A stretch of DNA of 64,000 bases, taken from positions 1,054,931-1,118,930 of the forward strand of contig OY970311.1 in NCBI GenBank assembly GCA_963716415.1, written 5' to 3'. A program made the position numbers and the translations under genes. Source of the DNA: Vulcanimicrobiota bacterium. GTDB taxonomy: Bacteria > Vulcanimicrobiota > Vulcanimicrobiia > Vulcanimicrobiales > Vulcanimicrobiaceae. A model generated the notes under the pieces. It did not search any database and had not been told where the DNA came from. It saw nothing but the letters and a program-made list of their open reading frames with translations. Positions 1-64,000 of the stretch are shown here, piece by piece; positions within the stretch are counted from its first letter, which is position 1, and every line of letters starts with the position of its first letter.

Positions 1-234
1 GTGAGCGACCGTGGCGTCGGCATCGGCGAAGAACATCTTCCGTATATCTTCGAGCGCTTCTATCGAGTCGAGCGCAACCTCACCGCCGCAACCGGCGGGA
101 GTGGACTTGGGCTAACCATCGCGCGTGAGATCGTGCAGGCGCACGGTGGAAAGCTAATAGTTGAAAGCGTGCCGCACGGCGGAAGCACGTTTACCATCTC
201 GCTGCCCACGCCCGGTCCGCGAGACCCAGCGTGA
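1..234 (+). CDS. sensor histidine kinase, C-terminal HATPase_c fragment (5' end outside the window)
   Basis: G-box motifs 'GGSGLGLTIAREIV' and 'HGGKL..ES..GGSTF'. Its stop overlaps the next start as GTGA. Confidence 0.8.
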   Translation: MSDRGVGIGEEHLPYIFERFYRVERNLTAATGGSGLGLTIAREIVQAHGGKLIVESVPHGGSTFTISLPTPGPRDPA

Positions 235-1187
235 AAGACCTCGCACAAGGTGCGGGGCATCGCGTCTTGGTCGTCGATGACGACCGTAATTTGCGCAAGA
301 TTATCTCAACCAATCTCGAGCTGGCCGGTTTCGCCGTCGAAGTGGCCGCCGACGGGCCGGAGGCGCTCTCGCTCATCGAAAACATGCAGCCGGACATCGT
401 CTTGCTCGACTTGATGATGCCGCATATGGACGGATACGAAGTCGCGCAGCGCATTCGCAACCACCAGAATCCGACGATCGCCAACGTGCCGATTATTATT
501 CTCACCGCTAAAGGCGAAACCGAGGACAAACTCCGCGGCTTCGAGGCGGGCGCCGACGACTACATCACCAAGCCTTTTGGACCGCAGGAGTTGCTCGCGC
601 GCGTGCGCGCGAAGATCCGCCGCGTCGAGGTCGATTCGTCGCTCTCGCCGCTCACGCGGCTGCCCGGCAACCTCGCGATCGAAGCGGAGCTGCGCAGGCG
701 CATCGACTCGGGCGAGCCGTTCGCGGTGATCTACCTCGACCTCGACAACTTCAAAGCGTTCAACGATGTGTACGGCTTTACGCACGGCGACGAAGCAATC
801 GTGTTGCTCGCGCGCGTCACGGTTGACGTGGTGCGACGCCGCGGAACACCGAACGACTTCGTCGGTCACATCGGCGGCGATGACTTTATTGTCGTAACCG
901 TTAGCGAACGCTCCGAAGAAATCGCAAAAGAGATCATCGCCGAGTTCGATCGCGATATTCGCAATCTCTACTCGGCCAAAGATTTGCGCGCCGGATATAT
1001 TGAAACACGAGATCGGCGCGGCGCGCTCAACCGTTTTCCGATCATGACGATTTCTATGGCGATCGTGAGCAACGATCGCAGCCAGCTCAATAACTACGCG
1101 CAGGTCGGCGAGGCCGCCGCCGAACTCAAGCGCTATGCCAAATCCATCGCCGGCTCCGTCTACGTGAAGGACAAGCGTCGCCAATGA
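231..1187 (+). CDS. response regulator, REC + GGDEF-type domain with variant GGDDF active-site motif
   Basis: REC signature 'VLVVDDD..DIVLLDLMMPHMDG..ILTAKG'. GGDEF fold 'DLDNFKAFNDVYGFTHGDEAI...HIGGDDFIVV'. No RxxD I-site seen upstream of the motif. Confidence 0.85.
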   Translation: MKDLAQGAGHRVLVVDDDRNLRKIISTNLELAGFAVEVAADGPEALSLIENMQPDIVLLDLMMPHMDGYEVAQRIRNHQNPTIANVPIIILTAKGETEDKLRGFEAGADDYITKPFGPQELLARVRAKIRRVEVDSSLSPLTRLPGNLAIEAELRRRIDSGEPFAVIYLDLDNFKAFNDVYGFTHGDEAIVLLARVTVDVVRRRGTPNDFVGHIGGDDFIVVTVSERSEEIAKEIIAEFDRDIRNLYSAKDLRAGYIETRDRRGALNRFPIMTISMAIVSNDRSQLNNYAQVGEAAAELKRYAKSIAGSVYVKDKRRQ

Positions 1188-2362
1188 GAATCATCGCCAT
1201 CCTCATGGTCCTCTTGTTGGTGCCGTCGTTCGCGAGTGCGAAGAGCACGACGCTGCAGCAACGTATCCAGGCCGAGCGTCAGAAAGCCGCGGCGATTCAA
1301 GCCAAGCTCCACATGAAGCGGGCGCAACTCAATGCGGCGACCGTGAAGGTTCAGGGTCTGCAAACGCAACTCAACGAGACCAACACCGCGATCACTCAAG
1401 TCAGCGGTCATCTCGACGACCTCAACGCGCAAGAGCATTCGACCGAGCGTAAGGCTGACTGGAACGCCGTGCAGCTACGCGCCGCGCAACAATCGTTCAA
1501 GCTGCACGATGACCTGTTACGCCGCCGGCTGGTCGAGATTTACGAAAACGGCGATTTGAGCTACGCCGCGGTCTTACTTTCCGCCCACTCCTTTACCGAA
1601 TTCGTGGAGCGTTGGCAAGACCTTCATCTGCTGATCAACGCAAATGAAGATGCGGTGCGCGAGCGGCGCGCCGCCGCGGGTCGCGTGGCCTCCGTGCAAT
1701 CCGAATTGCAGCGCACCGCACTCGAACTCACGGCCGAACAGCAAGATGAGCAACGGACACGCAGTCAGCTCGCAAGCCTCGCCGACGAGCGGCGCAACCT
1801 CGTGGCCGTAGCAGACACTCAGCGCCGTCACGTTGCGGGCGAAGTCGCGCAGATGGAGGATCTCTCGGCATCGGAAGAAGCGCAACTCGAGGGACTGATC
1901 CGCGAGCGCGAGCGCGAACTGGAAGCCCAGCGCAAGGCTGAAGGCATCACCGGGTACCAGGCGCCGTCGAGCGCGCGGGGTGCTTTCGCGTGGCCGGTTT
2001 CGGGAACGATCACCTCGCCCTTCGGTTGGCGTTCGAATCCGTTCGGCGGCGCACCCGAATTCCACCAAGGTCTCGACATCGCGGCGCCGACCGGCACCAC
2101 GATCACCGCCTCGGCCGGCGGCACCGTGCTGATGGCGCAGTGGTACGGCGGCTATGGAAACTATATTCTGATCGACGACGGCGGCGGCTATTCGACCGGT
2201 TACGGTCACCTCTCCGCGTTCTACGTCTCGGCCGGACAGCAAGTCAAGCAAGGACAAGCGATTGGCGCGGTTGGGTGCACCGGCGAATGCACCGGGCCGC
2301 ACGTCCATTTCGAGATCCGCGTGAACGGCAAACCAGTCGACCCCGCGACAAGATTGCATTGA
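1184..2362 (+). CDS. M23 family metallopeptidase with N-terminal signal peptide and coiled coil (EnvC-like)
   Basis: Signal peptide 'MRIIAILMVLLLVPSFASA', a long Q/A/E/R-rich coiled coil, and M23 motifs 'HQGLDIAAP' and 'GPHVHFEIRVNG'. ATGA overlap with the upstream regulator. Confidence 0.85.
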   Translation: MRIIAILMVLLLVPSFASAKSTTLQQRIQAERQKAAAIQAKLHMKRAQLNAATVKVQGLQTQLNETNTAITQVSGHLDDLNAQEHSTERKADWNAVQLRAAQQSFKLHDDLLRRRLVEIYENGDLSYAAVLLSAHSFTEFVERWQDLHLLINANEDAVRERRAAAGRVASVQSELQRTALELTAEQQDEQRTRSQLASLADERRNLVAVADTQRRHVAGEVAQMEDLSASEEAQLEGLIRERERELEAQRKAEGITGYQAPSSARGAFAWPVSGTITSPFGWRSNPFGGAPEFHQGLDIAAPTGTTITASAGGTVLMAQWYGGYGNYILIDDGGGYSTGYGHLSAFYVSAGQQVKQGQAIGAVGCTGECTGPHVHFEIRVNGKPVDPATRLH

Positions 2363-2525
2363 AAAGGCGCTCCGCCCTAGGCTCCGCGCCCCCCGCTTCG
2401 CGGGGCCCCCACTCCATGGGCGCATTAACAAACTGCCAAGCTTTTAATTCCCCGAGGGCGCCCCTAACCAACGTGACGCCGACTCGAAACGGAATACGCC
2501 CCACCCGTCGTTAAGGTAGGCGGGT

Positions 2526-3944
2526 ATGATCGATCCCATGGCCGGTAAATTCAAGGTGCTGATGGCGGCACTCGTGATTCTCGTCGTCGCGCTCGTCGCG
2601 GGGCTCTCCTTAGGCTTGCGCAACATCGAGTCCGTTTCGGTGCGTCCCGTCGTGAACGTCAGCGTCAACGATGCAGGCGTCGTGCACGATGGAAGCGATG
2701 CAAACGTACCACCGGCCGAGCTCTTCGCGAAAGAGCTTGCGGCTCTCGACTCAGAGTACTACAAGCCGTTCAATCCGCAAGCGCCCTTTCACGGCGAGAA
2801 CGCCGCGCTTACCAAATATCTTCAGAGCAATCACATCGCCCATCCGCGTCTGCCGGACGAGGTCGCCAGCGGCGATCCGAATGCCGACGCGCAGCGCATG
2901 GCTAGCGTGGTCACCTTCGCCGAGCATACCTACGGGAAGCATTTGGGCGCTGACGGATCGACCGCGCTTACCGAAGCCGCGCTTAGTGGCGTGATGAATT
3001 CGGTCGACGACCCCTACACGGTCTACCTGACCCCCAAAGAGATCCAAAGCCTCAATGAATCGCTCAACGGCGGCGATTTTGGCGGCATCGGCGTGTACAT
3101 TCTGCAGCTCAAAGACGGCGAAGTACTCCTTCAGCCGATCGAGGGGGCTCCGGCTTCGCTCGCCGGGATGAAACCCGGTGAAGTCGTCGTCTCGGTCGAT
3201 GGCCGCGCAGTGCACGGTGTGCCGATCGATTTGGTCGAACATTGGATTCGCGGCGAGCAAGGCACGCGCGTCGTGCTCGTCACCCATCCGTACAAAAAAT
3301 CCACCGAACAGCGCTGGTCGATCACGCGCCAGATCATTCATGTGCCGACAGTTTCCAAGCACATGGAGAACGGCTATGAATACATCCGCCTCACCGACTT
3401 TGGCTCGACGTCGCCCGACGAAATCAAGTCCGCTTTGCTCTACGGGAAAGCCCACAATGCCAAGGGCTACATTCTCGATCTGCGCTACAACGGCGGCGGC
3501 CTGGTCTCGTCGGCAGTAAAAATCTCGAGTTTCTTTATCCCGCAAGGAACCATCGTGTCGACGATCGACCGCGAAGGTCACCGCCAGGTCGAAGAAGCCT
3601 TGGGTGACGCCATCGGCGGGCAACCGCTCGTCCTCCTGGTTAACCGGTACACGGCCAGCGCATCCGAGATCACCGCCGGCGCATTACAGGATTATCACCT
3701 CGCCAAGCTCGTAGGTACGAAAACCTTCGGCAAGGGCGTCATCCAAAGCATCTACGATATGCCCGACGGTGGCGCGTTGAAAGTCACGACGCAGCGCTAT
3801 CTCACGCCGCTCGGGCGCGAGATTCAACACATCGGCATCATGCCGGACGTTGTCGTTCCACAAAGCGACGACGTGATGCTCGACACTCCCGCAGACAAAC
3901 AACTTGCCGCAGCCAAAGCCCAACTTGCACAACTCCTAAAATAG
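2526..3944 (+). CDS. S41 family carboxy-terminal processing peptidase (Ctp)
   Basis: N-terminal TM anchor, PDZ-like segment, 'NRYTASASEITAGALQD' and 'TFGKG' (Ser/Lys dyad context). Confidence 0.85.
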   Translation: MIDPMAGKFKVLMAALVILVVALVAGLSLGLRNIESVSVRPVVNVSVNDAGVVHDGSDANVPPAELFAKELAALDSEYYKPFNPQAPFHGENAALTKYLQSNHIAHPRLPDEVASGDPNADAQRMASVVTFAEHTYGKHLGADGSTALTEAALSGVMNSVDDPYTVYLTPKEIQSLNESLNGGDFGGIGVYILQLKDGEVLLQPIEGAPASLAGMKPGEVVVSVDGRAVHGVPIDLVEHWIRGEQGTRVVLVTHPYKKSTEQRWSITRQIIHVPTVSKHMENGYEYIRLTDFGSTSPDEIKSALLYGKAHNAKGYILDLRYNGGGLVSSAVKISSFFIPQGTIVSTIDREGHRQVEEALGDAIGGQPLVLLVNRYTASASEITAGALQDYHLAKLVGTKTFGKGVIQSIYDMPDGGALKVTTQRYLTPLGREIQHIGIMPDVVVPQSDDVMLDTPADKQLAAAKAQLAQLLK

Positions 3945-3954
3945 ATCGGTCATC

Positions 3955-5321
3955 ATGAAGCGCCTCCTCTCCCTCTTGCTCGCCGTCGGCATCGGTGCCG
4001 CACTGCTCGGAGTTCACGCGGCGGACGCCCTGCGGCTCCCGCACAGGCCACGCTCAGCGCGGCGCAGGCCGCTGAAATCTCGACGAGCTATCATTATCTC
4101 GTCAGCGAGTTTTACAAGCGCGTCGACGATCAGCGAGTGCTCGACGGTGCGCAGGCGGGCCTGGTAAACGCGCTCGGCAAACAGCACGTCGCGGGGAAAG
4201 TTCCGGCGCTTCATGCAACAGGCGATGAGGCAAACGTCCGCGCGATCGAACTCGACGTCGAAGATGCGCAGCGCGCAGCCGGCAAACGCGTTTCCAGTAC
4301 CGATCTAACCTACGCGGCGATTGCTGGAATGCTCAACTCCGTGCACGACCGCTACACCGTGTTTCTCGATCCCAAGGATTACGCCGAGCTCAACAGCGGG
4401 CTGGACGGCGCGGACTTCGGCGGCACGGGCATTGTGATTCAAGAGGATGACGCGAGCAAATACATTGCCGTCAGCGACGTCGTCCCCGATGGCCCGGCCG
4501 ACAAAGCCGGAATCCAGCAGGACGACCTGATCACCGCAATTGATGGTCAGTCGACCAAAGGTTGGACGGTCGATCGCGCGAGCGCACACCTACGCGGCAA
4601 AGAAGGTACCAAGGTTTCGATCACGATCCAGCGCGATGGCAAGACGCTTTCGCCCTACGCGCTCACCCGCGCGAAGATCCATCAGTTGAGCGTCTTCGAC
4701 AAGATTCTTCCGGGAAACATCGGCTACGTCGCATTGACGGTGTTCGGCAAAGATACGGCAACTGAGTTGACCGCGGCGCTCGGCCGCCTACAAAAGAAAG
4801 GCGCGCGCGCATATATTCTCGATCTGCGCAACAACGGCGGCGGCTACCTCAACGCAGCCGTCGGCGTGAGCTCGAAGTTCATTTCGTCTGGGCCGATCGT
4901 GTCGGTCGAGTCGCGCGGCTCCAACATCACGACGTACGAAGCCAGCGATACGGCGATTGCGCCGGTGCCGCTGGCGGTGCTCGTGAACCAATTCACCGCA
5001 TCGGCGTCGGAGATCACGTCGGGGGCGATTCAAGACAGCGGCGTCGGTACGCTCGTCGGTACGAAGACCTACGGCAAAGGTGTCGTGCAGACGATCTTTC
5101 CGCTGCCGGACGGGTCGGCGGTGAAGATCACGACCGCACGCTATTTAACGCCGCACAATCGCGACATCAACCATCTCGGCATCGACCCGGATATTGTCGT
5201 TGCGGAGCCGCGCTCAGCGCGTTTCGGCGACCCCAAGAGCGATCCGCAACTGCGGCGCGCGATGCAGTTCGTTGACGACCGCATTGCCCGCCTCAGCGAG
5301 ATCAACGGCGGCGCAGAATAG
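3955..5321 (+). CDS. second S41 carboxy-terminal processing peptidase; signal peptide lies in a different frame from the body (apparent 1-nt frameshift near 4027-4031)
   Basis: The frame starting at 3955 encodes 'MKRLLSLLLAVGIGAALLGVHAA'. The body frame is open from 3945 and encodes conserved '..AAEISTSYHYLVSEFYKRV..', but has no ATG/GTG/TTG before 4137. S41 motifs 'NQFTASASEITSGAIQD' and 'TYGKG'. Confidence 0.75.
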
Positions 5322-8033
5322 CTACGTAGCTTTCTTCTTTCGCGTGGTCGTAGACGTCGACGCCTTTTTGCGCGTCGACGTTTTCTTTACGCCGCTCGCG
5401 ACGGCGCCGTCGGTCTCCGCCTTTTTTGCGCGCGTGCGCTTGACGGCGGTTTCCCCGGTTTCGACTTTCTTTGCGCGCGTGCGCTTGGGTTTGTCGTCGG
5501 CGGGCGCGGGCAGCGCTTGCATGACGGTCGTTTCAAGTTCGCCCGCAACCCCGCTTGCACGCGTGCGACGGCGACGCGTGGGCTTGGCTTGACTAAGCTC
5601 TTCGGCCGGTAACGTCAGGTGCGGCGGAGGTGCTGCGACCGCCGGCGGGTTGGCTTTGCGCATCGGAGTAATCGCGCGCGACGGTTCGCGCGGCGCGGTC
5701 ATGCCGGTCGGCTGCGCCGAACCGCGGGGATCGACGCGGAAGACGTGACGATCCGGAACCGACGGACTCATCGGCAGCGAGCCGGTCAGAGGCTCGCGGC
5801 GTTCGCCGTTGCCGCCGGCAGCGGCACCGCCACCACCACCGCGTCCGCGGCGGCGACGCCGGCGCCGGCGCTTGCCCTGTCCGGTCTCACCGTTGGTACT
5901 CGGCGCCGCGGTCTGCACCGGCGGCTGGGCCTCGTCTTCGTCCTCTTCGTCTTCATCGAATTCGCTTTGCGCTGCCGCGCTGGCCGGTGTAATGCCGACT
6001 TGCGCTGCCGCTTCGAAGCGCTCAGCGCCTCCCTGGCCGCCGCGTCCGCGACGGCGGCGGCGGCGGCGGCGTTTGCCGCGACCGGCTTCACCCTCTCGCG
6101 CTTCGTTTTCATTAATGATGATCGCGTCGGGCTGATGTTCGCCCTTGACCTCAGCCACCAGCGCGGGATCGTCGGCCTCTTCCTCTTCGGTCGCCGTAGT
6201 GATGCCGATCGGCGGACGCGCCTGCTGCTGCGACGCCGCCTCTGCGGCGAGTTCGCGCAATTCAGCGGCTTGTTCGGCCGCGGTGAGGGCAACTTTACGT
6301 CCCTTGCCGCCGCGACGGCGCTTCTTCTTGGCTTCGCCCACGCTGGCTGCAACCAGCTCGGCTAACACGTAGTCGTCCACGTCGTCGACATCGAGCACGC
6401 GAATCTTGGCGGTATTGCCCGCATTGTTCGCCGCATTTTCGACTTCGACGATACGATCGCCGATCACGGCTGTCGCCGACGTCGGATTGGGCAGACGTCC
6501 CGGGAGCAGATCCACTTCGACTTCGTCGCCGACGCGAATCGGGCGTAGCTGCTCGATCGCCTTGGTGATCCGTTCGACGCGCGAGCGCTCGGGATGCAGC
6601 AACGGGTCGACACGAACGTGAATCTTGGTGTCGAGTTGCTTGGCAAGCTCGAGCACCTCGTCTTCGTACCAGAACTCCATTTGCGCGGCAACCGTCGGCG
6701 CAGCGTGCACCAGAACCGGTTGATGGTTGTGGTTGTGGTGAGCGCTTTGACGCACGTGACGCAGCGTGTCGATCGCGACCGACTGCGGCGACATGACCGA
6801 GCCGATGCCGCTACACGTTGGACACGTGCCGCGCAGTTGCGCGCCTAAGTCCTTGCCGATGCGCTTACGCGTGAACTCCAATAAGCCCAAATTCGAGAAC
6901 GACTGAATGGTTGCACGCGTGCGATCGCGCCGCAAGCCGTCTTCGAGCGCTTTGATCACTTTGCTGCGCGCTGATTCCGACGCCATGTCGATGAAGTCAA
7001 CGACGATGATGCCGCCGATGTCGCGTAGCCGAACTTGGCGCGCGATTTCCGCAGCGGCTTCGACGTTCGTCTTGACGATCGTATCTTCGAGATTCTTGCC
7101 GCCGGTGAACTTTCCCGAGTTGACGTCGATGACGGTGAGCGCTTCGGTCGATTCGATCACGATCGATCCGCCCGACGGGAGATTTATTTTGGGCTTGAGT
7201 AAGCGCTGCAGCTCATCGTTGACTTTGAAATCGTCGAAAAGGTCGCGGCCGTGATTGTAATGTTGCACGCGATCGAGATATTGCGGTCCGAGCAATTGGA
7301 GAAACTCGCGAACCTTGCGATATTCTTCTTCGTCGTCGATCAGCACGCGCTCCACATCGGAGGTGATAAAGTCGCGGGCTGCTTTGTAGACGAGGTTCAT
7401 GTCGCGGTGCAGTAGCGAGGGAGAGGGCGCGCGCTTGAACGTCTCGAGAATGCCGTGCCACATGCGAATCAGCACGCCGAGGTCGGCGATCAGTTCGGCT
7501 TCGCTCACGCCGGCCGCTGCGGTTCGAACCACGGTTGCCATGCCTTCGGGGCGGATGCGTTTCATCACCGCCTTGAGGCGGTTGCGCTCGTCGGCTGACT
7601 CGATCTTGCGCGACACGCCGGAGTATTTGCCGGTCGGCATCAGGATCAAGTAGCGGCCGGGCAAGGAGATGTTGGTAGAGATGCGCGCGCCCTTGAGGCC
7701 GCGCGGCTCCTTGACGATCTGCACCAGCACGTCGTCGCCCTTCTTCACCTTCTCACTGATGGTGAAGCCGGAGTGACCGTGGGTGATCTCGACGTCGCCG
7801 ATATTTAGCGGCTGTTTATTAATGTCGTCGACGTACAGAAACGCGTTGCGTCCCAGTCCGATGTCGACGAATGCCGCGCCCATGCCGGGCAGAACGTTTT
7901 GAACTTTTCCTTTGTATATCGAGCCGATGACTCGTTCTTCGCGCTCGATGTAGAGTTCGGCAAGTGTGCCGTTCTCAAGAATGGCAACCCGATTTTCCCA
8001 CGGGTCGCTCGAGATGAGAATCTCGCTTGGCAA
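5322..8033 (-). CDS. rne: ribonuclease E/G family endoribonuclease with a roughly 400-aa charged low-complexity C-terminal tail
   Basis: S1 domain 'IYKGKVQNVLPGMGAAFVDIGLGRNAFL', catalytic core, Zn-link 'CPTCSGIGSV'. TTG start with AGAGGA 5 nt upstream. Tail contains two 'GKRRRRRRRRGRGG' blocks. Confidence 0.85.
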   Translation of the reverse strand: MPSEILISSDPWENRVAILENGTLAELYIEREERVIGSIYKGKVQNVLPGMGAAFVDIGLGRNAFLYVDDINKQPLNIGDVEITHGHSGFTISEKVKKGDDVLVQIVKEPRGLKGARISTNISLPGRYLILMPTGKYSGVSRKIESADERNRLKAVMKRIRPEGMATVVRTAAAGVSEAELIADLGVLIRMWHGILETFKRAPSPSLLHRDMNLVYKAARDFITSDVERVLIDDEEEYRKVREFLQLLGPQYLDRVQHYNHGRDLFDDFKVNDELQRLLKPKINLPSGGSIVIESTEALTVIDVNSGKFTGGKNLEDTIVKTNVEAAAEIARQVRLRDIGGIIVVDFIDMASESARSKVIKALEDGLRRDRTRATIQSFSNLGLLEFTRKRIGKDLGAQLRGTCPTCSGIGSVMSPQSVAIDTLRHVRQSAHHNHNHQPVLVHAAPTVAAQMEFWYEDEVLELAKQLDTKIHVRVDPLLHPERSRVERITKAIEQLRPIRVGDEVEVDLLPGRLPNPTSATAVIGDRIVEVENAANNAGNTAKIRVLDVDDVDDYVLAELVAASVGEAKKKRRRGGKGRKVALTAAEQAAELRELAAEAASQQQARPPIGITTATEEEEADDPALVAEVKGEHQPDAIIINENEAREGEAGRGKRRRRRRRRGRGGQGGAERFEAAAQVGITPASAAAQSEFDEDEEDEDEAQPPVQTAAPSTNGETGQGKRRRRRRRRGRGGGGGAAAGGNGERREPLTGSLPMSPSVPDRHVFRVDPRGSAQPTGMTAPREPSRAITPMRKANPPAVAAPPPHLTLPAEELSQAKPTRRRRTRASGVAGELETTVMQALPAPADDKPKRTRAKKVETGETAVKRTRAKKAETDGAVASGVKKTSTRKKASTSTTTRKKKAT

Positions 8034-8324
8034 ATTGTCCTCTGTTGTCTAGGAACGCCCTGCGAGGCGCGCTGCAAGCGCACCTAATCTGACGGGACGC
8101 GATTCCGCGTCTAAACGACGGCACGTGGCCACCAACCGTGAACGGGGCTCCTGGTAGAAATCTTAAAACGCCTGCGAAGTTCCGGAGAGCCACCAAGCAG
8201 ACCTGCCAAGGGGCCAAAGAGCCATTGGGCCCTCGACATCGTGGCCCATATGGTCCATGATGCAAAGGAGACGTCGCCGCGTGCCTTATGAGCCGCGCTT
8301 TTCGCCTATGACAGGGACCTGTAG

Positions 8325-9113
8325 ATGGCTGCTCCATCGAACCGCCGGGTGTTTTTCCGCCAACCGATGTACCTGCGAATCAATTTGCGGGTCTCCGGGG
8401 TGCGTGCTCCGGTGCCGGCCACGCTGGTCGATCTCTCGGGCGGCGGCGGGATGGTCACTGCCCGCACCATGCTTAGGGCGGCGGTCGCGGTGGAGTTCGA
8501 TCTCCCGCGCGAGGGCCAGCCCCATTTGCGCCTCCCCGGGAAAATCCGCAAGGTTAGCTACTCGCCGGGCGACCGCTCGTTCAAGTACGCGATCGAATTC
8601 GAAACGCTCGACCACGAGGCGCGCGAAGCGCTACACCGCTTCATCGTCGACGAGCAACGGCGCACGATCAGCGTCGCGCGCCGCGGCGACGGCTCGGCTC
8701 CGAAACCCAAGCTGTCGCGGCTCCAAGAGCAGCGCGCCCATCGCCGGATCGACGTCAACATTCCGGTGCGCATCTCGCTGGTCGACGTGCCCGGGTCGAT
8801 GGAAGCCGTCGCGATCGACGTGAGCACCGGTGGCTGTCGCATCTTGATCGACCGCGTGCTGCGCCAGGAGTGGGAGGTCGTCCTCCGCTTCACGTTCCCG
8901 AACGACGTGCTGCGCGCGCAGCAGCCGGGGGCCGATGGGCGCGCTGCTTCGCCCTTCAAGGAACTCAAAGTCAATGCGCGTGCGCTTCCGGGCATCAAGC
9001 AATTGCGCGGAAAGTACATTCAAAGTTTGGTTTGGGAGCATCCCGACCCGAAGATCACCGAAGAGATCAACCGCTTCGTGCAGGCGGCGCAACTCGCAGC
9101 TCTTCGAAAATAA
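8325..9113 (+). CDS. tandem PilZ-domain protein (candidate c-di-GMP receptor)
   Basis: Two RxxxR + (D/N)xSxxG pairs: 'RVFFR...DLSGGG' and 'RAHRR...DVSTGG'. Confidence 0.75.
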   Translation: MAAPSNRRVFFRQPMYLRINLRVSGVRAPVPATLVDLSGGGGMVTARTMLRAAVAVEFDLPREGQPHLRLPGKIRKVSYSPGDRSFKYAIEFETLDHEAREALHRFIVDEQRRTISVARRGDGSAPKPKLSRLQEQRAHRRIDVNIPVRISLVDVPGSMEAVAIDVSTGGCRILIDRVLRQEWEVVLRFTFPNDVLRAQQPGADGRAASPFKELKVNARALPGIKQLRGKYIQSLVWEHPDPKITEEINRFVQAAQLAALRK

Positions 9114-9162
9114 GACGATTCGGCCGGCCTCCGGCCGGTCGCACATCCTGTGCTCCGAACCT

Positions 9163-9844
9163 TCAGCTGCATCGTGCAGCTATGGTTTCGAATGGCCAAG
9201 GGTAGGCCCAGTTGGCGCGGCGATAGAGCTCGACGTTCTTGCGCCGTCCGCCGATGTCGATTTCCGCTCTCACCAACGCTAGGTAACGCCAAGAGCGGCA
9301 TCGCGTCTTCAAGCTCCAACTGCCAAAAGCCGAGCATCTCGAGCTGCTCGAGCGAGTTCCATCGCGCCAGTGCCTCGATGCCGATCGCGTGCCGCAGATG
9401 TTCGAGCGCCAGGGTATGAAGCGGAAGCAACGCGAGCTCGCGCACGTCGACCGGTGTTTCGATGCGCGAGAGACGCAATGCACGAAGCGATCGTGGGAAC
9501 TCGAGCGAGGTCAGCGCTACGTCCGAACATTCGAGCACCTCGAGCCGCGGATATTGCTGCGCAAGTTCGCGCGGATCGAGCGCGCGGCCGCGACCGGCGA
9601 TGCGAAGATAGCGCGAATCGGGCGCAAAGACCGGATTCCATCGATTGTGCACAACGAGCGGTGACAGCTCCAGATCGGCGATACCAAGGTGCGTTGCGAC
9701 GATGCGCTCGGTATGCGCCGGCCCGAGCCAACGGTTGTCGCGGTCCCTCGACTTCGCCGCTTCGCGGCTACGCTCGGGATGACAATGCTTTGCCTTCCAT
9801 CTGTGCAATACTAACGCGCGGTCGCTGACGCCGCGCAGCACCAT
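9163..9844 (-). CDS. hypothetical leucine-rich-repeat-like protein; C-terminus probably continues in another frame (possible frameshift near 9285)
   Basis: Leu-rich periodic segment 'LEVLECSDVALTSLEFPRSLRALRLSRIETPVDVRELALLPLHTLALEHL'. The tail of the 9020..10291 ORF is antisense to the PilZ gene and looks spurious. The alternative frame ends at 9163. Confidence 0.3.
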
Positions 9845-9957
9845 ATCGGCGACCGCGATGTCGACCGTGTGATGGTCGTGCGCGACGATCCTTGCCTCGA
9901 CACTGGAGCCGTCACCCAGCGGCAACAAGAACGTGTCGCCCGCGCGGTAGGGAAGTT

Positions 9958-12066
9958 TCAGACGCCGACGACCGCTTGAATCAGATGACGTGCATAGGGC
10001 ACGCCGATCCCGGTGATAAGGTCGAAGCCTGGGCCGGCGTTGAAACCCGGATCCAACCCGTTGCCCGGTGTCGGCGACGGAAATGGGCTGACCACCGCCA
10101 TCCCGTTGAAGCCGTAGAGCACGTCGTAAAAGACTTGATCGTACGACAGATGCGGCGTGAACGAACCGATCGTCTTGTTGTTGTAGATCGCGTAAAAGTA
10201 CGGGTTCGCGTTGCCCAGGCGCCATGGGTGCGCGCCGGTCGCCGTTGCGCAGGATGCGGTCTGTTTGCAGGCTTGCAATACCAGCGCCCACATCGCCGCA
10301 GTCTCCGGCGCGGCAACACTCGTGCCGCCGTAGAACGAGGTTGACGGACCACCCCGCAGCCCGACGTTCTGCATCACGAAGACCCCGGTTGCAAGGTCGC
10401 CTTCGAGCGACACGTCAGGGTTTGCGCGCATGCCCGAACACAGCGACTGCACCGATGTGACGCCGCCGGCAACTTGCTGATAACTCGGCGCGGTGAAATC
10501 GATCGAACAGCCGCCGCCGCTCGCGCCGAAGCCGAAGTTGCCGAACTGCGGACCACCACCCGACGTTGCGACGCCCCAGCCGGTGATCGCATTCGTGAGG
10601 TCGCCTTGTGCATCCATCGGCGTCGTGACCGCGCCGACCGCGGTGACGTTGACATCGGTCGATGGATAGCCGACGCACAGCGCGTTGGTCAATGGTCCCG
10701 CTCCGCCGTAGCGCAGGCAGCCCTCGGCGCCGGAGTCACCGGTTGAGAAGAAGGCCGCGACGCCTTCGGCCGCTAGCGCGGCGAATTCAGACGGTCCAAG
10801 ACCTTGCTTGGTCGTTGCATCGTAGAGATTGCCTTCGCCGTACTGCGGTTCGCCGCCGCCGTAACTCCCGGAGACAACGTCGGCCGTGTTGTCGGCGATG
10901 ATCTGTTGAATCTCGTCATCGGAGAGTTGGATTCCGAGCGCCTGGAACGAGGTATCGCCGGCGTAGGGTCCCGGCGACGGACAGATGCCGTGGTTTGGCG
11001 CATTCGGTCCGGGTTGGTTACATTCGCCGTCATTGTAGGCGAGATAAAAGTGCACGGTCGCGCCGGGCGCAAGGCCCGCGACCTGCTGCGTATCGAGCTG
11101 CGTTTCGCCGTCTTCCGGGTTGCAGGTCCGGTAGTTTCCGGCAAAGCTGCATGGTCCGGTCACCGGCGGCGGCGTGGTGAGACCGGTCGAATAGTTGAAC
11201 GGCGGCGGCGAGGGCGAGTATAAGGAAAGTGCCTGTGCGACGCCTTGATCGGTCGCGTTAACCTGCGTGACGGTTGCCACACTCGTTCCGAACGTCGTCC
11301 CGTACGCGGGCACGTCCTGGGTATCAAGAGGTCCGGTTGCAATGATCGCAATCGTGATGCCGCTGCCGGTATACCCCGCAGCATACGCACTTTGGTAATC
11401 AAAGACTTTGCGCAACTGTTGCGGCGAGTAGCCATAGGTGTTGCCGTCACCGATACTCGGCACGAAATCACGAGTCGAGCCTTGCGCGCGGACGACATTG
11501 ATCGCAGCGCGCACCGGAATGCCCGCTGGAACTGACGGCGCGCTCATCGGCGCGACGAACGTCTGCCCGTTGTAGCTGTAGATCCCGAACTTCGTGCCGA
11601 ATGCGGCTTCGAGGTCGCTCTGACGCCCGCTTACGAACAGCGAGAGCCGCTGCGGCCATCCGCCGACATGCAGGTTGTGCGATGTGAAGTAACCAGCGGC
11701 GTTCGTGTAGTTGCTCGCGCTTGCGCCGAAGCGCTGTCCGATCTCTTGTGGCGTCAAGTAGTGGCGGTAGAGTCCAGAACTCGGATCGCTGACCTCGCGC
11801 GCGTAGGTTTCGAGCCCCGATTCATTCTGCAGATTGACCGCTACGTCGACGCCCATCGCCGCGAACTGTGCCGGTCCGACGTAGACGGCGCCACGCTGGA
11901 TGTTCGCACCATACCCGATGGCCTGCGCGCCCTGCGGAACGGCAGGGTTCACCGGCGGAAGCCCAGGCGCGCTTCCAAGGTTTCCGGAACTGCCGCCACC
12001 GCCGCAAGCAGCAAGCGCTGCAAGCACGGCAAGGACCGCAAAAGACGAGACCTGACGTGCGTTCAT
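9958..12066 (-). CDS. S53 (sedolisin/kumamolisin-like) serine peptidase lipoprotein
   Basis: Lipobox 'LAALAACGG'; pro-kumamolisin-type activation segment 'YLTPQEIGQRFGAS..NY'; 'TGDSGAEGC'; catalytic Ser context 'GGTSVAAPETAAMWAL'. Confidence 0.8.
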   Translation of the reverse strand: MNARQVSSFAVLAVLAALAACGGGGSSGNLGSAPGLPPVNPAVPQGAQAIGYGANIQRGAVYVGPAQFAAMGVDVAVNLQNESGLETYAREVSDPSSGLYRHYLTPQEIGQRFGASASNYTNAAGYFTSHNLHVGGWPQRLSLFVSGRQSDLEAAFGTKFGIYSYNGQTFVAPMSAPSVPAGIPVRAAINVVRAQGSTRDFVPSIGDGNTYGYSPQQLRKVFDYQSAYAAGYTGSGITIAIIATGPLDTQDVPAYGTTFGTSVATVTQVNATDQGVAQALSLYSPSPPPFNYSTGLTTPPPVTGPCSFAGNYRTCNPEDGETQLDTQQVAGLAPGATVHFYLAYNDGECNQPGPNAPNHGICPSPGPYAGDTSFQALGIQLSDDEIQQIIADNTADVVSGSYGGGEPQYGEGNLYDATTKQGLGPSEFAALAAEGVAAFFSTGDSGAEGCLRYGGAGPLTNALCVGYPSTDVNVTAVGAVTTPMDAQGDLTNAITGWGVATSGGGPQFGNFGFGASGGGCSIDFTAPSYQQVAGGVTSVQSLCSGMRANPDVSLEGDLATGVFVMQNVGLRGGPSTSFYGGTSVAAPETAAMWALVLQACKQTASCATATGAHPWRLGNANPYFYAIYNNKTIGSFTPHLSYDQVFYDVLYGFNGMAVVSPFPSPTPGNGLDPGFNAGPGFDLITGIGVPYARHLIQAVVGV

Positions 12067-14087
12067 CGGTGGGCTCCCTTCTGGATCGCGAGACGCATGG
12101 CGCGTACGCGCGCCTCAAAGCCGGCGCGTGCGGCACGCATGGCGCTTGCTTCCAGACGATGGGCCGCGTCGATACCGGTAATGGCGCCACTCTGTAATGC
12201 GAGCAATTGCGTTGTTGTCGTGACTTGATACGGCGTCGAACTCCAGGAAAAGATCGGCGAAAAGAGCACGCTGCCGGGTTGAATATCGCCCTGTACGTTG
12301 TAATACTGCGTGAGTGTGTCGGTCATAACCGAGCAGACCGCGCCGTAGCCGGTCGCGACGTACGAATCGATCTCTTCTGCGTCGGTATAGCCAAACACCG
12401 TGTCGAGACGTGAGATGAGTTGCACGAGTTTGTTCACGCTCGTCGGAATCGGCGAGCCGGTTTTGCAGGACGCCGGCAATGACGCCGCCCCCATATTGCT
12501 ATCGGTCTCCGCATAAAGTACCGGCGGCGCTGTGAACCATACACCGACGGTCTGCGTGTACGGAGTTGGTGTGGGGTTCGGATAGCTCTGCGTTTCGGCA
12601 ATCGCAATCGAGCCGGAAACCGGCGCGCTGTTGGTTGCCGTGTACGTCGCGCCGTAGAGATTGAGCGTGATGTCGCCGCTGCCGTCGCTCTGCTCGGTAA
12701 CGGTTGACGGCGGAGCCGGGCCCGTGTAGTAGACGCTGTTGGCGGGATAGGTGATCGATTCGTTGTAAGTGCCGTCTGCCGCATAGGTTTGCGTCGATGT
12801 CTCGGTGCTGGCGTCGGTGTCGGCAATCGTCACGGCGCCGTTGTTGGTCCAAGAGGCTCCGGAGATCTCGGGGAGTTGATCCAGCACTTGTGGCGTGGCG
12901 AAGGTCGAGACCGAAGTATTGCCTTCGCCGTCGTTGCTCGCGTTACCGTATGTCAGAAATTGAACCGGCGACGCGCCGCTGAAGCTGTCGTATTCATCCG
13001 TCGTCAAGGTTGTCGTCGTCAGATTCGCGGTGCTTACGTCGACCGCGTGAAAGTCGTCGAGGCCCGAAACACCGTTGAACGTCGGCGCGGGTGTAACGCT
13101 CACCGATTCAGCAAGCGTCGCACTGGTCGTCGATTGCGGCTGCCCGCTGCGGGCGAACGTCTGCGACCACGCGCCGGTATAATTGTAGGTGTCTCCGGAG
13201 GTTGCCGGACGCTGCGAGGCGACGTCGATTTTCACGTTGCCGCTCAGGTTCTTGACGGGATCGGAGACGACGAGATTGCCGGTCGCGCTTGTCGTACCCG
13301 TGGTCAGCGTCGCGAGATATGGCGCGAGTTGTACCGAGAGGGTGCCGAGCGCCGTATTCGAGAGCGCAAACGACGGCACGAAAGCATAGGCGTTGCCGTT
13401 CGCGTCTGCGCCGGTCGCGTTAAACGTCACGCTGCTCTGGATTGCAAAGGGCTGCGTGGTCGCGCTGGTCGCCCCGAGCGTTATCGGTGCCGGCGTCGCC
13501 GCCGCCGACGACGCGATCGCGTAGAACGCATACGGGTCGGCCGATCCCGTGACGGTCGAGATACCGACGTACGCGACGGCGTTTTGATTGGTGATGATCG
13601 CGCCGCTTTCGCTCGCTGTATCCACGTCGTTGTACGCGCCGCTCTTCGCGCCGTACATCGCGAGGCGAATCGTATTGCCGCCGGCCACCAGTGGGCCGGT
13701 GAAGCTGAGCGTCAGCGGCTTATAAATCGCAAGCCCACCGTCGCTCACCGTAAAACCGAGCAGGAACGTTGCGCCGGCCGGTGTCGCGCGTCGCTTCGTA
13801 AAAGGCTTCGCGGTCGTGTCGGCCGGGTAGACGCTGAGTGTCCAGGTTGTCGACGTTATCACCGCGTCTGCGGGAACGGTCAGCTGCACGGCACTACCGT
13901 TTACCGTCACCGAGAGTATGCCGCCGCTTACGCCGATGCTCGACGTAGCCGTCGCCGGCGTTGGGGCGGGCGTCGGTGTCGGCGTGGCGATCGTTCCGGG
14001 AATCGTGCCGCCACCTCCACCGCCGCCGCACGCGCACAGCGTCGCGACCAGCCCTGCAAAAAGCCCGAGGAGCGAGCGACGGTACAT
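12063..14087 (-). CDS. Thr/Ser/Ala-rich secreted lipoprotein of unknown function
   Basis: Lipobox 'LVATLCACGGGGGGG', GGAGG 7 nt upstream of the ATG, ATGA overlap with the S53 gene. I recognise no domain. Confidence 0.6.
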   Translation of the reverse strand: MYRRSLLGLFAGLVATLCACGGGGGGGTIPGTIATPTPTPAPTPATATSSIGVSGGILSVTVNGSAVQLTVPADAVITSTTWTLSVYPADTTAKPFTKRRATPAGATFLLGFTVSDGGLAIYKPLTLSFTGPLVAGGNTIRLAMYGAKSGAYNDVDTASESGAIITNQNAVAYVGISTVTGSADPYAFYAIASSAAATPAPITLGATSATTQPFAIQSSVTFNATGADANGNAYAFVPSFALSNTALGTLSVQLAPYLATLTTGTTSATGNLVVSDPVKNLSGNVKIDVASQRPATSGDTYNYTGAWSQTFARSGQPQSTTSATLAESVSVTPAPTFNGVSGLDDFHAVDVSTANLTTTTLTTDEYDSFSGASPVQFLTYGNASNDGEGNTSVSTFATPQVLDQLPEISGASWTNNGAVTIADTDASTETSTQTYAADGTYNESITYPANSVYYTGPAPPSTVTEQSDGSGDITLNLYGATYTATNSAPVSGSIAIAETQSYPNPTPTPYTQTVGVWFTAPPVLYAETDSNMGAASLPASCKTGSPIPTSVNKLVQLISRLDTVFGYTDAEEIDSYVATGYGAVCSVMTDTLTQYYNVQGDIQPGSVLFSPIFSWSSTPYQVTTTTQLLALQSGAITGIDAAHRLEASAMRAARAGFEARVRAMRLAIQKGAHR

Positions 14088-14165
14088 AGGCGACCTCCAG
14101 AAGTGGAGCGCAAACCGAGCAGCTAACGAGGCTGCGGCAGTTGAAGCTAGAGGCTACTTCCTTCC

Positions 14166-14807
14166 TTGATTCGAGGGACCTTGGCAAAATCGCGCAGTGG
14201 AGGACGCCGCTTCGATCGTGATTACGGCGTTACCACGCACGCCGTGCTCTTTCTCACCGATCTCGATCCCGAGGCAGTCGGTGATGCCGGCGCACATGCA
14301 ACGCACTACGAAGCCGTTCCCGTTGCGGATTTTCGCGCGCTGCTCGCACTGGTGCCGAGCCCGGCATTCTCTCAAGCAACCTTCGTCGACGTAGGCGCGG
14401 GCATGGGCCGAGCGATGATTCTCGCGGCTGAATATCCGTTCAAGCAAGTCTGCGGCATCGAACTTTCGCCCGGTCTGTATGAAGTCGCAAAAGAAAATCT
14501 CGAAACCGCGCGAGCGCGTGGCCTACGTTGTCACGATCTGCGCCTGCAACGCGGTGACGCCCGCATTGCAAACTATCCGCCCGGCGACCTGGTGGTCTTT
14601 CTCTTCAATCCATTCGACGGTGATGCGCTCGCTGCGACGCTGGCAAGCATTGCAAACCGGCGCGACGCCGGCGAAACATGGCTGCTCTATCACACACCGG
14701 TCGAGCGCGCGGTCATCGAATCCACACCGGGATGGTCGATGATCGGGGAAGTGCCGAGTGGTGCAGCCTATGCGTTGCCGAGTACGTCGCGATCTTTTTG
14801 CGAATAG
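14166..14807 (+). CDS. class I SAM-dependent methyltransferase
   Basis: Motif I 'FVDVGAGMGRAMILAA', followed by 'GIELSPGLYEVAKENL'. The start codon is uncertain (TTG). Confidence 0.6.
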   Translation: MIRGTLAKSRSGGRRFDRDYGVTTHAVLFLTDLDPEAVGDAGAHATHYEAVPVADFRALLALVPSPAFSQATFVDVGAGMGRAMILAAEYPFKQVCGIELSPGLYEVAKENLETARARGLRCHDLRLQRGDARIANYPPGDLVVFLFNPFDGDALAATLASIANRRDAGETWLLYHTPVERAVIESTPGWSMIGEVPSGAAYALPSTSRSFCE

Positions 14808-15901
14808 ATGTTCAACAGCACGCCGACCGCGGCGAAGTCGGTGAGGATGGCCGAGCCGCCGTACGACATGAACGGCAAGGGAATGCCGGTGATCGGCATG
14901 ATGCCGATCGTCATCCCAATATTGACCAGAATGTGAAAGAACAGCATCGCAACGATTCCGGACGCAAGCAGAAACCCGAAACGGTCGCGCGCCGCGATCA
15001 TCGTGCGAATGCCGCCATAGAGTAACACGCCGTATAGCACCACCAGCGCCGCGGCACCCAAGAATCCAAACTCTTCGGCGAGCACGGTAAAAATAAAATC
15101 GCGCGAATGCTCGGGAACGAAGTTGAGCTGCGTCTGCGTTCCGTGATGTAGGCCGCGTCCGAACCACTCGCCGTTGCCGACGGCGATCTTGGATTGATTG
15201 AGATTGTAGCCCGCGCCTTGCGGATCGGCATGTGGATTGAGGAAGACGAAGAGTCGCGCCTTCTGAAACGGCTTGAGAATCGCGTTGGTGCCGACGGCCG
15301 CCGCCCCCGCGGTCAGCACCGCCATCGCGTAAATCAAAAAGTCGCTCAGCTTGGGCAAACCGAAAAAGAGCTGGACGGTAAGGATCGCGCCGATAACCAG
15401 CGACGTTCCCAGATCCGGCTGCTTGAGAATCAAGAGCGCTGGAATTGCGGCGACAAGCAGCGGCTTCCATAGATCTTGAATGCGGTCGTAGGTATGGCGG
15501 CAGAGCACGAATGCGATCGAAATCGCCAGCACCAGCTTCGCCGGCTCGGACGGTTGAAATGTGCCCAGCGGTCCCAGCGAGATCCAACGTTGCGCGCCGA
15601 GCGCCGAATGGCCGCCGCGCAAAATAAACCCCAGCAAGAGCAGATTGACGATGTACAGTCCGGGCGCCCAGCGTCGCCAAGTGCGATAGTCGATGAGCGA
15701 AAACCCGACCATTAACGGCACGCCCAGCAAAATGTAGAGAAACTGCTTCTTATATTCGCCGGCCGCGTCGGGGTCGTGCAGATCGGCGGACTGAATGCAC
15801 AGCACCCCAAGGATCGCGATGAGCAGCGGCGCGATCGCGAGCGGCCAGTTGAAGTTCCGAACGTAGCGCCGGGAATCAATACCGAGGGAGAGGACCGCCA
15901 T
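14768..15901 (-). CDS. rodA: SEDS family peptidoglycan polymerase RodA (FtsW/RodA/SpoVE)
   Basis: About 10 TM segments, conserved C-terminal 'MPITGIPLPFMSYGGSA', and a position directly downstream of minE. Confidence 0.85.
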   Translation of the reverse strand: MAVLSLGIDSRRYVRNFNWPLAIAPLLIAILGVLCIQSADLHDPDAAGEYKKQFLYILLGVPLMVGFSLIDYRTWRRWAPGLYIVNLLLLGFILRGGHSALGAQRWISLGPLGTFQPSEPAKLVLAISIAFVLCRHTYDRIQDLWKPLLVAAIPALLILKQPDLGTSLVIGAILTVQLFFGLPKLSDFLIYAMAVLTAGAAAVGTNAILKPFQKARLFVFLNPHADPQGAGYNLNQSKIAVGNGEWFGRGLHHGTQTQLNFVPEHSRDFIFTVLAEEFGFLGAAALVVLYGVLLYGGIRTMIAARDRFGFLLASGIVAMLFFHILVNIGMTIGIMPITGIPLPFMSYGGSAILTDFAAVGVLLNIYSQKDRDVLGNA

Positions 15902-15913
15902 TGCGCCGATCGA

Positions 15914-16264
15914 TCAGTGCGCGGTCGCCGGACTCTGCGCCGGCGGCTTCTTGCGCCGGCGACGTCGCGCGGGCGGCCCGGACTGCGCGGGCGGCTGCGG
16001 CGGCGGACTCGGCCGATTCACCGAGACGATCGGAATGTTCGCCAGCATCGCCAGCGCCCGGTCCTCGCGCTCGAAGTTGACTTCGACCTTGTCGCGATCG
16101 ACTTCGACGTAGCGCGAGATCACGTCGACCAGATCGCGCTTCATATTTTCGATGATGTCGGGCGCAAGCGCGAGATGATCGGTCATCAGCACGAGCCGTA
16201 GCCGTTCTTTTGCGGTCGAACTCGAAGTCGGACCGCCGAACATCTTCTTGACCCAATCGATCAT
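15914..16264 (-). CDS. minE: cell division topological specificity factor MinE with a Pro/Arg-rich C-terminal extension
   Basis: 'AKERLRLVLMTDHLALAPDIIENMKRDLVDVISRYVEVD' matches the MinE core. It overlaps the minD stop by 4 nt. Confidence 0.85.
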   Translation of the reverse strand: MIDWVKKMFGGPTSSSTAKERLRLVLMTDHLALAPDIIENMKRDLVDVISRYVEVDRDKVEVNFEREDRALAMLANIPIVSVNRPSPPPQPPAQSGPPARRRRRKKPPAQSPATAH

Positions 16265-17100
16265 GCGCGCTTTCCTCCGAAGATCGAGCCGAGCTTATCC
16301 ATCAACGACTCTTTGAGTTCGGGGGACGGCGCGGGCACGTCCTCGCCCGCAACGCGCGCGGCGATCGCATGGTAGGCGTTCGCGGTTTCGCCATCGTGGC
16401 GCAGCGCCAGCGGTTCGCCTCGATTAGTGGTAATGATAATCTCCGGTTCGTCGGCAATGACGCCCAACAGCGGTAGCCGCAGGATCGCATTGACATCTTC
16501 GACCGAGAGCATCTTGCCCTTCTTTACCAGCGCCGGGCGCAGGCGATTGATGATCAGTTGCGGCTTGAAGCGGTTGCCGAGCAGCCCAACCACGCGATCG
16601 ACGTCGCGCACTGCCGAAACCTCGGGCGTGCACACCACGATTGCCTCGTCGGCGCCGACGATGGCATTCTTAAAACCCAGCTCGATGCCGGCCGGGCAAT
16701 CGATCAGCACATAGTCGAAGCGTTCGCGCAGGCCCTGGATGAGCGCCCGCATCTTCTCGGTATCGACTTCGTCCTTTTCGCGCGACTGTGCGGCGGCAAG
16801 AAGCACCAACGTTTCGCTGTGTTTGTCGTGGACCAGCGCCTCGTCGAGCGAGACTTTGTCTTCGAGCACGTCGAGCAGATGGTACTTCACTCGGCTCTCG
16901 AGCCCGAGTACGATGTCGAGGTTGCGCAGCCCGACGTCGGCATCGATCAACGCGACGCGCGCGCCACGCTGCGCGAGCGCGGTGCCCAAATTGGCGGTGG
17001 TCGTCGTTTTGCCGACGCCGCCCTTGCCCGAGGTCACGACGATCGCGCGCCCCAGCTTCGCCGCTGGAACCGCTACTTCATGAGGAACTGGTTGGTGCAT
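16261..17100 (-). CDS. minD: septum site-determining ATPase MinD (paralog 2)
   Basis: Deviant Walker A 'SGKGGVGKTTTTANLG', 'DCPAGIE', and a C-terminal amphipathic tail 'LMDKLGSIFGGKRA'. Confidence 0.9.
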   Translation of the reverse strand: MHQPVPHEVAVPAAKLGRAIVVTSGKGGVGKTTTTANLGTALAQRGARVALIDADVGLRNLDIVLGLESRVKYHLLDVLEDKVSLDEALVHDKHSETLVLLAAAQSREKDEVDTEKMRALIQGLRERFDYVLIDCPAGIELGFKNAIVGADEAIVVCTPEVSAVRDVDRVVGLLGNRFKPQLIINRLRPALVKKGKMLSVEDVNAILRLPLLGVIADEPEIIITTNRGEPLALRHDGETANAYHAIAARVAGEDVPAPSPELKESLMDKLGSIFGGKRA

Positions 17101-17106
17101 CGAAGA

Positions 17107-17898
17107 TTACCCCGCCTTGAGAGCGCCGAAAAGTTTGCCGAAGAAGCCCTGCGCATCGAAGGTCGTGAACGGCACCATCTCGCCTTCGAGACGGCGCGCG
17201 ATCTTCTCGTAGATCCCACCCAGCCGCGCTGCCGGATCGAGGACAATCGGTTCGCCGCGATTGGTCGTGTCGATGACCTCGGGATCCTCGGGTATGACCC
17301 CAACGAGCTCGACGGCAAGAATCTCGCAAACGTCTTCGACCGAGAGCATATCGCCGGTGCGAACCATCTCCGGACGAAGGCGATTCACGATCAATCGGAT
17401 CGGCAGCCCGCGCTCGTTGAGTTTGCCGACCACGCGATCGGCATCGCGAATCGCGCTGACCTCCGGCGTCGTGACGACGATCGCTTCCTTGGCGCCGGCG
17501 ACCGCATTGCGGAAGCCGCCTTCGATGCCGGCCGGACAATCGATCAATACGTAATCAGCATTTTGCGCAGCCTGCGCGACGATCGACTCGAATTGCGACT
17601 CGGTAATCGCGTCTTTGTCGCGGGTTTGTGCGGCCGGAAGAATCGAGAGCGATTCGAAGCGCTTGTCTTTGATCAGCGCCTGACGCAGTTGGCAGCGCCC
17701 CTCCACGACTTCGACCAAATCGAAGACGATGCGTTTCTCTAGACCCAGCACGAGGTCGAGATTACGCAATCCGATGTCGGCATCCACCAACACCACGCGC
17801 AATCCACGTTTCGCGAGCGCGGCGCCGAGATTTGCCGTGGTTGTGGTCTTGCCCACGCCACCCTTGCCCGACGTGATGACGATGCGACGTCCTGACAT
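17107..17898 (-). CDS. minD: septum site-determining ATPase MinD (paralog 1)
   Basis: Deviant Walker A 'SGKGGVGKTTTTANLG', 'DCPAGIE', and a C-terminal amphipathic tail 'GFFGKLFGALKAG'. Confidence 0.9.
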   Translation of the reverse strand: MSGRRIVITSGKGGVGKTTTTANLGAALAKRGLRVVLVDADIGLRNLDLVLGLEKRIVFDLVEVVEGRCQLRQALIKDKRFESLSILPAAQTRDKDAITESQFESIVAQAAQNADYVLIDCPAGIEGGFRNAVAGAKEAIVVTTPEVSAIRDADRVVGKLNERGLPIRLIVNRLRPEMVRTGDMLSVEDVCEILAVELVGVIPEDPEVIDTTNRGEPIVLDPAARLGGIYEKIARRLEGEMVPFTTFDAQGFFGKLFGALKAG

Positions 17899-17899
17899 G

Positions 17900-18694
17900 T
17901 TATCCGGCTACCTCCGCTGCCTTGGAAAATGGTGCGATCGCGATCCGACCGTCGCGCACGAACGCTACTTCGGGTTCCGACGTTGTGCGCACGTGCTCCT
18001 CGTCGACGGCGATCACACTTGCAATACGTAATTGCGTCGCGTGCAATTGCAACGCGTAGACTTTTGCTTCGTTATCGCCTTGCGCACCCGCGTGTGCAAC
18101 ACCGAGCAAGCGTCCGAAGACGACGATGTCGCCGGTTGCGACGAGTTCCGTTCCGGGGTTGACGTCGCCGACGACGACGATGTTCCCAGCATGGTGCAAG
18201 GCTTGTCCGCCACGCAGCGTTCCGACGTGATACAGCGTTCCGGGTGGCGGCGGCGGAGCGACTTGCAGCGCAGGGCCGGCCGCGGCCGCCGCCGCAGCGC
18301 TTGCATTCGCGCGCCGGACGCTGGTCTCGCCGCGTTTACGCCGCTCGGCGATGTCGGCGCGCGCGCCGTCAAAGTCCGCCACGAGCGATCGCGCGGCCTC
18401 GGAAAGTTTGAGCTCGCGCTTGGGACGTAGGGCGCGCCGCCGGGCAAGCTCTTGCGCGTCAGGCGCCTGAGCCACGCCGCGCAACTCGATCCCCGCCTCG
18501 GCCAGGACGCCACGCAGCGTTTCGAGCTGCTCGTCGGTGAGCGGGACTTCACCGAGAACGACCCGTGCCGCGGTACCCCGATAGAAGTCGGCCCGCTCGC
18601 CAAGGCGAGCAGACAACTCAGCGACCGCCGCGTCGAAATCCCACCCGGCGAGATGGACTTCGAGGCCGAGGCCTCGCCCGCGAATCAAGGACAT
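17900..18694 (-). CDS. minC: septum site-determining protein MinC
   Basis: C-terminal beta-helix domain 'LRGGQALHHAGNIVVVGDVNPGTELVATGDIVVFGRLLGVAHAG'. ATG at 18694 has GGAGG 4 nt upstream. The longer ORF reaching 19015 runs into the divergent gene. Confidence 0.8.
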   Translation of the reverse strand: MSLIRGRGLGLEVHLAGWDFDAAVAELSARLGERADFYRGTAARVVLGEVPLTDEQLETLRGVLAEAGIELRGVAQAPDAQELARRRALRPKRELKLSEAARSLVADFDGARADIAERRKRGETSVRRANASAAAAAAAGPALQVAPPPPPGTLYHVGTLRGGQALHHAGNIVVVGDVNPGTELVATGDIVVFGRLLGVAHAGAQGDNEAKVYALQLHATQLRIASVIAVDEEHVRTTSEPEVAFVRDGRIAIAPFSKAAEVAG

Positions 18695-18881
18695 TGGCCT
18701 CCGTTTCAGGCGCGCGCGGGGGCCGGCCCTTTCGCAATCCACAGGGACTCGCAAGTTCTTCCGGTTATACACACGCCGTACACACTTTCGTAACGAGAGG
18801 CTCTCGCCGCCCGTTGTATGGGAGTCGAGCCAGCAATAACGTAACATTGATGGGGACCCACCGGTAAAGGACGTCAAGCCT

Positions 18882-20894
18882 ATGCTCCGCCGCATCACCG
18901 CCTTTCTGACCATGCTGCTGCTCATTGGTGCCATATGCCCGGCACCTGTTCGCGCGACCTCGACCCAAACCGAAGTCGAGATGGGCCGTTCCGAAGATGA
19001 ACAGATCGTCGACACGAGCGTAGTGGAAACCGATCCGCTCCTGAATGCCTACGTGCAAAAGATTGCGAGCAACGATTGGAAGCAAGTCGAGCGAAAAGAC
19101 GTCCCGTACAACGTCAAGATCCTCAAAGATACCGAGGTCAACTCGTTCGCAACGCTGGGCGGTTACATCTATATCAATGAGGGCTTGATCGACTTCGTCC
19201 AATCGGACGACGAACTCGCGGGCGTGATCGGCCACGAAACCGGACACATCGAGCGCCGTCACGTGCTCACGTCGCAATCCAAACTCGAAGGCCTCAACCT
19301 GCTCTTCGGCATTGCCTCGCTCTTCTCGCCGATCATGTACGAGTTCGGCAACTTGATGGAAGCCGGTGCGTACGCCAAGATCGAGCGTGCCGACGAATTG
19401 CAGGCCGATCGCACCGGTCTCCAGCTCATGGCGCGCGCGGGTTACGATCCGGATAACATGGAAACGATCATGAATCACTTGGGCGCCCTCGAGGACGCGC
19501 ACAGCGATTTGGTCACCAAGTACCTCCAGGACCATCCGGATCCCAAAGCGCGCGTCTCGCATTTGGCAGGCTATCCGGAACTCGATCCGACCAAGGTGAC
19601 CGAAGATCAGCGTGTGGTGCAGGCAGCCGGCGACCGCGAGCGGGGACGTTATGAATTCTCCTCGCTGAAGTTCCAGCAGATCCTCAAGACGGATCCCACC
19701 AATGCCGAAGCGCTGCTAGGTCTGGGTCAAGATCAAATCGCGCTGGGTTACCCGAACAAGAGCCAGCAGACGCTCGCGGAAGCCGCGCAAATCGGTTCGC
19801 CGCAGACCAAGGCGCTCGCCGAGCAACAGATGGCGGACCTGCGCGAAGTGCAGGCGAAACGCGTGACGCTGACCGCTCCTAATTTGGCTGGATTGCATAC
19901 CCAGTTCGCCGACGCGCAGGCGTCTCAGTCGGCTGCCAACACGGAGATCGCTGCGCGTCACGATGAAGGTAAAGATCAACTCAAGCAGCTCAAGACGCGC
20001 GTCGACGCCTTACAATACGAGGTTCCCAACTTCGGCAACCTCAGCGTCCCGCACGGTTCGAAGCTCGAGTCTGTCTACAAGAACGTCATGTTGATGAGCC
20101 GCTCGCTCAATAGTGCAATCGAAGACGCGAGCACGACGATCAACGGCGTCGGCTCGCTCGAACGCAATAAGGAATCCGGATTGCTCAAAGAGAGCAACAG
20201 CATTCTCGACGAGATGCAACAGACGCTCGAGTCGACGCCGATCCCAACCGATCAGATCGCGATCTTGCCGTCGTATCCGGCCATCTTCACCGGGTTGCGT
20301 CGCGCGGATAGCGACATGATTCGTAGCGTCGACGCCGCGCGGGCATCGCTGACCACCCTCGACCAAGCATTGGGTGACGCGGACGATTTCTTTCGCGAAC
20401 TCAATCGCACGCAACCGAACTATCGCGGTGATTTCGGCCAGTCGCAATTCAGTACGATTGAGCCGCTGATGCAAAAAGCGATGACCGACCTCGACACCGC
20501 GGCGACGCAGGCCTCGCAGGCGGTTCAGCTTTACAACATGGCACGCACTCGCCAGCTTTCGGCGCGCATCACGCTGCTCGGCGTGGGTACCTCGCCCGAG
20601 CGCTACGCCTCGTTGCAGTACGTACTGCAACAACGCTTCGGTATGAACGGTATACCCTACGAGGACATGCTCCACGATGCGATCACGCCGGGTGACGTGG
20701 TCGTCGCGACGATTCTGGCCGCCGATATCAAGTCGACGCCCGAGGACATCGTGGATCAGATGGTTAGCGAGAAAAAGTCACCGGTCGATCTGGCCGACGA
20801 GCACGGCATGCACGCCTGGCCGCTGGAGATCTTTACCGGCCTCGTATACCTTGACTACACCGACGATCCGTCAAAGGAAATGGCAACAACCTAA
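18882..20894 (+). CDS. M48 family metallopeptidase with signal peptide and a long helical (TPR-like) C-terminal region
   Basis: 'HETGHIERRH' HExxH motif, N-terminal signal peptide, TPR-like 'ALLGLGQDQIALGYPNKSQQTLAEA'. Confidence 0.8.
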   Translation: MLRRITAFLTMLLLIGAICPAPVRATSTQTEVEMGRSEDEQIVDTSVVETDPLLNAYVQKIASNDWKQVERKDVPYNVKILKDTEVNSFATLGGYIYINEGLIDFVQSDDELAGVIGHETGHIERRHVLTSQSKLEGLNLLFGIASLFSPIMYEFGNLMEAGAYAKIERADELQADRTGLQLMARAGYDPDNMETIMNHLGALEDAHSDLVTKYLQDHPDPKARVSHLAGYPELDPTKVTEDQRVVQAAGDRERGRYEFSSLKFQQILKTDPTNAEALLGLGQDQIALGYPNKSQQTLAEAAQIGSPQTKALAEQQMADLREVQAKRVTLTAPNLAGLHTQFADAQASQSAANTEIAARHDEGKDQLKQLKTRVDALQYEVPNFGNLSVPHGSKLESVYKNVMLMSRSLNSAIEDASTTINGVGSLERNKESGLLKESNSILDEMQQTLESTPIPTDQIAILPSYPAIFTGLRRADSDMIRSVDAARASLTTLDQALGDADDFFRELNRTQPNYRGDFGQSQFSTIEPLMQKAMTDLDTAATQASQAVQLYNMARTRQLSARITLLGVGTSPERYASLQYVLQQRFGMNGIPYEDMLHDAITPGDVVVATILAADIKSTPEDIVDQMVSEKKSPVDLADEHGMHAWPLEIFTGLVYLDYTDDPSKEMATT

Positions 20895-20898
20895 GATC

Positions 20899-21891
20899 AT
20901 GGCATCGGCATTGGGCGCAGGCGATCTCTTCCGGCTCGTTCGTAACGGCATCGACGTCAACAGCGTCCACGTGCGGATCCGCAAGCCGTTCCGCTTCCTG
21001 CTGTGCGGAGACCATGCGCTGATCGGTCAGATGCGCGCCCTGCTGCTCTCCGGTCATGTGGACGACTCGGTGCCCGTCGACGCCGCGGCCTGCATCGAAA
21101 CGATCTCGCCCAACGCGCCGCTCATCACCGAGCCGAGCGAAGTGCGGGTGGTGATTTTCCTTGGCCTTCCGGGCGATCGTGAGGGTGCAAATCTCGAGCC
21201 GCTCAAGGTCCTGCGCGTACCGATCCTCGCGCTAACGGTCGATCCGCAAGCGACGCCGGCCGGACCCGCCAACGTTCCCGCACCGTCAACGGTCGGCGAT
21301 TACGTGGTCAACGCCATCACCAAAGACGCGCTCAAGGGCCGCGTCTTCACGCATATCGTCGAAGCTTCAAAGGGCGTGGAGATCGCCGTCGGGCGGCGGC
21401 TTCCGCCCTTGCGCGAAACGGTTGCCGCCAAACTGACGCGCGATGCCGCGAATAATTCGCTCAAGGTTGCGCTCGCAAGCGCGCTGGTCGATCACATCCC
21501 GGTGGTCGGCGTGGTGCTCGGTGCATTTGCGTCGGCCGGCGACATGGTGGCGATCACCGGATTTCAGATGATGCTGCTACTGCACATCGAGGCGACCTAC
21601 GGCAAAGATCCCGACGTGCAACGCATGTGGAAACTCTTGCCGGTGATCGGCGGCGGTTTCGGCTGGCGCACGTTGGCGCGCGAACTTGCCGGCTTCGTCC
21701 CGGTTGCCGGCGTCGCAATCAAAGGCGCCATCGCCTATGCCGGTACGATCGTCGTCGGCGAAAGCGTCACGTTTTTCTTGGAGCATGGCTCGCACATGAG
21801 CAAAGCGCAAGCCTCGCAGCTCTACGATCGCACCAAAGGCGACGCCTTGCGCTTCGCCCGCGACCTCATCGTCCGCTTCAAGCCGAAATAG
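20899..21891 (+). CDS. hypothetical protein, DUF697-like C-terminal membrane-associated region
   Basis: ATG 4 nt after the upstream stop. 'IPVVGVVLGAFASAGDMVAITGFQMMLLLHIEATYG' resembles DUF697. The call is by motif memory only. Confidence 0.4.
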   Translation: MASALGAGDLFRLVRNGIDVNSVHVRIRKPFRFLLCGDHALIGQMRALLLSGHVDDSVPVDAAACIETISPNAPLITEPSEVRVVIFLGLPGDREGANLEPLKVLRVPILALTVDPQATPAGPANVPAPSTVGDYVVNAITKDALKGRVFTHIVEASKGVEIAVGRRLPPLRETVAAKLTRDAANNSLKVALASALVDHIPVVGVVLGAFASAGDMVAITGFQMMLLLHIEATYGKDPDVQRMWKLLPVIGGGFGWRTLARELAGFVPVAGVAIKGAIAYAGTIVVGESVTFFLEHGSHMSKAQASQLYDRTKGDALRFARDLIVRFKPK

Positions 21892-21945
21892 GAAACGTCA
21901 CCCTGAGGTGCGAGCGGAGCGAGCCTCGAAGGGTGACGAGGGAAA

Positions 21946-23391
21946 TTACAGTTCCGGTTTGACGTACAGCGTTCGATCGGCGTAATCGAAGATCATCGCG
22001 AAGTCGCCCCAGAACGTACGGCCGAGAAGACCGTCGCAATCGATCGTATCGACGTCGCGGCCACCGTCCATCACCGAGGCGCGCATGTCGGCGAAGGCGA
22101 GATCGCCGATATCGATGCGCGAGAACGTGTACGACCGGTAGTCGTGGGTAACGCCGGATACCCCGATCACTTGCCCTTGGACGTCGCCTCGCGTATTCGG
22201 CGTGAAGTTGGCGAAGTAATGCGTGAACAGAATATTATCGAACGAGCCCAGATCGATGATGAACGCGCCGTCGACGCCGTTGAGCTTGGCCTTGGTCACC
22301 GGGACAAAATCGGTCACCTGAATCGGCAACTGCGTCCAATTGTCGGTCGGTAGCGCTGCGGACGGGCCGAGCATCGTTACGGTTTTTTTGCCGAAATCGA
22401 CGGCAATGCGCGCGCTGGCGAAAAAGTCGCCGCCCAAGAGACCCACGATCTTTCGATCTCCTGTATCAATCGAGAGCGGGATCGTGTCAAGCGCAAAGTG
22501 ATGCGCCTGAATGGGGCCGAGCGCGAGGTCGTCGATCATCGTCTTGCCTCGCGTAACCTTGCCCAGAAAGTCATAGGCGCGCTGCTCGGTGACCGCAAGC
22601 CCGAGCTCGCGCGCGACGGAATCGTCGATGACCGATTCCGAGGCCCCCGAGTCGAGTAAAAAGTCCAAACCGCGCCCCGCAACCATGACGCGCACCACGA
22701 TACCTTGCTTGGTAAACTCGACCGGAAGCGGCAGCGACGCGTTCGCGCCTACGTCGAAAACCGGCCGGCTTGCAGGCACCGTCAGGTGCACGCTCGCGTC
22801 CGGCACGTGCACGTAGCTGACGAGGTCGGCGGTCCAGTTATCCTGCGGGTAGGGACTGGTGTATTCGACGTGTCCCGGGATCATCTCGCCGAAAAAGCGC
22901 TTGTAGGCACTGTAGGTGTAGGTGCCCTTTCGGTTCGGATTGTCGTAGGTGACGGTACGAACGAGAAAGGTCGACGGATCATACACGCGCCGTTCGGTCA
23001 CGCCAGGACGCGGCGTGATGTCGAGCACGATAGCGCCGCTTGCGTCGTTGCTCACCTGCAGCGTCGCCAGGTTCGCGATGGGCGCGCTCAGCGCCATGAG
23101 GTACGGATCGCGCGTGACCGGCGCGCGATTGCGCACCAGAACGATTCCGTTCGCGTTTTGCGTCCAGACGACGCCGTCGACGTACCCTTCCGCGGTCGTG
23201 AACTGGCCGTCGCGCATCGTCTCCACGTAATTGCGGCCCTGCACGATCCGCTCGAACGTGACGGTGGCGTCCGCGTAGGTCTCCCGTTGATCGATCCGAT
23301 ACGTCCCAGCGGCTTGCATCCCGACCGCCGCGCGCGCCTTGGCCAACACCTGCGGCGGCGTCAGCAATGCGGCTAGCAGCACGTGGATCAT
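21946..23391 (-). CDS. secreted retropepsin-like (clan AA) aspartic protease with two lobes
   Basis: 'FLLDSGASESVID' (DSGA) and a second degenerate 'FIIDLGSFDNILF'. N-terminal signal-like segment. Confidence 0.6.
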   Translation of the reverse strand: MIHVLLAALLTPPQVLAKARAAVGMQAAGTYRIDQRETYADATVTFERIVQGRNYVETMRDGQFTTAEGYVDGVVWTQNANGIVLVRNRAPVTRDPYLMALSAPIANLATLQVSNDASGAIVLDITPRPGVTERRVYDPSTFLVRTVTYDNPNRKGTYTYSAYKRFFGEMIPGHVEYTSPYPQDNWTADLVSYVHVPDASVHLTVPASRPVFDVGANASLPLPVEFTKQGIVVRVMVAGRGLDFLLDSGASESVIDDSVARELGLAVTEQRAYDFLGKVTRGKTMIDDLALGPIQAHHFALDTIPLSIDTGDRKIVGLLGGDFFASARIAVDFGKKTVTMLGPSAALPTDNWTQLPIQVTDFVPVTKAKLNGVDGAFIIDLGSFDNILFTHYFANFTPNTRGDVQGQVIGVSGVTHDYRSYTFSRIDIGDLAFADMRASVMDGGRDVDTIDCDGLLGRTFWGDFAMIFDYADRTLYVKPEL

Positions 23392-24125
23392 AGCCGCTCC
23401 AGTAAGTCTTCGTCTTCGAGGCGTTGCATCTCCGCGGGAAGGCGCGGGCGGACGCGCTGGGCGAGCTGCGATGCAAGCGCGGCGCGGCGTTGCGGCACGA
23501 GGTCGGTGCGCCGTTCCAGAAAGCGCCGGATGATCGAGCGTTCCTCACCGCTCACGTAGGCCGTCGCCGCGTAAACCGGCTCGGCGACCTCGCGCAGCAT
23601 CTTTTCGGGCGATTCCATCCGCGATTCACGAATCACGATCGTCCCGGCCGCAAGGTCGCCGAGGCGTTTGTTCTGCGGAGAAAACACGGCGACCACGGCT
23701 GAGAGCGCGTAGAATCCCAGCGCCATCTCGCCCACGCGAATCAAGTTGCGAATCACCGACGCCATGAAATCGAGCGGATATCCGCCGTCGCGGACCACGC
23801 GAATGCCCAGCATTCGTTTGCCCGGCGTTTGCCCGTTCCACAAGGCTTCGAAAAGAATGAAGTAGCCGAAGAAAATCAAGAACACGACGGCGATCACGAT
23901 CGCGATGGCGATGCTTGTCACGAGGTGATCGCGACCCAAACGCATCGTTGTATACGTCCCGTGCGAGGTGCCGGCCGCTGCGATCAATGCCCAGCCCAAC
24001 AGTAAGAACAGCGCGATTTGAATCGTGAAGTCGACCGCGAGCGCAAGAAACCGGCTACCGACACCGGCAAGCTCGTAGGAGAAGGCAATCGATTCCGGGG
24101 TGCGGACCTCTAGGGTTCGATCCAT
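23388..24125 (-). CDS. RDD family membrane protein
   Basis: Internal ATG at 24125. 'SRFLALAVDFTIQI...GQTPGKRMLGIRVVRDGG' is typical of the RDD domain. The upstream 240 codons of the ORF are Arg-rich and overlap the divergent gene. Confidence 0.7.
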   Translation of the reverse strand: MDRTLEVRTPESIAFSYELAGVGSRFLALAVDFTIQIALFLLLGWALIAAAGTSHGTYTTMRLGRDHLVTSIAIAIVIAVVFLIFFGYFILFEALWNGQTPGKRMLGIRVVRDGGYPLDFMASVIRNLIRVGEMALGFYALSAVVAVFSPQNKRLGDLAAGTIVIRESRMESPEKMLREVAEPVYAATAYVSGEERSIIRRFLERRTDLVPQRRAALASQLAQRVRPRLPAEMQRLEDEDLLERL

Positions 24126-24146
24126 CGCCGGAGTACCTAAGACGGC

Positions 24147-25115
24147 GTGACGCAAGCCACCTTTGTCGACCGGCGTACGGCTGCGTGGAGCGAACTCGAC
24201 GCGCTGCTGGTTCGTGCCGGCCGCCGTGGCGTGCGTCGCCTGCAATCCGAACAAGTCGAAGAAATCGGGCGGCTCTACCGGGCGGTCACAAGCGATCTGG
24301 CCTATGCTGAGGGGCGCGGGTACGACGCTCGTTTGATCGCCTACCTCAACCGGCTGGTGGCGCGGGCCCATGCGTACGTCTACGGCGGCGCGGCAACCAG
24401 CGGGTGGCATCGCTTCGCGACCTTTTACACGCAAACGTTTCCGCGCGAGTTTCGCCGGTCGATCGCGTTCATCGCGATCTGCACGGCGCTCACCGTCGTC
24501 TCGGCGATCGTCGCGTACGTCCTCGTACGCGTCCATCCCGGCGACGCGTACGCGATTCTCCCGGATCAATTGATCCCGCCGCAGATCAAGAAGAGCTTGC
24601 ACGACTCGAATTTCGCATTCGATCCGTCCACCTCGCCGGCGATGGCCACGGCAATCATCAGCAACAACATCAGGGTGGCGATCTTCGCCTTTGCCGGCTG
24701 CGTGACATTGGGACTTTCGACCCTCTATATCATCACCTTCAACGGCCTCATGCTCGGCGGCGTCGGCGCGCTGTTCACCAATGCCGGCTTCGGCGAGGAT
24801 TTTTGGGCGACGGTCGCGCCGCATGGCGTCATCGAACTCACCGCGATTCAAATCGCCGGCGCGGCCGGACTGCTGATCAGCGCGGGTATCCTCGCGCCGG
24901 GGCGTTTGCGCCGGCGCGATGCGATCGTCGCCGCAGCGCGTCGAGCCGGCGTGCTGATCGCGGGCGTCGCGTCGATGTTACTGGTGGCCGGGACGATCGA
25001 AGGCTTTTTCTCGCCGCTGCGGTTGCCCGCATCCGAGCGCATCGCGTTCGGCGCGCTGACCGCGGTGCTGCTCGTCGCCTATTTCAGCTTCGCCGGATTA
25101 AAGCAGCGCGCGTGA
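24147..25115 (+). CDS. stage II sporulation protein M-like (DUF95) membrane protein
   Basis: 'ISNNIRVAIFAFAGCVTLGLSTLYIITFNGLMLGG...HGVIELTAIQIAGAAGL' is characteristic of the SpoIIM/DUF95 family. Confidence 0.7.
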   Translation: MTQATFVDRRTAAWSELDALLVRAGRRGVRRLQSEQVEEIGRLYRAVTSDLAYAEGRGYDARLIAYLNRLVARAHAYVYGGAATSGWHRFATFYTQTFPREFRRSIAFIAICTALTVVSAIVAYVLVRVHPGDAYAILPDQLIPPQIKKSLHDSNFAFDPSTSPAMATAIISNNIRVAIFAFAGCVTLGLSTLYIITFNGLMLGGVGALFTNAGFGEDFWATVAPHGVIELTAIQIAGAAGLLISAGILAPGRLRRRDAIVAAARRAGVLIAGVASMLLVAGTIEGFFSPLRLPASERIAFGALTAVLLVAYFSFAGLKQRA

Positions 25116-26426
25116 TTTGATGCGCAGGTATTCGTCGACGGCCGCGATCGAGAGCTTTTCGGCCGGGACATCGAGCACGATCACCCCGCTGCGTTGAAGC
25201 GTTCTCGCTGCGATCGTGCGTTCCGCCGAAAGACCGAGCGCTACTGAGAGCCCGTAAGATTCTTCCACGTCCCGCGGGGTCCGCGCGAGCGCCCCGCTGA
25301 CCACCGCGTCGTTCATAAAGATGCACAGCACCACGTGGCGTTTGGCCAGCGTGCCGAGCTCGGCCAGCACCGCGCTTTGCGCGACCGGATCGATCACGTC
25401 GGTGAAGAACGCGATCAGGCTACGCCGATGCAGATGCGAGCGCAGATACGCAAAGGCGCGCGCATAGTCGGACTCCTCGAAGCGCGGCTCCACGTCACAG
25501 AGCGCGTCGGCGAGCGCGCGCACCGAGGCTGCGGTCGAACGCGGGGCGCGCGCAACCAGAATGCGCCGCGCGAACGCGACGACCCCCACGCGGTCGCTGG
25601 CCAGCGACGCGATCGAGGCGAGCGAGAGGCCCGCGGTCACCGCATAATCCAGTTTGCGCTGCGCGCCGATCCGCGCGGTCATGAGCCGGCCGCAATCCAG
25701 CAGCAGCATGACGTCCTGACTACGCTCGACCTCGCGCTGCACCACCATCAACTTGCCACGCCGCGCCGTGGCTTTCCAGTCGATCGTGCGGAACGCATCG
25801 CCGCTGGTGTAGTCGCGCACGCTCTCGAATTCGCTGCCGATCCCGCGCAAGCGCATGCGCCGTAGCCCCGCTTCGACCAAGCGATTGCGCACGTGCAGCG
25901 ATCCGTAACGCTCGACCGCCGAGAGATCCGGATAGACGCGGAACGTTTCCGGCGCGTCGATCACGAAGCGCCGGCGCACCAGGCCGAGCATGCTTTCGTA
26001 CCAGACATAGATGCGCGTGAACGTATCGCTGCCGCGCGCAACGGGCAACGCGGTGAGCGATGCGTCCACTTCGCTGCGTGCGGGAAGCAAGGTCACGAGC
26101 TCTTCTTCGCCCAGATCGAGCGTGCGCAGCGGTGCCTCGAGCAATCCGGCGCGCAACGCCCGCGCCGAACGGTTCTCGATCCTATAGGTGAGCTGCGCGC
26201 TGCGACGCAGCGAAAAGTGCGCCGGCAACTCGCGGCGCACGCGCAGCGCGCTGCTGCGGGGCAAACGCACCATATCGACGGCGAACGCGACCACAAGCAC
26301 GACGCCGAGCCCAATCGCGATGGGAACGAAAAGGGCAATGCCGGGCGACGCCGCGAGCACGACGGCGATCGTCGCAAGCGCCCATAACGCACGCGCCGAC
26401 GGCCAAATCGGCAGAAATTTAATCAC
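25098..26426 (-). CDS. DUF58 domain protein (vWA-like, MoxR-associated)
   Basis: 'VRDYTSGDAFRTIDWKATARRGKLMVVQREVERSQDVMLLLDCG'. Two N-terminal TM helices. Confidence 0.8.
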   Translation of the reverse strand: MIKFLPIWPSARALWALATIAVVLAASPGIALFVPIAIGLGVVLVVAFAVDMVRLPRSSALRVRRELPAHFSLRRSAQLTYRIENRSARALRAGLLEAPLRTLDLGEEELVTLLPARSEVDASLTALPVARGSDTFTRIYVWYESMLGLVRRRFVIDAPETFRVYPDLSAVERYGSLHVRNRLVEAGLRRMRLRGIGSEFESVRDYTSGDAFRTIDWKATARRGKLMVVQREVERSQDVMLLLDCGRLMTARIGAQRKLDYAVTAGLSLASIASLASDRVGVVAFARRILVARAPRSTAASVRALADALCDVEPRFEESDYARAFAYLRSHLHRRSLIAFFTDVIDPVAQSAVLAELGTLAKRHVVLCIFMNDAVVSGALARTPRDVEESYGLSVALGLSAERTIAARTLQRSGVIVLDVPAEKLSIAAVDEYLRIKSRALL

Positions 26427-27384
26427 GCGGAACCGGCACGCTGGCCAGAATCTCCGCGAGCACCGACGGCGCCATTGCGCCTTCGATCTCGGCCTCGGGT
26501 TGCACGATCAGGCGGTGCGCCACGACGGCCTCGGCAACGTCTTTGACGTCGTCGGGCGTCGCGTAGTCGCGCCCGTCGATGGCCGCGGCGGCTTGCGCCG
26601 CCACGAGCAACGTCACCACCGCGCGCGGCGACGCGCCAAGGGCGAGTTTCGGATGCGATCGCGTCGCCGTTGCAACGGCGTACGCATACGCGCGCACTTC
26701 GGTAGCCACGTGCACGCGGCGCACGGCGGCTTGCGCGGCGACGATCTCGTTTGCATCGGTCACCGCGGTGATGCCGGCAAGCTCGAGCGCGCGCGAGTCG
26801 AATCCGCCGGCCACGCGCGCGAGTAAATCGAGCTCTTGCTCGGGCGCGGGGTAGCCGGTAGCAATCTTCACCGCAAAGCGGTCGAGCTGCGCCTCGGGTA
26901 ATGGATAGGTTCCTTCGTACTCGATCGGGTTTTGCGTCGCGCATACGATGAAGGGCTGCGGCAACACGATCGGCGTGCCGTCGATCGTCACTCGCCCCTC
27001 TTCCATGGCTTCGAGCAACGCCGCTTGCGTTTTGGGCGGCGTACGGTTGATCTCGTCGGCCAGCACGACGTTGGCGTCGATCGGTCCGGGCCGCACGCTA
27101 AACGTTGCACTCTGCGGATTGAAAACCGTCGTGCCGACCACATCCGAGGGCATGAGATCCGGCGTGAACTGAATGCGCCGAAACGGCAGGCCTAGCGCAG
27201 CGGCAAAGGCTCGCACCGCCAGCGTCTTGCCGGTGCCGGGCACGCCTTCGATGAGCGCGTGACCACGTGAAAGCAGCGCCACCAGCAGTCCAAACGTCAC
27301 CTGCTCGCTGCCGACGACGGCCGTACCGATCGCTGCTCGCACGCGCGCAGCCACGTCCGCAACGCGGGAGGGGGAGTCGTTCAC
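26419..27384 (-). CDS. MoxR family AAA+ ATPase
   Basis: Walker A 'GVPGTGKT', Walker B 'VLADEINR', conserved 'ATQNPIEYEGTYPLPEAQLDRF'. Confidence 0.9.
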   Translation of the reverse strand: MNDSPSRVADVAARVRAAIGTAVVGSEQVTFGLLVALLSRGHALIEGVPGTGKTLAVRAFAAALGLPFRRIQFTPDLMPSDVVGTTVFNPQSATFSVRPGPIDANVVLADEINRTPPKTQAALLEAMEEGRVTIDGTPIVLPQPFIVCATQNPIEYEGTYPLPEAQLDRFAVKIATGYPAPEQELDLLARVAGGFDSRALELAGITAVTDANEIVAAQAAVRRVHVATEVRAYAYAVATATRSHPKLALGASPRAVVTLLVAAQAAAAIDGRDYATPDDVKDVAEAVVAHRLIVQPEAEIEGAMAPSVLAEILASVPVPRD

Positions 27385-28190
27385 GCGTGTTCCTTTCGTA
27401 GTGCAGCATAGATCGTTGCGGCGCGCAGCACGAGCGCGTCGCTTGGCCGCGTTACCGCAGCCAGCTGCGCGAGTTCGGTTGATCTCGGATACGCGCGAGC
27501 AAACCGTTCGATCGCCGATCGTCCTGCGCGCGCGCGCCGCAGCAGCGACGCCATCGACCGCAGATAGGCGGACGAGTCGCGATCGGCGGGCGGTTCGCGC
27601 GGAATCGCCGGCGCAAAGCGTACGTTCGCATCGACCAAAGCGAGGACGACCGCGACGATGCTTAAGAAAAACGCGACGTGAACCGGCGCCGGAAGGACCG
27701 ACCAGAGCGATTGCGTGCGATCGTAGCCGTAGGGTCGCTCGTCGAACGCGACCAGCCCTTTGCCCGCGACCGCATCGTAGACGGCGAGCGCGCGTTGAGG
27801 ATCGTTGCGCAACGCGAGATTGCCGAAGTCCCGGCCGTCGAAGCTCTGCAGGTGCGGCGAAGGGCTCAAACCGGGAATCTTGGCGAATGCGAGCACGGTT
27901 CCGCCGCCGCGCATAAAGCTCTGCAGCCGGCGTACGTCGCTGCGGTCGTACCCCGGCGCCGTGAGCACCAGGACGCGCACGTGCGGATCGAGCTCGCCGA
28001 GCGGAACCTCGAGGCGCGTGACGGGAATCGCTTCGCGCGCCAACACATCGTAAAGGGCGCGATAGCCGTTGCGTCCGGTATCATAGCTCGAGTGGTTCGA
28101 TGGCGGACTGCCCAACGATGACGACGCAAGGAGCACCAACACCCCGAGAAGTGCGAGCAGCACGACGATTTCGAGCGCGCGCGTCCTCAC
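27381..28190 (-). CDS. DUF4350-like protein
   Basis: GTG at 28190 overlaps the upstream stop (GTGA). TM helix followed by 'SSYDTGRNGYRALYDVLAREAIPV'. The longer ORF to 28703 overlaps the DUF4129 gene. Confidence 0.6.
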   Translation of the reverse strand: MRTRALEIVVLLALLGVLVLLASSSLGSPPSNHSSYDTGRNGYRALYDVLAREAIPVTRLEVPLGELDPHVRVLVLTAPGYDRSDVRRLQSFMRGGGTVLAFAKIPGLSPSPHLQSFDGRDFGNLALRNDPQRALAVYDAVAGKGLVAFDERPYGYDRTQSLWSVLPAPVHVAFFLSIVAVVLALVDANVRFAPAIPREPPADRDSSAYLRSMASLLRRARAGRSAIERFARAYPRSTELAQLAAVTRPSDALVLRAATIYAALRKEHA

Positions 28191-28825
28191 GGTGTCGCAC
28201 TCGACGCCGAGAGGTGATCGTAGGCGGCGCGAGCGCGCTGCCACGCGTCGGGACCGGCGGGCGTCTGCGCATAGGCCGTCGCGGTATACAGCCGCGCGAT
28301 TTCGACAAACGCGGGCTCGAGCGCACCATCGCGCTCGTGGAGCCGGCGACGCAACTCGTTGACCGTCGCTGAGCGCTCGTCGCGCACCACGCCGCGCAGA
28401 TCCAGCAGCGTCACCGCCGCCATGAACAGCAGGCGCACCGCGCGCGCATAATCTCCCGCACCCGCAGCTTGCGCGGCAAGGGCTGCCAAAGCGTGGGCGC
28501 TTCGCGGCTGCGCGAGCGCGATTGCGCGCTCGCGCCGCATCCGTTCGTGCTCGAACTGCACCAGCAAATGCGCGCCGATCAACGCAATGGCAAGGACGCA
28601 CGCCACAACCAGCACGTCGCCGATGATCGACGCGCCCGCAGGCCCGATTTTCACGTGGCTGGCGAGCACGCGCCACAGATCGTTCCAGCGATCGTAGAGC
28701 CACTGAAACACGATCCCGAAGAGCGAGCGGTGCGCCGCGACGGCCTTTTCTAAATGATACCGGCCGGGGACCGCCAGCTCGGTTCGAACCGCCCGGCTAA
28801 TGTCGATGGGCGGCGGACTGATCAT
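28187..28825 (-). CDS. DUF4129-like protein
   Basis: TM helix plus a C-terminal helical segment 'YARAVRLLFMAAVTLLDLRGVV...TVNEL'. It sits where DUF4129 genes sit in MoxR/DUF58 clusters. Confidence 0.55.
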   Translation of the reverse strand: MISPPPIDISRAVRTELAVPGRYHLEKAVAAHRSLFGIVFQWLYDRWNDLWRVLASHVKIGPAGASIIGDVLVVACVLAIALIGAHLLVQFEHERMRRERAIALAQPRSAHALAALAAQAAGAGDYARAVRLLFMAAVTLLDLRGVVRDERSATVNELRRRLHERDGALEPAFVEIARLYTATAYAQTPAGPDAWQRARAAYDHLSASSATP

Positions 28826-29757
28826 GAAGGCGCCGTCAGGCGTTCGAGATCGACTTCGAGATCCAGACCTTCGCTGCGCGTTCGCACGTCGTAATAATAG
28901 ACGGCCAACAGAATCGTGGTGAACGCCGTCACCGCAGCGTTGATGACGGTGGTGATCGCAAGCTGCACGATCGTACTATGGACGGCGGAGAGTGCAAGGA
29001 AGGCGACGGCACCCGCAATAAAGGTCGCCCCGAATTCGATGGCCAGATAGGCGAGTGAAATCAACGTCGCCTTTCCCAACTCACGACGATTGAAGATGCG
29101 GCGAAAGGCTTCACCAATCCCATGTGCCGGATTTACTCCTTCGAGCGTCGTTGCGTAGAGCGCGAAAGCACAGCACATCAACAACAAAAGAAAGAACACC
29201 ACGACAGCGAGCAGTAGCGCGATGCCCACCAGCGCGAGGGGGATGCCCAGAAATGGTAGCGCGACGAGCAGCGCGCCCCCAGCCAAGACGACGATCCCGA
29301 CCGCGAGTACGACCGCTAGATATGCGCCGACGAAAATGAGCACGCACAAGAACATCGTTCCGACCAACGGCCCCCAGCGGCGTAGCACGCGCGCGTATCC
29401 GTCACGATAGGTCGGCGTGCGCCCCGCATAGATCGCCGCCACACCGGTCGCGACGGCGTTGTTGGTGAAGGGCGAGAAAATCAGCGCGACGGCGGCCAGG
29501 AGGAACAACGAGCTGTATTGCGCCGGCGAATAGGTCGCAAGGTGCGCGGTCGGGTGCTCGATCTGTTGTATGAGCTGGGTCAACGAGTTGGTCGACGAAT
29601 CCGTGAAAAAATACTCGAGGATACCCAGCGGAACCAGCAGCGTCAGGACGATCAGCGTGAAGACGACGAAGTGGCGCACGTAGATCGTCACCGCGCGATC
29701 GAAGATCTCTCCGATCGAAAGTGCGCGTAACGAGGGCCGCCCCTGCAACTCGTCCAT
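28822..29757 (-). CDS. polytopic membrane protein of unknown function
   Basis: At least 6 hydrophobic segments. 4-nt overlap with the downstream DUF4129-like gene. Confidence 0.5.
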   Translation of the reverse strand: MDELQGRPSLRALSIGEIFDRAVTIYVRHFVVFTLIVLTLLVPLGILEYFFTDSSTNSLTQLIQQIEHPTAHLATYSPAQYSSLFLLAAVALIFSPFTNNAVATGVAAIYAGRTPTYRDGYARVLRRWGPLVGTMFLCVLIFVGAYLAVVLAVGIVVLAGGALLVALPFLGIPLALVGIALLLAVVVFFLLLLMCCAFALYATTLEGVNPAHGIGEAFRRIFNRRELGKATLISLAYLAIEFGATFIAGAVAFLALSAVHSTIVQLAITTVINAAVTAFTTILLAVYYYDVRTRSEGLDLEVDLERLTAPS

Positions 29758-29810
29758 TGCGCGCCTCCGTTCTTGAGGGTTATCTCGCCTTCCTATAGTA
29801 GCTATGACCC

Positions 29811-30434
29811 ATGCAGATTGGCACGTTGCGCGCGATCCGGCGTTATCCGGTCAAGAGTCTTGCAGCTGAGGTGCTCGATGCATGCGCCGTGCTTTCAAGC
29901 GGGCTCGAAGGTGACCGGGCGACCGCGTTGATCGCCGAAATCGGTCCGCGTGAGGGCAAGACCTATCGCGGGAAGGAAGACGAGCGACTGCACCGCCTGC
30001 GCTCCGCCGATGAAGCGCTGGCGCTTGCGCCCGGCACGCATCTGGAGGCGTCTGACGAGGATCCGTTTTTTGACGACGCCCCGGTCTCGCTCATCGTCGA
30101 TCGCTGGCTCGACGGCGTCTCCTCGTTCGTCGGCTATCGCGTCGAGTTCGAACGCTTTCGTCCGAATTTCTACATCGAAGCGAATCCCGGGGTGGCAATC
30201 GACGAGGCGACGCTCACCGGACGCGAATTGCAGTTGGGAGAGGTAACGCTGCGCGTGCGCTATCCGATCGAGCGTTGCGTCGTTCCGACGTACGATCTGA
30301 ACGGCGGCGCATCCGACCCCCGCATCTTACGCTACGTTGCGCAGGCGCGGTCGAACTGGATGGGGATTTACTGCGACGTGCCGCGCGCGGGCATCGCGCG
30401 CACCGGCGATTCGCTCGTGCTCATCGAACGCTGA
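29811..30434 (+). CDS. MOSC domain-containing protein
   Basis: 'IRRYPVKSL...RFRPNFYIEA...ERCVVPT' pattern of MOSC/YiiM-like proteins. Confidence 0.75.
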   Translation: MQIGTLRAIRRYPVKSLAAEVLDACAVLSSGLEGDRATALIAEIGPREGKTYRGKEDERLHRLRSADEALALAPGTHLEASDEDPFFDDAPVSLIVDRWLDGVSSFVGYRVEFERFRPNFYIEANPGVAIDEATLTGRELQLGEVTLRVRYPIERCVVPTYDLNGGASDPRILRYVAQARSNWMGIYCDVPRAGIARTGDSLVLIER

Positions 30435-30724
30435 ACCTCGTGCACGATGCGTTCGAGCGCATCGATGTAGGCCATAAACCGGTCGCGGCCCGCCGCCGAA
30501 ATGCGCACGATCGTTTGCGGACGCCCCGAACCCGTGCGCCGCTGTGTTTCCACGATGGCTTCTTCGGCAAGCGCGTGCAGATGGCGATTGAGATTTCCGT
30601 CGGTCAATGCGCACGCGTCTTGCAACTGCGTGAACGAGGCGCCCTCGGGATGCGCAACGAGCATCGAACAGATCGCCAAACGGCCGCGTTCATGAAAGAC
30701 GCGATCCAGATCGGTTGCGCTCAT
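30368..30724 (-). CDS. winged-helix transcriptional regulator (ArsR/MarR-like)
   Basis: Internal ATG at 30724 overlaps the upstream stop (ATGA). 'HERGRLAICSMLVAHPEGASFTQLQDACALTDGNLNRHLHALAEE'. Confidence 0.6.
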   Translation of the reverse strand: MSATDLDRVFHERGRLAICSMLVAHPEGASFTQLQDACALTDGNLNRHLHALAEEAIVETQRRTGSGRPQTIVRISAAGRDRFMAYIDALERIVHEVQRSMSTSESPVRAMPARGTSQ

Positions 30725-31326
30725 GGATGCTCCCGCCGGTCGCGCGCCACGAGCACGCCGATTGCAATTTGTCCGACACCAAAGCCGATGGGCAGCACCC
30801 ACCAGGCCAGCGCAATCGACGACGGCGCAAAGAGTAACGCGATTCCGGCCACTAAGAAAAATGCGGCGATCGGTAACACGTCGCGCGGCAACATCGTGCG
30901 CGACGCAAAGAGACCGACGCCGTAACAGCCGTACCATACGCCGGGCAAATAGGAAAACGCACCGCGCGTAACCAGCGCGAGCGTGATCGCCGCGCCGAGC
31001 GCAATCGCCGGGAGAATCGCAAGGCCCACGGTGCGCGTTTGCCAACGATCCCGTGCGCTTGCGTCGCTCACGAACCAATGCGCGATCGATCCGTAGTTGA
31101 CGATCGCGGCGGCGGCTCCGCAGACGAGCCAAATCGAGGCGTAGACGCGCGCTTCATACGCATCGTGCGGAGCTGCCACGAGCACGGCTTGCAGCACGCC
31201 CGCGCCGACGGCAAAACAGCCCGACGCAATCGCGGCGACACCGGAGTAGCCGCGGAAGCGCTGCGTCATCGCCAGACGCTCGCGCACTTCGGCGATGTCG
31301 AGCACCGCGCGTTCCAGATCGGTCAT
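30721..31326 (-). CDS. membrane protein, 5-6 TM helices, unknown function
   Basis: Hydrophobic profile. Translationally coupled to the wHTH regulator. Confidence 0.5.
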   Translation of the reverse strand: MTDLERAVLDIAEVRERLAMTQRFRGYSGVAAIASGCFAVGAGVLQAVLVAAPHDAYEARVYASIWLVCGAAAAIVNYGSIAHWFVSDASARDRWQTRTVGLAILPAIALGAAITLALVTRGAFSYLPGVWYGCYGVGLFASRTMLPRDVLPIAAFFLVAGIALLFAPSSIALAWWVLPIGFGVGQIAIGVLVARDRREHP

Positions 31327-31382
31327 GCTCTACTTTGTACCACAAAGTCCAAGCTTGCGGCAACGCGGGCACTCACCCGTGC

Positions 31383-32069
31383 ATGGAGCGGCAAGCTGGC
31401 TTCACGTTGATCGAGACGCTGATCGGGGCGGCGATTGCGGCCGCCATGCTGTGGGGCCTGCTGGTTTTGGCCGACCGGATCGTCGCCTGGGGGAACGCCG
31501 CCAACCATCGCGTGAATGCGAGCGCGAACGCCGGGCGCCTGATCGAGCGGCTCTCGAGCGAGGCCGCCGGCGCTTGGGCGGTCTTCGTGCCGGCGACCGA
31601 CGTGCTCGGGCAGAGCAACGCCGACGGTCACGAGGTCGACTTCTTCTCCGAGGACGGCGCGCACCGCGACTATGCCTGGGCCTACACTTTTAACGCCACG
31701 ACCGCGTCGCTGACGCGCTACGCGATCGTTTCGGGCGGCGAACCCCTCGCCGGCGACGTGATCGCCGGCATCGATACCTTCAGCGCAACGCCGGCAACCG
31801 TCTCGAGCCTGCGTTCGCCCTCGAGCGCCGCCTACGATCCCCTTTTCGCATCCGCGAGCGCGACCGATGTTCCGTACGCGTTTTCGGCGATGCCGAGTGC
31901 CATCGGTGGAAATCGATTGGTTGCCGTGCACATCGTCGCGAGCGGCGTCAGTCGCAACGTCGTGCTGGCAAGCGAAGATGCACCGACTGCGTTTACGGTG
32001 CTGGTGAACTACACGCCGTCACCCGCGCCGGTTGCGTCGCCGACGCCTGCAGCGCCGACGATGTATTAA
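31383..32069 (+). CDS. prepilin-type N-terminal cleavage/methylation domain protein (pilin or pseudopilin-like)
   Basis: Class III signal 'MERQAG|FTLIETLIGAAIAAAMLWGLLVL' (G-1, F+1, E+5). Confidence 0.65.
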   Translation: MERQAGFTLIETLIGAAIAAAMLWGLLVLADRIVAWGNAANHRVNASANAGRLIERLSSEAAGAWAVFVPATDVLGQSNADGHEVDFFSEDGAHRDYAWAYTFNATTASLTRYAIVSGGEPLAGDVIAGIDTFSATPATVSSLRSPSSAAYDPLFASASATDVPYAFSAMPSAIGGNRLVAVHIVASGVSRNVVLASEDAPTAFTVLVNYTPSPAPVASPTPAAPTMY

Positions 32070-32138
32070 CGCTGCGTTTACCACGCGGGAAAAGCCCATA
32101 TTGCAGCGCAGTAATGCCTTCCACGCTGGGAGGATGAA

Positions 32139-32882
32139 ATGTTCACAGGACGGGTTGCCATCGTTACCGGAGGCACGCGCGGCATCGGCGCTGCAATTTC
32201 GGTCGCACTTGCCGAAGCAGGCGCGCACGTCGCAGCCGGTTACAGCAAAGACACCGAAAAGGCCGAGCGCTGCGCGGAAAAACAGCGTGGCGAAGGGCAC
32301 TCCGTCTCCACGCATCAAGGGCGCGTTGATGATTTCGACGATTGCAAGCGCGTCGTCAACGAGGTGCTCGAAAAATACGGGCGTGTCGATTTTCTCATCA
32401 ACAACGCCGGGATCACGTTGGATAAGACGCTGCGCAAGATGAGCGCCGAAGATTGGACCAACGTCATCAACGTCAACCTCTCGGGCGCATTCAATATGAC
32501 CAAGGCGGTGCTCGAGCACATGATCGAGCGCGGCTCGGGCCGCATCATCAACATCAGCTCGGTCATCGGCTCGACCGGCAATATCGGTCAGGCCAACTAC
32601 GCGGCCTCGAAGGCCGGCCTCTTCGGCTTCACCAAGTCGCTCGCGCTGGAAACCGCCAACAAGGGCATCACGGCGAACGTCGTGGCACCCGGCTTCATCG
32701 CAACCGAGATGGTCGAGGCGATGCCCGAGGCCTCCTTGGCCAAGGTCGTCGAGAAGATCCCGACCAAGCGGCTAGGCAAGCCCACGGAAGTGGCCCGGGT
32801 CGTCAAATTCCTCTGCGAGGACGACTCGGCGTATATAACGGGAGCGGCGTTTCACGTCAACGGCGGCCTGGATATGGCCTGA
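32139..32882 (+). CDS. phaB: acetoacetyl-CoA reductase-type SDR (PhaB/FabG family)
   Basis: 'VTGGTRGIG', 'INNAGIT', 'NISSV..G..GQANYAASKAG', 'PGFIATEM', 'KRLGKP', 'NGGLDM'. The pattern closely parallels the Cupriavidus PhaB sequence as I recall it. Confidence 0.8.
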   Translation: MFTGRVAIVTGGTRGIGAAISVALAEAGAHVAAGYSKDTEKAERCAEKQRGEGHSVSTHQGRVDDFDDCKRVVNEVLEKYGRVDFLINNAGITLDKTLRKMSAEDWTNVINVNLSGAFNMTKAVLEHMIERGSGRIINISSVIGSTGNIGQANYAASKAGLFGFTKSLALETANKGITANVVAPGFIATEMVEAMPEASLAKVVEKIPTKRLGKPTEVARVVKFLCEDDSAYITGAAFHVNGGLDMA

Positions 32883-32979
32883 AAGCCCACATTAATTAAA
32901 TGCCTCTGGCCATTCGGGTAAAGTTCCTAAGGTTTTCTTCACCTTTTGCTAGGTAAGCACAGCGGATGGGTACAAAGTA

Positions 32980-33768
32980 GTGCCCATGATAACCACCTCG
33001 ACTGCCCCCTCGGGCACGCTTACGCGGCTCGATGGTCGAGTGGCGATCGTAACCGGCGGTTCGCGCGGCATAGGCGGCGCGATTTCGTCGGCGCTCGCTG
33101 CTGATGGTGCGACTATTGCCGTGCTAGGTGTGCCAGCCGATCGCGAACGCACGGAGACCTTGCGCGCGTCGCTCAACGGTACTGCGAAGCTCGTTCATTT
33201 CTATGAAGCCGACGTTGCCGATCCACAGGCTTGCGCGGCCGCCGTGCAAGCGGCGATTGCAGCGCACGGAAAAATTGACATCCTCGTCAACAACGCCGGC
33301 ATCACGAAAGATCGCACGGCGCGCAAGATGACAATCGAAGAGTGGCAGACGGTCCTGAATGTGAACCTCTCAGGGCCGTTTTTTATGATCAAAGCGGTGC
33401 TGGATCACATGCTCGATCAGCAGTACGGTCGCATCGTGAACATCAGTTCCGTCGTCGGTCACATGGGCAACTTCGGTCAAGCAAATTATGCCGCTGCGAA
33501 AGCGGGACTGCTCGGACTCACCAAGACGCTCGCGCTCGAAACCGCGCGTTGCGGTATCACCGTCAACGCCGTCGCGCCGGGCTTCATCGCAACCGAGATG
33601 GTCAAGGCGATGCCGCAAGCCGCGATCGATAGCGCGCGCGGCCGCACGCCGGTCGACCGCCTTGGTCTACCGTCGGAAATCGCGCGCGTGGTGCGCTTCT
33701 TGATCGACGACAATTCCGGATACATCACGGGAGCCACCTACGACGTCAACGGGGGCATGTACATGTAA
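32980..33768 (+). CDS. phaB: second acetoacetyl-CoA reductase-type SDR paralog
   Basis: Same motif set ('VTGGSRGIG', 'NNAGIT', 'GQANYAAAKAG', 'PGFIATEM', 'NGGMYM'). Its stop abuts the phaC start. Confidence 0.75.
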   Translation: MPMITTSTAPSGTLTRLDGRVAIVTGGSRGIGGAISSALAADGATIAVLGVPADRERTETLRASLNGTAKLVHFYEADVADPQACAAAVQAAIAAHGKIDILVNNAGITKDRTARKMTIEEWQTVLNVNLSGPFFMIKAVLDHMLDQQYGRIVNISSVVGHMGNFGQANYAAAKAGLLGLTKTLALETARCGITVNAVAPGFIATEMVKAMPQAAIDSARGRTPVDRLGLPSEIARVVRFLIDDNSGYITGATYDVNGGMYM

Positions 33769-35474
33769 TGATCGGCTCGGTACCGCTCGAAGAGTTCAGC
33801 TATGGTCTCGATCTCTCCGGTGCCGATCCGGCATCGCTCAATGACGCGTTGCGCGCAGTGACGCTCGACGTGATGAGCGATCCCGTGCGCATGGGCACGA
33901 TCGTCACCGGTTTGATGTTCGCGCAGCAAGGCGTCGCGATGAACGCGCTGCGTCGCATGCAAGGCGAGAATCCGCCGCCCGCCGTGGACGTGCAGGGCGA
34001 CAAGCGCTTCACCGATCCCGCTTGGACCAGCAATCCGTTCCTCATCTCGATGGTCGAAGAATATCTGCTCCGTCGCCAGTACGCACAGCAACTGGTCGAA
34101 AGTTCACGTCTTCCCGAAGCGACCAAACGCAAAGCGCGCTTTGCGATGAACATGATGATGGACGCGCTCGCGCCGAGCAATTTGCCCTGGCTCAACCCCG
34201 CCGTCATCAAACAAGCGGTGGACACGGGCGGAGCAAGCCTGGTCGAGGGCACGCTCGAGTTTCTCGATGACGTGCAGAACAACGGCGGCTATCCCAAGCA
34301 AGTCGATACGTCGGCCTTTACCTTGGGCGAGACGCTGGCGGCCACGCCCGGCGAAGTCGTTTACCGCAACGAGCTCATCGAGCTCATCGCGTACTATCCG
34401 CAGACCGAGACCGTGTACGAGCGGCCGATTCTGATGTCGCCGCCGTGGATCAACAAGTATTACATCATGGATCTCGCACCGGGACGTTCGTTCGTGGAAT
34501 GGGCGGTACAGCGAGGCCATCAGGTCTTCATGATCAGCTATCGCAATCCCGATGAAACGATGCGGGATTACACGATGGACACCTACTTCGAAAAAGGCAT
34601 CCTTGCCGCGCTGGGTGCGGTCGAACGCATCACCGGCGCGCCGCAAGTCAATCTCGCCGCGCTCTGCGTCGGTGGGACGATGACGCTGATGCTTCTCGCA
34701 TATTTAGCAGCCAAGGGTGAAGAGCATCGCATCGGTGCGGTCACGCTGACCAACACCATTCTCGATTTCGCCGAACCCGGCGATCTGGGCGTGTTCACCG
34801 ACGAAGCTTCGATCGCGAAGCTTGAAAAGAGCATGCAAGAACGTGGTTTTCTCGAGTCGAGCGAAATGGCCGGCACCTTCAATTGGATGCGCGCCAACGA
34901 TTTGATCTGGAGCTACGTCGTCTCGAATTGGTACATGGGCAAAAAGCCGCCCGCGTTCGACATTCTCACCTGGAATGCCGACGCGACGCGGATGCCCGCG
35001 GCTATGCATTCGCAGTATCTGCGTTCGTGTTACCTGCACAATCTGCTCGTCGTGCCCAATGCGTTCGTGCTCGACAACGTTCCGCTCGACATGGGCAAAG
35101 TCACGACACCGCTGTACGTGCTCGGCGCCGAAGCCGATCACATCGCGCCGTGGCGCACCAGCTTTGCAACGTCGCAATACGTCGGTGGTCCGGTGAAATA
35201 TACGCGCACCAATTCCGGACACGTCGCGGGCATTTGCAATCCGCCCGGCAATCCGAAGTCATGCCACTGGACGTGCGATACCGTCGAACCGGGTGAAGAT
35301 CCCGACGCGTGGCTCGCGCGCAGCACCAAACACCAGGGAAGCTGGTGGGAAGATTGGTCGGCATGGGCCGACGCGCACGGCGGCGCACGCCGCGAACCCT
35401 ATCCGCTGCCCAACGGCGGCGAACCGGCACCGGGCCGGTACGTCAGAAACGAAATGGAGGCCACCGTCGTATGA
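33768..35474 (+). CDS. phaC: class I poly(R)-hydroxyalkanoate synthase
   Basis: Lipase-box-like 'NLAALCVGGT'; conserved 'PILMSPPWINKYYIMDL', 'DILTWNADATRMP', 'LGAEADHIAPW'. Confidence 0.85.
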   Translation: MIGSVPLEEFSYGLDLSGADPASLNDALRAVTLDVMSDPVRMGTIVTGLMFAQQGVAMNALRRMQGENPPPAVDVQGDKRFTDPAWTSNPFLISMVEEYLLRRQYAQQLVESSRLPEATKRKARFAMNMMMDALAPSNLPWLNPAVIKQAVDTGGASLVEGTLEFLDDVQNNGGYPKQVDTSAFTLGETLAATPGEVVYRNELIELIAYYPQTETVYERPILMSPPWINKYYIMDLAPGRSFVEWAVQRGHQVFMISYRNPDETMRDYTMDTYFEKGILAALGAVERITGAPQVNLAALCVGGTMTLMLLAYLAAKGEEHRIGAVTLTNTILDFAEPGDLGVFTDEASIAKLEKSMQERGFLESSEMAGTFNWMRANDLIWSYVVSNWYMGKKPPAFDILTWNADATRMPAAMHSQYLRSCYLHNLLVVPNAFVLDNVPLDMGKVTTPLYVLGAEADHIAPWRTSFATSQYVGGPVKYTRTNSGHVAGICNPPGNPKSCHWTCDTVEPGEDPDAWLARSTKHQGSWWEDWSAWADAHGGARREPYPLPNGGEPAPGRYVRNEMEATVV

Positions 35475-35827
35475 TGAACAATCGCGACCACTTGAAGGGC
35501 CTGGGCGAGTTCATTCGCACGCAGCGTGAGCTGGCGAATCTCTCCCTCCGGCAGCTCGCCGACCTCGCGAAGGTCTCAAATCCGTACCTCAGCCAGGTCG
35601 AGCGCGGACTCTATAAGCCCTCGGCCGAGGTCCTCAAGCAGATCGCCCGGGCGCTGCATCTGTCGGCCGAGACGTTCTACGCCCAGGCCGGGCTGCTCGA
35701 CGACAACGTCCGCAACGAGGCGGCCGATGCGGTCGAATCCGCGGTCAAGCTCGACCCGCGGCTGACGGCCGAGCAAAAGGACACCCTTATCCGGGTCTAT
35801 CGAGGGTTTGCCGGCGACCGGACTTGA
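35471..35827 (+). CDS. XRE family helix-turn-helix regulator
   Basis: 'LSLRQLADLAKVSNPYLSQVERGLYKPSAEVLKQIARAL'. ATGA overlap with the phaC stop. Confidence 0.75.
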   Translation: MMNNRDHLKGLGEFIRTQRELANLSLRQLADLAKVSNPYLSQVERGLYKPSAEVLKQIARALHLSAETFYAQAGLLDDNVRNEAADAVESAVKLDPRLTAEQKDTLIRVYRGFAGDRT

Positions 35828-35853
35828 CAGACTACCCGTGCGCTTGGTACACT
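35824..35853 (+). promoter_or_regulatory. sigma70-like promoter for the phasin-like gene
   Basis: TTGACA (35824-35829), 18-nt spacer, TACACT (35848-35853). AAGGGAG RBS and ATG at 35885 lie downstream. Confidence 0.55.
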
Positions 35854-35861
35854 TAGCGCAC
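35838..35861. promoter_or_regulatory. inverted repeat GTGCGCT-N10-AGCGCAC spanning the -10 element (candidate operator)
   Basis: Perfect 7-bp arms at 35838-35844 and 35855-35861. Confidence 0.5.
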
Positions 35862-35884
35862 AACGAATGTAAGGGAGTCTATCC

Positions 35885-36139
35885 ATGAATAACTACACTG
35901 AAGTCCTCGAGAAGGCCCAAACCGAGTTTCTGAGCGGTCTCAAGCAGGCGCAAGAGCTGAACATCAAGGCGCTTACCACCGTGACCGAGCTGTTCGAATC
36001 GAACGGCGCGACGGCCCAGCTGCCGACGCCGGCGGAGATCGTTGAGCGCAGCTTTGCGTTCACGAACCAACTGCTCGAGACGCGCAAAGAGTACATGCTC
36101 AAGCTCGCGGAACTTCTTCCGAAGAACCAACAGAACTAA
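35885..36139 (+). CDS. small helical protein, phasin-like by context
   Basis: 84 aa, predicted all-helical ('EKAQTEFLSGLKQAQELNIKAL'). It has its own promoter and terminator and sits next to phaC. Confidence 0.4.
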   Translation: MNNYTEVLEKAQTEFLSGLKQAQELNIKALTTVTELFESNGATAQLPTPAEIVERSFAFTNQLLETRKEYMLKLAELLPKNQQN

Positions 36140-36165
36140 CGCAATCGTTTCGCAAATGTAAAGAA

Positions 36166-36191
36166 CCTCGGCTTTTTGCCGGGGTTTTTTT
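36166..36191 (+). terminator. intrinsic terminator
   Basis: CCTCGGC-TTTTT-GCCGGGG stem-loop (one G:U pair) followed by T7. Confidence 0.75.
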
Positions 36192-36302
36192 CTTAATCCT
36201 CATCCCCGACTAAAGTTAACATCCGCCAGACGTTGCAGATACATTCACTTAACCTGTGAACCGTTTGCCTGCCTAGTTTGTCGCATAGCCGAGCCCGACA
36301 AC

Positions 36303-37175
36303 TTGAAGGTAATGCAACACATCTTTGATGGCTTGCCGGTTTTGACATCATTCCTCAGCATCGTTCTGGGAGTGGTGGCCTGCTTCTTCGGAAGTCTCGT
36401 CGGCTTCGGCGGCGGCTTCATCTCGGTGCCGATTCTGCGGCTCTCAGGACACCTGACGCCGCAAGTCGTGGCGGCAACGTCGCTCTTCATGGTCGGCGTC
36501 AATGTCGCGGTTGCCTCATTCGCGCTGCGCAAGAAGAAGCGCATCAATCTGCGGATCGGCTGGTCGGTCGGCCTTGGCGGCATCGCCGGCGCGCTGTTCG
36601 GCGTCTTCGCCCTCAAGTTCGTCAGCTCGGGCCAGTTTGACATCCTCTACGGCGCGATGCTGTTGTTCATCGCGTACAACATGCTCAAGCCCAGCAAGCC
36701 CCTGTCGATTCCTGAAACGGCGATCGAGTCGGATCGTTCGCAGCGCACGAGCAATTACGAATTCGCGGTGATGGGCCTGCTGGTCGGATTTTCTTCGAGT
36801 CTGTTCGGCATCGGGGCCGGCACGGTCGCGATCCCGCTCTTGCTGTGGCGCTATAAGCTGCCCGCGTACGTCGCGATGCCGACCGCGTCGTTCATCGCCA
36901 CGATCTACATTTGGCCCGGCGTCATCGCACAAATCCACGAAGCGCGCGTCGACTGGGCACTCGCCATTCCGCTCTCAATCGGCGCTGTGCTCGGCGCGTA
37001 TTTCGGCGCCCGCTACTCCAACCGCTTGAAATCGCCGCAGCTCACGCGCATCTTCGGCGCCATCTGCGTCGTCACGTTCATCACCCTGAGCGTTCGGCAT
37101 CTGCCGATGTTCCAACACCACGCAACGACACTCGCTTCTACGACCATTCAAATTTCGAAGGCGGCCACAAAATGA
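36303..37175 (+). CDS. TauE/SafE (TSUP) family anion exporter
   Basis: 8 TM segments with the duplicated 'G.GGG....P' motif ('VGFGGGFISVPIL', 'FGIGAGTVAIPLL'). Confidence 0.75.
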   Translation: MKVMQHIFDGLPVLTSFLSIVLGVVACFFGSLVGFGGGFISVPILRLSGHLTPQVVAATSLFMVGVNVAVASFALRKKKRINLRIGWSVGLGGIAGALFGVFALKFVSSGQFDILYGAMLLFIAYNMLKPSKPLSIPETAIESDRSQRTSNYEFAVMGLLVGFSSSLFGIGAGTVAIPLLLWRYKLPAYVAMPTASFIATIYIWPGVIAQIHEARVDWALAIPLSIGAVLGAYFGARYSNRLKSPQLTRIFGAICVVTFITLSVRHLPMFQHHATTLASTTIQISKAATK

Positions 37176-38125
37176 GCAAGCTTGGATTCGTCGGCGCCGG
37201 CGCAGTGGGCGCGGCAGCAGCACTCGCGTCATGCGTACGCTCGGTGGCAAGCGATATCGTTCTGGTCGATCGATACCCGGCGCGGGCGAACGGTGTCGCA
37301 ACCGATTTGCGTTACGGTGCGCCGCTCTCGCCGGCAATCCAAGTTCGCGCGGGCGACTTCGATGATCTCGACGATGCCGGCTTGGTCATCATTAGCGCCG
37401 GAATCAATGAAAAAACCGGCGGTGCGACCGATCGCAACGATCCGCTGGGCCGCCTGCGCCTGCTCCGTACCAACGTCGAAGTTTTCGAAGAGATCGTTCC
37501 GAAGATCGTCAGCGCGGCACCGCACGCCACGCTGCTCATTGTCACCAATCCGCCCGAACCGCTGGTCGATATCACCTGCCGCCTAGCCGGTCACAATCGC
37601 GTGCTCAGCACCAGCACGTTCTTGGACACGCTGCGCTTTCGCGTGCACATCGCGGAGCGCTTCCGCGTAAGCCCGCAAAGCGTCGAGGCGTACGTGATCA
37701 GCGAGCACGGAACCAACAGCGTGTTTTGCTGGTCGTCGGTACGCATCGGCGGCAGACCGCTATCGCAACTCGTCGCTGAACGTCGCATTCCGATGGGTGA
37801 GTTTCGCGCCTCAGTCGAGAACGACGTGCGTTATGCGAACATTTCGATCATCGAAGGCATCGGCGCGAGCCAGTATGGCATCGGCATGGTTGTCGCTCGT
37901 GTGGCCGAGTGCATCTTGCGCGACGAGCGCGCGGTGCTTCCGGTCGGTTCGTATCAGCCCAACTACGGCGTGACGCTTTCGCTTCCGAGCATCGTCGGCA
38001 AACGCGGCGTGAGCGACGTGGTCTGGCCGCAGCTCTCCGAAGAAGAACAAGCCGGAGTCGACGCCAGCGCCAAGCGGCTCAAGAGCGTCGTCGCGGAGTA
38101 CTCCGCCGCCGAAGTCGCTGCTTAA
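37172..38125 (+). CDS. L-lactate/malate dehydrogenase family oxidoreductase
   Basis: 'KLGFVGAGAVGAA' Rossmann motif, 'ISEHGTNSV' catalytic His context. ATGA overlap with the TauE gene. Atypical substrate loop 'AGINEKTGGATDRNDPLGRLRLL'. Confidence 0.8.
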   Translation: MSKLGFVGAGAVGAAAALASCVRSVASDIVLVDRYPARANGVATDLRYGAPLSPAIQVRAGDFDDLDDAGLVIISAGINEKTGGATDRNDPLGRLRLLRTNVEVFEEIVPKIVSAAPHATLLIVTNPPEPLVDITCRLAGHNRVLSTSTFLDTLRFRVHIAERFRVSPQSVEAYVISEHGTNSVFCWSSVRIGGRPLSQLVAERRIPMGEFRASVENDVRYANISIIEGIGASQYGIGMVVARVAECILRDERAVLPVGSYQPNYGVTLSLPSIVGKRGVSDVVWPQLSEEEQAGVDASAKRLKSVVAEYSAAEVAA

Positions 38126-38922
38126 CTCAGCTTGTTGCTGCTGAACAACGCGAGATAACAGCCCGGCGCAATGCCGAGGCTAGCTTGGATCGGTTCGAGT
38201 TCGCACAGGCCGAGCGTGCGGTGACGCACGATGAACGCCGGGACGCCCGGCGGCAACACTTCCCAGTCGTTCCAGATCCGCACGAAATCCGGTTCGCGCA
38301 TCATCGTCGAGAGCAACTCGTCGAAATGCTTGTCGCCGTGATAGGTTGCGTACAGGTTGCGGAAGACCGCGACGCAGCCACGTGACGCCGTCTCCCAATC
38401 GACGTACAGCTGCCGCCGCGACGGATCGAAGAACATGCGCCACAGCACGTTACGCGAGAGCAGATTGCCGCCTGGGTGATAATCGAAGATCTCGGCCAAC
38501 TGCGAATTCCAGACCAGCAGATCCAGACGCGGCGTGGCAACATAGGCCGGTGCTTCGCGGTGCAACTCGACGAGCTTACGCAGCGCGTCGGGAATCTCCG
38601 GATCGAGCGTGCACACCTGCGGCGGCACATCCGATGCCAGCACTTTCAAGTAGGCGATCTCCGGCGGCGTGAGCAGTAGCGCACGGCCGATCTCGTCGAT
38701 CACATCGAGTGAAAAGTTGATCTCCCGCGCTTGCTCTATCCAGGTGTACCAGGTAGTCGAGATGCCTGCTAGTTTGGCGACCTCTTCGCGCCGCAAACCG
38801 GCCACGTGCCGGCGGGCCGAATCGTCCTCGAGCCCCACATCAACCGGGCGTAACGCACCGCGCCGCGCCCGCAAAAATAAACCGAGGTCAGAACGCCGGG
38901 AGAAGGTCGGGGCTTCGAGCAT
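38122..38922 (-). CDS. MmyB-like XRE family transcriptional regulator
   Basis: 'LGLFLRARRGAL..GLRREEVAKLAGISTTWYTWIEQAR' plus a C-terminal MmyB-like ligand-binding region. Confidence 0.75.
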   Translation of the reverse strand: MLEAPTFSRRSDLGLFLRARRGALRPVDVGLEDDSARRHVAGLRREEVAKLAGISTTWYTWIEQAREINFSLDVIDEIGRALLLTPPEIAYLKVLASDVPPQVCTLDPEIPDALRKLVELHREAPAYVATPRLDLLVWNSQLAEIFDYHPGGNLLSRNVLWRMFFDPSRRQLYVDWETASRGCVAVFRNLYATYHGDKHFDELLSTMMREPDFVRIWNDWEVLPPGVPAFIVRHRTLGLCELEPIQASLGIAPGCYLALFSSNKLS

Positions 38923-38977
38923 GCAGTTCTCCGTGTGAGCAAGGAGGCGCTTTTGCCCACCTTTGCCACCTTGGTCC

Positions 38978-40324
38978 CTAAGCCTCCAATGGAAAGCGCA
39001 TTGTGACCTTGGTCCCGATCTCGGCCCCGCTCTCCAAAGCGATCGAGCCGCCCATGCGTTCGACTGCTCGCTTTGCTATCGCCAGGCCCAGGCCCGAGCC
39101 GTCGACCTCCCCATGCGAGCCGCCGCGATAGAACCGGTCGAAGGCGTGCTCGACGTCGATCGTGTCCATCCCCGGCCCGTGATCGGCCACCTCGAGGACG
39201 GCGCTTTGGCCCTCGCGACCCACCCGCACCTCGACCGGCGAGGCAGGCGCGTAGCGCACCGCGTTTTCGACCACGTTCTTGACCGCTTCGTAGAGCTCGC
39301 CGTCGTCGCCGAATACTACCGCAGCACCGTCGCCGGCGAGCTGCAGCCGTTCGCCGGCGAGCGGGCGCAACGCATCGACGGCGCGCGCAGCAACCGAATT
39401 CAAGTCGATCTCATCGTTCACCGAGACGTCCTCGCGCTCGAGACGCGCAAGCAGAATCAGTTTTTCGATGATGCGGCGCATCTTGCGGCTTTCATCGAGC
39501 ATCGTTTCGTGCACGCGGCGCACACCCTCGCCGTCTTGCACGACGCCCGATTGCAGCGCATCGAGATAGCCCATGAAAATCGTCAGCGGCGTGCGCAGTT
39601 CGTGTCCCGCATCGGCGATGAACTGGCGCATCTGCTGCTCGTGACGGCGCCGCTCGTAGGTTGCGGCGTTTAATCGCTGGGCTACCTCGTTGTACGTCTG
39701 GGTCAGCTCGTGTAAACTGCTGTCGCTTTCGAGCAAGAGCTTGGGCGTGAAATCGCCTTCGGCGATCGAGCGCAACGCATCGTTGACTGCGCGCAGCGGA
39801 CGCAGCGCGCGTCCGGTGATCGTGCGGCCGGCAAGCCACGCGATTAAGACCGCGAGCACACCGATCGGTAGGATGCGCCCCCAGTAGCGCAGGAGCGAGC
39901 GCGAAAAGTCGGCGACGTCGGGTTCGAGCACGATCGTGCCGCCGCCCGGTACGCCGACAAAACGCGGCCGCAAGGCGAGCGCTGCAGCAATAAGCCGTTG
40001 GCTATCGTCGAGTTGCGCGGAAGCCCCGGCAACGACGCCATGCTGCGGACCGAGCACGAGAATTCGCGATTTCGCGTTGGGCTCGTCGGCGATGACCTTC
40101 GGCGCGAGTCGCGCCAGCGTGAGATGCTGCGCGGTCAGATCGTGCACACGCGCCTGCATGCGAGCTTGCGCGGCGTCGATCGACTGATTGAACGTCGTGG
40201 CGAAACCGATGATGAAAAACGCCGACGAGGCGCCGGCGACCAGCGCAATCAGCGCGACCGCTAAGATAACGTAGCCGCGCGTGATCCGTCGCGAAAAATT
40301 CCGAAAGGTCGGTTCAGTCGGCAC
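38978..40324 (-). CDS. sensor histidine kinase (TM-HAMP-HisKA-HATPase)
   Basis: H-box 'AGHELRTPLT', 'DHGPGM', 'GSGLGLAIAKRAV'. Confidence 0.85.
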   Translation of the reverse strand: MPTEPTFRNFSRRITRGYVILAVALIALVAGASSAFFIIGFATTFNQSIDAAQARMQARVHDLTAQHLTLARLAPKVIADEPNAKSRILVLGPQHGVVAGASAQLDDSQRLIAAALALRPRFVGVPGGGTIVLEPDVADFSRSLLRYWGRILPIGVLAVLIAWLAGRTITGRALRPLRAVNDALRSIAEGDFTPKLLLESDSSLHELTQTYNEVAQRLNAATYERRRHEQQMRQFIADAGHELRTPLTIFMGYLDALQSGVVQDGEGVRRVHETMLDESRKMRRIIEKLILLARLEREDVSVNDEIDLNSVAARAVDALRPLAGERLQLAGDGAAVVFGDDGELYEAVKNVVENAVRYAPASPVEVRVGREGQSAVLEVADHGPGMDTIDVEHAFDRFYRGGSHGEVDGSGLGLAIAKRAVERMGGSIALESGAEIGTKVTMRFPLEA

Positions 40325-40997
40325 GGAGGGTGTATCCGGCGCCGCGCACCGTTTGAATCAGCGGCCGCGCGAACCCCTCGTCGACCTTGGTGCGCAGATA
40401 GGAGATGTAGCGCTCGACCGCGTTCTGACCCACGTCTTTCTCATTTCCCCACACGAGGTCGAGCAATTCATCGCGGGTGAAGACGCGGCGGGGACGGCGC
40501 AGCAGCGTCACCAGCAGATCGTACTCGAGCGGTGAGAGTTCGAGGCGCTTGCCCGCGCGAATGACGATGTGTTCGTCGAGATTGATGCTGATGTCGTCGT
40601 AGGCGATGACGTTGCGGTTTTCGAGGTGCGGGCGGCGCAGCTTGGCGTCGATGTGCGCGATGAGTTCCTGCATTTCGAACGGCTTACTGAGATAGTCGTC
40701 GGCGCCGTGGGTGAGGCCCTCGACCTTGGTGTCGACCTCGCCGCGGGCGGAGAGCATGACGACCGGCGCGTCGGTGACCCGGCGCAGCATGGGGAGGAGC
40801 TCGATGCCGCTGACCATGGGCATCATGACGTCGAGCACGATGACGTCCGGGGACCACTCCTTGACCAGATCCAGCCCAGCCGGCCCGTCGGCTGCGGTCC
40901 GGACCGCGTAGCCGTGGTGGCCCAGGGTGAGCTCGAGGAGCTCGCGGATGCGAGGTTCGTCGTCGATGATCGCGATGCGCGGCTTGGTTTCAGGCAT
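40314..40997 (-). CDS. OmpR family response regulator
   Basis: REC 'IAIIDDE..DVIVLDVMMP' plus winged helix 'LSPLEYDLLVTLL...VRGAGYTL'. Confidence 0.9.
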   Translation of the reverse strand: MPETKPRIAIIDDEPRIRELLELTLGHHGYAVRTAADGPAGLDLVKEWSPDVIVLDVMMPMVSGIELLPMLRRVTDAPVVMLSARGEVDTKVEGLTHGADDYLSKPFEMQELIAHIDAKLRRPHLENRNVIAYDDISINLDEHIVIRAGKRLELSPLEYDLLVTLLRRPRRVFTRDELLDLVWGNEKDVGQNAVERYISYLRTKVDEGFARPLIQTVRGAGYTLRAD

Positions 40998-41056
40998 ACA
41001 GTTAAATACTGGTACCCCGGCTTGAGACTTCCTGGAGAGGGGCCGAAAAAGAGAGT

Positions 41057-42079
41057 ATGTCGAGGGTCGTGGTGATCGATGATTACGAGCCGACGCTGCG
41101 CATGTATGCGGCGGCGATCGAAAAGATGCTCGGGGGCGAAGTGGTGCCCTTTACCGACCCGCGCGAAGCGCTGCACTATCTCGGCGGCATGGAACCCACG
41201 CTGTGCGTGGTGGACTATAGCATGCCCGATATGGACGGCGTGGCCTTCGTGCAAGAACTGCGCGGCGTGCCCGGACGCGAGCGCACGCCGATCATCATGC
41301 TCACCGGCAAAGACGATCGCGATCTCAAATCACGCGCGCTGGATGCGGGCGTCAGCGTCTTTCTCAATAAGCCGGTGAGCGCGGAAGAATTCGCCGGCCA
41401 CGTGCGGCGTTTAGCCACGCAACAGACCGCGCAGACCGATCGCGCCGACGAATTGCGCGAACTCAAGGAGCGCGCCGAAGCGGCCGACCGCCGCGTGCAT
41501 CAGCGTTCGCGCGACGCACTCGATGCTATCGCTCGCGCCTACGCTGCGCGCGATCCCGAAGGCGCGACGCGCATGAAACTCGCCGGCGAAATTGCGGTGA
41601 TGCTGGCGATCGAGATGCGTTGCTCGGTGGCCGACGTGCAACTGCTGCGCGAAGCCGCGCACGTGTACGATGTCGGCAAGCTGGCGGTTTCGGAGAAGAT
41701 TCTCACGACCACGGCACTGCTCTCGCCGGCGTCGCGAGCGGCAATCGAGCGTCACGCCGAAGCCGGCGCTGAGATTCTCTCGGTTTCGGAATCACGGTTG
41801 CTCAGCGCCGCCTCGACGATGGCGCGCACGCATCACGAACGCTGGGACGGGATGGGTTATCCGCGCAAGCTCAAGGGCGAAGCGATTCCACTTTCGGGAC
41901 GCATCATCGCGGTGGCCGACGCGCTGGTCGCGATGACCAACGCGCGGGCAGATCGTCCGGCGATGACCTTTGGCCACGCGCTCGATCAGATCAAACGCGA
42001 GAGCGGCACCCACTTCGATCCGAACATCGTGTCAGCTTTCGAGCGGATCAAAGACCGCGTATCGCAGCTTCGTTCATAG
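41057..42079 (+). CDS. response regulator with HD-GYP domain (HD dyad appears degenerate)
   Basis: REC 'VVVIDDYE..LCVVDYSMPDMDG', 'HHERWDGMGYP', and 'AAHVYDVGKLAV' where canonical proteins have 'HDIGK'. Confidence 0.85.
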   Translation: MSRVVVIDDYEPTLRMYAAAIEKMLGGEVVPFTDPREALHYLGGMEPTLCVVDYSMPDMDGVAFVQELRGVPGRERTPIIMLTGKDDRDLKSRALDAGVSVFLNKPVSAEEFAGHVRRLATQQTAQTDRADELRELKERAEAADRRVHQRSRDALDAIARAYAARDPEGATRMKLAGEIAVMLAIEMRCSVADVQLLREAAHVYDVGKLAVSEKILTTTALLSPASRAAIERHAEAGAEILSVSESRLLSAASTMARTHHERWDGMGYPRKLKGEAIPLSGRIIAVADALVAMTNARADRPAMTFGHALDQIKRESGTHFDPNIVSAFERIKDRVSQLRS

Positions 42080-42114
42080 CCGGCGTCACGCCATGCCGTA
42101 GCAACGCCCGCACG

Positions 42115-42996
42115 TTAAACACGGCCGCACAGGCGAAGGCAACGAGGCCGATGACCAGCGAGGCAATGGCGATTTGGTTGATCCGCGGCTGCGCAAGGAT
42201 GAGCGTCCCTCCGCGCAGCGCGAGTGCGCAACCGAGCGCTAGCGCTGCGTTGACCACTGCGATATGCGATGTCGCGCATGCGGCTCCATAAGGGCACGAC
42301 GAGCGTCACGAGATTGACCAGTGCAAGGACAGCGGTACCGATAATCGCGACGGCATAGAGCGGGAGCCACGCAGCGCTGAACGTGACGTTCGGTAGCGCC
42401 GCGCCGGCCGGACCGCAGAGCATGAAGAGCACCAGCATGCCGGCGCAGCCGAGCGCTCCAAACAAACTCGCGTTACGCGGCACGCCGATGCTGCCGCTCT
42501 TGGGCAGGCGTCGCGGATCCCAGCGCGTGATCCAAGCAATCCACGGCGATGCGGCGGCGCCCGGCACGCGTTCCAGGAACGCAAAGATCGCGGTAATGAC
42601 GCCGGTGTAGATCCACAGCGCGTCCCACGCGATGCCGGCGCCTTCCCAAAACCGATGGACGTCGCCGGTTTTAACCGCCGCGACCGTCGCAACGAACAAA
42701 TCCAGCGCAATGACAATCGAAAGCACGCAAACGAGCGTGGGCCAATAGAACGGCAGCAAGTCGGGTCCGATGAGCGCCTGATACTTTCCGTATCTTGCAG
42801 CGACGAGACGCGGATGGCCGTACGCTTTGATGAGCGCGGCTTCTTCATCGGCGGTGAGCGCGCGGCCGAGCGCATCTTCGCGTTCGTCGATTTGCGTTTG
42901 CAGCGCTTCGCCGATTTCGGCAATGATGTCGTCGCGTTGACTGGCTTTTGGCAAGTCGTTGTAGACGGCGTAGAGATAGCGGCTGAGCATGTCCAT
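42115..42996 (-). CDS. PadR-associated HAAS/DUF1700-like membrane protein (C-terminus uncertain)
   Basis: 'YLYAVYNDLPKASQRDDIIAEIGEALQTQIDE...IKAYGHP' followed by TM segments. The last 55 or so residues are Arg-rich, while the overlapping frame 42048..42257 is hydrophobic. Confidence 0.5.
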   Translation of the reverse strand: MDMLSRYLYAVYNDLPKASQRDDIIAEIGEALQTQIDEREDALGRALTADEEAALIKAYGHPRLVAARYGKYQALIGPDLLPFYWPTLVCVLSIVIALDLFVATVAAVKTGDVHRFWEGAGIAWDALWIYTGVITAIFAFLERVPGAAASPWIAWITRWDPRRLPKSGSIGVPRNASLFGALGCAGMLVLFMLCGPAGAALPNVTFSAAWLPLYAVAIIGTAVLALVNLVTLVVPLWSRMRDIAYRSGQRSASARLRTRAARRDAHPCAAADQPNRHCLAGHRPRCLRLCGRV

Positions 42997-42998
42997 CG

Positions 42999-43352
42999 TT
43001 ATGACTCCGAAGTGATCCGTTCTAATGATGCATTGATGCGGCGGAGTTCGTCGGTGAGTTGGTCGAGGATCAGCTCGCCCGCCGGTGAGAGCCGGTAGAA
43101 GCGCTTGCGGCGCTTGTTTTCTTCACGCCACTCGCTGGCCAAGAGCCCCTGGGTCTCCAGGCGACGCAAGAGCGGGTAGAGCGTGCCCTCGTCGATCTCG
43201 AGCCCGGCCTCCTCGAGCGCTTTGCGCAGGGTGTAGCCGTAGCGCTCGGTGCGCAGTTGGGCTAGCACCGCGAGGGTGAGGCACCCCCGCCGCAGTTCCA
43301 GGCGCAAGTTTTCGAAGAGCCCGGGAAGTTGACCATTGATGCTGTGTTCCAT
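42999..43352 (-). CDS. PadR family transcriptional regulator
   Basis: 'RGCLTLAVLAQLRTERYGYTLRKALEEAGLEIDEGTLYPLLRRLETQGLL'. Confidence 0.85.
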   Translation of the reverse strand: MEHSINGQLPGLFENLRLELRRGCLTLAVLAQLRTERYGYTLRKALEEAGLEIDEGTLYPLLRRLETQGLLASEWREENKRRKRFYRLSPAGELILDQLTDELRRINASLERITSES

Positions 43353-43358
43353 ATCCTA

Positions 43359-43369
43359 TGTGTTACACA
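43359..43369. promoter_or_regulatory. palindrome TGTGT-T-ACACA in the PadR / HTH-MNT divergent intergenic region
   Basis: Read directly from the sequence. It lies 7 nt upstream of the PadR start codon. Confidence 0.35.
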
Positions 43370-43397
43370 GTATACGGCGCACAGGCTTTGTGGTCAA

Positions 43398-43406
43398 TGC
43401 TATACT
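43398..43406 (+). promoter_or_regulatory. extended -10 element TGcTATACT, 7 nt upstream of the ATG at 43414 (possible leaderless transcript)
   Basis: Sequence 'aaTGcTATACTttgctacATG'. No Shine-Dalgarno motif fits in between. Confidence 0.4.
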
Positions 43407-43413
43407 TTGCTAC

Positions 43414-43941
43414 ATGGAGCGTACTATAGGACTCGGAGACCGGATCCATGCGCGACGCAGACAGGTCGGCATCTCGGCCGGTCGCCTTGCATCTGCTGTG
43501 GGCGTGACCGAGAATGCGATTCGTAAGCTAGAGTCGGGTGAAACAGCCGAGCCGCGCTTCAATACGGGGATGCGTATCGCTGAGGCCTTGGAGATGTCGC
43601 CCGAGGAGCTAGCGGGCGGCGCAGCTCGATCGCGTAACGCACCCGAGCTTGCGAAAGTCATCGGCGCAATTCGTTCAATACGAGACGCGCTCGAGCGCGA
43701 AGGCGTCGAACATCTCGACATTTTTGGGTCCGTCGCTCGCGGTGATGCCGGTCCGGAAAGTGACGTCGATGTGATCGTCACGCCGCGTGCGGACGCACGC
43801 TTCTCACTCTTTAACCTCTCCGCAGTGGGTAGCTCCCTCGAAGATGCGCTCGCGCGAAAAGTTGATATCGTCACGCCCTATACAGTGAAGAACTCGAAGC
43901 GCCTGCAAGGTGCGCTCGAGTATGCGGTCCGTGCATTCTAA
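43414..43941 (+). CDS. XRE-HTH fused to a MNT-type nucleotidyltransferase (MntA-like antitoxin)
   Basis: 'LGDRIHARRRQVGISAGRLASAVGVTENAIRKLESGE' followed by NTase 'IFGSVARGDAGPESDVDVIV'. Confidence 0.75.
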   Translation: MERTIGLGDRIHARRRQVGISAGRLASAVGVTENAIRKLESGETAEPRFNTGMRIAEALEMSPEELAGGAARSRNAPELAKVIGAIRSIRDALEREGVEHLDIFGSVARGDAGPESDVDVIVTPRADARFSLFNLSAVGSSLEDALARKVDIVTPYTVKNSKRLQGALEYAVRAF

Positions 43942-44278
43942 GCCTTCGCGTGAGGAACGCATTCGCAATTGGTGCGATGACGCGATCAAAGCCATCGAAA
44001 GGATCACTTCGTTCATCGATGGCATGGACTTCGAAACATATCAAGCGGACATCAAGACGATAAGTGCCGTCGAACGCCAGCTTTTTATTATCGCCGAGGT
44101 TATTACGCGAATACCGGAATTCGCTTTAACCCATGAATCCGCATATCAAGTCCGCGGTTTGGCAAACCGGCTGCGCCACGAGTACGATGCAATTGACCCG
44201 CGTATCATTTGGGACGCGGTCTCTGGGCAACCACTCGCAGATCTGCGCGCCGCCTTCATTGCCTTCTCGCCGAAATAG
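43910..44278 (+). CDS. HepT-like (DUF86, HEPN) RNase toxin
   Basis: HEPN R-x4-H motif 'RLRHEYDAID'. It overlaps the MNT gene by 32 nt; an alternative ATG is at 43922. Confidence 0.75.
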   Translation: MRSSMRSVHSKPSREERIRNWCDDAIKAIERITSFIDGMDFETYQADIKTISAVERQLFIIAEVITRIPEFALTHESAYQVRGLANRLRHEYDAIDPRIIWDAVSGQPLADLRAAFIAFSPK

Positions 44279-44343
44279 AAGCGGACCCCAGCAGAGGAAC
44301 AGAAGCTGGGGCCCGCCTTTGTGGACGCTTCCTTGCGCCCGCC

Positions 44344-45564
44344 CTATTCGAAGCGCAGGGCCTCGATGGGGTTCAATCCCGCCGCTTTCTTCGCCGGATA
44401 GTATCCGAAGAAGATCCCGACGAGCGCCGAGAAGGCGATCGAGAACAGGACCCACGCGATCGGAATCTGCGTAGGCCACTTTGCAAGTGCGGCCACGACG
44501 AACGTGCCGATGAATCCGGCAATCACGCCGATCACACCGCCACAGGCCGCGAGCACCGTCGCCTCGGTGAGGAACTGCCGCAGAATCGTTGCACTGCGCG
44601 CGCCGACCGACATGCGTAGACCGATTTCACGCGTGCGCTCGGTTACCGAGACCATCATGATGTTCATGATACCGATGCCGCCGACGATCAGCGAGACCGC
44701 CGCAACGCCCGCGAGCAAGAACTCCATCACCGCACCGGTCGACGAAGCGGCCGCGGCGATCGATTGCAGGTTACGCACCTGGAAATCGTCGGGGCGTCCC
44801 GCCGTGATGGCGTGGCGTTGTTCGAGCAACGTCGTCACTTCGGTTTGCACCGGAGCGATTTCGTCGGTGGTGGTGGCCGAAACCATCAACTGGTTGACCG
44901 TGGTTTGTCCGGTGATGCGCTGCATCGCCGAGGTGTAGGGAATCAGCACGGTGTCGTCTTGATCGGTGCCGAGGCTGCTTTGGCCCAGCGGCGTGAGCGT
45001 CCCCACGACGGTGAACGGCACGCCTTTGATCAGGATCGTCTGCCCGATCGGGTTTTGGCCGCTGGGGAAGAGTTGCGACACGTCAGTTTGGCCGAGCACC
45101 GCCACTTTGGCGGCGTCGTTGACGTCGTTTTCGGTGAAGAACGAACCGCTGGCCATCGGCCAGGTGCGAATCTGCGCGTACGTCGGTGCAACACCGGTGA
45201 CGGTGGTCTGCCAGTTGTTCCCGCCGGCGACGACTTGCGCGCGGATCGTGACCGCGGGCGAAACCGCCGAGACACCGGGCAGCTGCGCGATGGCCATGCC
45301 GTCAGCCGGCGTCAACGTCGACGCGGTACCAAATCCGCCGCGTGCGCCCGAGCTCGTAACGCTACCGGGCTGCACGACGATCAAATTGGAACCGAGCGAG
45401 CTGATGCTCTGCTGCACGGAGACACGCGCGCCGCTGCCGATCGCAACGGTGACGATCACCGCCGCGACACCGATCACGATGCCGAGCATGGTGAGCATCG
45501 AACGCACCTTGTTGCGCACCAGCGCTTGGAGCGCCAGGCGGAAAATGCCTTTGAAGTCGCTCAT
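44344..45564 (-). CDS. MacB-type ABC transporter permease (FtsX-like)
   Basis: N-terminal TM, large periplasmic domain, C-terminal FtsX region 'ERTREIGLRMSVGA'. Confidence 0.85.
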   Translation of the reverse strand: MSDFKGIFRLALQALVRNKVRSMLTMLGIVIGVAAVIVTVAIGSGARVSVQQSISSLGSNLIVVQPGSVTSSGARGGFGTASTLTPADGMAIAQLPGVSAVSPAVTIRAQVVAGGNNWQTTVTGVAPTYAQIRTWPMASGSFFTENDVNDAAKVAVLGQTDVSQLFPSGQNPIGQTILIKGVPFTVVGTLTPLGQSSLGTDQDDTVLIPYTSAMQRITGQTTVNQLMVSATTTDEIAPVQTEVTTLLEQRHAITAGRPDDFQVRNLQSIAAAASSTGAVMEFLLAGVAAVSLIVGGIGIMNIMMVSVTERTREIGLRMSVGARSATILRQFLTEATVLAACGGVIGVIAGFIGTFVVAALAKWPTQIPIAWVLFSIAFSALVGIFFGYYPAKKAAGLNPIEALRFE

Positions 45565-46274
45565 GCTGCACGCTCCTCTTTGAGCGTGTCACTCACGACG
45601 TGCCCGTCGCGGAAGGTCACGATGCGTTTGGCATGTGCCGCGATGTCGGGTTCGTGGGTGACGAGCATGATCGTAATGCCTTGCTCTTCGTTGAGTTCTT
45701 TGAAGATGCGCATCACGTCTTCGCTGGTTTTGGTGTCGAGTGCGCCAGTCGGCTCGTCGGCAAGGATGAGCCCCGGATTATTCACCAGCGAACGCGCGAT
45801 GGCGACACGCTGTTGCTGCCCGCCCGACATTTGATTGGGGTGATGTGCCGCCAGATGCGCGACGCCGACGATGCCCATCTTCTCGTGCGCGATGCGCGCA
45901 CGTTCATCGGCGGGCACGCCCGCGTACACCATCGGCAGTTCGACGTTTTCTTGCGCGCTCGTGCGCGAGAGCAAATTATAGGCTTGAAAAACGAAGCCGA
46001 GACGGCGGCTGCGAATGTCGGCACGCGCATCGCCATCCAAATGCGAGACGTCGGTGCCTTCGAAAAAATACTGGCCGCTCGTCGGATTGTCGAGCAGTCC
46101 GGTGATCTGCATGAACGTCGATTTGCCCGAGCCCGAAGGTCCCATGACGGCGACGAATTCGCCGGCGCGGATCTCGAGATCGATGCCCGCAAGCGCGATG
46201 ACCTGACTGTCGCCGAGCGAGTAGACTTTTCGCAAGCCTTCCACGCGCACGACTGGTTCTGATACTTGTTCCAC
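45561..46274 (-). CDS. ABC transporter ATP-binding protein (MacB/LolD type)
   Basis: 'GPSGSGKST', 'MSGGQQQRVAIARSL', 'ILADEPTGALD'. I prefer the GTG at 46274 (GGAGG 7 nt upstream). The ORF track start at 46331 is TTG. Confidence 0.9.
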   Translation of the reverse strand: MEQVSEPVVRVEGLRKVYSLGDSQVIALAGIDLEIRAGEFVAVMGPSGSGKSTFMQITGLLDNPTSGQYFFEGTDVSHLDGDARADIRSRRLGFVFQAYNLLSRTSAQENVELPMVYAGVPADERARIAHEKMGIVGVAHLAAHHPNQMSGGQQQRVAIARSLVNNPGLILADEPTGALDTKTSEDVMRIFKELNEEQGITIMLVTHEPDIAAHAKRIVTFRDGHVVSDTLKEERAA

Positions 46275-46419
46275 GATCTGTTCCTCCACAACACATCGTA
46301 GGACGCCGGCTTGAGGGCTCGTGGCTAGCAAGGTTAGTGGAGGGTGAGAAGGGCCTCCGCGGACACTAGACAGCTAGCGGTCCCCGGCGTGATATGGTCG
46401 TGGTGAGGAATCGAACGAG

Positions 46420-46941
46420 ATGCACCACGCGATCGACGAGAAGCCCTATACCGAGATTCTGGCCGGCCGGCTGGTCCGCAAGGTGAGCCCGCAGCGCCGC
46501 CACGCCCTATTGCAGCTTCGGCTGGGCGCGCTTGTCGCGCGGCTTGCCGGCGGGCGCGGCGACGTCGGAACCGAGTGGCGCTTCTACATGAATGCGCCGC
46601 ACGTTCCGCGGACGTCGCTCGTTCCGGATATCGCGTTCGTCGCGCGCGAGCGACTCGACGCGCTTGCGCCGGCGAAGCGCGAACAACCGCCACTCTCGCC
46701 CGATGTGGCGATCGAGATCCGCTCGCCCAACGATCGCCTCGCAAACGTAGAGTGGAAGATGCGCGCATATCTCGAGCTGGGCGGAACCCTCGCGCTCGAC
46801 GTGATTGCAGAAGCCGAGGAGATCCGCGCCTTCACTCGCGACGGGATGAAAATATTCGGGCACGGCGATCGCTTTGCGTGCGAAGCCGTGCCCTGGCTGG
46901 AGTTCGATATCGCGGAGATCTTCGCCGACCTGCGCGACTAA
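46420..46941 (+). CDS. Uma2 family (DUF820) PD-(D/E)xK endonuclease-like protein
   Basis: 'LVPDIAFV...PDVAIEIRSPND...K...YLELG' pattern. Confidence 0.7.
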   Translation: MHHAIDEKPYTEILAGRLVRKVSPQRRHALLQLRLGALVARLAGGRGDVGTEWRFYMNAPHVPRTSLVPDIAFVARERLDALAPAKREQPPLSPDVAIEIRSPNDRLANVEWKMRAYLELGGTLALDVIAEAEEIRAFTRDGMKIFGHGDRFACEAVPWLEFDIAEIFADLRD

Positions 46942-46944
46942 CGG

Positions 46945-48435
46945 CTACGGGAGGCCGCGGGTCGCGCCGCGCGAAGCGTTGCCGCCGGCCAGCGGGTTGG
47001 TGCTTGCCGCACCTTTGCCCGCCTGATGCTGGCCTTGATACGAGCCTTTGTGCGATCCGCCGCTCATCGACGTGACCACTTTATCGCCCGCGGTGAGCGT
47101 AGCGCCGTTGATCGGCGTCACGGCCGCTTGCGTGCTGGTCACGAGGCCAACTTGCACCGGGACGCGCGTGACCTTGCCGTTGCGCTGGACTGCGACCGTC
47201 GCGCTTTCACCCGTCACCACGCTGCTGCTGCCGCTCGTGCTGCCACCCCAAGGACTCGCGGCGTTTGCACTACCCGCGGCGCTCTTGGCGACTTGCGCAT
47301 GCACGGTCGCGAGCGGAACCACCAGCGCGTTGGGTGCGCTTGCGACGACGATCGTCGAGTTGGCCGTCATGCCCGGAAGCAGTTGGCCGGTCGTATTGTT
47401 GACGTCGACCACGACGTCGTAGGTGACGACGTTATTGACGGTCGTTGGGTTGATGCGCACCTGCGTGACCTTACCCGTGAAGATTTGATTGGGATAGGCG
47501 AGCACCGTGAAGTTGACCGTATCACCCTGTTTGACGCCGCCGATGTCCGGTTCGCCGACGTTGATGTCGACTTCCATCTGATCCAGGTTCTGCGCGATCA
47601 GAAACAGGGTTGGCGTTTGCAGCGACGACGCGACGGTTTGACCGATCGAGACGTCACGCGCGATCACCGTGCCGTTCACCGGCGAGGTGATGACGGTGTT
47701 GTTCAGATTGACTTGATCTTGCGCTACCGTTGCAGCGGCTGCTTGCGCCGCCGCCTGCGCGGCATTTGTGCCCGCGCCTTCGGCCTGCGTCTGCGCCTGC
47801 GATTGTGCGTAGGCCGCCTGCGCTTGCGCTACCGCGGTTGCGTCTTGCGCGACCGTCGATTGATCTTGCTGCACGGTTTCTTGCGCGATGTAGCCCTGCT
47901 TGAGCAACGTTTGGTCGCGCGTGAGCTGCTCTTGCGCGACGGTAAGCGCGGCTTGCGCCTTGGGAATCGCGGTTTGCGCGGCCGTTGCGCCGGCTGCTTG
48001 GGCCGTCGTATTCGCGCCGGCTTCGGCTGCTTGCGCTTGCGCCTGGGCAAGATTCGCGTCGGCTTGGTCGAGCTGATCTTGTATCGCGCTCGGGTCGATG
48101 CGCGCGAGCACCTCGCCCTTGGTTACTTTCGAATTGTAGTCGACGTTGAGTTGCGAGATCGTGCCCGAAACCTGCGTGCCGACCGAGATGCTATTCTGCG
48201 GATTGACCGTGCCCGAGGCGGTTACCGACTGCGTGAGTGTTTGCTGCACGACCGGCGTCGTAACGACGTCCACGGCCGACTTTGCGCGCACCACGAGCGT
48301 GCCTGCGACCAGGCCCACGATCACGACGAGCGCCAAGGCAGCGAGCGCCCAGCGCGGCAACCGGCTAAACGCTCGCCCGAGCGCGTTGCTGATTCCCGAA
48401 AACCCCGCTTGCAGCGGGAGCGATTGTGCTGACAT
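46945..48435 (-). CDS. efflux transporter periplasmic adaptor subunit (MacA/HlyD family) with an extended coiled coil
   Basis: TM anchor, barrel-sandwich segment 'GTQVSGTISQLNVDYNSKVTKGEVLARID', and a long AQA-rich hairpin. Confidence 0.8.
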   Translation of the reverse strand: MSAQSLPLQAGFSGISNALGRAFSRLPRWALAALALVVIVGLVAGTLVVRAKSAVDVVTTPVVQQTLTQSVTASGTVNPQNSISVGTQVSGTISQLNVDYNSKVTKGEVLARIDPSAIQDQLDQADANLAQAQAQAAEAGANTTAQAAGATAAQTAIPKAQAALTVAQEQLTRDQTLLKQGYIAQETVQQDQSTVAQDATAVAQAQAAYAQSQAQTQAEGAGTNAAQAAAQAAAATVAQDQVNLNNTVITSPVNGTVIARDVSIGQTVASSLQTPTLFLIAQNLDQMEVDINVGEPDIGGVKQGDTVNFTVLAYPNQIFTGKVTQVRINPTTVNNVVTYDVVVDVNNTTGQLLPGMTANSTIVVASAPNALVVPLATVHAQVAKSAAGSANAASPWGGSTSGSSSVVTGESATVAVQRNGKVTRVPVQVGLVTSTQAAVTPINGATLTAGDKVVTSMSGGSHKGSYQGQHQAGKGAASTNPLAGGNASRGATRGLP

Positions 48436-48541
48436 AATCTGTTCCTCCGCTGTCAGCTTAGTCTGCTGCCCTGACGAAAGATGGTTATTCGGGTTAGTAC
48501 TGCGTGAGAGGTATAATTAAAGCCCAATTAGAGAGGTAAGC

Positions 48542-49223
48542 ATGAACATTGGAATCATCGGCGCCGGAAACATCGGCGGAAACCTGACGCGACGCCTGCG
48601 GGCGCTAGGTCACAACGTGTCGGTGGCAAACTCGCGCGGACCCGAATCGCTGTGGTCGCTCGTGCACGAAACCGGCGCGCAGGCCGTTACCGTTGAGGAC
48701 GCGGTAAAGAACAAAGATCTCATCGTCGTGACGATCCCCGAGAAGAACATCCCGATCGCTACCGAAGGGGCTGTTCGATAACCTCGGACCGAACGTCGTC
48801 GTGATCGATACCGGAAATTACTATCCGCAACAGCGCGACGGGCGCATTGCGGGAATCGAAGACGGTCTCACCGAGAGCGGCTGGGTCGAACAACAGATCG
48901 GTCATCCGGTGATCAAAGCGTTCAATAATATCTACGCCGCGCATCTGCTCAGCAACGCCAAACCCAAAGGCACACCGGGGCGCATTGCGTTGCCGGTTGC
49001 CGGCGACGATCCCAAAGCCAAGGAGATCGTGATGGATCTGGTCGATGCGCTCGGCTTTGATCCCGTCGACGACGGCACGATCGCCGACTCGTGGCGGCAG
49101 CAACCCGGCACGCCGGTCTATGCTGGGGACTTCGATGCAGCCGGCGTGAAGCGCGCCCTCGGCGAGGCGAGCAAGGAACGCAAACCGGAATGGCGCGCAA
49201 AGAGCACGGCTGGGGTATCATAG
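48542..49223 (+). pseudogene. NAD(P)-binding oxidoreductase (NADPH-dependent F420 reductase-like fold), interrupted by a 1-nt frameshift near 48750-48765
   Basis: 'MNIGIIGAGNIGGNL' Rossmann motif in ORF 48542..48781. The family continues as 'LPKGLFDNLGPNVVVIDTGNYYP...' in the +1 frame, joining ORF 48801..49223. Confidence 0.6.
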
Positions 49224-49227
49224 CGGC

Positions 49228-49407
49228 ATGAGTACCGAACGCGAAAACCCGCTTACGCCCAAAGAAGCGGAGTCAATGGGCCGTCAGACCGAGACGCACA
49301 CCCGCGGCGAAAAGATCAGCGATCAAGTCGTCTACGGCGACATCGAGTCGGTTGAAAATGAAGACCAGATGGACGAGCATCACGCCGACGCCGACGACAT
49401 CGTGTAG
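49228..49407 (+). CDS. small acidic hypothetical protein (59 aa, below the ORF-track cutoff)
   Basis: My manual translation: MSTERENPLTPKEAESMGRQTETHTRGEKISDQVVYGDIESVENEDQMDEHHADADDIV. The ATG lies 4 nt after the preceding stop. Confidence 0.3.
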   Translation: MSTERENPLTPKEAESMGRQTETHTRGEKISDQVVYGDIESVENEDQMDEHHADADDIV

Positions 49408-49422
49408 AAGCGGAAAAGAGAA

Positions 49423-49444
49423 GGGCGGGCAAGAGAGCCCGCCC
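49423..49444. terminator. GC-rich hairpin between convergent genes (GGGCGGGC-AAGAGA-GCCCGCCC)
   Basis: Perfect 8-bp stem. There is no clear U-tract, so its function as a terminator is inferred from position. Confidence 0.45.
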
Positions 49445-49453
49445 GTCCGTTAG

Positions 49454-50767
49454 TTACGAAACCACGCGCTTCTGTCTCCGTTCATGTTCGAATAGATGAA
49501 TGAGCGCTTTGTCGTAAAGAGCGCTCCAGACGCCCTTGCGTTTAAGCGCCACAACTGGGCTGCGCTGCGCCGAGATCGCGTCGGTTAAGGCATCGACTAG
49601 GGTCGGCCCGATTTCGTCGAGTAATTTGTACGGATCCTGCGTCCAGCTCGCATCTTCCTCGTCGCTAACGATCGTGCGCAATGCTGCAAGGATTGGCATC
49701 GCCAAACCGTCTGATGAGAGCCGATAGTCCACTTCCCTGTCAAGCGCGGGCTTCACGAGTGGCAGGAAATGGAAACTCGTGCTTCTCGTATTGTCGCATT
49801 CGTTGGTGCGCCGGAAGCGAGGACGCGAGGTACCGGTCTTACCGTCTGTAGCGCTATACCACTTGTCGAAATTCAGCACTATGTACTCTTTGAGCGCAAG
49901 AGCGTCGCAAACTAGGCCCCTGAGGCGCTTGTAGTTTTCGCGTTTTGCCACAAATTGCTTAACCGTCTTCTTTCGACTCCAGTAAGCTACATACGGCTGT
50001 TCCTCGCTGGCGAATTCTCGATTATCGAGGAGCGTCAGCAACTGGAGCACATAGACGATGTCGACCTGCTTCTCGTCCTCGCGGATTTCGTTCTGCTTAA
50101 AGGCTACGAGGTCGCGCATCCCCGGGACCTTGTCGAGCTGCTCCTTGACGAACTCGAACGATTTGGCAAGCTCTTCCAAAGCATATGCTTCGACGTTTAC
50201 CGAGAAGTTGCGAGCCTCGGAGATTTTCGGAATCTCCTCGACTGTGGCCCCGCGAAGAAGCTGAATTGTCACGAACTGGGTTCGCGGCTCCGCGCCGCGC
50301 TGCTTGTCGAACCACTCCTTGGAACCGACGGTCTCGTCAATGATGCGACAGGTGTGAGCCCCGTCGAGGTTCCCATGCAGGAACGGGTCGTCTTCCGTCC
50401 ACGTTAACGTCTCCGTCTTGTTGTCGTAGGAGAAGTTGTTCGCGGTGAACAGCATACCGCGATTTAGTCGATGGAACATTCCATCGCGCCGCAACAACGA
50501 TTCACGAATCGCCTTGGCTACAGGCGTCGAAAGGTTCTGCGTGCGTGGGTTTGGCTCGAGCGAGATTTTAGTGTTGGACGTTCGTGAGACGTTCTCGGCG
50601 CGGAAGGCTTCGGGGCTGTCCGATTCCAGCACGAGGTTGCGGAATTTCTCAACGTCGACGCGCGCCTCCATTACCGCATAGGTTTCAGCCGGGTCTCCAA
50701 AGAGGTCCCGGTCGGAGGTCACTTTCACGGCGTGCGACGGCACGCCAAGGATTGTGTATTTAATCAT
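49454..50767 (-). CDS. AIPR-like abortive-infection family protein (tentative)
   Basis: No enzymatic motif I can name with certainty. 'FLHGNLDGAHTCRII' resembles the NG-QT core of AIPR proteins. The context is an R-M neighbourhood. Confidence 0.4.
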   Translation of the reverse strand: MIKYTILGVPSHAVKVTSDRDLFGDPAETYAVMEARVDVEKFRNLVLESDSPEAFRAENVSRTSNTKISLEPNPRTQNLSTPVAKAIRESLLRRDGMFHRLNRGMLFTANNFSYDNKTETLTWTEDDPFLHGNLDGAHTCRIIDETVGSKEWFDKQRGAEPRTQFVTIQLLRGATVEEIPKISEARNFSVNVEAYALEELAKSFEFVKEQLDKVPGMRDLVAFKQNEIREDEKQVDIVYVLQLLTLLDNREFASEEQPYVAYWSRKKTVKQFVAKRENYKRLRGLVCDALALKEYIVLNFDKWYSATDGKTGTSRPRFRRTNECDNTRSTSFHFLPLVKPALDREVDYRLSSDGLAMPILAALRTIVSDEEDASWTQDPYKLLDEIGPTLVDALTDAISAQRSPVVALKRKGVWSALYDKALIHLFEHERRQKRVVS

Positions 50768-50960
50768 TTCTCTTCCCTTTATGCCGGCCAGGTGTCCCTA
50801 AGCCGGTGGTGGATATCGACCCGACCTTCCGGTGCGAGCCGTCCCGCCAAATGGCGGGCGTGATGGTTACGACGTGGCGGGCGATCCCCTGCCTCGTCCC
50901 TCTTACTATACCCCAACGCGCAGAAAGGTTTCAAGCGCCGCGGGATTACATCGACAGGGG

Positions 50961-52439
50961 ATGGGCGCCACACGCATCAGCGCGGCTATGCTCTACGACT
51001 ACGTCTCGTGCGAGCATCGGCCGTGGATGGACCTCTACGCCGACTACGGCGACCGCGATGATGTCAGCCCGTTTCTCGAGCTGCTATGGCGAAGGCAGCG
51101 AGCACACGAAGAGGATGCGATCGCGGGCGAAGAGGTCATCCGCCTCGACGAACTCGAGAACAACGACGCTCGTGCTACTAAAACGCTCGAAGCTATGCGC
51201 GCCAACGTTGCGCTGATCTTCCACGGGCGTATCGAATCTGACGACCTCGCCGGCGAACCCGATCTACTGAGACTGGAGAACGGCAAATACCTACCGGGCG
51301 ACATCAAAGCCGGGGCTGGCGAAGAAGGCGACGGTGAAGACCGCCGGCCGAAGAAGCGCTACGCTGTGCAATTGGCACTCTATGTCGACGTTCTCGAACG
51401 GCTTGGTTTTTCGGATGGCAAGCGCCGCGCGTTCGTCTGGGACGTCAACGACGAAGATGTTCCGTACGACCTAATGGCAGCGAAAGGGCCACGCACACCC
51501 GGCTCTCTTTGGGACGACTACGAAGAAGCACTACGCGCGGTACGCGAGATCGTCGCTGGCACGCGCAATCCTGGACCTGCGTATCACGGCGAATGTAAGC
51601 ACTGTATGTGGTACGACGCATGCATGCGGCGACTAGAAGAACTGGACGACTTGACGCTGCTCCCGGGACTCGGCAGGTCGCGCCGCGATGGACTCATCGA
51701 GCACGCGAACACAATCGCCGCCCTGGCGACGCTCGTTCCAGACTCGCTCTTGGATGAAAAGGGGAGGAGTCGTGTAAAGGGGACCGGTCCCGATATGATT
51801 CTCCGATTTCGCGAACGTGCGGTGTTGAGGCATACTCACGGCACCCCGTATCTCCGGGAGGAGCTTAATCTACCTGAAGCGGAGACGGAACTCTTTTTCG
51901 ACATCGAGACGGACCCAGGACGCAATCTCTGCTATCTGCACGGATTCAGCGAACGCCGAGACGGCGAAGAGAAGTACGTCGGCTTCTTCACGACTGCGCC
52001 CACTCCTGATGCGGAACGCGAATCGTTCGCAGAAGCGGTCGCCTACGTCCGCTCGAAGATGCCATCGGTAATGTATATCTACTCGAAGTACGAGCGCACG
52101 TGGTGGCGCGCTCTTCAGGAGCGCTATCCAGAAGTTTGTACTCGAGCAGAGATCGATGAAATGTTCGACGAGTCTCGAACCGTCGATTTGCTGGCGGTCG
52201 TTCAATCATCGACGGAATGGCCTACGAAAGATCACACGATCAAGGCGCTTGCGCGCTATCTCGGCTTCGAGTGGCGCGACACGCATCCGTCTGGCTTCGC
52301 CTCGATCGAGTGGTACGACCGCTATGTTGCCGGTGACGTTGAGGCGAAGGCCCGCATCCTGGAGTACAACGAGGACGACTGCGTAGCCACGCGCGTGCTG
52401 CTCGACGGAATCCGCGGCCTCAAGATACGCGAGCCGTGA
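50961..52439 (+). CDS. TM0106-family RecB-like nuclease: Cas4-type PD-(D/E)xK + 4-Cys cluster, HhH, RNase H-like exonuclease
   Basis: 'YDYVSCEHRPW', 'GEPDLLRL..GDIKAG', 'QLALY', 'ECKHCMWYDAC', 'LTLLPGLGRSRRDGL', 'LFFDIETDP...YLHGF', 'YNEDDCVATRVLLD'. ATG at 50961 with AGGGG upstream. Confidence 0.65.
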   Translation: MGATRISAAMLYDYVSCEHRPWMDLYADYGDRDDVSPFLELLWRRQRAHEEDAIAGEEVIRLDELENNDARATKTLEAMRANVALIFHGRIESDDLAGEPDLLRLENGKYLPGDIKAGAGEEGDGEDRRPKKRYAVQLALYVDVLERLGFSDGKRRAFVWDVNDEDVPYDLMAAKGPRTPGSLWDDYEEALRAVREIVAGTRNPGPAYHGECKHCMWYDACMRRLEELDDLTLLPGLGRSRRDGLIEHANTIAALATLVPDSLLDEKGRSRVKGTGPDMILRFRERAVLRHTHGTPYLREELNLPEAETELFFDIETDPGRNLCYLHGFSERRDGEEKYVGFFTTAPTPDAERESFAEAVAYVRSKMPSVMYIYSKYERTWWRALQERYPEVCTRAEIDEMFDESRTVDLLAVVQSSTEWPTKDHTIKALARYLGFEWRDTHPSGFASIEWYDRYVAGDVEAKARILEYNEDDCVATRVLLDGIRGLKIREP

Positions 52440-52453
52440 GCCTCGAACCAATA

Positions 52454-52481
52454 CCGATGGGCAGTTCTCACCCTCCATCGG
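52454..52481. promoter_or_regulatory. inverted repeat CCGATGG-N14-CCATCGG between the nuclease gene and the HTH gene
   Basis: Perfect 7-bp arms. It could be a terminator hairpin or a C-box-like operator. Confidence 0.3.
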
Positions 52482-52535
52482 GGTCTGCCAGGTCGGGCGC
52501 ACAAAGGCCAACGAAGATGCCGCCCGGAGGGACCG

Positions 52536-52760
52536 GTGACTGACGTGGCGGATCGAGGTCCGATGAGCAATTTCGACCCTGCCCGCCTCGCGGAAATACG
52601 CAAGTCCAAGGGGATGACCCAGCGTGAGCTTGCCCGGACCGCAGGCGTCTCGCAGGCACTCGTGGCGGAACTCGAGCGTGGCAAGCATCCGCCGTCCTCG
52701 AACTCGTTGGCAAAACTCGCCTCAGCGCTAGCGGTCAGAGAGGCTGACTTCGCAAAGTAG
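52536..52760 (+). CDS. XRE family HTH protein (controller C-protein candidate)
   Basis: 'LAEIRKSKGMTQRELARTAGVSQALVAELERGKHPPSSNSLAKLASAL'. Its stop abuts the next ATG (TAGATG). Confidence 0.7.
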   Translation: MTDVADRGPMSNFDPARLAEIRKSKGMTQRELARTAGVSQALVAELERGKHPPSSNSLAKLASALAVREADFAK

Positions 52761-53798
52761 ATGCCAAAGACCGAAAAGACGCAGGTTTTCGATCATCTCT
52801 TCCGGTGGCGATACGACCCCGAAGGTAACAAATCGCTTCGATGGGACGAAGCGACGCAAACCATCCCCGAAGACCGTCGTCTCGTGTATGCGCATGAAGT
52901 GCTCTTTGCCATAAGAGATACTGGCGCAAAACTAGGCAACAACCAGGCGGCAAATTTTACGAAGGATTTTCTTCGGAAAGAATCGCGGAACGCGAACTGG
53001 CCAGAAAGACTAGCGCAGCTGCGATGGACAATCGAGCAGGTTACGGGCAAAGACGACGCAACACAGCTGCCGCGCAACTTCATCTTCAAACGGTACGAGG
53101 AACGGGACGACGTCCCATTTCCGGACAGATGGCCCACACCCGACGATGCACAGCAGCATGAGATACAATCCGTCACTCTCTCCGTTGCATCGAAGCAGAT
53201 CGAGCGCATGGACGAAGCCCGCATGATGCAGATCGCCGTGGATCTGCGCGTCGTGGAGACGCACTTTGCTCTTTATTCGCCGCTCTCGACGGAAGAATAC
53301 AAAATCGTGCATATGGACCACCTTCAGATGGGCCTGAAGCTGCGCGGCTCCGAAATCGACGGATTGTATCTAGCAGAATTCCAAGATGAGAGCGGCGTTC
53401 GGCATCCTGTCCTGATCACCGTTGAAGCTAAGAAGCACGACGAATTCGTAAATGGTTCGCAAGTGGTCGCACAGGTCGAGGACGCCTCTGCGCTAGGAGT
53501 TGGTGCTGAACAAATCATTCCGATAGCCATAAAACATCGCGATGGAGGCATGTATATTTTCGAGTTTGCCCCGTACGATGTTCCGAATGGCAAGCGCTTC
53601 GACAAGGATTCTCTAGACGCGACCTCGCTCAAACTGACAGCGGCAGTCTTTTACGAAATCAAGCCACAGATCGTTGGATTTTCGGTGAAGGCGCGTCGAC
53701 CGAAGACCGCTACACGCAAGAATGGCCGTCTCGTTTTGATCGAGGCGGAGCCGGATCCCGACCTTCTGAAAGACGACGAAGACGACGATGGCGACTAA
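52761..53798 (+). CDS. candidate type II restriction endonuclease (PD-(D/E)xK-like motif), acidic C-terminal tail
   Basis: 'EIDGLYLAEFQDESGVRHPVLITVEAKKHDE' fits D-x22-E-x-K. It follows an HTH gene and converges on the methyltransferase operon. I recognise no family. Confidence 0.4.
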   Translation: MPKTEKTQVFDHLFRWRYDPEGNKSLRWDEATQTIPEDRRLVYAHEVLFAIRDTGAKLGNNQAANFTKDFLRKESRNANWPERLAQLRWTIEQVTGKDDATQLPRNFIFKRYEERDDVPFPDRWPTPDDAQQHEIQSVTLSVASKQIERMDEARMMQIAVDLRVVETHFALYSPLSTEEYKIVHMDHLQMGLKLRGSEIDGLYLAEFQDESGVRHPVLITVEAKKHDEFVNGSQVVAQVEDASALGVGAEQIIPIAIKHRDGGMYIFEFAPYDVPNGKRFDKDSLDATSLKLTAAVFYEIKPQIVGFSVKARRPKTATRKNGRLVLIEAEPDPDLLKDDEDDDGD

Positions 53799-54514
53799 CG
53801 GCGTTTCGTGAGCGCCACGCCAAAGCGGGGACAAAAATCCTCGAATGGACACTCAGCGCAGAGTGGCCTCGCAACGCAGATGGCGGCCCCGATGTCGAGC
53901 AATCCAAAGTTGGTCTCTCGCGCGTCGTCACTCGCGCCTGCTATCGCGTCGGCAATGCGCTGAAAGATAACCGCTCGCGGATCCTTAGTGCGAATTCGGA
54001 AGACACGCCGAATGATCCGCGCTACGTTGGCATCGACAATCCCGACTTTCTCACCACGACCGAAGCTTGCTATCGCCCGCGCGGCATATGCTCCGAGTCC
54101 TGGGACATCCCGAAACAAGATCCGCCAATCCTCGAAAATCGCGCTCCTAGAATTCGCCGCTATCTTCGACATCGCGATCAGTTGGCTCGTGCGCTTCTTG
54201 GACAATCCGAGGGGTCCAAGCACCTCTTCGATATCGCGCACATTTGCAGCCGCCATCGCGTCTGCGCAGGGGTAATCGAGTATAAGCGCGCTGTAAGTCG
54301 GGGCGGCAGTAGTCGCACGTGTCTTCTGGAGAAGAATCTCCGCGACGGCGAGACGGAAGGGATCGCGCTCCGTGCGCCACGGGAATTTGCGCCCCGCGCG
54401 CCTGAAATACGCTGCGGATTGCGATGCTACTTCGCGCGCCAGCTCCTTTCTCGGCCGACTAAGCCCTCTGGCGTGGCGTCGCGCGACTGCTATTTTCGCG
54501 GCGAGTACTCCTAT
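53795..54514 (-). CDS. HhH-GPD superfamily DNA glycosylase with 4Fe-4S loop (Mig/MutY/Nth-like); no canonical start codon for the full domain
   Basis: 'FPWRTERDPFRLAVAEILLQKTRA', 'VPGLGAYAARAI', 'VDANVARIIRRVF', 'CVARPLCAECPFEDFC'. The frame is open from 54514, but the first ATG/GTG/TTG is at 54256. Confidence 0.7.
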   Translation of the reverse strand: MGVLAAKIAVARRHARGLSRPRKELAREVASQSAAYFRRAGRKFPWRTERDPFRLAVAEILLQKTRATTAAPTYSALILDYPCADAMAAANVRDIEEVLGPLGLSKKRTSQLIAMSKIAANSRSAIFEDWRILFRDVPGLGAYAARAIASFGRGEKVGIVDANVARIIRRVFRIRTKDPRAVIFQRIADAIAGASDDARETNFGLLDIGAAICVARPLCAECPFEDFCPRFGVALTKRR

Positions 54515-55440
54515 TTAACGAGACGTCTTCTCGATTTTGGAATTCTTGCGACATCTGCACCGAAATGTCGCGCTGCACCGAGCCGGTCGAAAGCCAAGAG
54601 AGCCGGGTCTCCAAGACGGATTGCCTTCGTTGGCTTCGCTGGCTCAAGGTCGAGCGCACGAACGATGCATTGTGCAATTGCGCGTCCAAACAAGGGCGGC
54701 ACAGCATTGCCGATACTTCGAAACCCGTTCCATTTCGTTCGATGAAGGCGAAACCAATCGGGGAAGGAGTGCAGGCGCGCGGCTTCGCGCACTGAGATCA
54801 CGCGCGGCAGCGTCGGGTGCAGTGGTCGAGGTGAAGTGTAGGCGCCTCGTTCGCTACCAGTGCCTGCGCGCAATGTGTTGCAGAGGCCTCCGCGGTCTAG
54901 CCGGTAGAATCGAGAGATCTTCTCTGTTTCGCCTTCCTTCGTACGTCTGAACCGACCAATCGACTCGCGGGTGTGCTCCGTTCGCATCGAAGAAGTCAAA
55001 ACGGATGGATCCCATTTTCTGGGATGGGACAGGTCCTCCGGATCTTCGAGTTCACTCCGCAACCGACGTGCATAGTCCGACATAGCTCCGTGCATTCTTC
55101 TGTGCTCGGTCTTGGTGAGTCTCACTTCGTCAGTCGTGCTTAGCACCTCGAACTCATCTAGATCCGGAATGTCGCCGATCGCGTCCCACACAGTGGGACC
55201 CGCTGGCAGCTCTTCCAGAGGTAGGGTTAGAGCGAGTTGCTTTTTGCCTGAGCGTTTGGCTGCGCGCCTCACCACCGGAGTTGGATAGTGCGCGATATTT
55301 TCGCCGTTAAGAGCCCCGATAAGTATTAACCGTCGGCGATCCTGAGGTACGCCGAAATCCGCGGCGCTCAAAATTGCCTGCTTACGAACGTCAGCCATCT
55401 GAACCGCAATCGTATAGCCGTGCTTGCGGAACCGGTCCAT
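54511..55440 (-). CDS. DNA (cytosine-5)-methyltransferase, C-terminal part (motif VIII, TRD, motifs IX-X)
   Basis: 'AADFGVPQDRRRLILIG', 'VREAARLHSFPDWF', 'RSIGNAVPPLFGRAIA'. Its ATG overlaps the preceding stop as TGATG. Confidence 0.85.
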   Translation of the reverse strand: MDRFRKHGYTIAVQMADVRKQAILSAADFGVPQDRRRLILIGALNGENIAHYPTPVVRRAAKRSGKKQLALTLPLEELPAGPTVWDAIGDIPDLDEFEVLSTTDEVRLTKTEHRRMHGAMSDYARRLRSELEDPEDLSHPRKWDPSVLTSSMRTEHTRESIGRFRRTKEGETEKISRFYRLDRGGLCNTLRAGTGSERGAYTSPRPLHPTLPRVISVREAARLHSFPDWFRLHRTKWNGFRSIGNAVPPLFGRAIAQCIVRALDLEPAKPTKAIRLGDPALLAFDRLGAARHFGADVARIPKSRRRLVK

Positions 55441-56066
55441 CAGCGCGCTAGGATGCCGGCGTGGCCGCCTGTCACCATACCCGGAACGTTCTCCATGACG
55501 AAATAGCGCGGCTTGATGGCTCCAATCAAGTCGGCGAACTTGTAGACTAGCTTGTTGCGATCATCCGAGACATCGCGCTTCCCCATTGTACTAAACCCCT
55601 GGCAAGGCGGACCGCCGAAGATGCAGTCAATTACTCCCGTCCAATCGGAATCAGCGTGGCCGTGTGCCGCGAAGCCCTTCTTAGCAGCTTCCAGCAAAAT
55701 GGGCGCCTCTATGCGCGCCACATCGTCGCACACGACTTTCGTTAGGGGAAAATTGAATTCATGAACGGCGGCGTGAACCGGATCGTACTCGACCGAAGCA
55801 ACAATGTCGAAGCCAGCCTGCTCAAAGCCGAGCGACAGGCCACCGACCCCGGCGAACAGATCGATCGCGATCGGGCGTCTAACCTGTCGCTTTTCAATCG
55901 ACGCGCTCGCGGAGATACGCCGCCCTGTAACGTGTGCCTTCGGGGTACACCCCTTCCGTGTTGGCACCGGTCTCGCCACTACCTGCTGTATCCACTGATT
56001 TTCCACTCCCAATATATAGTTGTCCCCACGTTCTTCACGCGCGAACGTATGTTCGTATGATACCAC
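55440..56066 (-). CDS. DNA (cytosine-5)-methyltransferase, N-terminal part (motifs I-VI)
   Basis: 'IDLFAGVGGLSLGF', 'GGPPCQGFSTMGKR', 'YFVMENVPGM'. GTG start at 56066. Confidence 0.85.
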   Translation of the reverse strand: MVSYEHTFAREERGDNYILGVENQWIQQVVARPVPTRKGCTPKAHVTGRRISASASIEKRQVRRPIAIDLFAGVGGLSLGFEQAGFDIVASVEYDPVHAAVHEFNFPLTKVVCDDVARIEAPILLEAAKKGFAAHGHADSDWTGVIDCIFGGPPCQGFSTMGKRDVSDDRNKLVYKFADLIGAIKPRYFVMENVPGMVTGGHAGILAR

Positions 56067-56106
56067 TTGTCAAGGATATGTTGTTGCCGATTTGTTTCCG
56101 GCGCGG

Positions 56107-56612
56107 CTAGAGAACGGCTTTTAGCCTCTCGATCTTCAAAGCGAGGAGCGCCATAGCGATAGTGCCCACCTCTGCGTACAGATACGCGGCGACAATACGA
56201 AGGTCCGATAGGTCGGGCGCGTACCGATAGTGCCTTATGAATGCGGAGATCCGTCCTTGGCGCGCGCTGAACTCCGCGCCGGCGCGATCCGCAAGATAGT
56301 CTCGCCAGTCCCGACCTTGCTTCTTCGTATTACAATCTCGGCACGCCGGCACAATGTTGCCCCACGCGTGCAACCCGAGACTTGCGCGATTAGTTGGTAC
56401 CAGGTGGTCCTGCGCCTCATTGCCCGGGCGCAGTTCTTCGTTGCAGTAGCAGCAGCAGTCGCCGAAATACTTTTTATCTCAGCGAAGTTTTTCCGCGATC
56501 CGTAGGGCTCTAGGCCTCGCTTCCGGTCGTAAACCTCGCCCATCTCCTGGAGGAAGATTCGCAGTGCAGTGTTCGCGATACCGGCCCTACCGCGAGGCAC
56601 CTGGCAGCACAA
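56107..56612 (-). pseudogene. HNH endonuclease, reading frame broken at an A5 run (coding strand; T5 at 56471-56475)
   Basis: 'DCCCYCNEEL...DHLVPTNR...HAWGNIVPACRDCNTKKQG' is an HNH/Zn-finger core. The N-terminal '...RKNFAEIK' is in another frame, and one extra A would join the two. Confidence 0.65.
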
Positions 56613-56624
56613 TCTCGACCGGAT

Positions 56625-57236
56625 CTACAGTAAACATCGACCCTCTAGGGCCTTGGCTAACGTGACTTCGTCTGCATAGTCCAGATCGCTGCCGATGGGG
56701 AGCCCGTATGCCAAACGGGACACCGCAACGCCGATTGGCTGAAGCAATCGCGAAATATAAAGTGCCGTTGCTTCGCCTTCGGCGTTTGGATTCGTCGCGA
56801 GGATGATCTCGGCTGGGTTTTCGAGGCCGATTCGCTCGACCAGCTCCTTCACGCGCAGCTGTGCGGTGCCGATGCCATCCATGGGCGAGATCAGTCCGCC
56901 GAGCACGTGGTAGCGGCCCTTGAACGCGCCGGTGCGTTCGATCGCGTAAATGTCTTTCGCTTCCGCGACGACGCAGATGATCGTGCGATCGCGCTCTTCG
57001 TCCGTGCAGAGATCGCATGGATCTTCCTCCGTCAGCGAAAAGCACACCGAACAGAAGCGCACTTTGTCTTTCACTGCGAGAATTGCTTCGGCAAGTGATT
57101 GCGCTTCGTTGCGCGGGCGATTCAACAAATGAAACACCAACCGCGCAGCCGTTTTTTGGCCAACGGTCGGAAGTTTCGAAAACTCGTTGATGAGGGCTTG
57201 CACCGGCCCCGTGATGGAGCCGCTTTTTGTTGGCAT
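56625..57236 (-). CDS. recR: recombination protein RecR
   Basis: HhH 'LPTVGQKTAARL', Zn finger 'CSVCFSLTEEDPCDLC', Toprim 'ICVVAEAKDIYAIE'. Confidence 0.9.
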   Translation of the reverse strand: MPTKSGSITGPVQALINEFSKLPTVGQKTAARLVFHLLNRPRNEAQSLAEAILAVKDKVRFCSVCFSLTEEDPCDLCTDEERDRTIICVVAEAKDIYAIERTGAFKGRYHVLGGLISPMDGIGTAQLRVKELVERIGLENPAEIILATNPNAEGEATALYISRLLQPIGVAVSRLAYGLPIGSDLDYADEVTLAKALEGRCLL

Positions 57237-57545
57237 CTACATGAGGCCGGGGATGCGCATGCCGCCGGTGAGGCCGCCCATACGGGATTGGGCTTTTTCG
57301 TTGGCCTTCGTCAGCGCGTCGTTGACCGCAACGGTCACGAGATCTTCGAGCGTTTCGATGTCGTCGGGATCGACCGCGTCCTTACCGATCTTGATTGATT
57401 TCATCCGCTGATCGCACGTCATCTCGACGGTCACGATGCCGTTTGCAGCGCTGCCTTGTACGGTGGTGTTGGCAAGCTCTTCTTGCGCTTTCACCATCTC
57501 GGCTTGCATCTTCTTGACTTGCTGCATCAATTGCGCCTGGTTCAT
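57237..57545 (-). CDS. ybaB: YbaB/EbfC family nucleoid-associated protein
   Basis: 'MQQVKKMQAEMVKAQEELA...VTVEMTCD...IKIGKDAVDPDD'. I prefer the ATG at 57545 over the ORF-track start at 57578. Confidence 0.85.
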   Translation of the reverse strand: MNQAQLMQQVKKMQAEMVKAQEELANTTVQGSAANGIVTVEMTCDQRMKSIKIGKDAVDPDDIETLEDLVTVAVNDALTKANEKAQSRMGGLTGGMRIPGLM

Positions 57546-57552
57546 ATGGCGC

Positions 57553-60500
57553 CTAGAATTCGCCGGGCGGCTTGCCAACCTTCTGTGAGACGTTGAAGTT
57601 GATCGTGCCGCTGTGCAGGTGGCTGCTGAACAGATAGCTGCCGCCCAGGCGGAAATCGAGGCCGTGTTTGCCGCTCACCTCGAGCGTCGGTGCAATATTC
57701 CAGAGCGTGCGATCGATCGACGAGTTGAACTCGGTCATCCCCAGCGCCGCGGGCTCCCCTTGCAGCATCGCCGAGACCGAGGTTTGGTTATTCCCGAGGA
57801 ACTGCGTGGCAAAGAGATCGACGTGGAGCCGCAGGTGCTGCTCCCCGATCGAGCCCATAGCGCCGCTGAACTGCAGGCCCGGCTGCAGCGTCACGAACGA
57901 GTCCGCCGTGCCCTGCGTCGTAATGCTCAAGCCACCCGCGCCGCTCTCGCTCATCGGGCTCATGTACATGCGGGTGTCGTTGAGCGCGAGGTACGGCGTG
58001 AGCGTCCATCCGCCGCGCAGCTGCAACCGTTTTTCTGAACGCAGGCCGCCGCTGAGGAACGATACATGCTGGGTAGAGAATGCCTGCGTGTCAGGCGTTG
58101 CGATCGTCCCGTAGCCGGTCGCGCCGTCGGCATCCGAAATCGACTGGCTCGGAAACGTAATCCAGCGATTGGATTGATAGCTTGAAACGCCGCCGGTGAG
58201 CTGGGCCGAATAAACAAATCCGGTACCGGCTTCGCGCTTGAGGAACGCGCCCGCCATGTAGCGCCAGCCCGTCATCGTGGTCGAGTTCACGTACAAGTTG
58301 TCGTTGGTGAAATTCAAACCCGCGCCGAAGAGCGTGCGCTTATCCGAGCTTATCGCGCTTTCGGTGCCGAGGTTCACGCCCGTCGCGCTCTCGTTGTAGC
58401 CGAGGATCGCGCCGCTCTCCATTTGCGATGTCGACGTATTGCCGATCGTCCCCCAGACGCACCGGTTGCCGGCGGTTGACGCGAACGTCGCCTCGGTCGC
58501 GCGGCATGCAGTCATCTGCTGCGAGAAACTCAGCGCGTTGGTCAGCGTCGCCGCTTCCACCGCGCCAAAACTTTCGGGCGTGACCTCGTCGTAGATACGC
58601 TCGAGTTGCGACGTGTTGGCGCTGCTAATTGCTTGCGCAATCATGCCTTGCAGCGACGGCGACGATCCGGCCGTTTGCACCGCGTTGAGATAGCTCCCGA
58701 CCTCTAGGCCCTCGGGCGTGAGCCCCGCTGGATCGAAGTCGACGTGCGATTGCAACATCACCGTGCCGTTCGGTCCGGGATCCAGGGTATAGTGCACGAT
58801 CGCCGATGGCGCCGTGCTCAACGTCATGGAATCCGACAGCGTGCCGTCGGCATCAATCAACGTGAAGGTGTGCGTGCCGGGTTGCGCGCTGCCAAGGCCC
58901 ACCGAAGCGATCGCCAACGTCCCTTGCAGCGCTGCATTGCCGGTGACGAGCAGTTCCGGCGGATCCGGCGCACCAATATTGACCGCCTCGAGCAGCGTGC
59001 CGCTCGACCCTTGGGTAAGATTGCCGTTGATCGTCGTCTCGCCGCCGTTATTTAAGAACCCGATCGCGAGCGTGCCGTTGTTCGTCAGCGTGTTGTTGGT
59101 GCCGCCGAGATTCACGACCGGACCCGCTTCGAATGTTCCGTTGTTGGTAAACGTATTCGTGCCGCCGGGCGCGAGCCAAACCGAGCCGGCCATCGAGCCG
59201 TTGTTCGTGATCGTCGTCGACGCGGTGTTCGACACGACAGCGTATCCATTCGTGTCCTCAACCAGACCGTTGTTGGTCAACGTCGCATTCATCCCAGCAA
59301 CAAAGTTGATCGCTGCAGCAGACGGCGCCGTGCTCGGATTCGTACTGGGGCCCGCCGCGCCCGAGATCACCGAACCCGTCGGCCGCACGACCATGTTGAG
59401 CGCACCGCCGCCGCTCCGGCCGGTGCTCGATTCCACGATCGCACTTGCGTTGAGCGCGTCGACGAGTCCGCCGACGTTCACCGTCACGCGACCACCCACC
59501 GATCCGCTGCCGGATGCGCTTTGCGCATAGATGCCGACCGCATTTGCACCGGTGGTAATGTCTTGTGCGCCCTGCCCGAACATCACCGACACGAGGCTGG
59601 CCGATCCCGTGCCGCCGCCGCTTCCCGCAAAGAACGTCCCCGCCGCACCGGCGTATCCGCCGCCGCCGCCAACCGATTGCGCGAAGATGCCGTCGGATGC
59701 AACGCCCGTTGTCTCGATCGAGCCGTTATTCACAATCGTGACGGCGCTGCCGCTTCCGGAACCGCTCTTCAACGTGGCCGTCGTCGGTGCGGCGATTGCG
59801 CCGCCGCCGCCGCCGATCGATTGGGCAAAGATCCCGAACGACGAATCGCCCGTTGTTTCGATCGTTGCGCCCGCGTTGTTGGTCACGTTCACGGTGTTGG
59901 CGCCGCCGCTCGCATTATTGCTCGCGCCGAGCATCGACCTCACCGTCTGCGTGTCGGTGAAATATCCGCCGCCGCCGCCAATCGATTGTGCAACGATGCC
60001 GTTGGCAAGTTGCCCTTCCGTAGCGATGCCGCCGCTGTTCGTCACGTTCACGGTGTTGCCGTTGCCGCCCGATCCGCCGCTTGCGCCAAGGAAGATCCCG
60101 ACGGGAACGTAGCCGGCGACGCCGCTGTAATTTGCGCCGGCGTTACCGCCGCCGCCGCCGATCGACTGCGCGATGATGCCGTTCGCGAGCGCGCCATTCG
60201 TTTCGATTATTGCCGCGGAGGTCGTCACCGTCACAGCACCGCTTGAACCGCCGGCGCCGCCCGACGCACCGAATGCTAAACCCAGACCGCCGAAACCGGC
60301 CGCGCCCGCAACCGTAAAGCCACCATTGCCGCCGCCGCCGCCGATCGATTCCGCAACGATCGCATTGGATTCAATCCCGTCGGTGAACATGCTTCCGGTT
60401 TGCGTAACGCCCACCGTCCCGCCGCTTCCACCTAAACCGCCGCTCATACCATACGCGCCGGTTCCGCTCACCGCCGGACTCAACGTTCCGGAAACGGCGT

Positions 60501-63500
60501 ATCCGGCGTTGCCGCCGCCGCCGCCGATCGATTGCGCGAGAATGCCGTCCGCAACATTGCCTTGCGTTTGAATCTGTCCGTTGTCGGTAAGGCTGATCTG
60601 CCCGCCGCTACCGCCGCTACCGCCCGATGCACCGAGCGCGACATTGATACCTAAACTCGATGTGGCTTGTCCGCGCACCGCGTCGCCGCCGCTCCCGCCG
60701 CCATTGCCGATTGATTCCGCCATGATCCCGATGGAAAGATCGCCTTGCGTCACGATTGCGCCGTTGGTATTCGTCGATTGCACGCTCACATTGTTGCCGC
60801 TGCCGCCGCTGCCGCCGTAACCGCCCATGGCTACGCCGCCGGTAATCGACTGGGTGACGCTGCCGCTCACCGCTAAACCGCCGTTGCCGCCGCCGCCGCC
60901 CACCGACTGCGCAAGAATGCCGTCGGATTCAACGCCGGTCGTTTCCAACATCGCGGCCGTGTTGGTCACGCTCACGGCACCGCCGCTGCCGCCGGCACCG
61001 CCGGACGAACCGAACTGCATACCCGGAAACGCGACGGGATCTTGGCTAATGCTGATGCTGCCGCCAACCGCCATGCCGCCCTCACCGCCGCCGCCGCCAA
61101 CCGATTGCGCTTCGATCGCCGCGGACTGCGCGCCGCTCGTCATGATGCTGCCCGTGTTGGTCACCGAAACCATGGCGCCGTTCCCGCCGCCGGCGGTGCT
61201 GCCCATGTCGAGATCGAGACCCTTGATCGCATTCGCAATGGGCTGGCCAAACGTCGTCGTCTCACTCGCACCGCCAAAGCCGCCGCCGCCGCCGACGGAT
61301 TGCGCGAGAATGCCGTCGGATTGATCGCCTTGCGTTTCGATCGTGCCGTTGTTCGTGAGGTTCACCGTACCGCCGTTGCTCGCGTCGCCACCGCTGCCGT
61401 ACTTGAATCCGCCCCCACCACCGCTCGGCGTCACTTTCGCGTTGACTTTGAATCCAGCGGATCCGCCGCCGCCGCCGATCGATTGCGCCTCGATGCCGGC
61501 CGATTCGCCGCCGCTCGTGCTGATGGCGGAATAATTCGTCACCGTGACGGTGTTCGCGTCGGCGCCGCCACCGCCGGCGCTGCCGAGCGCAAGCCCCGCG
61601 TTCGGCGAACCGCTGAAAAGACTATTCGTCGTACCGGCCGCCGCGGCAACGCTGAAGCCGCCGTTCCCGCCGCCGCCGCCGATCGATTGTGCAAGGATGC
61701 CTTGCGATGAATCGCCCAAGGTTTCGATCATCGTGCTGCCGCCGCTCGTGCCGCTGTTGACGGTGACGGTGTTGCCGGTATTTCCAGCGCCGCCGTTCCC
61801 GCCGAAGGCGACTGCGATCGTGTTGCCGGTCGTGTTGAGTGATGCATTGACGGCGAATCCACCGTTGCCGCCGCCGCCACCGATCGATTGTGCGTCGATG
61901 GCCGCAGAGTCGGTGCCGTTGGTTCGGATGGAATCGAAGTTGCTGACGCTAACCGTGTTGCCCGAACCGCCGCTCCCCGCGTTGCCGCCGAAGGCGAGCG
62001 TGGCACTCCACGTCGGATCATTTGCCGGCGGCGACGTTCCGGCTTGCGCTTGGAACGTTACCGCGAAACCGCCGTTGCCGCCGCCGCCGCCGATCGACTG
62101 CGCAAGAATGCCGTTGGCATTGTCACTGTTGGTGATCAGTCCAACGCTCGTCGTTGCTGTTGCACTGCCCGCGGTCACGCCCACCGTGCCCGCACCGCTT
62201 CCGGTACCGCCGCTGCCGCCGAACGCTGCCGTCACCGACGCATTATTCTGCACTTGACCGGGCGGCGCAACCGCGGCCGACGCGTTGACGACGAAACCGC
62301 CGTTGCCGCCGCCGCCGCCGATCGATTGCGCTTCGATCGCGCTCGCGTTTTCACCAAAGGTCTGAATGTTTGCGGTATCGGAGAGCGTGACGTTGCCGGC
62401 GCTTCCGCCGCTTCCGCCCTTGCCGCCCAATGCGACCGAGTTAGTCGTGCCGCGCGCATACGTCGCGGTGACCGACCAGCCGCCGTTTCCACCACCGCCG
62501 CCGATCGATTGCGCGAGCACGCCGTCGGCATCCACACCTTTGGTGATGATGTTCGCGCCGTTCGTCACCATCACGACATCACTGTTGCCACCGCCACCGC
62601 CTTGACCGCCAACCGTCACGTTCGTGCCGCTCGAGTATCCCGTGCTTGGCGTCGTCGCGACTTGCCCCGATACGACGAAGCCGCCATTGCCGCCACCACC
62701 GCCAATCGATTGTGCGAGAATACCGTACGACTCAAAACCCGACGTCAGAATTTGCTGACCGGTGCTGGTGACCGATACGCCGTAGCCGTTCCCACCGGCA
62801 CCGCCCTGGCCACCAACCGCGACGGCAATGCTCGTGTTGGGGCCGCCGGCCGCGAGCGAACCGCTCACCGAGAAGCCGCCGTTGCCGCCGCCGCCGCCGA
62901 TCGATTGCGCAGCAATACCGGTGGATTCATCACCGTACGTGACGACGGTGCTCTGCGAGGAAACGGTCACGGTATTTGCGCCGGCTCCGCTGCCACCGTC
63001 GCCGCCGACGGCAACATTGACCGCCACCTTACTCGACGAGCTCAGCGAACCAGCAACGGCGAAGCCGCCATTGCCGCCGCCACCACCAATCGATTGCGCG
63101 AGAATTGCGTCGGACTCTTCGCCGCCGGTTTGCAGGGTCGTCGCGCCGGTCGTCACCGACACGCTTGCGCCGTTGCCGCCATTGCCGCCGTCGCCGCCGA
63201 CCCCGACGCTAACCGTGCCGCCGCTCGTAATGCCGCCAGCAACACTGAATCCGCCGTTACCGCCGCCACCGCCGATCGACTCCGCGAGAATGTCGTTTGC
63301 ATTTGCGCCTTGCGTCGTAATGCTGCCGCTGTTTTCGGCGACGACGACGTTGTTCGCCTCGGCGCCCGTTCCGCCGGATCCGCCGAGCGAAAATGCAAGT
63401 CCGGGTGCACCGCTTGAGATCGCGCCGCCAACGCTGAAACCGCCGTTGCCGCCGCCGCCGCCGATCGATTCGGCAGCAATGCCGCTCGATTCGTTGCCGC

Positions 63501-64000
63501 CGGTGGTGATAATACCGCTCTGCGTAACGTAGACGGCACTTGCAACGCCGCCATTACCACCGCTACCGCCGACGCTTACCGAACCGACCGGACCGCTGCT
63601 GAGCGTGCCCGCAACGCTAAAGCCACCGTTGCCGCCGCCGCCGCCAATGGATTGGGCGAGAATTGCATCCGAGAGATCGCCCATCGTGCTCAGTTTGCCG
63701 GTGCTCGTGAGCGTGACGAGGTCGCCCGTTCCACCCGAGCCCGCGCCGCCGCCGATGCCCACTGCGGCAGCAAACGACACGCCGATCGTACCGGCAACAC
63801 TAAAGCCACCGTTGCCGCCGCCGCCGCCCACCGATTGCGCGATTAACGCATCGGCATTGACACCCGTTGTCGTAACGTTGCCGCTATTGATCAGCCATGC
63901 CGCTCCAGCGTTTTGACCAGCGCCGCCACCGCCGCCGAGTGCAAGACCGCCCGAGATCGAACCAAGCGATCCCGCCACAGCATCTCCGCCGTTGCCACCG
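57553..64000 (-). CDS. giant type Va autotransporter (C-terminal beta-barrel plus Gly-rich repeat passenger); N-terminus outside the window
   Basis: The C-terminal 280 or so aa have alternating beta-strand character and end in 'GEF'. The passenger carries at least 23 copies of 'A(Q/E)S(I/V)GGGGGNGGF'. Confidence 0.85.
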   Translation of the reverse strand, partial: GGNGGDAVAGSLGSISGGLALGGGGGAGQNAGAAWLINSGNVTTTGVNADALIAQSVGGGGGNGGFSVAGTIGVSFAAAVGIGGGAGSGGTGDLVTLTSTGKLSTMGDLSDAILAQSIGGGGGNGGFSVAGTLSSGPVGSVSVGGSGGNGGVASAVYVTQSGIITTGGNESSGIAAESIGGGGGNGGFSVGGAISSGAPGLAFSLGGSGGTGAEANNVVVAENSGSITTQGANANDILAESIGGGGGNGGFSVAGGITSGGTVSVGVGGDGGNGGNGASVSVTTGATTLQTGGEESDAILAQSIGGGGGNGGFAVAGSLSSSSKVAVNVAVGGDGGSGAGANTVTVSSQSTVVTYGDESTGIAAQSIGGGGGNGGFSVSGSLAAGGPNTSIAVAVGGQGGAGGNGYGVSVTSTGQQILTSGFESYGILAQSIGGGGGNGGFVVSGQVATTPSTGYSSGTNVTVGGQGGGGGNSDVVMVTNGANIITKGVDADGVLAQSIGGGGGNGGWSVTATYARGTTNSVALGGKGGSGGSAGNVTLSDTANIQTFGENASAIEAQSIGGGGGNGGFVVNASAAVAPPGQVQNNASVTAAFGGSGGTGSGAGTVGVTAGSATATTSVGLITNSDNANGILAQSIGGGGGNGGFAVTFQAQAGTSPPANDPTWSATLAFGGNAGSGGSGNTVSVSNFDSIRTNGTDSAAIDAQSIGGGGGNGGFAVNASLNTTGNTIAVAFGGNGGAGNTGNTVTVNSGTSGGSTMIETLGDSSQGILAQSIGGGGGNGGFSVAAAAGTTNSLFSGSPNAGLALGSAGGGGADANTVTVTNYSAISTSGGESAGIEAQSIGGGGGSAGFKVNAKVTPSGGGGGFKYGSGGDASNGGTVNLTNNGTIETQGDQSDGILAQSVGGGGGFGGASETTTFGQPIANAIKGLDLDMGSTAGGGNGAMVSVTNTGSIMTSGAQSAAIEAQSVGGGGGEGGMAVGGSISISQDPVAFPGMQFGSSGGAGGSGGAVSVTNTAAMLETTGVESDGILAQSVGGGGGNGGLAVSGSVTQSITGGVAMGGYGGSGGSGNNVSVQSTNTNGAIVTQGDLSIGIMAESIGNGGGSGGDAVRGQATSSLGINVALGASGGSGGSGGQISLTDNGQIQTQGNVADGILAQSIGGGGGNAGYAVSGTLSPAVSGTGAYGMSGGLGGSGGTVGVTQTGSMFTDGIESNAIVAESIGGGGGNGGFTVAGAAGFGGLGLAFGASGGAGGSSGAVTVTTSAAIIETNGALANGIIAQSIGGGGGNAGANYSGVAGYVPVGIFLGASGGSGGNGNTVNVTNSGGIATEGQLANGIVAQSIGGGGGYFTDTQTVRSMLGASNNASGGANTVNVTNNAGATIETTGDSSFGIFAQSIGGGGGAIAAPTTATLKSGSGSGSAVTIVNNGSIETTGVASDGIFAQSVGGGGGYAGAAGTFFAGSGGGTGSASLVSVMFGQGAQDITTGANAVGIYAQSASGSGSVGGRVTVNVGGLVDALNASAIVESSTGRSGGGALNMVVRPTGSVISGAAGPSTNPSTAPSAAAINFVAGMNATLTNNGLVEDTNGYAVVSNTASTTITNNGSMAGSVWLAPGGTNTFTNNGTFEAGPVVNLGGTNNTLTNNGTLAIGFLNNGGETTINGNLTQGSSGTLLEAVNIGAPDPPELLVTGNAALQGTLAIASVGLGSAQPGTHTFTLIDADGTLSDSMTLSTAPSAIVHYTLDPGPNGTVMLQSHVDFDPAGLTPEGLEVGSYLNAVQTAGSSPSLQGMIAQAISSANTSQLERIYDEVTPESFGAVEAATLTNALSFSQQMTACRATEATFASTAGNRCVWGTIGNTSTSQMESGAILGYNESATGVNLGTESAISSDKRTLFGAGLNFTNDNLYVNSTTMTGWRYMAGAFLKREAGTGFVYSAQLTGGVSSYQSNRWITFPSQSISDADGATGYGTIATPDTQAFSTQHVSFLSGGLRSEKRLQLRGGWTLTPYLALNDTRMYMSPMSESGAGGLSITTQGTADSFVTLQPGLQFSGAMGSIGEQHLRLHVDLFATQFLGNNQTSVSAMLQGEPAALGMTEFNSSIDRTLWNIAPTLEVSGKHGLDFRLGGSYLFSSHLHSGTINFNVSQKVGKPPGEF
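59640..64000 (-). repeat. tandem coding repeats, about 160-190 nt period, sharing the core GCGCAATCGATCGGCGGCGGCGGCGG on the coding strand
   Basis: On the + strand the core 'ccgccgccgccgccgatcgattgcgc' recurs at about 59.81, 59.97, 60.15, 60.34, 60.52 kb and onwards to the window end. Confidence 0.8.

Follow-up and report, generated by a model that had tools for sequence, protein, structure and literature searches.

Introduction

Mig-type mismatch glycosylases are known to be paired with C5-cytosine methyltransferases, as in the case of M.MthTI and Mig.MthI on plasmid pFV1. AIPR proteins have in turn been connected with restriction-modification (R-M) systems (PMC2292703, PMC3506569, PMC3632139), whilst COG2251/TM0106 represents an uncharacterised family with a predicted Cas4-like nuclease plus a 3'-5' exonuclease (PMC3985635). 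Searching the literature, we found no paper that considers TM0106, COG2251 or PF13482 in the context of defence.

Here, we have analysed a 64,000-nucleotide stretch of DNA (the window) from an uncultured soil bacterium of the Eremiobacterota (WPS-2), in which a block of 7.4 kb (approximately 49224-56624) lies between recR and a MacAB/HlyD-type efflux operon. We consider it likely that this block is an accessory anti-phage cassette residing in a variable hotspot, in which a C-controlled Type II R-M core is joined by TM0106 and AIPR genes, and that it was acquired by homologous recombination.

Results

The block is the lowest-G+C 7.2-kb stretch of the window, lying around 2.5 standard deviations under the mean. 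A preliminary description had put the fall at 52-53% G+C against about 67% in the flanks; the drop is real but much smaller, at 57.6% for the block vs 62.5% for the remaining window, with 500-bp values of 0.52-0.64 inside the block and immediate flanks that are lowish too (0.56-0.60 over recR and ybaB, 0.58-0.61 at 48.5-49.2 kb). Codon usage and tetranucleotide composition, suggested there as further checks, both mark the block as atypical, with a GC3 of 0.66 in its genes vs 0.75 in 17 other genes (Mann-Whitney p = 7e-4), and a tetranucleotide deviation that is maximal at the block (0.26-0.29 vs a baseline of 0.12-0.17). The edges are much as originally drawn. An 8-bp all-GC stem is present in the left-edge hairpin, which we read as the terminator of the AIPR gene, sitting between this gene and the convergent 59-aa ORF, and at the right edge (56612) the stop codon of recR (56625-56627) is 12 nt away. 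Profile searches found no integrase or transposase domain in any block ORF, no tRNA was found at the block, and a search of both edges found no direct repeats flanking them, again as first reported. The 59-aa ORF has no Pfam or PHROG match, nor a tblastn match in 80 recR loci. Homology of the window to locus L004 resumes only at 49143, placing this ORF in a segment that L004 is without, and it may therefore be part of the insert or of an older variable region.

Nine ORFs had been listed for the block, and whilst their positions and domain types (AIPR, TM0106, XRE HTH, HhH-GPD, C5-methyltransferase and HNH) were matched here, they amount to seven genes, as the C5-methyltransferase and the HNH nuclease are each one broken gene. 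The seven are AIPR, a TM0106-family nuclease, the C-protein, a PD-(D/E)XK candidate (R), a Mig.MthI-like glycosylase (V), the C5-methyltransferase (M) and an HNH pseudogene (Table 1).

Table 1. Positions of features in and beside the block, in window coordinates
Feature	Coordinates	Strand	Basis or remarks
Small acidic 59-aa ORF	49228..49407	+	Function without assignment; sequence reading
Predicted intrinsic terminator hairpin	49423..49444	-	8 G-C pairs, 6-nt loop, T-rich tail TTCTCTTTTC on minus strand
AIPR (AbiU1/AIPR family) protein, 437 aa	49454..50767	-	PF10592; divergent from TM0106
Divergent intergenic region AIPR/TM0106	50768..50960	.	Presumed promoters
TM0106-family nuclease, 492 aa	50961..52439	+	TIGR03491, PF13482, PF12705
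C (controller) protein, XRE-type HTH, ~65 aa	52563..52760	+	HTH_3 8e-15; PADLOC 'Control_protein' 3e-7
R, 345-aa candidate Type II restriction endonuclease, PD-(D/E)XK, unnamed family	52761..53798	+	
V, Mig.MthI-like T:G mismatch DNA glycosylase	53795..54514	-	1KEA match; PADLOC PDLC03398
M, C5-cytosine DNA methyltransferase, one interrupted gene	54511..55931	-	PF00145, PADLOC MTase_II PDLC03326
HNH endonuclease pseudogene	56107..56612	-	Frameshift at A5 run near 56472-56476
recR 3' third, core gene; putative cassette recombination boundary	56625..56841	-	Identity comparisons

The position of C relative to R is kept in all cassette homologues, and a conserved CGGATCGA motif is found just 5' of the C gene. 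No sequence match to R was found in Pfam, NCBIfam, PADLOC, PHROG or PDB. Across its 36 homologues, however, E198, D200, E222 and K224 are invariant (ExD...ExK), and an AF2 model (pLDDT 85.6) places an alpha-beta-beta-beta-alpha-beta core around these residues. Comparing this model with PDB folds found nothing (E >= 0.004, TM <= 0.2), whilst hhalign against a PADLOC REase_II family member gave E = 2e-4 with a probability of 46%. In every arrangement and orientation, simple two-gene systems included, R adjoins a C5-methyltransferase that co-diverges with it (R 60-67% with M 67-72%; R 33-36% with M 45-48%). Based on sequence and model, R is a candidate restriction endonuclease.

Both halves of M match PF00145, with PDLC03326 positions 3-135 falling in one and 141-408 in the other, and the motifs FAGVGG, PPCQGFS, ENVPGM, QDRRRL and GNAVPP are all legible. 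The gene is interrupted at 55440-55443 by the loss of 1 nt, placed at 55443, where the near-identical assemblies L081 and L082 have GCGCGCCTAATGG and the window has GCGCGC-TGATGG, generating a TGATG stop/start overlap. In both of these assemblies M is a single 494-aa ORF, so that what had been taken for a two-part methyltransferase is one frameshifted gene, its split most likely stemming from an indel in the assembly or from a mutation that arose very recently. Split C5-methyltransferases, both natural (M.AquI) and engineered, are able to complement each other, and the clean overlap here, between motifs VI and VIII and with one residue lost, could be taken to couple translation of complementing halves in a genuine two-subunit, M.AquI-like enzyme. 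Given that M is a single ORF in every homologue, including two copies ~99.9% identical in DNA, the split is not conserved and so is not an evolved architecture, which makes this reading quite improbable.

The frame of V is open for 239 codons (54514-53795) rather than 153, with no ATG, GTG or TTG ahead of Met87 (54256). The V start in relatives is a GTG or ATG that overlaps the stop codon of M, where the window has ATAG; L081 and L082 have the same V sequence as the window, a canonical start being missing from all three assemblies, and the frame is open and conserved through the N-terminus. The likeness to Mig.MthI is clear, this being the closest PDB match (1KEA, E = 5e-25, residues 34-231), and the catalytic signature is kept; a Tyr aligns with Mig Y126, and VDAN and Cx6Cx2Cx5C are both present. 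V also matches the PADLOC 'Type II nicking endonuclease' PDLC03398 (2e-14).

Addition of one A to the HNH gene gives a 168-codon frame, with GTG 56600 the probable start, which passes Pfam HNH (25.2 bits, cutoff 21.4). The frameshift is common to the window, L081 and L082, and by its frame the gene is judged to be a dead remnant beside recR. L121 has an intact 163-aa orthologue, 65% identical, between M and recR, and HNH is missing from all other cassette copies.

AIPR matches PF10592 at E = 2e-20 (74 bits, cutoff 25), and its AF2 model (pLDDT 74.5) found no fold match in the PDB. The subfamily numbers only 10 proteins at E <= 1e-10, and of the five nearest relatives (>= 69% identical) four are on cassette-bearing contigs, the contig of the fifth being 2.9 kb long; the subfamily is almost restricted to this R-M family. 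The region between AIPR and TM0106 contains one sigma-70-like match, a consensus match only, on the minus strand (50934-50905). TM0106 most likely starts at ATG 50961 and matches TIGR03491 (4.5e-62, 210.5 bits, cutoff 97.45), RNase_H_2 PF13482 (1.3e-25) and PDDEXK_1 PF12705 (1.7e-7). Its N-terminal part is a Cas4-like PD-(D/E)XK domain with four Cys and its C-terminal part an RNase-H-fold, PolB-exo-like, predicted 3'-5' exonuclease, with EPDLL, GDIK, QLALY, C..CxxCx5C and FFDIETD motifs in the sequence. Homologues that are 64-80% identical lie upstream of C in L083-85, L089/90, L119 and L121. The family is large (at least 1879 homologues at E <= 1e-20), and other members adjoin BREX-like genes (L118) or SbcCD/McrBC (L120). 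Values of dN/dS of ~0.09-0.10 for TM0106, C and HNH indicate past purifying selection on these genes.

At least 8 diverged loci retain the C-R-V-M arrangement, with TM0106 accompanying it in ~9-10 of 13. Loci L089/90/96/97 have the same order and orientation as the window (AIPR 75%, TM0106 71%, C 68%, R 65%, V 63% and M 72% identical), and L119 has this same cassette with R lost, all of them in unrelated genomic contexts. Shorter versions are TM0106-C-R-V-M in L083-85 and AIPR-C-R-V-M in L087/88, whilst L121 carries recR-HNH-M-x277-V-R'-C-TM0106 at the same chromosomal site. TM0106 and AIPR have been lost separately, the former being missing in L087, L091 and L095 and the latter in L083-85 and L121. 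From these alignments, AIPR/TM0106/C/R/V/M is a recurring collinear cassette at 63-75% protein identity and not an ad hoc gene set. The preliminary description of a composite island was therefore right in recognising a defence-type Type II R-M module with extra nucleases, but not in regarding it as ad hoc, as six genes recur collinearly.

One could still suppose that the R-M module, TM0106, AIPR and HNH are functionally independent and merely gathered in a hotspot. Some cassette copies do without TM0106 and some without AIPR, TM0106 homologues also occur beside BREX-like genes and SbcCD/McrBC, the hotspot has unrelated defence cargo in relatives, and HNH is seen only in recR-adjacent versions. 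We regard this as possible, if somewhat doubtful, given that the same six genes recur in order and orientation at 63-75% identity in L119 and in the unrelated context of L089/90, that TM0106 always immediately precedes C in the same orientation, and that this AIPR subfamily almost never occurs apart from the R-M family in question. The co-location of TM0106 in particular may come from the clustering of defence genes in islands and not from a common mechanism.

The recR site holds differing cargo among relatives. In L006 recR is followed by the HlyD gene (<= 72 bp), and in L004 an oxidoreductase gene lies between the two. L001, L002, L003 and L016 carry GGDEF-EAL genes; L013 and L079, a Schlafen-group-3-like helicase with MazG; L005, HerA, a methylase and a Schlafen-like helicase; and L022, DruF/DruL-like (Druantia-like) genes plus a TM0106 relic. 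This variation identifies the site as a variable hotspot. As had been proposed, the block is accessory, recR synteny revealing relatives without it at this position, and the same block is not present at the site in all close relatives. That L121 has a related cassette at the same site might suggest an ancestral core region that was never acquired, but this is refuted by synteny, the block being missing from the recR-HlyD interval in L001-L006, L013, L016 and L079. With the block also atypical in GC3 and tetranucleotide composition, and the island more diverged from L121 (67-71%) than the backbone (81-92%), we give an ancestral origin almost no credence.

Divergence within recR is mosaic. Relative to L081/L082, the window has 19 differences in the 217-bp recR 3' patch vs 7 in 7159 bp of the block (Fisher p = 2e-24), corresponding to 91% and 99.9% identity. 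Relative to L121, nucleotide identity is 92% in the 5' third of recR, 86.5% in the middle and 69% in the 3' third, with 67% for HNH, 71% for M and 84% for ybaB. This pattern in the last third of recR speaks for homologous recombination as the means of exchange, and the cassette would then have been gained or exchanged through a crossover inside this third, not by an integrase, a route drawn from two pairwise comparisons only, of which L081 looks chimeric beyond recR.

Another route would involve HNH as a free-standing homing endonuclease, which cut island-free recR alleles so that repair brought the cassette and co-converted the recR 3' end, HNH then decaying. HNH directly adjoins the recR stop in the window and in L121, the divergence of the recR 3' third is like that of the island and not the backbone, a pseudogene would fit a late homing cycle, and the best PHROG matches of HNH are phage HNH endonucleases. 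However, other cassette copies move without HNH, its PADLOC matches are PtuB/PDC-M01B-type defence HNH proteins, and L081 diverges from the window in the recR patch but is identical to it in the block, which is the reverse of simple co-conversion. We consider homing very improbable.

Discussion

In the cassette model that we favour, C and R would form one unit on the plus strand, the C stop codon directly abutting the R ATG, with M and then V on the minus strand, convergent on C-R, and V translationally coupled to M in relatives. M would methylate host sites and R would cut incoming unmethylated DNA, with C delaying R expression once the cassette enters a new cell. V would take T out of the T:G mismatches that arise from 5-methylcytosine deamination, and so lower the mutagenic cost of the methylase. 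TM0106, the plus-strand gene immediately preceding C, and the divergent AIPR travel with this R-M family and could provide a second layer, whether by degrading or processing the ends of cleaved DNA or as a back-up through abortive infection; alternatively, they may simply be co-selected neighbours.

With M frameshifted, V lacking a canonical start and HNH dead, the copy in the window may be partly decayed. Whether it is a remnant that no longer works as a system is a stronger proposition, for which one can cite the 1-nt deletion in M relative to L081/82, the want of a canonical V start before Met87 where relatives use GTG/ATG at the M stop, the HNH frameshift in three assemblies, and L119, which shows that R loss is possible in such cassettes. 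We nonetheless find it unlikely. The R, C, TM0106 and AIPR genes are all intact and encode proteins 100% identical to those of L081, and a cell with an intact R but no M would be expected to die. Indels account for three of the seven differences from L081, and in two cases a substitution lies alongside, as is typical of long-read consensus errors; a flanking oxidoreductase is likewise frameshifted, at a G4 run, and truncated R and AIPR products (P0012, P0164) are seen in another assembly of the same island. The V frame, moreover, stays open with a conserved N-terminus.

Taken together, the block is a solid and fairly ordinary defence island. The preliminary description had considered its gene combination undescribed, which does not hold for the AIPR/R-M and Mig-type/C5-methyltransferase pairings, both already known. 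The system is thus of a known kind, Type II R-M with AIPR, and it is its recurrent association with TM0106 that appears undescribed.

Gene content and composition of the block

The accessory segment of about 7.4 kb that adjoins recR (the block) is a recurrent defence cassette, in which the C-protein Type II restriction-modification (R-M) system and the placing of an AIPR gene beside such a system are both already known. All of the ORFs named in the preliminary description, which had called the block a composite defence island with a two-part methyltransferase, are present, but the nine that it listed make up seven genes: AIPR, a TM0106-family nuclease, a controller protein (C), a candidate endonuclease (R), a T:G glycosylase (V), a C5-methyltransferase (M) and an HNH pseudogene. 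No named multi-gene defence system other than R-M was recognised in the block by PADLOC v2.0.0, the individual matches being to MTase_II, Control_protein and a REase_II 'nicking' model (V), with weak matches to Cas4 (TM0106) and PtuB/PDC-M01B (HNH). Where dS was unsaturated, dN/dS was about 0.1, values being obtained for TM0106, C, HNH and recR only, with the others mostly saturated.

Features of the window and of the comparison loci, with their positions
Feature	Locus	Position	Strand	Evidence or remarks
HTH_3 and nucleotidyltransferase fusion	window	43336-43941	+	NTP_transf_2/Polbeta
Uma2-family putative endonuclease	window	46420-46941	+	PF05685, 2e-15
F420/NADP-oxidoreductase-like gene	window	48542-49223	+	frameshift in GGGG run near 48770
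Extra segment relative to L004	window	about 49224-56624
Hairpin	window	49423-49444		strong terminator of the AIPR gene
AIPR	window	49454-50767	-	PF10592, 2e-20
TM0106-family nuclease, 492 aa	window	50961-52439 (most likely)	+	TIGR03491, PDDEXK_1, RNase_H_2
CGGATCGA	window	52541-52548
C	window	52563-52760	+	HTH_3, 8e-15; PADLOC Control_protein, 3e-7
R, 345 aa	window	52761-53798	+	candidate endonuclease; unnamed family
V, HhH-GPD glycosylase	window	54514 to 53795	-	239-codon open frame
M, one C5-methyltransferase	window	54511-55931	-	PF00145; PDLC03326
Break in M frame	window	55440-55443		in the window only
HNH gene	window			broken at A5 run; Pfam HNH only after adding one A
Glycine-rich ORF, 2141 aa	window	57553-63978	-
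HATPase_c_3 and PF20553 pair	L083	4590-6976
HATPase_c_3 and PF20553 pair	L084	1921-4256
HATPase_c_3 and PF20553 pair	L085	4276-6569
x277	L091	10709-11542
x277	L119	10132-10968
x277	L121	12502-13335
Schlafen-group-3-like helicase (PADLOC PDC-S41/Nhi/AbiO-like) and MazG-like pyrophosphatase gene	L013	11655-13922		also in L079
373-aa gene (unknown), HerA, methylase, Schlafen-group-3-like helicase	L005	10625-17143
Druantia-like genes	L121	767-8879
DruF/DruL-like genes	L022	11187-13765		115-bp TM0106 relic right after recR
Low-G+C DNA beyond recR	L081	7599-14414		tiny ORFs only

The block had been set apart by spot G+C counts of 52-53% against 67% in its flanks, and here the drop is real but its size was overstated: G+C is 57.6% over 49454-56612 and 62.5% in the remaining window. 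No other 7.2-kb stretch of the window is lower; the value lies about 2.5 sd under the mean of such stretches, and lowish values also occur in the flanks (0.56-0.61 over recR/ybaB and at 48.5-49.2 kb). Third-position G+C, at 0.66 in the block genes against 0.75 in 17 other window genes (p = 7e-4), separates the block better, and tetranucleotide deviation peaks over it (0.26-0.29 against a baseline of 0.12-0.17). The window's most deviant composition (tetranucleotide distance up to 0.37) is that of the 2141-aa glycine-rich ORF, in which 'SIGGGGGNGGF' is repeated dozens of times; it has a probable beta-barrel C-terminus and no Pfam match.

The right edge of the block lies, as first described, 12 nt from the recR stop. 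We found no tRNA within 40-64 kb of the window, no direct repeats flanking the block edges (a search for att-like repeats gave short chance matches only) and, using domain profiles, no integrase or transposase domain in the block ORFs. The absence of these features, first noted by reading alone, holds on searching, and a classical integrative island was rejected on these grounds.

The cassette recurs in unrelated neighbourhoods

At loci L089, L090, L096 and L097, AIPR, TM0106, C, R, V and M occur in the window's order and orientation (75, 71, 68, 65, 63 and 72% identical to the window, respectively), in an unrelated neighbourhood of secretin, trypsin-like protease and DDE transposase genes. 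L119 has the same arrangement with R lost, L083-L085 have TM0106-C-R-V-M with a paraMORC-like HATPase_c_3 and PF20553 pair replacing AIPR, L087 and L088 have AIPR-C-R-V-M without TM0106, and L093 and L094 retain a TM0106 fragment. The replacing pair, a weak PADLOC MzaB match and a PF20553 'Methyltransf_35' gene, lies directly upstream of TM0106. Comparison of the R and TM0106 match lists added three further co-occurrences, so that TM0106 is present at about 9-10 of 13 independent close R-M loci, recurrently as the first gene of a TM0106-C-R unit. What the preliminary description observed is largely borne out, and its reading in part: the block does form a defence island at a hotspot, yet its genes make up a cassette that recurs elsewhere and are no chance mixture.

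The AIPR protein, a short form (437 aa) encoded divergently from the TM0106 gene, matches PF10592 over residues 70-388 with 74 bits (cutoff 25). Neither a HEPN nor an extra nuclease domain was detected in it; it matches PADLOC PDC-M07A weakly (E = 0.009), and its model gave no fold match in the PDB with Foldseek (best SspE, E = 0.94). At E <= 1e-10 its subfamily counts ten proteins, and the nearest of these that have usable contigs all lie within the cassette. The TM0106 product matches TIGR03491 over its full length with 210.5 bits (cutoff 97.45) as well as both PF12705 and PF13482, and the Cas4-type motifs (D, DxK, QxxxY, four Cys) and an exonuclease DxE can be read in its sequence. At least 1879 relatives were found, some beside BREX-like genes (L118) or SbcCD/McrBC (L120) and, by tblastn, none on plasmids. 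The literature that we found on TM0106/COG2251/PF13482 consists of classification papers, with no link to defence or R-M, and describes the family only as a predicted Cas4-like nuclease plus 3'-5' exonuclease (PMC3985635, PMC3424549). The leading position in C-R units, and elsewhere the BREX-like or McrBC neighbourhoods, provide a first context-based lead for these widespread and uncharacterised nucleases.

A candidate endonuclease family beside the methyltransferase

R constantly adjoins M and co-diverges with it. Homologues 60-71% identical to R occur in C-R-V-M arrangements (L083-L085, L087-L095), those 33-36% identical form plain two-gene pairs, convergent, divergent or tandem, with an M of 45-48% identity, and one branch (L086) is paired with an N4/N6 methylase instead. 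Across the 36 homologues found, E198, D200, E222 and K224 are invariant, and this ExD...ExK motif sits on a predicted alpha-beta-beta-beta-alpha-beta core (AlphaFold, pLDDT 85.6) that resembles PD-(D/E)XK enzymes. R itself had no match in Pfam, NCBIfam, PADLOC (REase models included), PHROGs or the PDB, and no relatives were found in viral contigs. Foldseek with its model gave nothing significant in the PDB (best E = 0.004, TM <= 0.2), with faint PD-(D/E)XK entries (CinB, SPARDA, ACE1) in the list; PDB sequence searches with R (as a profile), TM0106, AIPR and the x277 REase were without a match. This x277, a 277-aa gene product, is encoded between V and M at three loci, and its L121 copy matches the PADLOC Type II REase model at E = 4e-102. 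By hhalign it is collinear with the R family (E = 2e-4, at a probability of only 46%); it seems to be a remote paralogue of R. It stands alongside or in place of the 345-aa R family in some cassettes, and some of these loci may have two endonucleases. Taking together the adjacency and co-divergence with M, the invariant motif on a predicted core and the x277 link, R is likely the restriction enzyme partner of M, which would give an unnamed family of 36 members beside a co-diverging C5-methyltransferase a likely restriction-endonuclease role.

Lesions, artefacts and the controller region

The 'two-part' methyltransferase proved to be one gene with a broken frame. Its halves match contiguous positions 3-135 and 141-408 of PDLC03326 (PADLOC MTase_II, 1e-49 and 4e-86), PF00145 matches both, and motifs I, IV, VI, VIII and X, a complete C5-methyltransferase set, can be read. 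Every homologue is a single ORF of 447-507 aa, including those of two island copies that are about 99.9% identical at the DNA level; an evolved two-subunit enzyme of the M.AquI type was rejected because the split is not conserved. These copies, L081 (an ENA contig of 47.5 kb) and L082 (a Logan contig), both carry the exact R protein and differ from the block at 7 positions in 7159 bp, and both encode M in one uninterrupted ORF of 494 aa. At the break the window reads GCGCGC-TGATGG where the copies read GCGCGCCTAATGG. Indels account for three of the seven differences, in two cases next to a substitution, and a further assembly of the same island has truncated R and AIPR products. The F420/NADP-oxidoreductase-like gene flanking the block is frameshifted into ORFs of 79 and 140 aa; its L004 version is intact (261 aa), and the window break could be a long-read indel or a real pseudogene. 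Given the intact ORF in the copies, the indel pattern, this frameshifted neighbour and the truncated products, a long-read consensus error is more likely than biology to account for the split M, with a very recent mutation as the alternative. At the equivalent of window position 56981, L081 also runs from recR into DNA of 36-50% G+C, probably through a chimeric join in the assembly.

All three assemblies share the frameshift in HNH and the lack of a V start codon, which are thus real. Adding one A at the A5 run restores a 168-codon HNH frame that passes the Pfam model; the sole intact orthologue seen, of 163 aa and 65% identical, is that of the sister-genome locus L121. The 153-aa ORF first taken as the glycosylase is only the portion of the V frame after its first ATG. 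The frame is conserved from about residue 4-30 on, with no ATG, GTG or TTG ahead of Met87, and in relatives the V start is a GTG or ATG that overlaps the stop of M (TAGTG, TGATG), where the window has ATAG. The top PDB match of V is 1KEA (Mig.MthI, E = 5e-25), with PGLGAY aligned to PGVGKY of that enzyme and a tyrosine, aligned with Y126 of Mig.MthI, in the place of the EndoIII lysine; V also has VDAN with the catalytic Asp and a four-Cys iron-sulphur loop (Cx6Cx2Cx5C). The split methylase, split HNH and short glycosylase are lesions or artefacts, and read-level checks are needed before they are taken as biology.

C is a small HTH protein gene upstream of and co-oriented with R, its stop abutting the R ATG, and this arrangement is kept in all cassette copies. 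No clear palindromic operator (C-box) was found upstream of C, where the sole conserved element is CGGATCGA, located 8-12 nt before the C ATG in seven diverged cassettes (the window, L083, L085, L087, L089, L091 and L093). This element may represent a ribosome-binding region or belong to a controller operator.

A recR-anchored hotspot and its probable turnover by recombination

By its RecR relatives the window belongs to Eremiobacterota/Vulcanimicrobiota (WPS-2), as a Baltobacteraceae-like member, and a cluster look-up of R homologues gave a single organism name, Vulcanimicrobiaceae. The nearest RecR relative among 80 species representatives is 90% identical, and for each relative we set recR forward and recorded the content downstream. 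An HlyD efflux gene follows 72 bp past recR in L006, an oxidoreductase and then HlyD in L004, and GGDEF-EAL genes in L001, L002, L003 and L016; other loci carry varied defence genes (Table). This synteny comparison finds the block missing at the recR/HlyD interval and bears out its accessory status; ancestral core status was rejected because close relatives lack it. The differing cargo downstream of recR marks the interval as a hotspot of variable content with many defence genes, here documented in the uncultured phylum Eremiobacterota. To our knowledge, the anchor pair of recR and HlyD/MacB has no earlier description as a hotspot. Nearby, the Uma2-family gene lies between the HlyD and MacB-type ABC genes and has counterparts in L004 and L079; the fusion gene at 43 kb is possibly a toxin-antitoxin-type component.

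In L121 the order is ybaB-recR-HNH-M-x277-V-R'-C-TM0106, followed by Druantia-like DruE/DruF genes, with identities to the window of 76% (M), 53% (V), 34% (R', the 296-aa R homologue), 81% (C) and 80% (TM0106). Druantia-like genes (DruE at about 1350 bits, DruF, DruL) form the distal part of the hotspot in L121 and L022. With its TM0106 relic and Druantia-like genes next to recR, L022 has the look of an L121-type arrangement reduced by deletion. At the nucleotide level, window and L121 are 92% identical over the 5' third of recR, 86.5% over its middle, 84% in ybaB and 81% in an autotransporter-like gene, against 69% over the 3' third of recR, 67% in HNH and 71% in M. The cassette and the recR end are thus more diverged than the backbone, so that the two islands differ in recent history, with a breakpoint inside recR. 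The recR sequence next to the near-identical block has 19 differences in 217 bp between the window and L081/L082 (Fisher p = 2e-24). In a comparison made to tell which recR 3' patch is foreign, that of the window and that of L081 lie equally far from every other locus. These sequence patterns, from only two comparisons, point to cassette turnover by homologous recombination with recR as the anchor and without an integrase. A homing role for HNH is conceivable but unsupported.

Proposed working and comparison with known systems

In the working that we propose, M would shield host sites through cytosine-5 methylation, R would cut unmodified DNA, C would hold back R after entry to a new cell, and V would excise thymine from the T:G mismatches left by 5mC deamination. 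More speculatively, TM0106 might act on cut DNA by resection or degradation, and AIPR might provide an abortive back-up. It is possible, though we consider it rather unlikely, that AIPR-TM0106-C-R-V-M works as one integrated defence system and is not R-M plus neighbours. The TM0106 Cas4-like/3'-5' exonuclease would then process what restriction or Mig-initiated repair produces, with resection of cut phage DNA as an example, and AIPR would serve as an abortive back-up when restriction fails. If so, this would be a first biological role for the large TM0106/COG2251 family.

The cassette resembles R-M systems of the PvuII/BamHI/Esp1396I type in the XRE-HTH gene abutting a candidate PD-(D/E)XK nuclease gene from upstream, in the separate methyltransferase transcription unit and in being a mobile, compositionally atypical unit; it differs in its unnamed endonuclease family and in that no C-box was identified. 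The pairing of a C5-methyltransferase with a dedicated T:G glycosylase is known from M.MthTI/Mig.MthI of the Methanothermobacter plasmid pFV1, which is functionally like Dcm/Vsr. As there, V lies directly downstream of the methyltransferase gene, with a start that overlaps the M stop in relatives, whereas the host is bacterial, the R-M partner is another and the window V has no canonical start at its relatives' position. AIPR/AbiU1-family genes have been noted in R-M operons (Iyer, Abhiman & Aravind 2008; Makarova et al. 2012, 2013; PMC2292703, PMC3506569, PMC3632139), and the window's gene likewise matches PF10592 above threshold and adjoins an R-M system; it is, however, short, paired divergently with TM0106 and part of a very small subfamily (10 proteins). 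The TM0106 protein has both domains of its family (TIGR03491/COG2251) with catalytic motifs (PMC3985635) and, unlike in the published accounts that we found, is recurrently tied to an R-M unit. Finally, the locus shares with integrase-free hotspots its conserved anchors (recR; HlyD/MacB) around differing defence cargo and a mosaic anchor gene, and differs from those described in belonging to a lineage of uncultured Eremiobacterota.

What the first reader, a model, noticed from the sequence alone, without database searches (positions are those of the whole stretch)
49454..52439. Divergent pair: AIPR-like protein and a Cas4-type/TM0106 RecB-family nuclease
Seen: the two genes diverge from a 193-nt intergenic region (50768-50960) containing the small hairpin CCCGCC-AAAT-GGCGGG. 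The nuclease has a full Cas4/AddB-type signature: an N-terminal Cys, PD..DIK, QxxxY and CxxCx5C. It also has an HhH and an RNase H-like 'DIETDP' exonuclease module. The partner is 437 aa with no catalytic motif I can name. Its 'NLDGAHT' core resembles the AIPR abortive-infection family, which is described as associated with R-M operons. Inference: the pair may act as a sensor plus effector module separate from the neighbouring R-M genes.
Basis: partly seen in the sequence, partly recalled or inferred. Interest (0 to 1): 0.6.

Follow-up and report, generated by a model that had tools for sequence, protein, structure and literature searches.

The report
AIPR and nuclease genes in defence island

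Summary
Both gene calls are confirmed. ORF 49454-50767(-) is an AIPR protein (PF10592, 74 bits) and ORF 50961-52439(+) is a TM0106 RecB-like nuclease (TIGR03491, 211 bits). The nuclease model (pLDDT 91) matches Cas4 in its N-terminal half and DnaQ/PolB-exonuclease folds in its C-terminal half.

The "separate sensor-effector pair" reading is not supported. In all 8 loci carrying this AIPR subfamily, it lies beside a C5 methyltransferase plus an HhH-GPD glycosylase. The nuclease is present in only 3 of the 8, all in one lineage.

Close nuclease orthologs at the same recR site carry Druantia or GHKL genes where the window has AIPR. Of 80 further nuclease loci, only 2 have an AIPR neighbour. Of 20 AIPR-family loci across the phylum, 1 has the nuclease and 8 have a C5 methylase.

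The 7.2-kb block fills a hotspot (orf59 | recR) that holds other restriction systems in sister species.

The hairpin exists but is at chance level and is not conserved.

The scan has noted TM0106 nucleases beside restriction genes on other DNA before.

The parts
49423..49444 (-). Terminator-like hairpin (8 G-C pairs, then a T-rich tail) immediately after the AIPR stop codon
49454..50767 (-). Short AIPR protein, 437 aa, with no HEPN or other effector domain. Near-invariant residues are N73-P-R75, N102-R-G104, D135-G-x-H138-T139 and R186-N187.
   Evidence: AF2 model pLDDT 74.5
50768..50960 (.). Divergent spacer. It holds a sigma-70-like promoter on the minus strand (50934..50905, TTGAAA-18-TATAGT) reading towards AIPR. 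About 100 nt next to AIPR are conserved in relatives. The hairpin at 50843-50858 is not conserved and is at chance level.
50961..52439 (+). TM0106-family nuclease, 492 aa: a Cas4-like PD-(D/E)XK domain with four Fe-S cysteines, an HhH-like linker, and a DEDDy-type RNase_H_2 3'-5' exonuclease domain
52563..52760 (+). Controller-type HTH protein (about 65 aa; the ORF is open from GTG 52536) abutting the next gene
   Evidence: 75% identical to the HTH gene in L027
52761..53798 (+). 345-aa protein with no family hit; candidate restriction endonuclease under the controller. Homologs sit at the same position in L016, L018, L027 and L028.
53795..54514 (-). HhH-GPD glycosylase (Mig-like position downstream of the methylase). 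The frame is open for about 238 codons, but there is no canonical start where L027 has GTG.
54511..56066 (-). C5 cytosine DNA methyltransferase split into two ORFs (55440..56066 and 54511..55440) by a 1-nt deletion relative to L027 and L026, leaving a TGATG stop/start overlap
56110..56600 (-). HNH nuclease gene broken by a frameshift near 56472-56475, judged against the intact 163-aa gene in L026

Best explanation
The two genes are independent accessory genes of a mosaic defence island of about 7.2 kb (roughly 49408-56624). The island fills a variable hotspot between conserved flank genes (HlyD, F420-reductase-like gene, orf59 on one side; recR-ybaB on the other). Its core is a controller-regulated type II-like cytosine-methylase cassette: C, then the 345-aa protein, convergent with HNH, M.C5 and HhH-GPD.

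AIPR is a single-gene transcription unit. Its lineage always travels with the M.C5 plus HhH-GPD genes. It has no HEPN toxin domain and no recognisable nuclease. I infer that it binds DNA or nucleotides and acts as a sensor or regulator tied to the methylation cassette, much as its relative DndB does in Dnd systems. I do not think it is the sensor of the neighbouring nuclease.

The nuclease combines a Cas4-like Fe-S nuclease (a 5'-3' enzyme in Cas4) with a 3'-5' exonuclease, and the catalytic residues of both domains are conserved. I infer that it works on its own and degrades DNA ends from both strands, for example DNA already cut by neighbouring restriction systems. This genome shows no RecC or AddB.

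Shown: gene identities, domain architecture, island boundaries and co-occurrence counts. Inferred: both biochemical roles.
For: Identities.

Island: GC is 0.556-0.60 in the island against 0.62-0.66 in the flanks. Neither gene has an ortholog in 40 relatives, including 17 species of the same genus. The flanks are conserved, and the slot holds other systems in sister genomes:
- G005: BglII-like REase plus MT-A70 methylase.
- G001: McrBC plus a reverse transcriptase.
- G015: D12 methylase, Eco57I-like methylase and HNH, next to a remnant of the nuclease C-terminus.

AIPR subfamily (8 loci): M.C5 in 8 of 8, HhH-GPD in 8 of 8, nuclease in 3 of 8. Across 20 AIPR-family loci in the phylum, a C5 methylase is within about 10 kb in 8 and the nuclease in 1.

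Nuclease: at least 1,879 homolog clusters, against 10 for the AIPR subfamily. Orthologs at 70-82% identity keep the C/R/HhH-GPD/M.C5 block, but upstream they carry DruE or GHKL plus Methyltransf_35 instead of AIPR. In 80 more loci the 135 nearest neighbours are heterogeneous defence genes: ResIII, SIR2-HerA, Eco57I/MmeI, DarT1-NADAR, AbiEii, BrxA and MADS components. AIPR accounts for 2 of them.

AIPR has its own promoter-like site and terminator. dN/dS is 0.05-0.18 for both genes. No RecC or AddB scores above cut-off in the genome. The literature already links AIPR with R-M operons and with DndB (PMC2292703, PMC3506569).
Against: - The divergent AIPR/nuclease arrangement does recur in three loci (window, L018/L031, L019), so a lineage-specific functional link cannot be excluded.
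- The AIPR-DndB relationship could not be reproduced convincingly here: hhalign gave probability 1.6% and P 0.03, although it aligned DGGHT with DGQHR.
- Foldseek found no significant match for the AIPR model.
- All loci that contain the cassette may share ancestry, so the counts are not independent events.
- The nuclease's link to the cassette disappears below about 62% identity, so its placement may reflect inherited synteny rather than function.
- No experiment exists for either protein.
Confidence: 0.72

Rival explanations
1. One reading: AIPR senses infection or DNA state and activates the adjacent TM0106 nuclease, as a self-contained two-gene defence module.
For: The divergent arrangement is conserved in the window, L018/L031 and L019. 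AIPR has no effector domain of its own. Both genes are intact and under purifying selection. About 100 nt of the spacer next to AIPR is conserved.
Against: L016 has AIPR (78% identical) with the cassette but no nuclease. L026, L027 and L028 have the nuclease and cassette but no AIPR, and L026 and L027 are at the same recR site. The four distant AIPRs sit next to a GHKL-like protein of about 620 aa instead. Wider surveys give 1 of 20 and 2 of 80. AIPR appears to be transcribed on its own.
Confidence: 0.12
2. AIPR here is an orphan of an Mza/MORC-type system (GHKL ATPase + AIPR + cytosine methylase + mismatch-repair nuclease) that has lost its ATPase partner and no longer functions, or has been re-used.
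For: The AIPRs at 47-53% identity (L020, L022, L023, L024) all sit beside a homologous GHKL-like protein of 609-631 aa with a DNGxGM motif and a weak HATPase_c_3 hit. No homolog of it exists in the window's genome. Published predictions link AIPR, MORC and Dcm (PMC2292703, PMC9523054).
Against: AIPR is full length, with dN/dS of about 0.08 against L016. Four loci in the close clade keep it without the GHKL partner. No PADLOC Mza model hits it.
Confidence: 0.2
3. The nuclease is an ordinary DNA-repair enzyme that merely lies in the island and has no defence role.
For: The genome has a second, helicase-fused TM0106 copy that is conserved in all 17 species of the genus searched. No RecC or AddB was found. 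COG2251 is a generic predicted nuclease family (PMC3985635).
Against: The short copy is missing from all 17 same-genus species apart from a remnant in G015. It lies in a hotspot, and its orthologs' neighbours are rich in defence genes.
Confidence: 0.12

Closest known systems
AIPR / AbiU1 family (Pfam PF10592), described as commonly encoded in R-M operons (Iyer et al. 2008, PMC2292703; Makarova et al. 2012, PMC3506569)
   Same: The HMM match is above the cut-off. The gene sits beside a cytosine methylase and a mismatch-repair enzyme, as reported for the family.
   Different: Only 437 aa, and it lacks the N-terminal HEPN domain described for long AIPR proteins. It belongs to a small branch (10 clusters) of a large group of short proteins containing only the AIPR domain (987 representatives).
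Mza (mzaABCDE) and the predicted Z1 / DUF4220 / Dcm system with or without AIPR and MORC (Miller et al. 2022, PMC9523054)
   Same: An AIPR protein associated with a cytosine methylase, a transcriptional regulator and, in distant relatives, a GHKL/MORC-like ATPase.
   Different: The window has no Z1-domain protein, no DUF4220 protein and no GHKL ATPase. No PADLOC Mza model hits the AIPR.
DndB (DGQHR domain), regulator of DNA phosphorothioation
   Same: The literature places the DndB N-terminal domain in the AbiU1/AIPR family (PMC3506569). AIPR's invariant DGGHT aligned with DGQHR.
   Different: The profile comparison is not significant here (probability 1.6%). There are no dnd genes. The partner modification is m5C.
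TM0106 family RecB-like nuclease (TIGR03491; COG2251; RNase H-like family F.13 of Majorek et al. 2014, PMC3985635)
   Same: Full-length match at 211 bits. It has the same architecture of a Cas4-like DUF83 domain plus a PF13482 exonuclease domain.
   Different: This is the stand-alone short form, without the tandem AAA/helicase domains that are frequent in COG2251. The family has no experimentally assigned function.
Cas4 (for example Pcal_0546, PDB 4R5Q) and the AddB nuclease domain
   Same: Best structural match (E 1.1e-4). It shares the four-cysteine Fe-S arrangement and the D...D-x-K and QxxxY motifs.
   Different: The Cas4 equivalog model scores 24.5 bits, below its cut-off of 65. The protein also carries an extra DnaQ-like exonuclease domain.
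Mig.MthI / M.MthTI-type pairing of a T:G glycosylase with an m5C methylase (from memory, and named in scan note e1-2971987)
   Same: An HhH-GPD gene lies directly downstream of the C5 methylase in every related locus.
   Different: That pairing does not include an AIPR protein or a TM0106 nuclease.

Membership tests
AIPR (PF10592) | Match to the family HMM above the gathering score | tested here: met
   74 bits against a cut-off of 25, aa 70-388; the same result in the whole-genome search
AIPR (PF10592), long AbiU1-type form | N-terminal HEPN toxin domain | tested here: not met
   Only 69 aa precede the AIPR domain, and Pfam gave no HEPN hit at E<=1
AIPR (PF10592) | Location in or beside R-M operons | tested here: met
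   C5 methylase beside the subfamily in 8 of 8 loci, and in 8 of 20 family loci in the phylum
TM0106 RecB-like nuclease (TIGR03491) | Full-length HMM match above the cut-off | tested here: met
   211 bits against 97.45, model positions 2-459 of 462
TM0106 RecB-like nuclease (TIGR03491) | Cas4-like PD-(D/E)XK domain with four cysteines, plus an RNase H-like exonuclease domain | tested here: met
   Motifs invariant in 27 sequences; fold matches to Cas4 and MGME1 and to DnaQ and PolB exonuclease domains
Cas4 (TIGR00372) | Equivalog HMM above the cut-off | tested here: not met
   24.5 bits against a cut-off of 65
Mza system | An AIPR component recognised by Mza models, with adjacent Z1-domain and MutL/GHKL genes | tested here: not met
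   No PADLOC Mza hit for the AIPR. No Z1 or GHKL domain in any island ORF. No homolog of the GHKL-like protein in the genome.
   3 of 8 subfamily loci, all in one clade; 1 of 20 AIPR-family loci; 2 of 80 nuclease loci
C-protein-controlled type II R-M cassette | Controller HTH directly upstream of an endonuclease gene, with a cognate methylase nearby | tested here: inconclusive
   The HTH abuts the 345-aa ORF and the arrangement is conserved in 5 loci. However, the 345-aa protein has no REase family hit, and L026 also carries a recognised REase_II.

The most novel reading that the evidence does not exclude
The short TM0106 nuclease (Cas4-like plus DnaQ-like domains) is itself a widespread, uncatalogued defence-island gene. 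It would be a free-standing exonuclease acting on both strands that finishes off DNA nicked or cut by whatever restriction-type system lies next to it. The HEPN-less short AIPR would be a reader or regulator of cytosine-methylation status for the M.C5/HhH-GPD cassette. Neither role is described or tested anywhere I could find.
Probability: 0.25. Interest if true: 0.6.

Novelty: new member of a known kind. Interest (0 to 1): 0.3.

Why it matters
The result shows that adjacency within one lineage is not evidence of a system. Both genes attach to a methylase cassette rather than to each other.

Two modest leads remain:
- A rare short AIPR branch is strictly linked to a C5 methylase plus an HhH-GPD glycosylase, and in distant members also to a GHKL-like protein of about 620 aa.
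- A very common two-headed nuclease family recurs beside many unrelated defence systems but is absent from PADLOC-DB v2.0.0, the defence catalogue checked here.

Either lead could be tested cheaply in E. coli.

Tried and rejected
- PDB sequence searches for AIPR, the nuclease and the 345-aa protein found nothing. The A1 profile found nothing. The A4 profile found only a spurious RPL28 hit.
- Foldseek on the AIPR model gave no hit below E 0.9. The top hit, SspE, has TM 0.12, and I did not use it as evidence.
- hhalign of AIPR against DndB: probability 0.2% with the shallow profile and 1.6% with the deep one. I treat the relationship as a literature claim, not as shown here.
- The genome-contig scan with A1 returned only the contig already known.
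- The third homolog search, with A4, added one protein, P0245. Its context shows no methylase or nuclease within 8 kb.
- A literature search for Mza was swamped by unrelated 'MZA' terms, and the first search for PF13482 was swamped by human RNaseH2.
- I considered GTG 50832 as the nuclease start and rejected it from the homolog alignment.
- I considered the hairpin as a regulatory element and rejected it, because it is at chance level and not conserved.
Full report
**Observation**

The two ORFs exist as described. ORF 49454..50767 on the minus strand encodes 437 aa. The plus-strand frame is open from GTG 50832, but an alignment with 26 homologs (51-87% identical) begins at the ATG at 50961.

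Pfam assigns the first protein to AIPR (PF10592, 74 bits against a cut-off of 25, aa 70-388). NCBIfam assigns the second to TIGR03491, the TM0106 RecB-like nuclease family (211 bits against 97.45). Pfam adds PDDEXK_1 (aa 39-221) and RNase_H_2 (aa 311-482).

- C17
- P100-D101...D114-I-K116
- Q137xxxY141
- C212xxC215x5C221
- D314-I-E316-T-D318
- Y469-N-E-D-D473

A confident model (pLDDT 91, pTM 0.82) matches Cas4 Pcal_0546 (E 1.1e-4) and MGME1 with its N-terminal half. Its C-terminal half matches RNase H, DnaQ and family-B polymerase exonuclease domains.

The hairpin at 50843-50858 is present. An equally good stem appears in 25% of shuffles of the spacer, and at 0.62 per 193 nt across the window. 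It is also absent from the corresponding spacers of three related loci, so I give it no weight.

**Setting**

Reading outward from the pair, the window shows:
- a controller-type HTH gene (52563-52760) that abuts an unclassified 345-aa ORF (52761-53798);
- convergent with these, an operon of an HNH gene, a C5 cytosine methyltransferase and an HhH-GPD glycosylase;
- then recR.

GC falls to 0.556-0.60 across this block, against 0.62-0.66 on either side. Neither the AIPR gene nor the short nuclease has an ortholog in 40 relatives, including 17 species of the same genus. Those species carry only a longer, helicase-fused TM0106 paralog, which the window's genome also has.

The flanking genes (HlyD, an F420-reductase-like gene and a 59-aa ORF on one side; recR-ybaB on the other) are conserved in sister genomes. 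The slot between them holds different systems:
- G005: a BglII-like endonuclease with an MT-A70 methylase.
- G001: McrBC plus a reverse transcriptase.
- G015: a D12 methylase, an Eco57I-like methylase and an HNH gene, next to a remnant of the nuclease's C-terminus.

The block is therefore one occupant of a defence hotspot.

**Is the pair a unit?**

The AIPR subfamily is tiny: 10 clusters among 5.8 billion proteins. I recovered gene contexts for seven other loci, giving eight with the window.
- All eight have a C5 methyltransferase and an HhH-GPD gene next to or near the AIPR gene. Two HhH-GPD genes and one truncated methylase had been missed by the gene caller and were recovered by tblastn.
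- The nuclease is present in three (window, L018/L031, L019). All three belong to the clade with 69-79% AIPR identity.
- L016 (78% identity) has the cassette and AIPR but no nuclease.
- The four loci at 47-53% identity have a homologous GHKL-like protein of 609-631 aa beside AIPR instead. That protein has no homolog in the window's genome.

In the other direction, the nuclease has at least 1,879 homolog clusters.
- Orthologs at 70-82% identity keep the nuclease, HTH, candidate-R, HhH-GPD and M.C5 block. In L026 and L027 the block is beside recR-ybaB as in the window.
- The position held by AIPR in the window holds DruE (Druantia) in L026, and a GHKL ATPase plus a Methyltransf_35 gene in L027 and L028.
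- Among 80 metagenomic loci with orthologs at 47-80% identity, only L031, a near-copy of L018, carries this AIPR and methylase.
- The Pfam tally of the 135 nearest neighbours found two AIPR proteins. The other neighbours form a heterogeneous set: ResIII, SIR2-HerA, Eco57I/MmeI, DarT1-NADAR, AbiEii, BrxA, Type I S subunits, MADS components and integrases.

Across 20 AIPR-family loci from 401 genomes of the phylum, a TM0106 nuclease lies within about 10 kb once, on the contig already known as L019. A C5 methyltransferase lies within that distance eight times.

Each gene is therefore tied to the methylase cassette, and they are tied to each other only through it. These counts involve related loci and are not independent events.

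**What each gene probably does**

AIPR appears to be transcribed alone. A 10-of-12 promoter-like site lies at 50934-50905 on its strand, and an 8-bp all-GC stem with a T-rich tail follows its stop codon.

It belongs to a large population of short proteins of about 400 aa that contain only the AIPR domain (987 representative clusters at E<=1e-3). Across 111 of them the near-invariant residues are N73-P-R75, N102-R-G104, D135-G-G-H-T139 and R186-N187. It has no HEPN domain and no nuclease signature.

[quoted passage not shown] My profile comparison aligned DGGHT with DndB's DGQHR, but without statistical support (probability 1.6%). Foldseek found no significant match for the AIPR model.

I therefore infer, without showing it, a DNA- or nucleotide-binding sensor or regulator role connected to cytosine methylation.

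For the nuclease, conserved catalytic residues in both domains indicate an enzyme able to attack DNA ends with both polarities. Its lack of a fixed partner and its defence-rich neighbourhoods suggest that it acts autonomously, perhaps on DNA already broken by adjacent restriction systems. RecC and AddB were not detected in this genome. This too is an inference.

**State of the cassette**

Relative to intact relatives:
- the methyltransferase carries a 1-nt deletion that splits it at a TGATG overlap;
- the HNH gene is frameshifted;
- the HhH-GPD gene has no canonical start where L027 has GTG.

dN/dS of the methylase halves is low (0.02-0.08), so any inactivation is recent.

A conserved flank gene, the F420-reductase-like gene at 48542-49223, lies in two different frames in the window but in a single frame in G005. 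In addition, recR or ybaB appear split in other few-contig assemblies of the genus. Indel errors in the assembly are therefore a serious alternative.

**Comparison and verdict**

Both proteins are members of known families. The AIPR-R-M association has been known since 2008, and AIPR/MORC/Dcm systems have been predicted (PMC9523054).

The locus does not meet the Mza criteria: there is no Z1 protein, no GHKL protein and no PADLOC hit. The nuclease is not a Cas4 equivalog (24.5 bits against 65).

Notes from this scan on other genomes had already seen TM0106 nucleases beside restriction genes. My neighbour tally agrees with that.

I class the finding as a new member of a known kind. Interest is modest, for two untested leads: the short AIPR branch bound to M.C5/HhH-GPD, and the ubiquitous, uncatalogued two-headed nuclease.

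Noticed in passing
window 54511-56066: The C5 methyltransferase is split by a 1-nt deletion relative to L027 and L026 (GCGCG-CTGATGG), creating a TGATG stop/start overlap between motif VI and the rest of the enzyme. This could be a recent pseudogene, a functional split enzyme or an assembly indel.
   Followed up: partly
window 56110-56600: The HNH gene between the methylase and recR is frameshifted near 56472-56475, compared with the intact 163-aa gene in L026.
   Followed up: partly
window 53795-54514: The HhH-GPD frame is open for about 238 codons but has no ATG, GTG or TTG upstream of 54256. Where L027 has its GTG start, the window reads GCC.
   Followed up: partly
window 48542-49223: The F420-dependent NADP-reductase-like flank gene lies in two frames (79 aa plus 140 aa) in the window but in a single frame in G005. 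Together with split recR and ybaB hits in G009, G011 and G001, this suggests assembly indel errors in this genus's few-contig genomes.
   Followed up: partly
G000:C1:3026373-3027827 (L002): A second TIGR03491 match (273 bits) lies inside a 1,350-aa ORF. This long, presumably helicase-fused form is present in all 17 same-genus species searched, and RecC and AddB were not found. It is a candidate housekeeping end-processing enzyme.
   Followed up: partly
L020:6040-7935, L023:3572-5437, L024:5175-7004, L022:6766-7911: A conserved GHKL-like protein of 609-631 aa (DNGxGM motif; only weak HATPase_c_3 hits; no PADLOC hit) always lies beside the distant short AIPRs, together with M.C5 and HhH-GPD. This may be a minimal MORC/Mza-like four-gene module.
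   Followed up: partly
L173 (G015:C2) 10478-10703: A same-genus genome keeps only the last 60-80 codons of the nuclease (about 68% identical) at the same hotspot, followed by a D12 methylase, an Eco57I-like methylase and an HNH_2 gene. This looks like a trace of island turnover by replacement.
   Followed up: partly
L026:1-7879: A Druantia DruE homolog (1,800 aa, PADLOC E = 0) and two upstream ORFs lie directly upstream of the nuclease ortholog, in the position AIPR holds in the window.
   Followed up: no
L123:8001-9212: A distant short AIPR (403 aa, 23% identical) lies downstream of folA-thyA-glyA and upstream of four unannotated ORFs, with no methylase within 8 kb. Not all short AIPRs are linked to R-M genes.
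   Followed up: no
window 50768-50870: About 100 nt immediately upstream of the AIPR start is conserved in L018, L019 and L031 (for example GGCCAGGT..CCCTAG...GACCTTCCGGT). It may be a 5'UTR or operator of AIPR.
   Followed up: no

Follow-up and report, generated by a model that had tools for sequence, protein, structure and literature searches.

The Mig-like glycosylase gene that directly follows an m5C methyltransferase gene on the minus strand of the window (by which we mean the whole 64,000-nucleotide stretch of contig OY970311.1 analysed here) is, with high confidence, a separate gene whose start codon has been altered by a point mutation, and not the downstream half of a fused protein or the product of a sequencing error. 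The sequence at the junction of the two genes is real: its run of three A residues (A3) is genuine, and no sequencing error hides a fused protein there. The preliminary description had offered two alternatives for the start-less frame, of which translation from a non-canonical start or by coupling is still live, while a fusion masked by a homopolymer error is refuted by the assemblies and relatives compared below. Our fullest account, a separate Mig.MthI-type gene that lost its ATG and would still be translated at a low level from AUA, is in our estimate an even call, the use of AUA and the coupling to the methylase both being presumed.

The genes probably belong to a module of the restriction-modification type in an Eremiobacterota (Vulcanimicrobiota) genome. 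On the minus strand, the m5C methyltransferase occupies two ORFs: an N-terminal one at 55440..56066 (FAGVGG, PPCQ and ENV motifs; PF00145 profile positions 4-117; ending with TGA at 55442..55440), for which the upstream limit of 56066 is that of the longest ORF and the real start is uncertain, and a C-terminal one of 309 aa at 54511..55440 (QDRRR, TRD and GNAVPP motifs; PF00145 profile positions 129-323). The junction itself (54494..54517, minus strand, read directly) comprises, in order, the TAA that opens the glycosylase frame (54517..54515), the A3 run (54516..54514), the methylase stop TAG (54513..54511), and a Shine-Dalgarno-like AGGAG that overlaps this stop (54512..54508) and is followed by a 14-nt spacer. 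Next comes an ATA at the ancestral start position (54491..54493), from which the glycosylase coding region (53795..54493, minus strand) extends for 232 codons plus a TAG stop, with the codon homologous to the relatives' start taken as the first. Converging on it from the plus strand is an ORF of 345 aa (52761..53798; 4-nt overlap with the 3' end of the glycosylase gene), and directly upstream of that ORF, also on the plus strand, lies a 74-aa, controller-protein-like HTH_3 protein (52536..52760; PF01381, E 8e-15) that is conserved in the related loci L001, L003, L004 and L039. The 345-aa ORF is syntenic with the methylase and glycosylase in L003, L004, L006, L013-15, L039 and L040, and searches of Pfam, NCBIfam, PDB and plasmids gave no informative match for it; we regard it as the putative restriction endonuclease of the module. 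Of the features of a type II restriction-modification system, the window thus holds a PF00145 methylase (split) and an HTH_3 protein, together with a 345-aa ORF that has no known family or structure. A promoter and terminator scan found no promoter-like or terminator-like site between methylase and glycosylase, which supports a single operon from which we infer that both are co-transcribed.

Direct reading confirmed what the preliminary description had reported of the frame. It is free of stops from 54514 to the TAG at 53797..53795 (240 codons), and no ATG, GTG or TTG occurs in frame ahead of the ATG at 54256..54254, a stretch of 86 codons lacking a canonical start; between 54530 and 54380, ATG, GTG and TTG are absent from all frames. 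The methylase ORF ends in GTT AAA TAG and the glycosylase frame lies one base off, so that one extra A would join the two. The Mig-like HhH-GPD character of the glycosylase and its position immediately behind an m5C methyltransferase were likewise borne out, by matches to PF00145 for the methylase and to PF00730 for the glycosylase (E 4.9e-14, the domain including RKFPWRTERDPFRLAVAEILLQKTRA), along with the structure match given below. In L003, the closest relative, no canonical start is found between codon 1 and codon 79 either, so one base substitution at the start is enough to yield the whole observation. Gene callers run on three near-identical public assemblies, L001 (ERR10755945), L002 (ERR11523669) and L041 (ERZ25039518), called only truncated glycosylase products of 148 or 153 aa; a look-up of the 153-aa product returned L041 only.

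What the start codon used to be is apparent from the relatives. The codon homologous to 54493..54491 of the window is ATG in L003 and L004, GTG in L039 and TTG in L040, these being the four closest relatives, and an AGGA(G/A) motif stands 13-14 nt upstream of the start in all four. The ATA of the window, which L001, L002 and L041 share, is a single G>A change away from the ATG of the closest relative. Nine distinct loci have the methylase directly before the glycosylase; the glycosylase starts with ATG in three of them and with GTG or TTG in the other six, and in eight of the nine this start is -1 to +17 nt away from the methylase stop. Such frequent weak starts, placed so near the methylase stop, fit both translational coupling and a tolerance of weak initiation. 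We also considered whether the G>A change was itself a 5-methylcytosine deamination event, and dropped the idea, as the methylase has no known recognition site and the local sequence is not palindromic.

That the junction is read correctly follows from comparison of assemblies. The A3 run, the TAG and the ATA, and with them the rest of the junction, are identical in L001, L002 and L041, and the A3 and TAG recur in L003, which is 83% identical. Across four assemblies, the TAG at 54513..54511 and the frame offset keep the two domains out of one uninterrupted ORF. Relatives conserve both the C-terminus of the methylase (..KSRKRLVK) and its stop, the stop staying within one codon down to about 70% identity, and all 78 glycosylase homologues are stand-alone proteins of 148-261 aa that contain PF00730 only, with no PF00145. 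Taken with the start codons that the closest relatives have at the position of the ATA, these findings amount to the outcome that, by the preliminary description, would refute a fusion. An exact-pattern scan of metagenome contigs for the junction, in either allele, gave no match; protein-guided scans of genome and metagenome contigs returned only relatives of at most 64% identity, which are useful for architecture and not for dating the ATA. It is the comparison with near-identical and with 80-88% identical relatives that settles the question of artefact or fusion.

Apart from its start, the glycosylase protein is intact. It is 87% identical to the 232-aa stand-alone protein P0001 and keeps all 49 invariant columns of our alignment A1, including the Asp of the VDAN motif and four Cys. 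Pairwise dN/dS values range from 0.10 to 0.19, and pairs that involve the window are no higher than the rest. Polarised branch counts of nonsynonymous to synonymous changes are 12:13 for the window and 16:36 for L003 (Fisher p 0.2, not significant).

In our preferred account, the AUA at 54493..54491 would act as an initiation site for translation at a low level, assisted both by the AGGAG overlapping the methylase TAG and by ribosomes that finish translation at this TAG, 18 nt upstream; the glycosylase would presumably remove the T left by deamination of 5-methylcytosine. Against this account, ATA is a very rare start codon, and genes commonly begin to decay by losing their start. Among genes with near-cognate AUN starts, E. 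coli infC begins at AUU. In E. coli, initiation at AUA has been put at about 0.1-3% of that at AUG (10.1101/063800). In Listeria rsbW, a naturally occurring replacement of ATG by ATA reduced translation and did not abolish it (PMC13068326); that variant is likewise a one-base change of the start to ATA. The 14-nt spacing between the Shine-Dalgarno-like motif and the ATA is long, which counts against translation from AUA. In a stronger form of this account, to which we give somewhat less than an even chance, ATA would be a working start, the start codon of the family would drift among ATG, GTG, TTG and ATA, and the dose of glycosylase would be held very low and tied to translation of the methylase through termination-reinitiation. 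If so, the start codons of these loci would make up a natural series of attenuation steps for a repair enzyme that is potentially mutagenic.

A recently silenced pseudogene is a serious competing explanation, to which we assign a substantial probability that nevertheless stays below even. Here the ATG>ATA change would have shut the glycosylase off, with the open frame still in place only because the event is too recent for more lesions to have built up. The 86 codons lacking a canonical start point this way, as do the truncated products called in the three near-identical assemblies, and a 153-aa product begun at ATG 54256 would lack the N-terminal helices bearing the residues aligned to Mig F27, E42, R47 and A50. 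The higher ratio of nonsynonymous to synonymous changes on the window branch leans in the same direction at the non-significant level given above, and disruption of the methylase in the window would fit decay of the whole module. Against this, in L001 and L041 the same allele has beside it a 494-aa methylase and a putative endonuclease that are both intact, no second lesion is present in a protein that retains every invariant residue, and dN/dS of the window pairs is as low as that of other pairs; in addition, GTG and TTG starts are already tolerated in relatives, and initiation at AUA is measurable in E. coli and Listeria. The four assemblies that carry the ATA are identical across the gene, so they give no sign of selection acting since the change.

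Initiation might instead occur at a near-cognate CTG (54442..54440), giving a protein 17 residues shorter; this codon aligns by eye with the TTG that is the first listed start of the L007 homologue (LTARMVAERA vs LAREVASQSA) and has an AAGGAG just upstream. That AAGGAG abuts the CTG with zero spacing, however, and is not conserved in L003, and all four closest relatives begin at the codon equivalent to 54493, which makes a CTG start very improbable. More improbable again is a methylase-glycosylase fusion made as a minor product through programmed -1 ribosomal frameshifting, or through slippage at the stop, at GUU-AAA-UAG. Ribosomes might pause at an AAA (Lys) codon with a stop behind it, no stop interrupts the glycosylase frame from the overlapping codon onward, and fusions of this kind are viable proteins elsewhere; yet G UUA AAU AGG is not an X XXY YYZ heptamer, tRNA-Lys would have to re-pair with UAA after a -1 slip, no structure is found downstream (z +1.2; 181 of 200 shuffled sequences folded equally well or better), and relatives differ in how the frames of the two genes relate, the relation being the same in 4 of 12 loci, in line with chance. 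We attach next to no weight to a methyltransferase-glycosylase fusion hidden by a homopolymer error with a true run of A4, even though a single added A would link the frames, three 1-nt indels in the nearby 750 bp separate the window from L001 and L041 and make indel errors in the window assembly possible, and proteins of the same architecture occur in another clade, since besides the A3, the TAG, the conserved methylase end and the absence of fused homologues (0 of 78), relatives start their glycosylase seven codons downstream with a start codon of its own and the seven codons before the ATA are intergenic in them.

Returning to the separate gene with a mutated start, we infer that its product is a Mig.MthI-type T(U):G mismatch glycosylase. 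Its best match among solved structures is 1KEA, Mig.MthI (E 4.9e-25), with MutY catalytic domains nearly equal (2.8e-23). Alignment to Mig.MthI, proposed earlier as a way to score the catalytic Asp and the specificity residues, found the Asp kept and the pocket residues of Mig type: GIVDANVARI aligns with AMVDANFVRV of Mig (D144), in a column that is invariant in A1. The four-cysteine iron-sulfur loop (C213, C219, C222 and C228; C-X5-C-X2-C-X5-C) is invariant as well. The positions described as separating Mig from MutY are A50 (Val45 in MutY), L187 (Gln182 in MutY), Y126, F27 and R47 (PMC2714593). By the 1KEA alignment only, the window has Ala (in QKTRA) at A50, Phe (TNFGLLD) at L187, Tyr (GLGAY) at Y126, Phe (KFPWR) at F27 and Lys (LLQKT) at R47. 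The protein is a single domain of 232 codons and does not have the C-terminal domain of MutY (NUDIX-like, for 8-oxoG recognition). An identity as MutY was rejected on this ground, on the Ala and Phe at Val45 and Gln182, and on a score of 113.8 bits against a cut-off of 286.5 for the NCBIfam mutY model (TIGR01084); the JGI label of "A/G-specific adenine glycosylase" for homologues is thus probably a misnomer.

The parallel with Mig.MthI extends from the small HhH-GPD iron-sulfur fold that lacks the MutY C-terminal domain to the residue type in the pocket (at F27, E42, A50, Y126 and D144, with a hydrophobic residue at L187). The two differ in that the window protein is bacterial (with Eremiobacterota relatives) and mesophile-like, shares low identity with Mig.MthI (by eye roughly a third or less), has a first Cys loop one residue shorter, carries Phe for Leu at 187 and Lys for Arg at 47, and has ATA as its start codon. 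In gene context, Mig.MthI reportedly adjoins an m5C restriction-modification system on the Methanothermobacter plasmid pFV1 (so Horst and Fritz in 1996 are said to have found). It has been described as countering deamination of 5-methylcytosine (PMC2714593).

Pairs of an m5C methylase and a Mig-like glycosylase are widespread, both within Eremiobacterota and outside it. Of the 40 fetched loci with a glycosylase match, 28 have a homologous PF00145 methylase in the fetched flank, mostly directly upstream and on the same strand, down to about 30% identity. A search of protein databases for C5-methyltransferases with an HhH-GPD domain, suggested in the preliminary description, did turn up true fusions, in haloarchaea and a Bacillota genome, in a different clade; examples are P0092 of Haloprofundus halobius (613 aa), P0102 of Halobaculum sp. 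CBA1158 (677 aa) and P0117 of a Bacillota MAG (619 aa), at loci L022, L025 and L026. As in the window, the two activities are linked, and the glycosylase half of the fusions is of Mig type (FPWR, LLRRTSA, VDANVARI, YNLALLD). In contrast to the window, the fusions are single ORFs of about 570-680 aa with some 25 residues between methylase motif X and FPWR, whereas the clade of the window always keeps a stop codon between the genes; identity to the window proteins is 25-27% for the methylase half and 33-35% for the glycosylase half. Our search of the literature for a described C5-methylase-HhH-GPD fusion found nothing relevant. In cultured haloarchaea that carry such methylase-Mig fusions, the coupling of methylation to deamination repair is directly testable.

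The E. coli dcm-vsr pair follows the same logic, in that an m5C methylase gene is followed at once by a T:G-repair gene in another frame. Vsr is, however, an endonuclease of another fold and not a glycosylase, and vsr overlaps dcm, whereas the window genes are 18 nt apart. Translation of vsr reportedly depends on that of dcm and is kept low (as attributed to Dar and Bhagwat, 1993).

The case is an ordinary one, of little consequence except for annotation. "Mig-like mismatch glycosylase" is the proper label for the gene, in place of MutY or of the 148- or 153-aa truncations from gene callers, and its start should be given as non-canonical or lost. More generally, when an ORF seems to lack a start and lies one base off the frame of its neighbor, neither a sequencing artefact nor a fusion has to be the cause.

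As a separate observation, which the preliminary description had not mentioned, the methylase in the window is broken into two ORFs (55440..56066 and 54511..55440) by a 1-nt deletion. A database look-up of the 309-aa C-terminal ORF returned no record, so the methylase frameshift has no independent confirmation. At the frameshift site (55438..55444, minus strand, by comparison with L001 and L041), the window reads GCGCGC-TGATGG where L001 and L041 have GCGCGCCTAATGG, creating a TGATG stop/start overlap, and the 309-aa ORF corresponds to residues 186-494 of the intact 494-aa methylase of those two assemblies.

The glycosylase gene lies on the minus strand, directly downstream of the m5C methylase gene, whose 3' end reads ...CGT CTC GTT AAA TAG (TAG at 54513..54511). 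The preliminary description had reported a stop-free glycosylase frame with no canonical start before 54256, and our ORF listing and start-codon scan agree: an overlapping TAA (54517..54515) precedes the opening of the frame, which begins ATA-GGA-GTA at 54514, remains open for 240 codons down to a TAG at 53797..53795, and contains an HhH-GPD domain (PF00730, E 4.9e-14). The first canonical start codon in this frame is an ATG at 54256, and from 54530 to 54380 no ATG, GTG or TTG occurs in any frame. We compared this region with loci from public assemblies (designated by L numbers). The first residue of the four closest glycosylase homologues (80-87% identity, 230-236 aa) aligns with the window Ile codon ATA at 54493..54491 (MVVTRRHARGLS.. 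versus IAVARRHARGLS..), and the homologous triplet in the DNA alignment is ATG in L003 and L004, GTG in L039, TTG in L040, and ATA in the window, L001, L002 and L041. The seven codons 5' of this ATA (IGVLAAK) are intergenic spacer; in L003 its nucleotide-level homologue separates the methylase TAG from the ATG. L003, too, lacks any further canonical start before codon 79, so the whole start-less observation comes down to a single G>A transition from the closest relative's ATG. On sequence grounds, the gene is a Mig-type, m5C-methylase-linked glycosylase gene with a point-mutated start codon.

The Mig-like assignment, already proposed in the preliminary description, is supported by both overall similarity and individual residues. 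Among solved structures, the top match by sequence is 1KEA (Mig.MthI, a T/U:G mismatch glycosylase; E 4.9e-25), closely followed by MutY catalytic domains at about 3e-23. In the 1KEA alignment, the window protein carries Phe at Mig F27, Glu (in AEILLQKT) at E42, Lys at R47, Ala at A50 (Val45 in MutY), Tyr at Y126, the catalytic Asp (in VDAN) at D144 and Phe at L187 (Gln182 in MutY), positions that distinguish the T:G enzyme Mig from MutY (PMC2714593); it departs from Mig.MthI itself in having Phe instead of Leu at L187 and Lys instead of Arg at R47. All 49 of the 49 invariant columns in a 14-sequence alignment are kept, the four cluster Cys included. Against the NCBI mutY equivalog the protein scores 113.8 bits (cut-off, 286.5), and the MutY C-terminal domain is absent from it. 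A Mig-like enzyme activity would be expected on these grounds. We note in passing that JGI labels most of the homologues 'A/G-specific adenine glycosylase', which, given the scores and pocket residues of the family, is probably a systematic mis-annotation.

As to how such a gene might be expressed, we give about an even chance to weak initiation at the AUA, coupled to translation of the methylase. No promoter-like or terminator-like site was found between the two genes, and the junction RNA is unstructured (fold z +1.2). In eight of the nine distinct relatives with the methylase directly upstream, the glycosylase start falls at -1 to +17 nt of the methylase stop: the junctions overlap or adjoin in L006 (TAGTG) and L013 (TAAGTG), and gaps of 6, 9 and 17 nt separate stop from start in L010, L004 and L003, respectively. 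Three of the nine start with ATG and six with GTG or TTG, and the five closest sequences share an AGGA(G/A) 13-14 nt upstream of the start, next to the methylase stop or overlapping it. Such a pattern is consistent with coupled translation and with initiation that is weak as a rule. AUA is a near-cognate codon that initiates at roughly 0.1-3% of the AUG level in E. coli (10.1101/063800), and a natural ATG>ATA change in Listeria rsbW leaves its product detectable (PMC13068326). Initiation at the downstream ATG (54256) should instead give an inactive product since, judging from the 1KEA alignment, it would lack the N-terminal helices that hold the equivalents of E42, R47 and A50.

That the glycosylase has recently been silenced, leaving a start-loss pseudogene, is a substantial possibility that falls somewhat short of an even one. 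Polarised counts of nonsynonymous and synonymous changes (12:13 on the window branch versus 16:36 on the L003 branch) hint at relaxation, but the difference is not significant (p 0.2). Against silencing, pairwise dN/dS is 0.10-0.19, with pairs involving the window no higher than others, and in L001 and L041 both genes beside the ATA allele, the 494-aa methylase and the putative endonuclease, are intact. The glycosylase gene does not differ at all among the four assemblies with ATA, so nothing in them dates the change or points to selection after it. Of the two readings first offered for the missing start, a non-canonical or coupled start stands alongside a start-loss pseudogene; the other, a methylase-glycosylase fusion masked by a homopolymer error, is refuted.

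By direct reading of the junction, one extra A in the A3 run (54516..54514) would indeed fuse the two frames. However, GTTAAATAGGAGTACTCGCCGCGAAAATAGCAG, with its A3 and TAG, is common to the window and three further assemblies: L001 (Logan, run ERR10755945; 99.8% identity across 4 kb), L002 (Logan, run ERR11523669; 100% identity across 53171..54731) and L041 (ENA assembly ERZ25039518, a contig of 47.5 kb). L003, the next relative at 83% nucleotide identity, likewise reads GTC AAA TAG, and the methylase of relatives down to approximately 70% identity keeps the same C-terminus (..KSRKRLVK/E), its stop shifting by at most one codon. By this agreement we take the A3 run to be true sequence, not a sequencing error, and, as the relatives also have start codons of their own, a fusion is excluded. 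All 78 glycosylase homologues recovered from a search of 5.8 billion proteins are stand-alone PF00730 proteins of 148-261 aa, and a methylase domain was found in 0/78. Programmed -1 frameshifting is rejected because there is neither a slippery heptamer nor a stimulatory structure and the frame relation between the two genes is not constant among relatives, being the same in 4 of 12 loci, as expected by chance. The in-frame near-cognate CTG at 54442, which by eye aligns with the TTG at which the L007 homologue starts, was also rejected: its upstream AAGGAG abuts it with zero spacing, and this motif is not kept in L003.

Natural fusions of this kind do exist in another lineage. Three distant loci encode, in one 618-619-aa ORF, a full C5-methylase, approximately 25 residues and a Mig-like HhH-GPD domain (L025:1175-3034; L026:830-2686; L022:3-1304). 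Both Pfam domains occur in 37 clusters (in the range P0079-P0128) among the best 120 matches to this fusion protein, at 570-677 aa; among the sources are the haloarchaea Haloprofundus halobius (P0092) and Halobaculum sp. CBA1158 (P0102), both cultured, and a Bacillota MAG (P0117). Database names, where given, are just 'DNA cytosine methyltransferase' or a close variant, and our literature search, of far from complete coverage, found no paper describing such fusions. The fusions are 25-27% (methylase half) and 33-35% (glycosylase half) identical to the window proteins. They make the fusion idea biologically realistic there but are uninformative on the window gene.

The relatives are Eremiobacterota (Vulcanimicrobiota) genomes. 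The window, L001, L003, L004 and L041 share the order ybaB, recR, m5C methylase, glycosylase, followed by a convergent 345-aa ORF without known family, a 74-aa HTH_3 protein upstream of it, and a TM0106-type RecB-like nuclease with an RNase_H_2 domain (50832-52439, plus strand, in the window). An AIPR-family protein (49454-50767, minus) follows in the window and L041; it is fragmented in L039, and L003 and L004, where the nuclease also adjoins the module, have other genes there. The locus resembles a type II restriction-modification module, controller protein included, set in a defence island, the 345-aa ORF being, from its synteny, a putative endonuclease. A homologous methylase (identity down to approximately 30%) is present in the fetched flank of 28 of the 40 fetched loci with a glycosylase match, mostly directly upstream on the same strand; a pairing this widespread marks a conserved module, matching the expectation for repair of 5mC deamination.

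In an Eremiobacterota sub-group (L005, L007, L008, L009 and L016), 0.3-0.9 kb separates the methylase stop from the first glycosylase start, and no 345-aa ORF homologue was found in the fetched flanks; in L007 this interval contains a 277-aa ORF without known family whose start overlaps the methylase stop (TAATG), and such an inserted ORF may be an alternative endonuclease. Two contigs of one 50%-identical relative (L017:2300-2560 and L018:140-400) have no canonical in-frame start past the methylase stop, the nearest being a TTG 74 nt upstream within the methylase gene, so that either the genes overlap as in dcm/vsr or this is a further start-less copy. L039 (ENA ERZ25039522 contig_79288) is a mosaic relative to window 52761-56066: its putative endonuclease is 99-100% identical, its methylase and glycosylase just 83%, and the final 16 glycosylase residues (CAECPFEDFCPRFGVALTKRR) the same, suggesting a recombination breakpoint close to the 3' end of the glycosylase gene. 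In L039 the endonuclease is broken up along with other genes, as would be expected from indel errors in a long-read assembly.

The window methylase itself is in two pieces, a split that the preliminary description missed. The N-terminal ORF ends ...GGHAGILAR-TGA (55442..55440, minus) and the C-terminal ORF starts at an overlapping ATG (55440..55438, minus), between motif VI (ENV) and motif VIII (QDRRR); both L001 and L041 encode an intact 494-aa methylase. These two loci agree with each other, and relative to them the window carries seven changes, all within 55441-56191: a deleted C with an A>G change at 55438-55444 on the minus strand (GCGCGCCTAATGG to GCGCGC-TGATGG, creating the TGATG overlap), a substitution and an inserted base close to the N-terminus of the methylase (55937-55941), one base lost from the upstream region (56065/56066) and two substitutions (56184 and 56191). 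The 6 kb beside this cluster, to its right on the minus strand (49402-55440), is identical to L041, the putative endonuclease is unchanged, and an exact look-up of the 309-aa C-terminal product returned no other record. The cluster could consist of real mutations that inactivate or split the gene, the allele then being divergent or in decay, or of assembly errors confined to this region. If the split is true, an intact putative endonuclease beside a broken methylase needs explaining: possibly the two halves are co-translated via TGATG and assemble, the endonuclease has no activity, or the genome is protected by a different methylase.

Between recR and the methylase, the window also has an 88-aa ORF (56107-56373, minus) that matches only the C-terminal HNH part (PF01844 profile positions 28-45) and resembles a gene remnant; in L004 recR and the methylase are approximately 100 nt apart, with no ORF between them. 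Farther along, a 2141-aa ORF (57553-63978, minus) consists mainly of repeats (..AQSIGGGGGNGGF(S/A)V..), and its C-terminal region resembles an autotransporter beta domain; that the ORF is intact over 6.4 kb of repetitive G-rich sequence speaks against a high overall rate of indel errors in the assembly.
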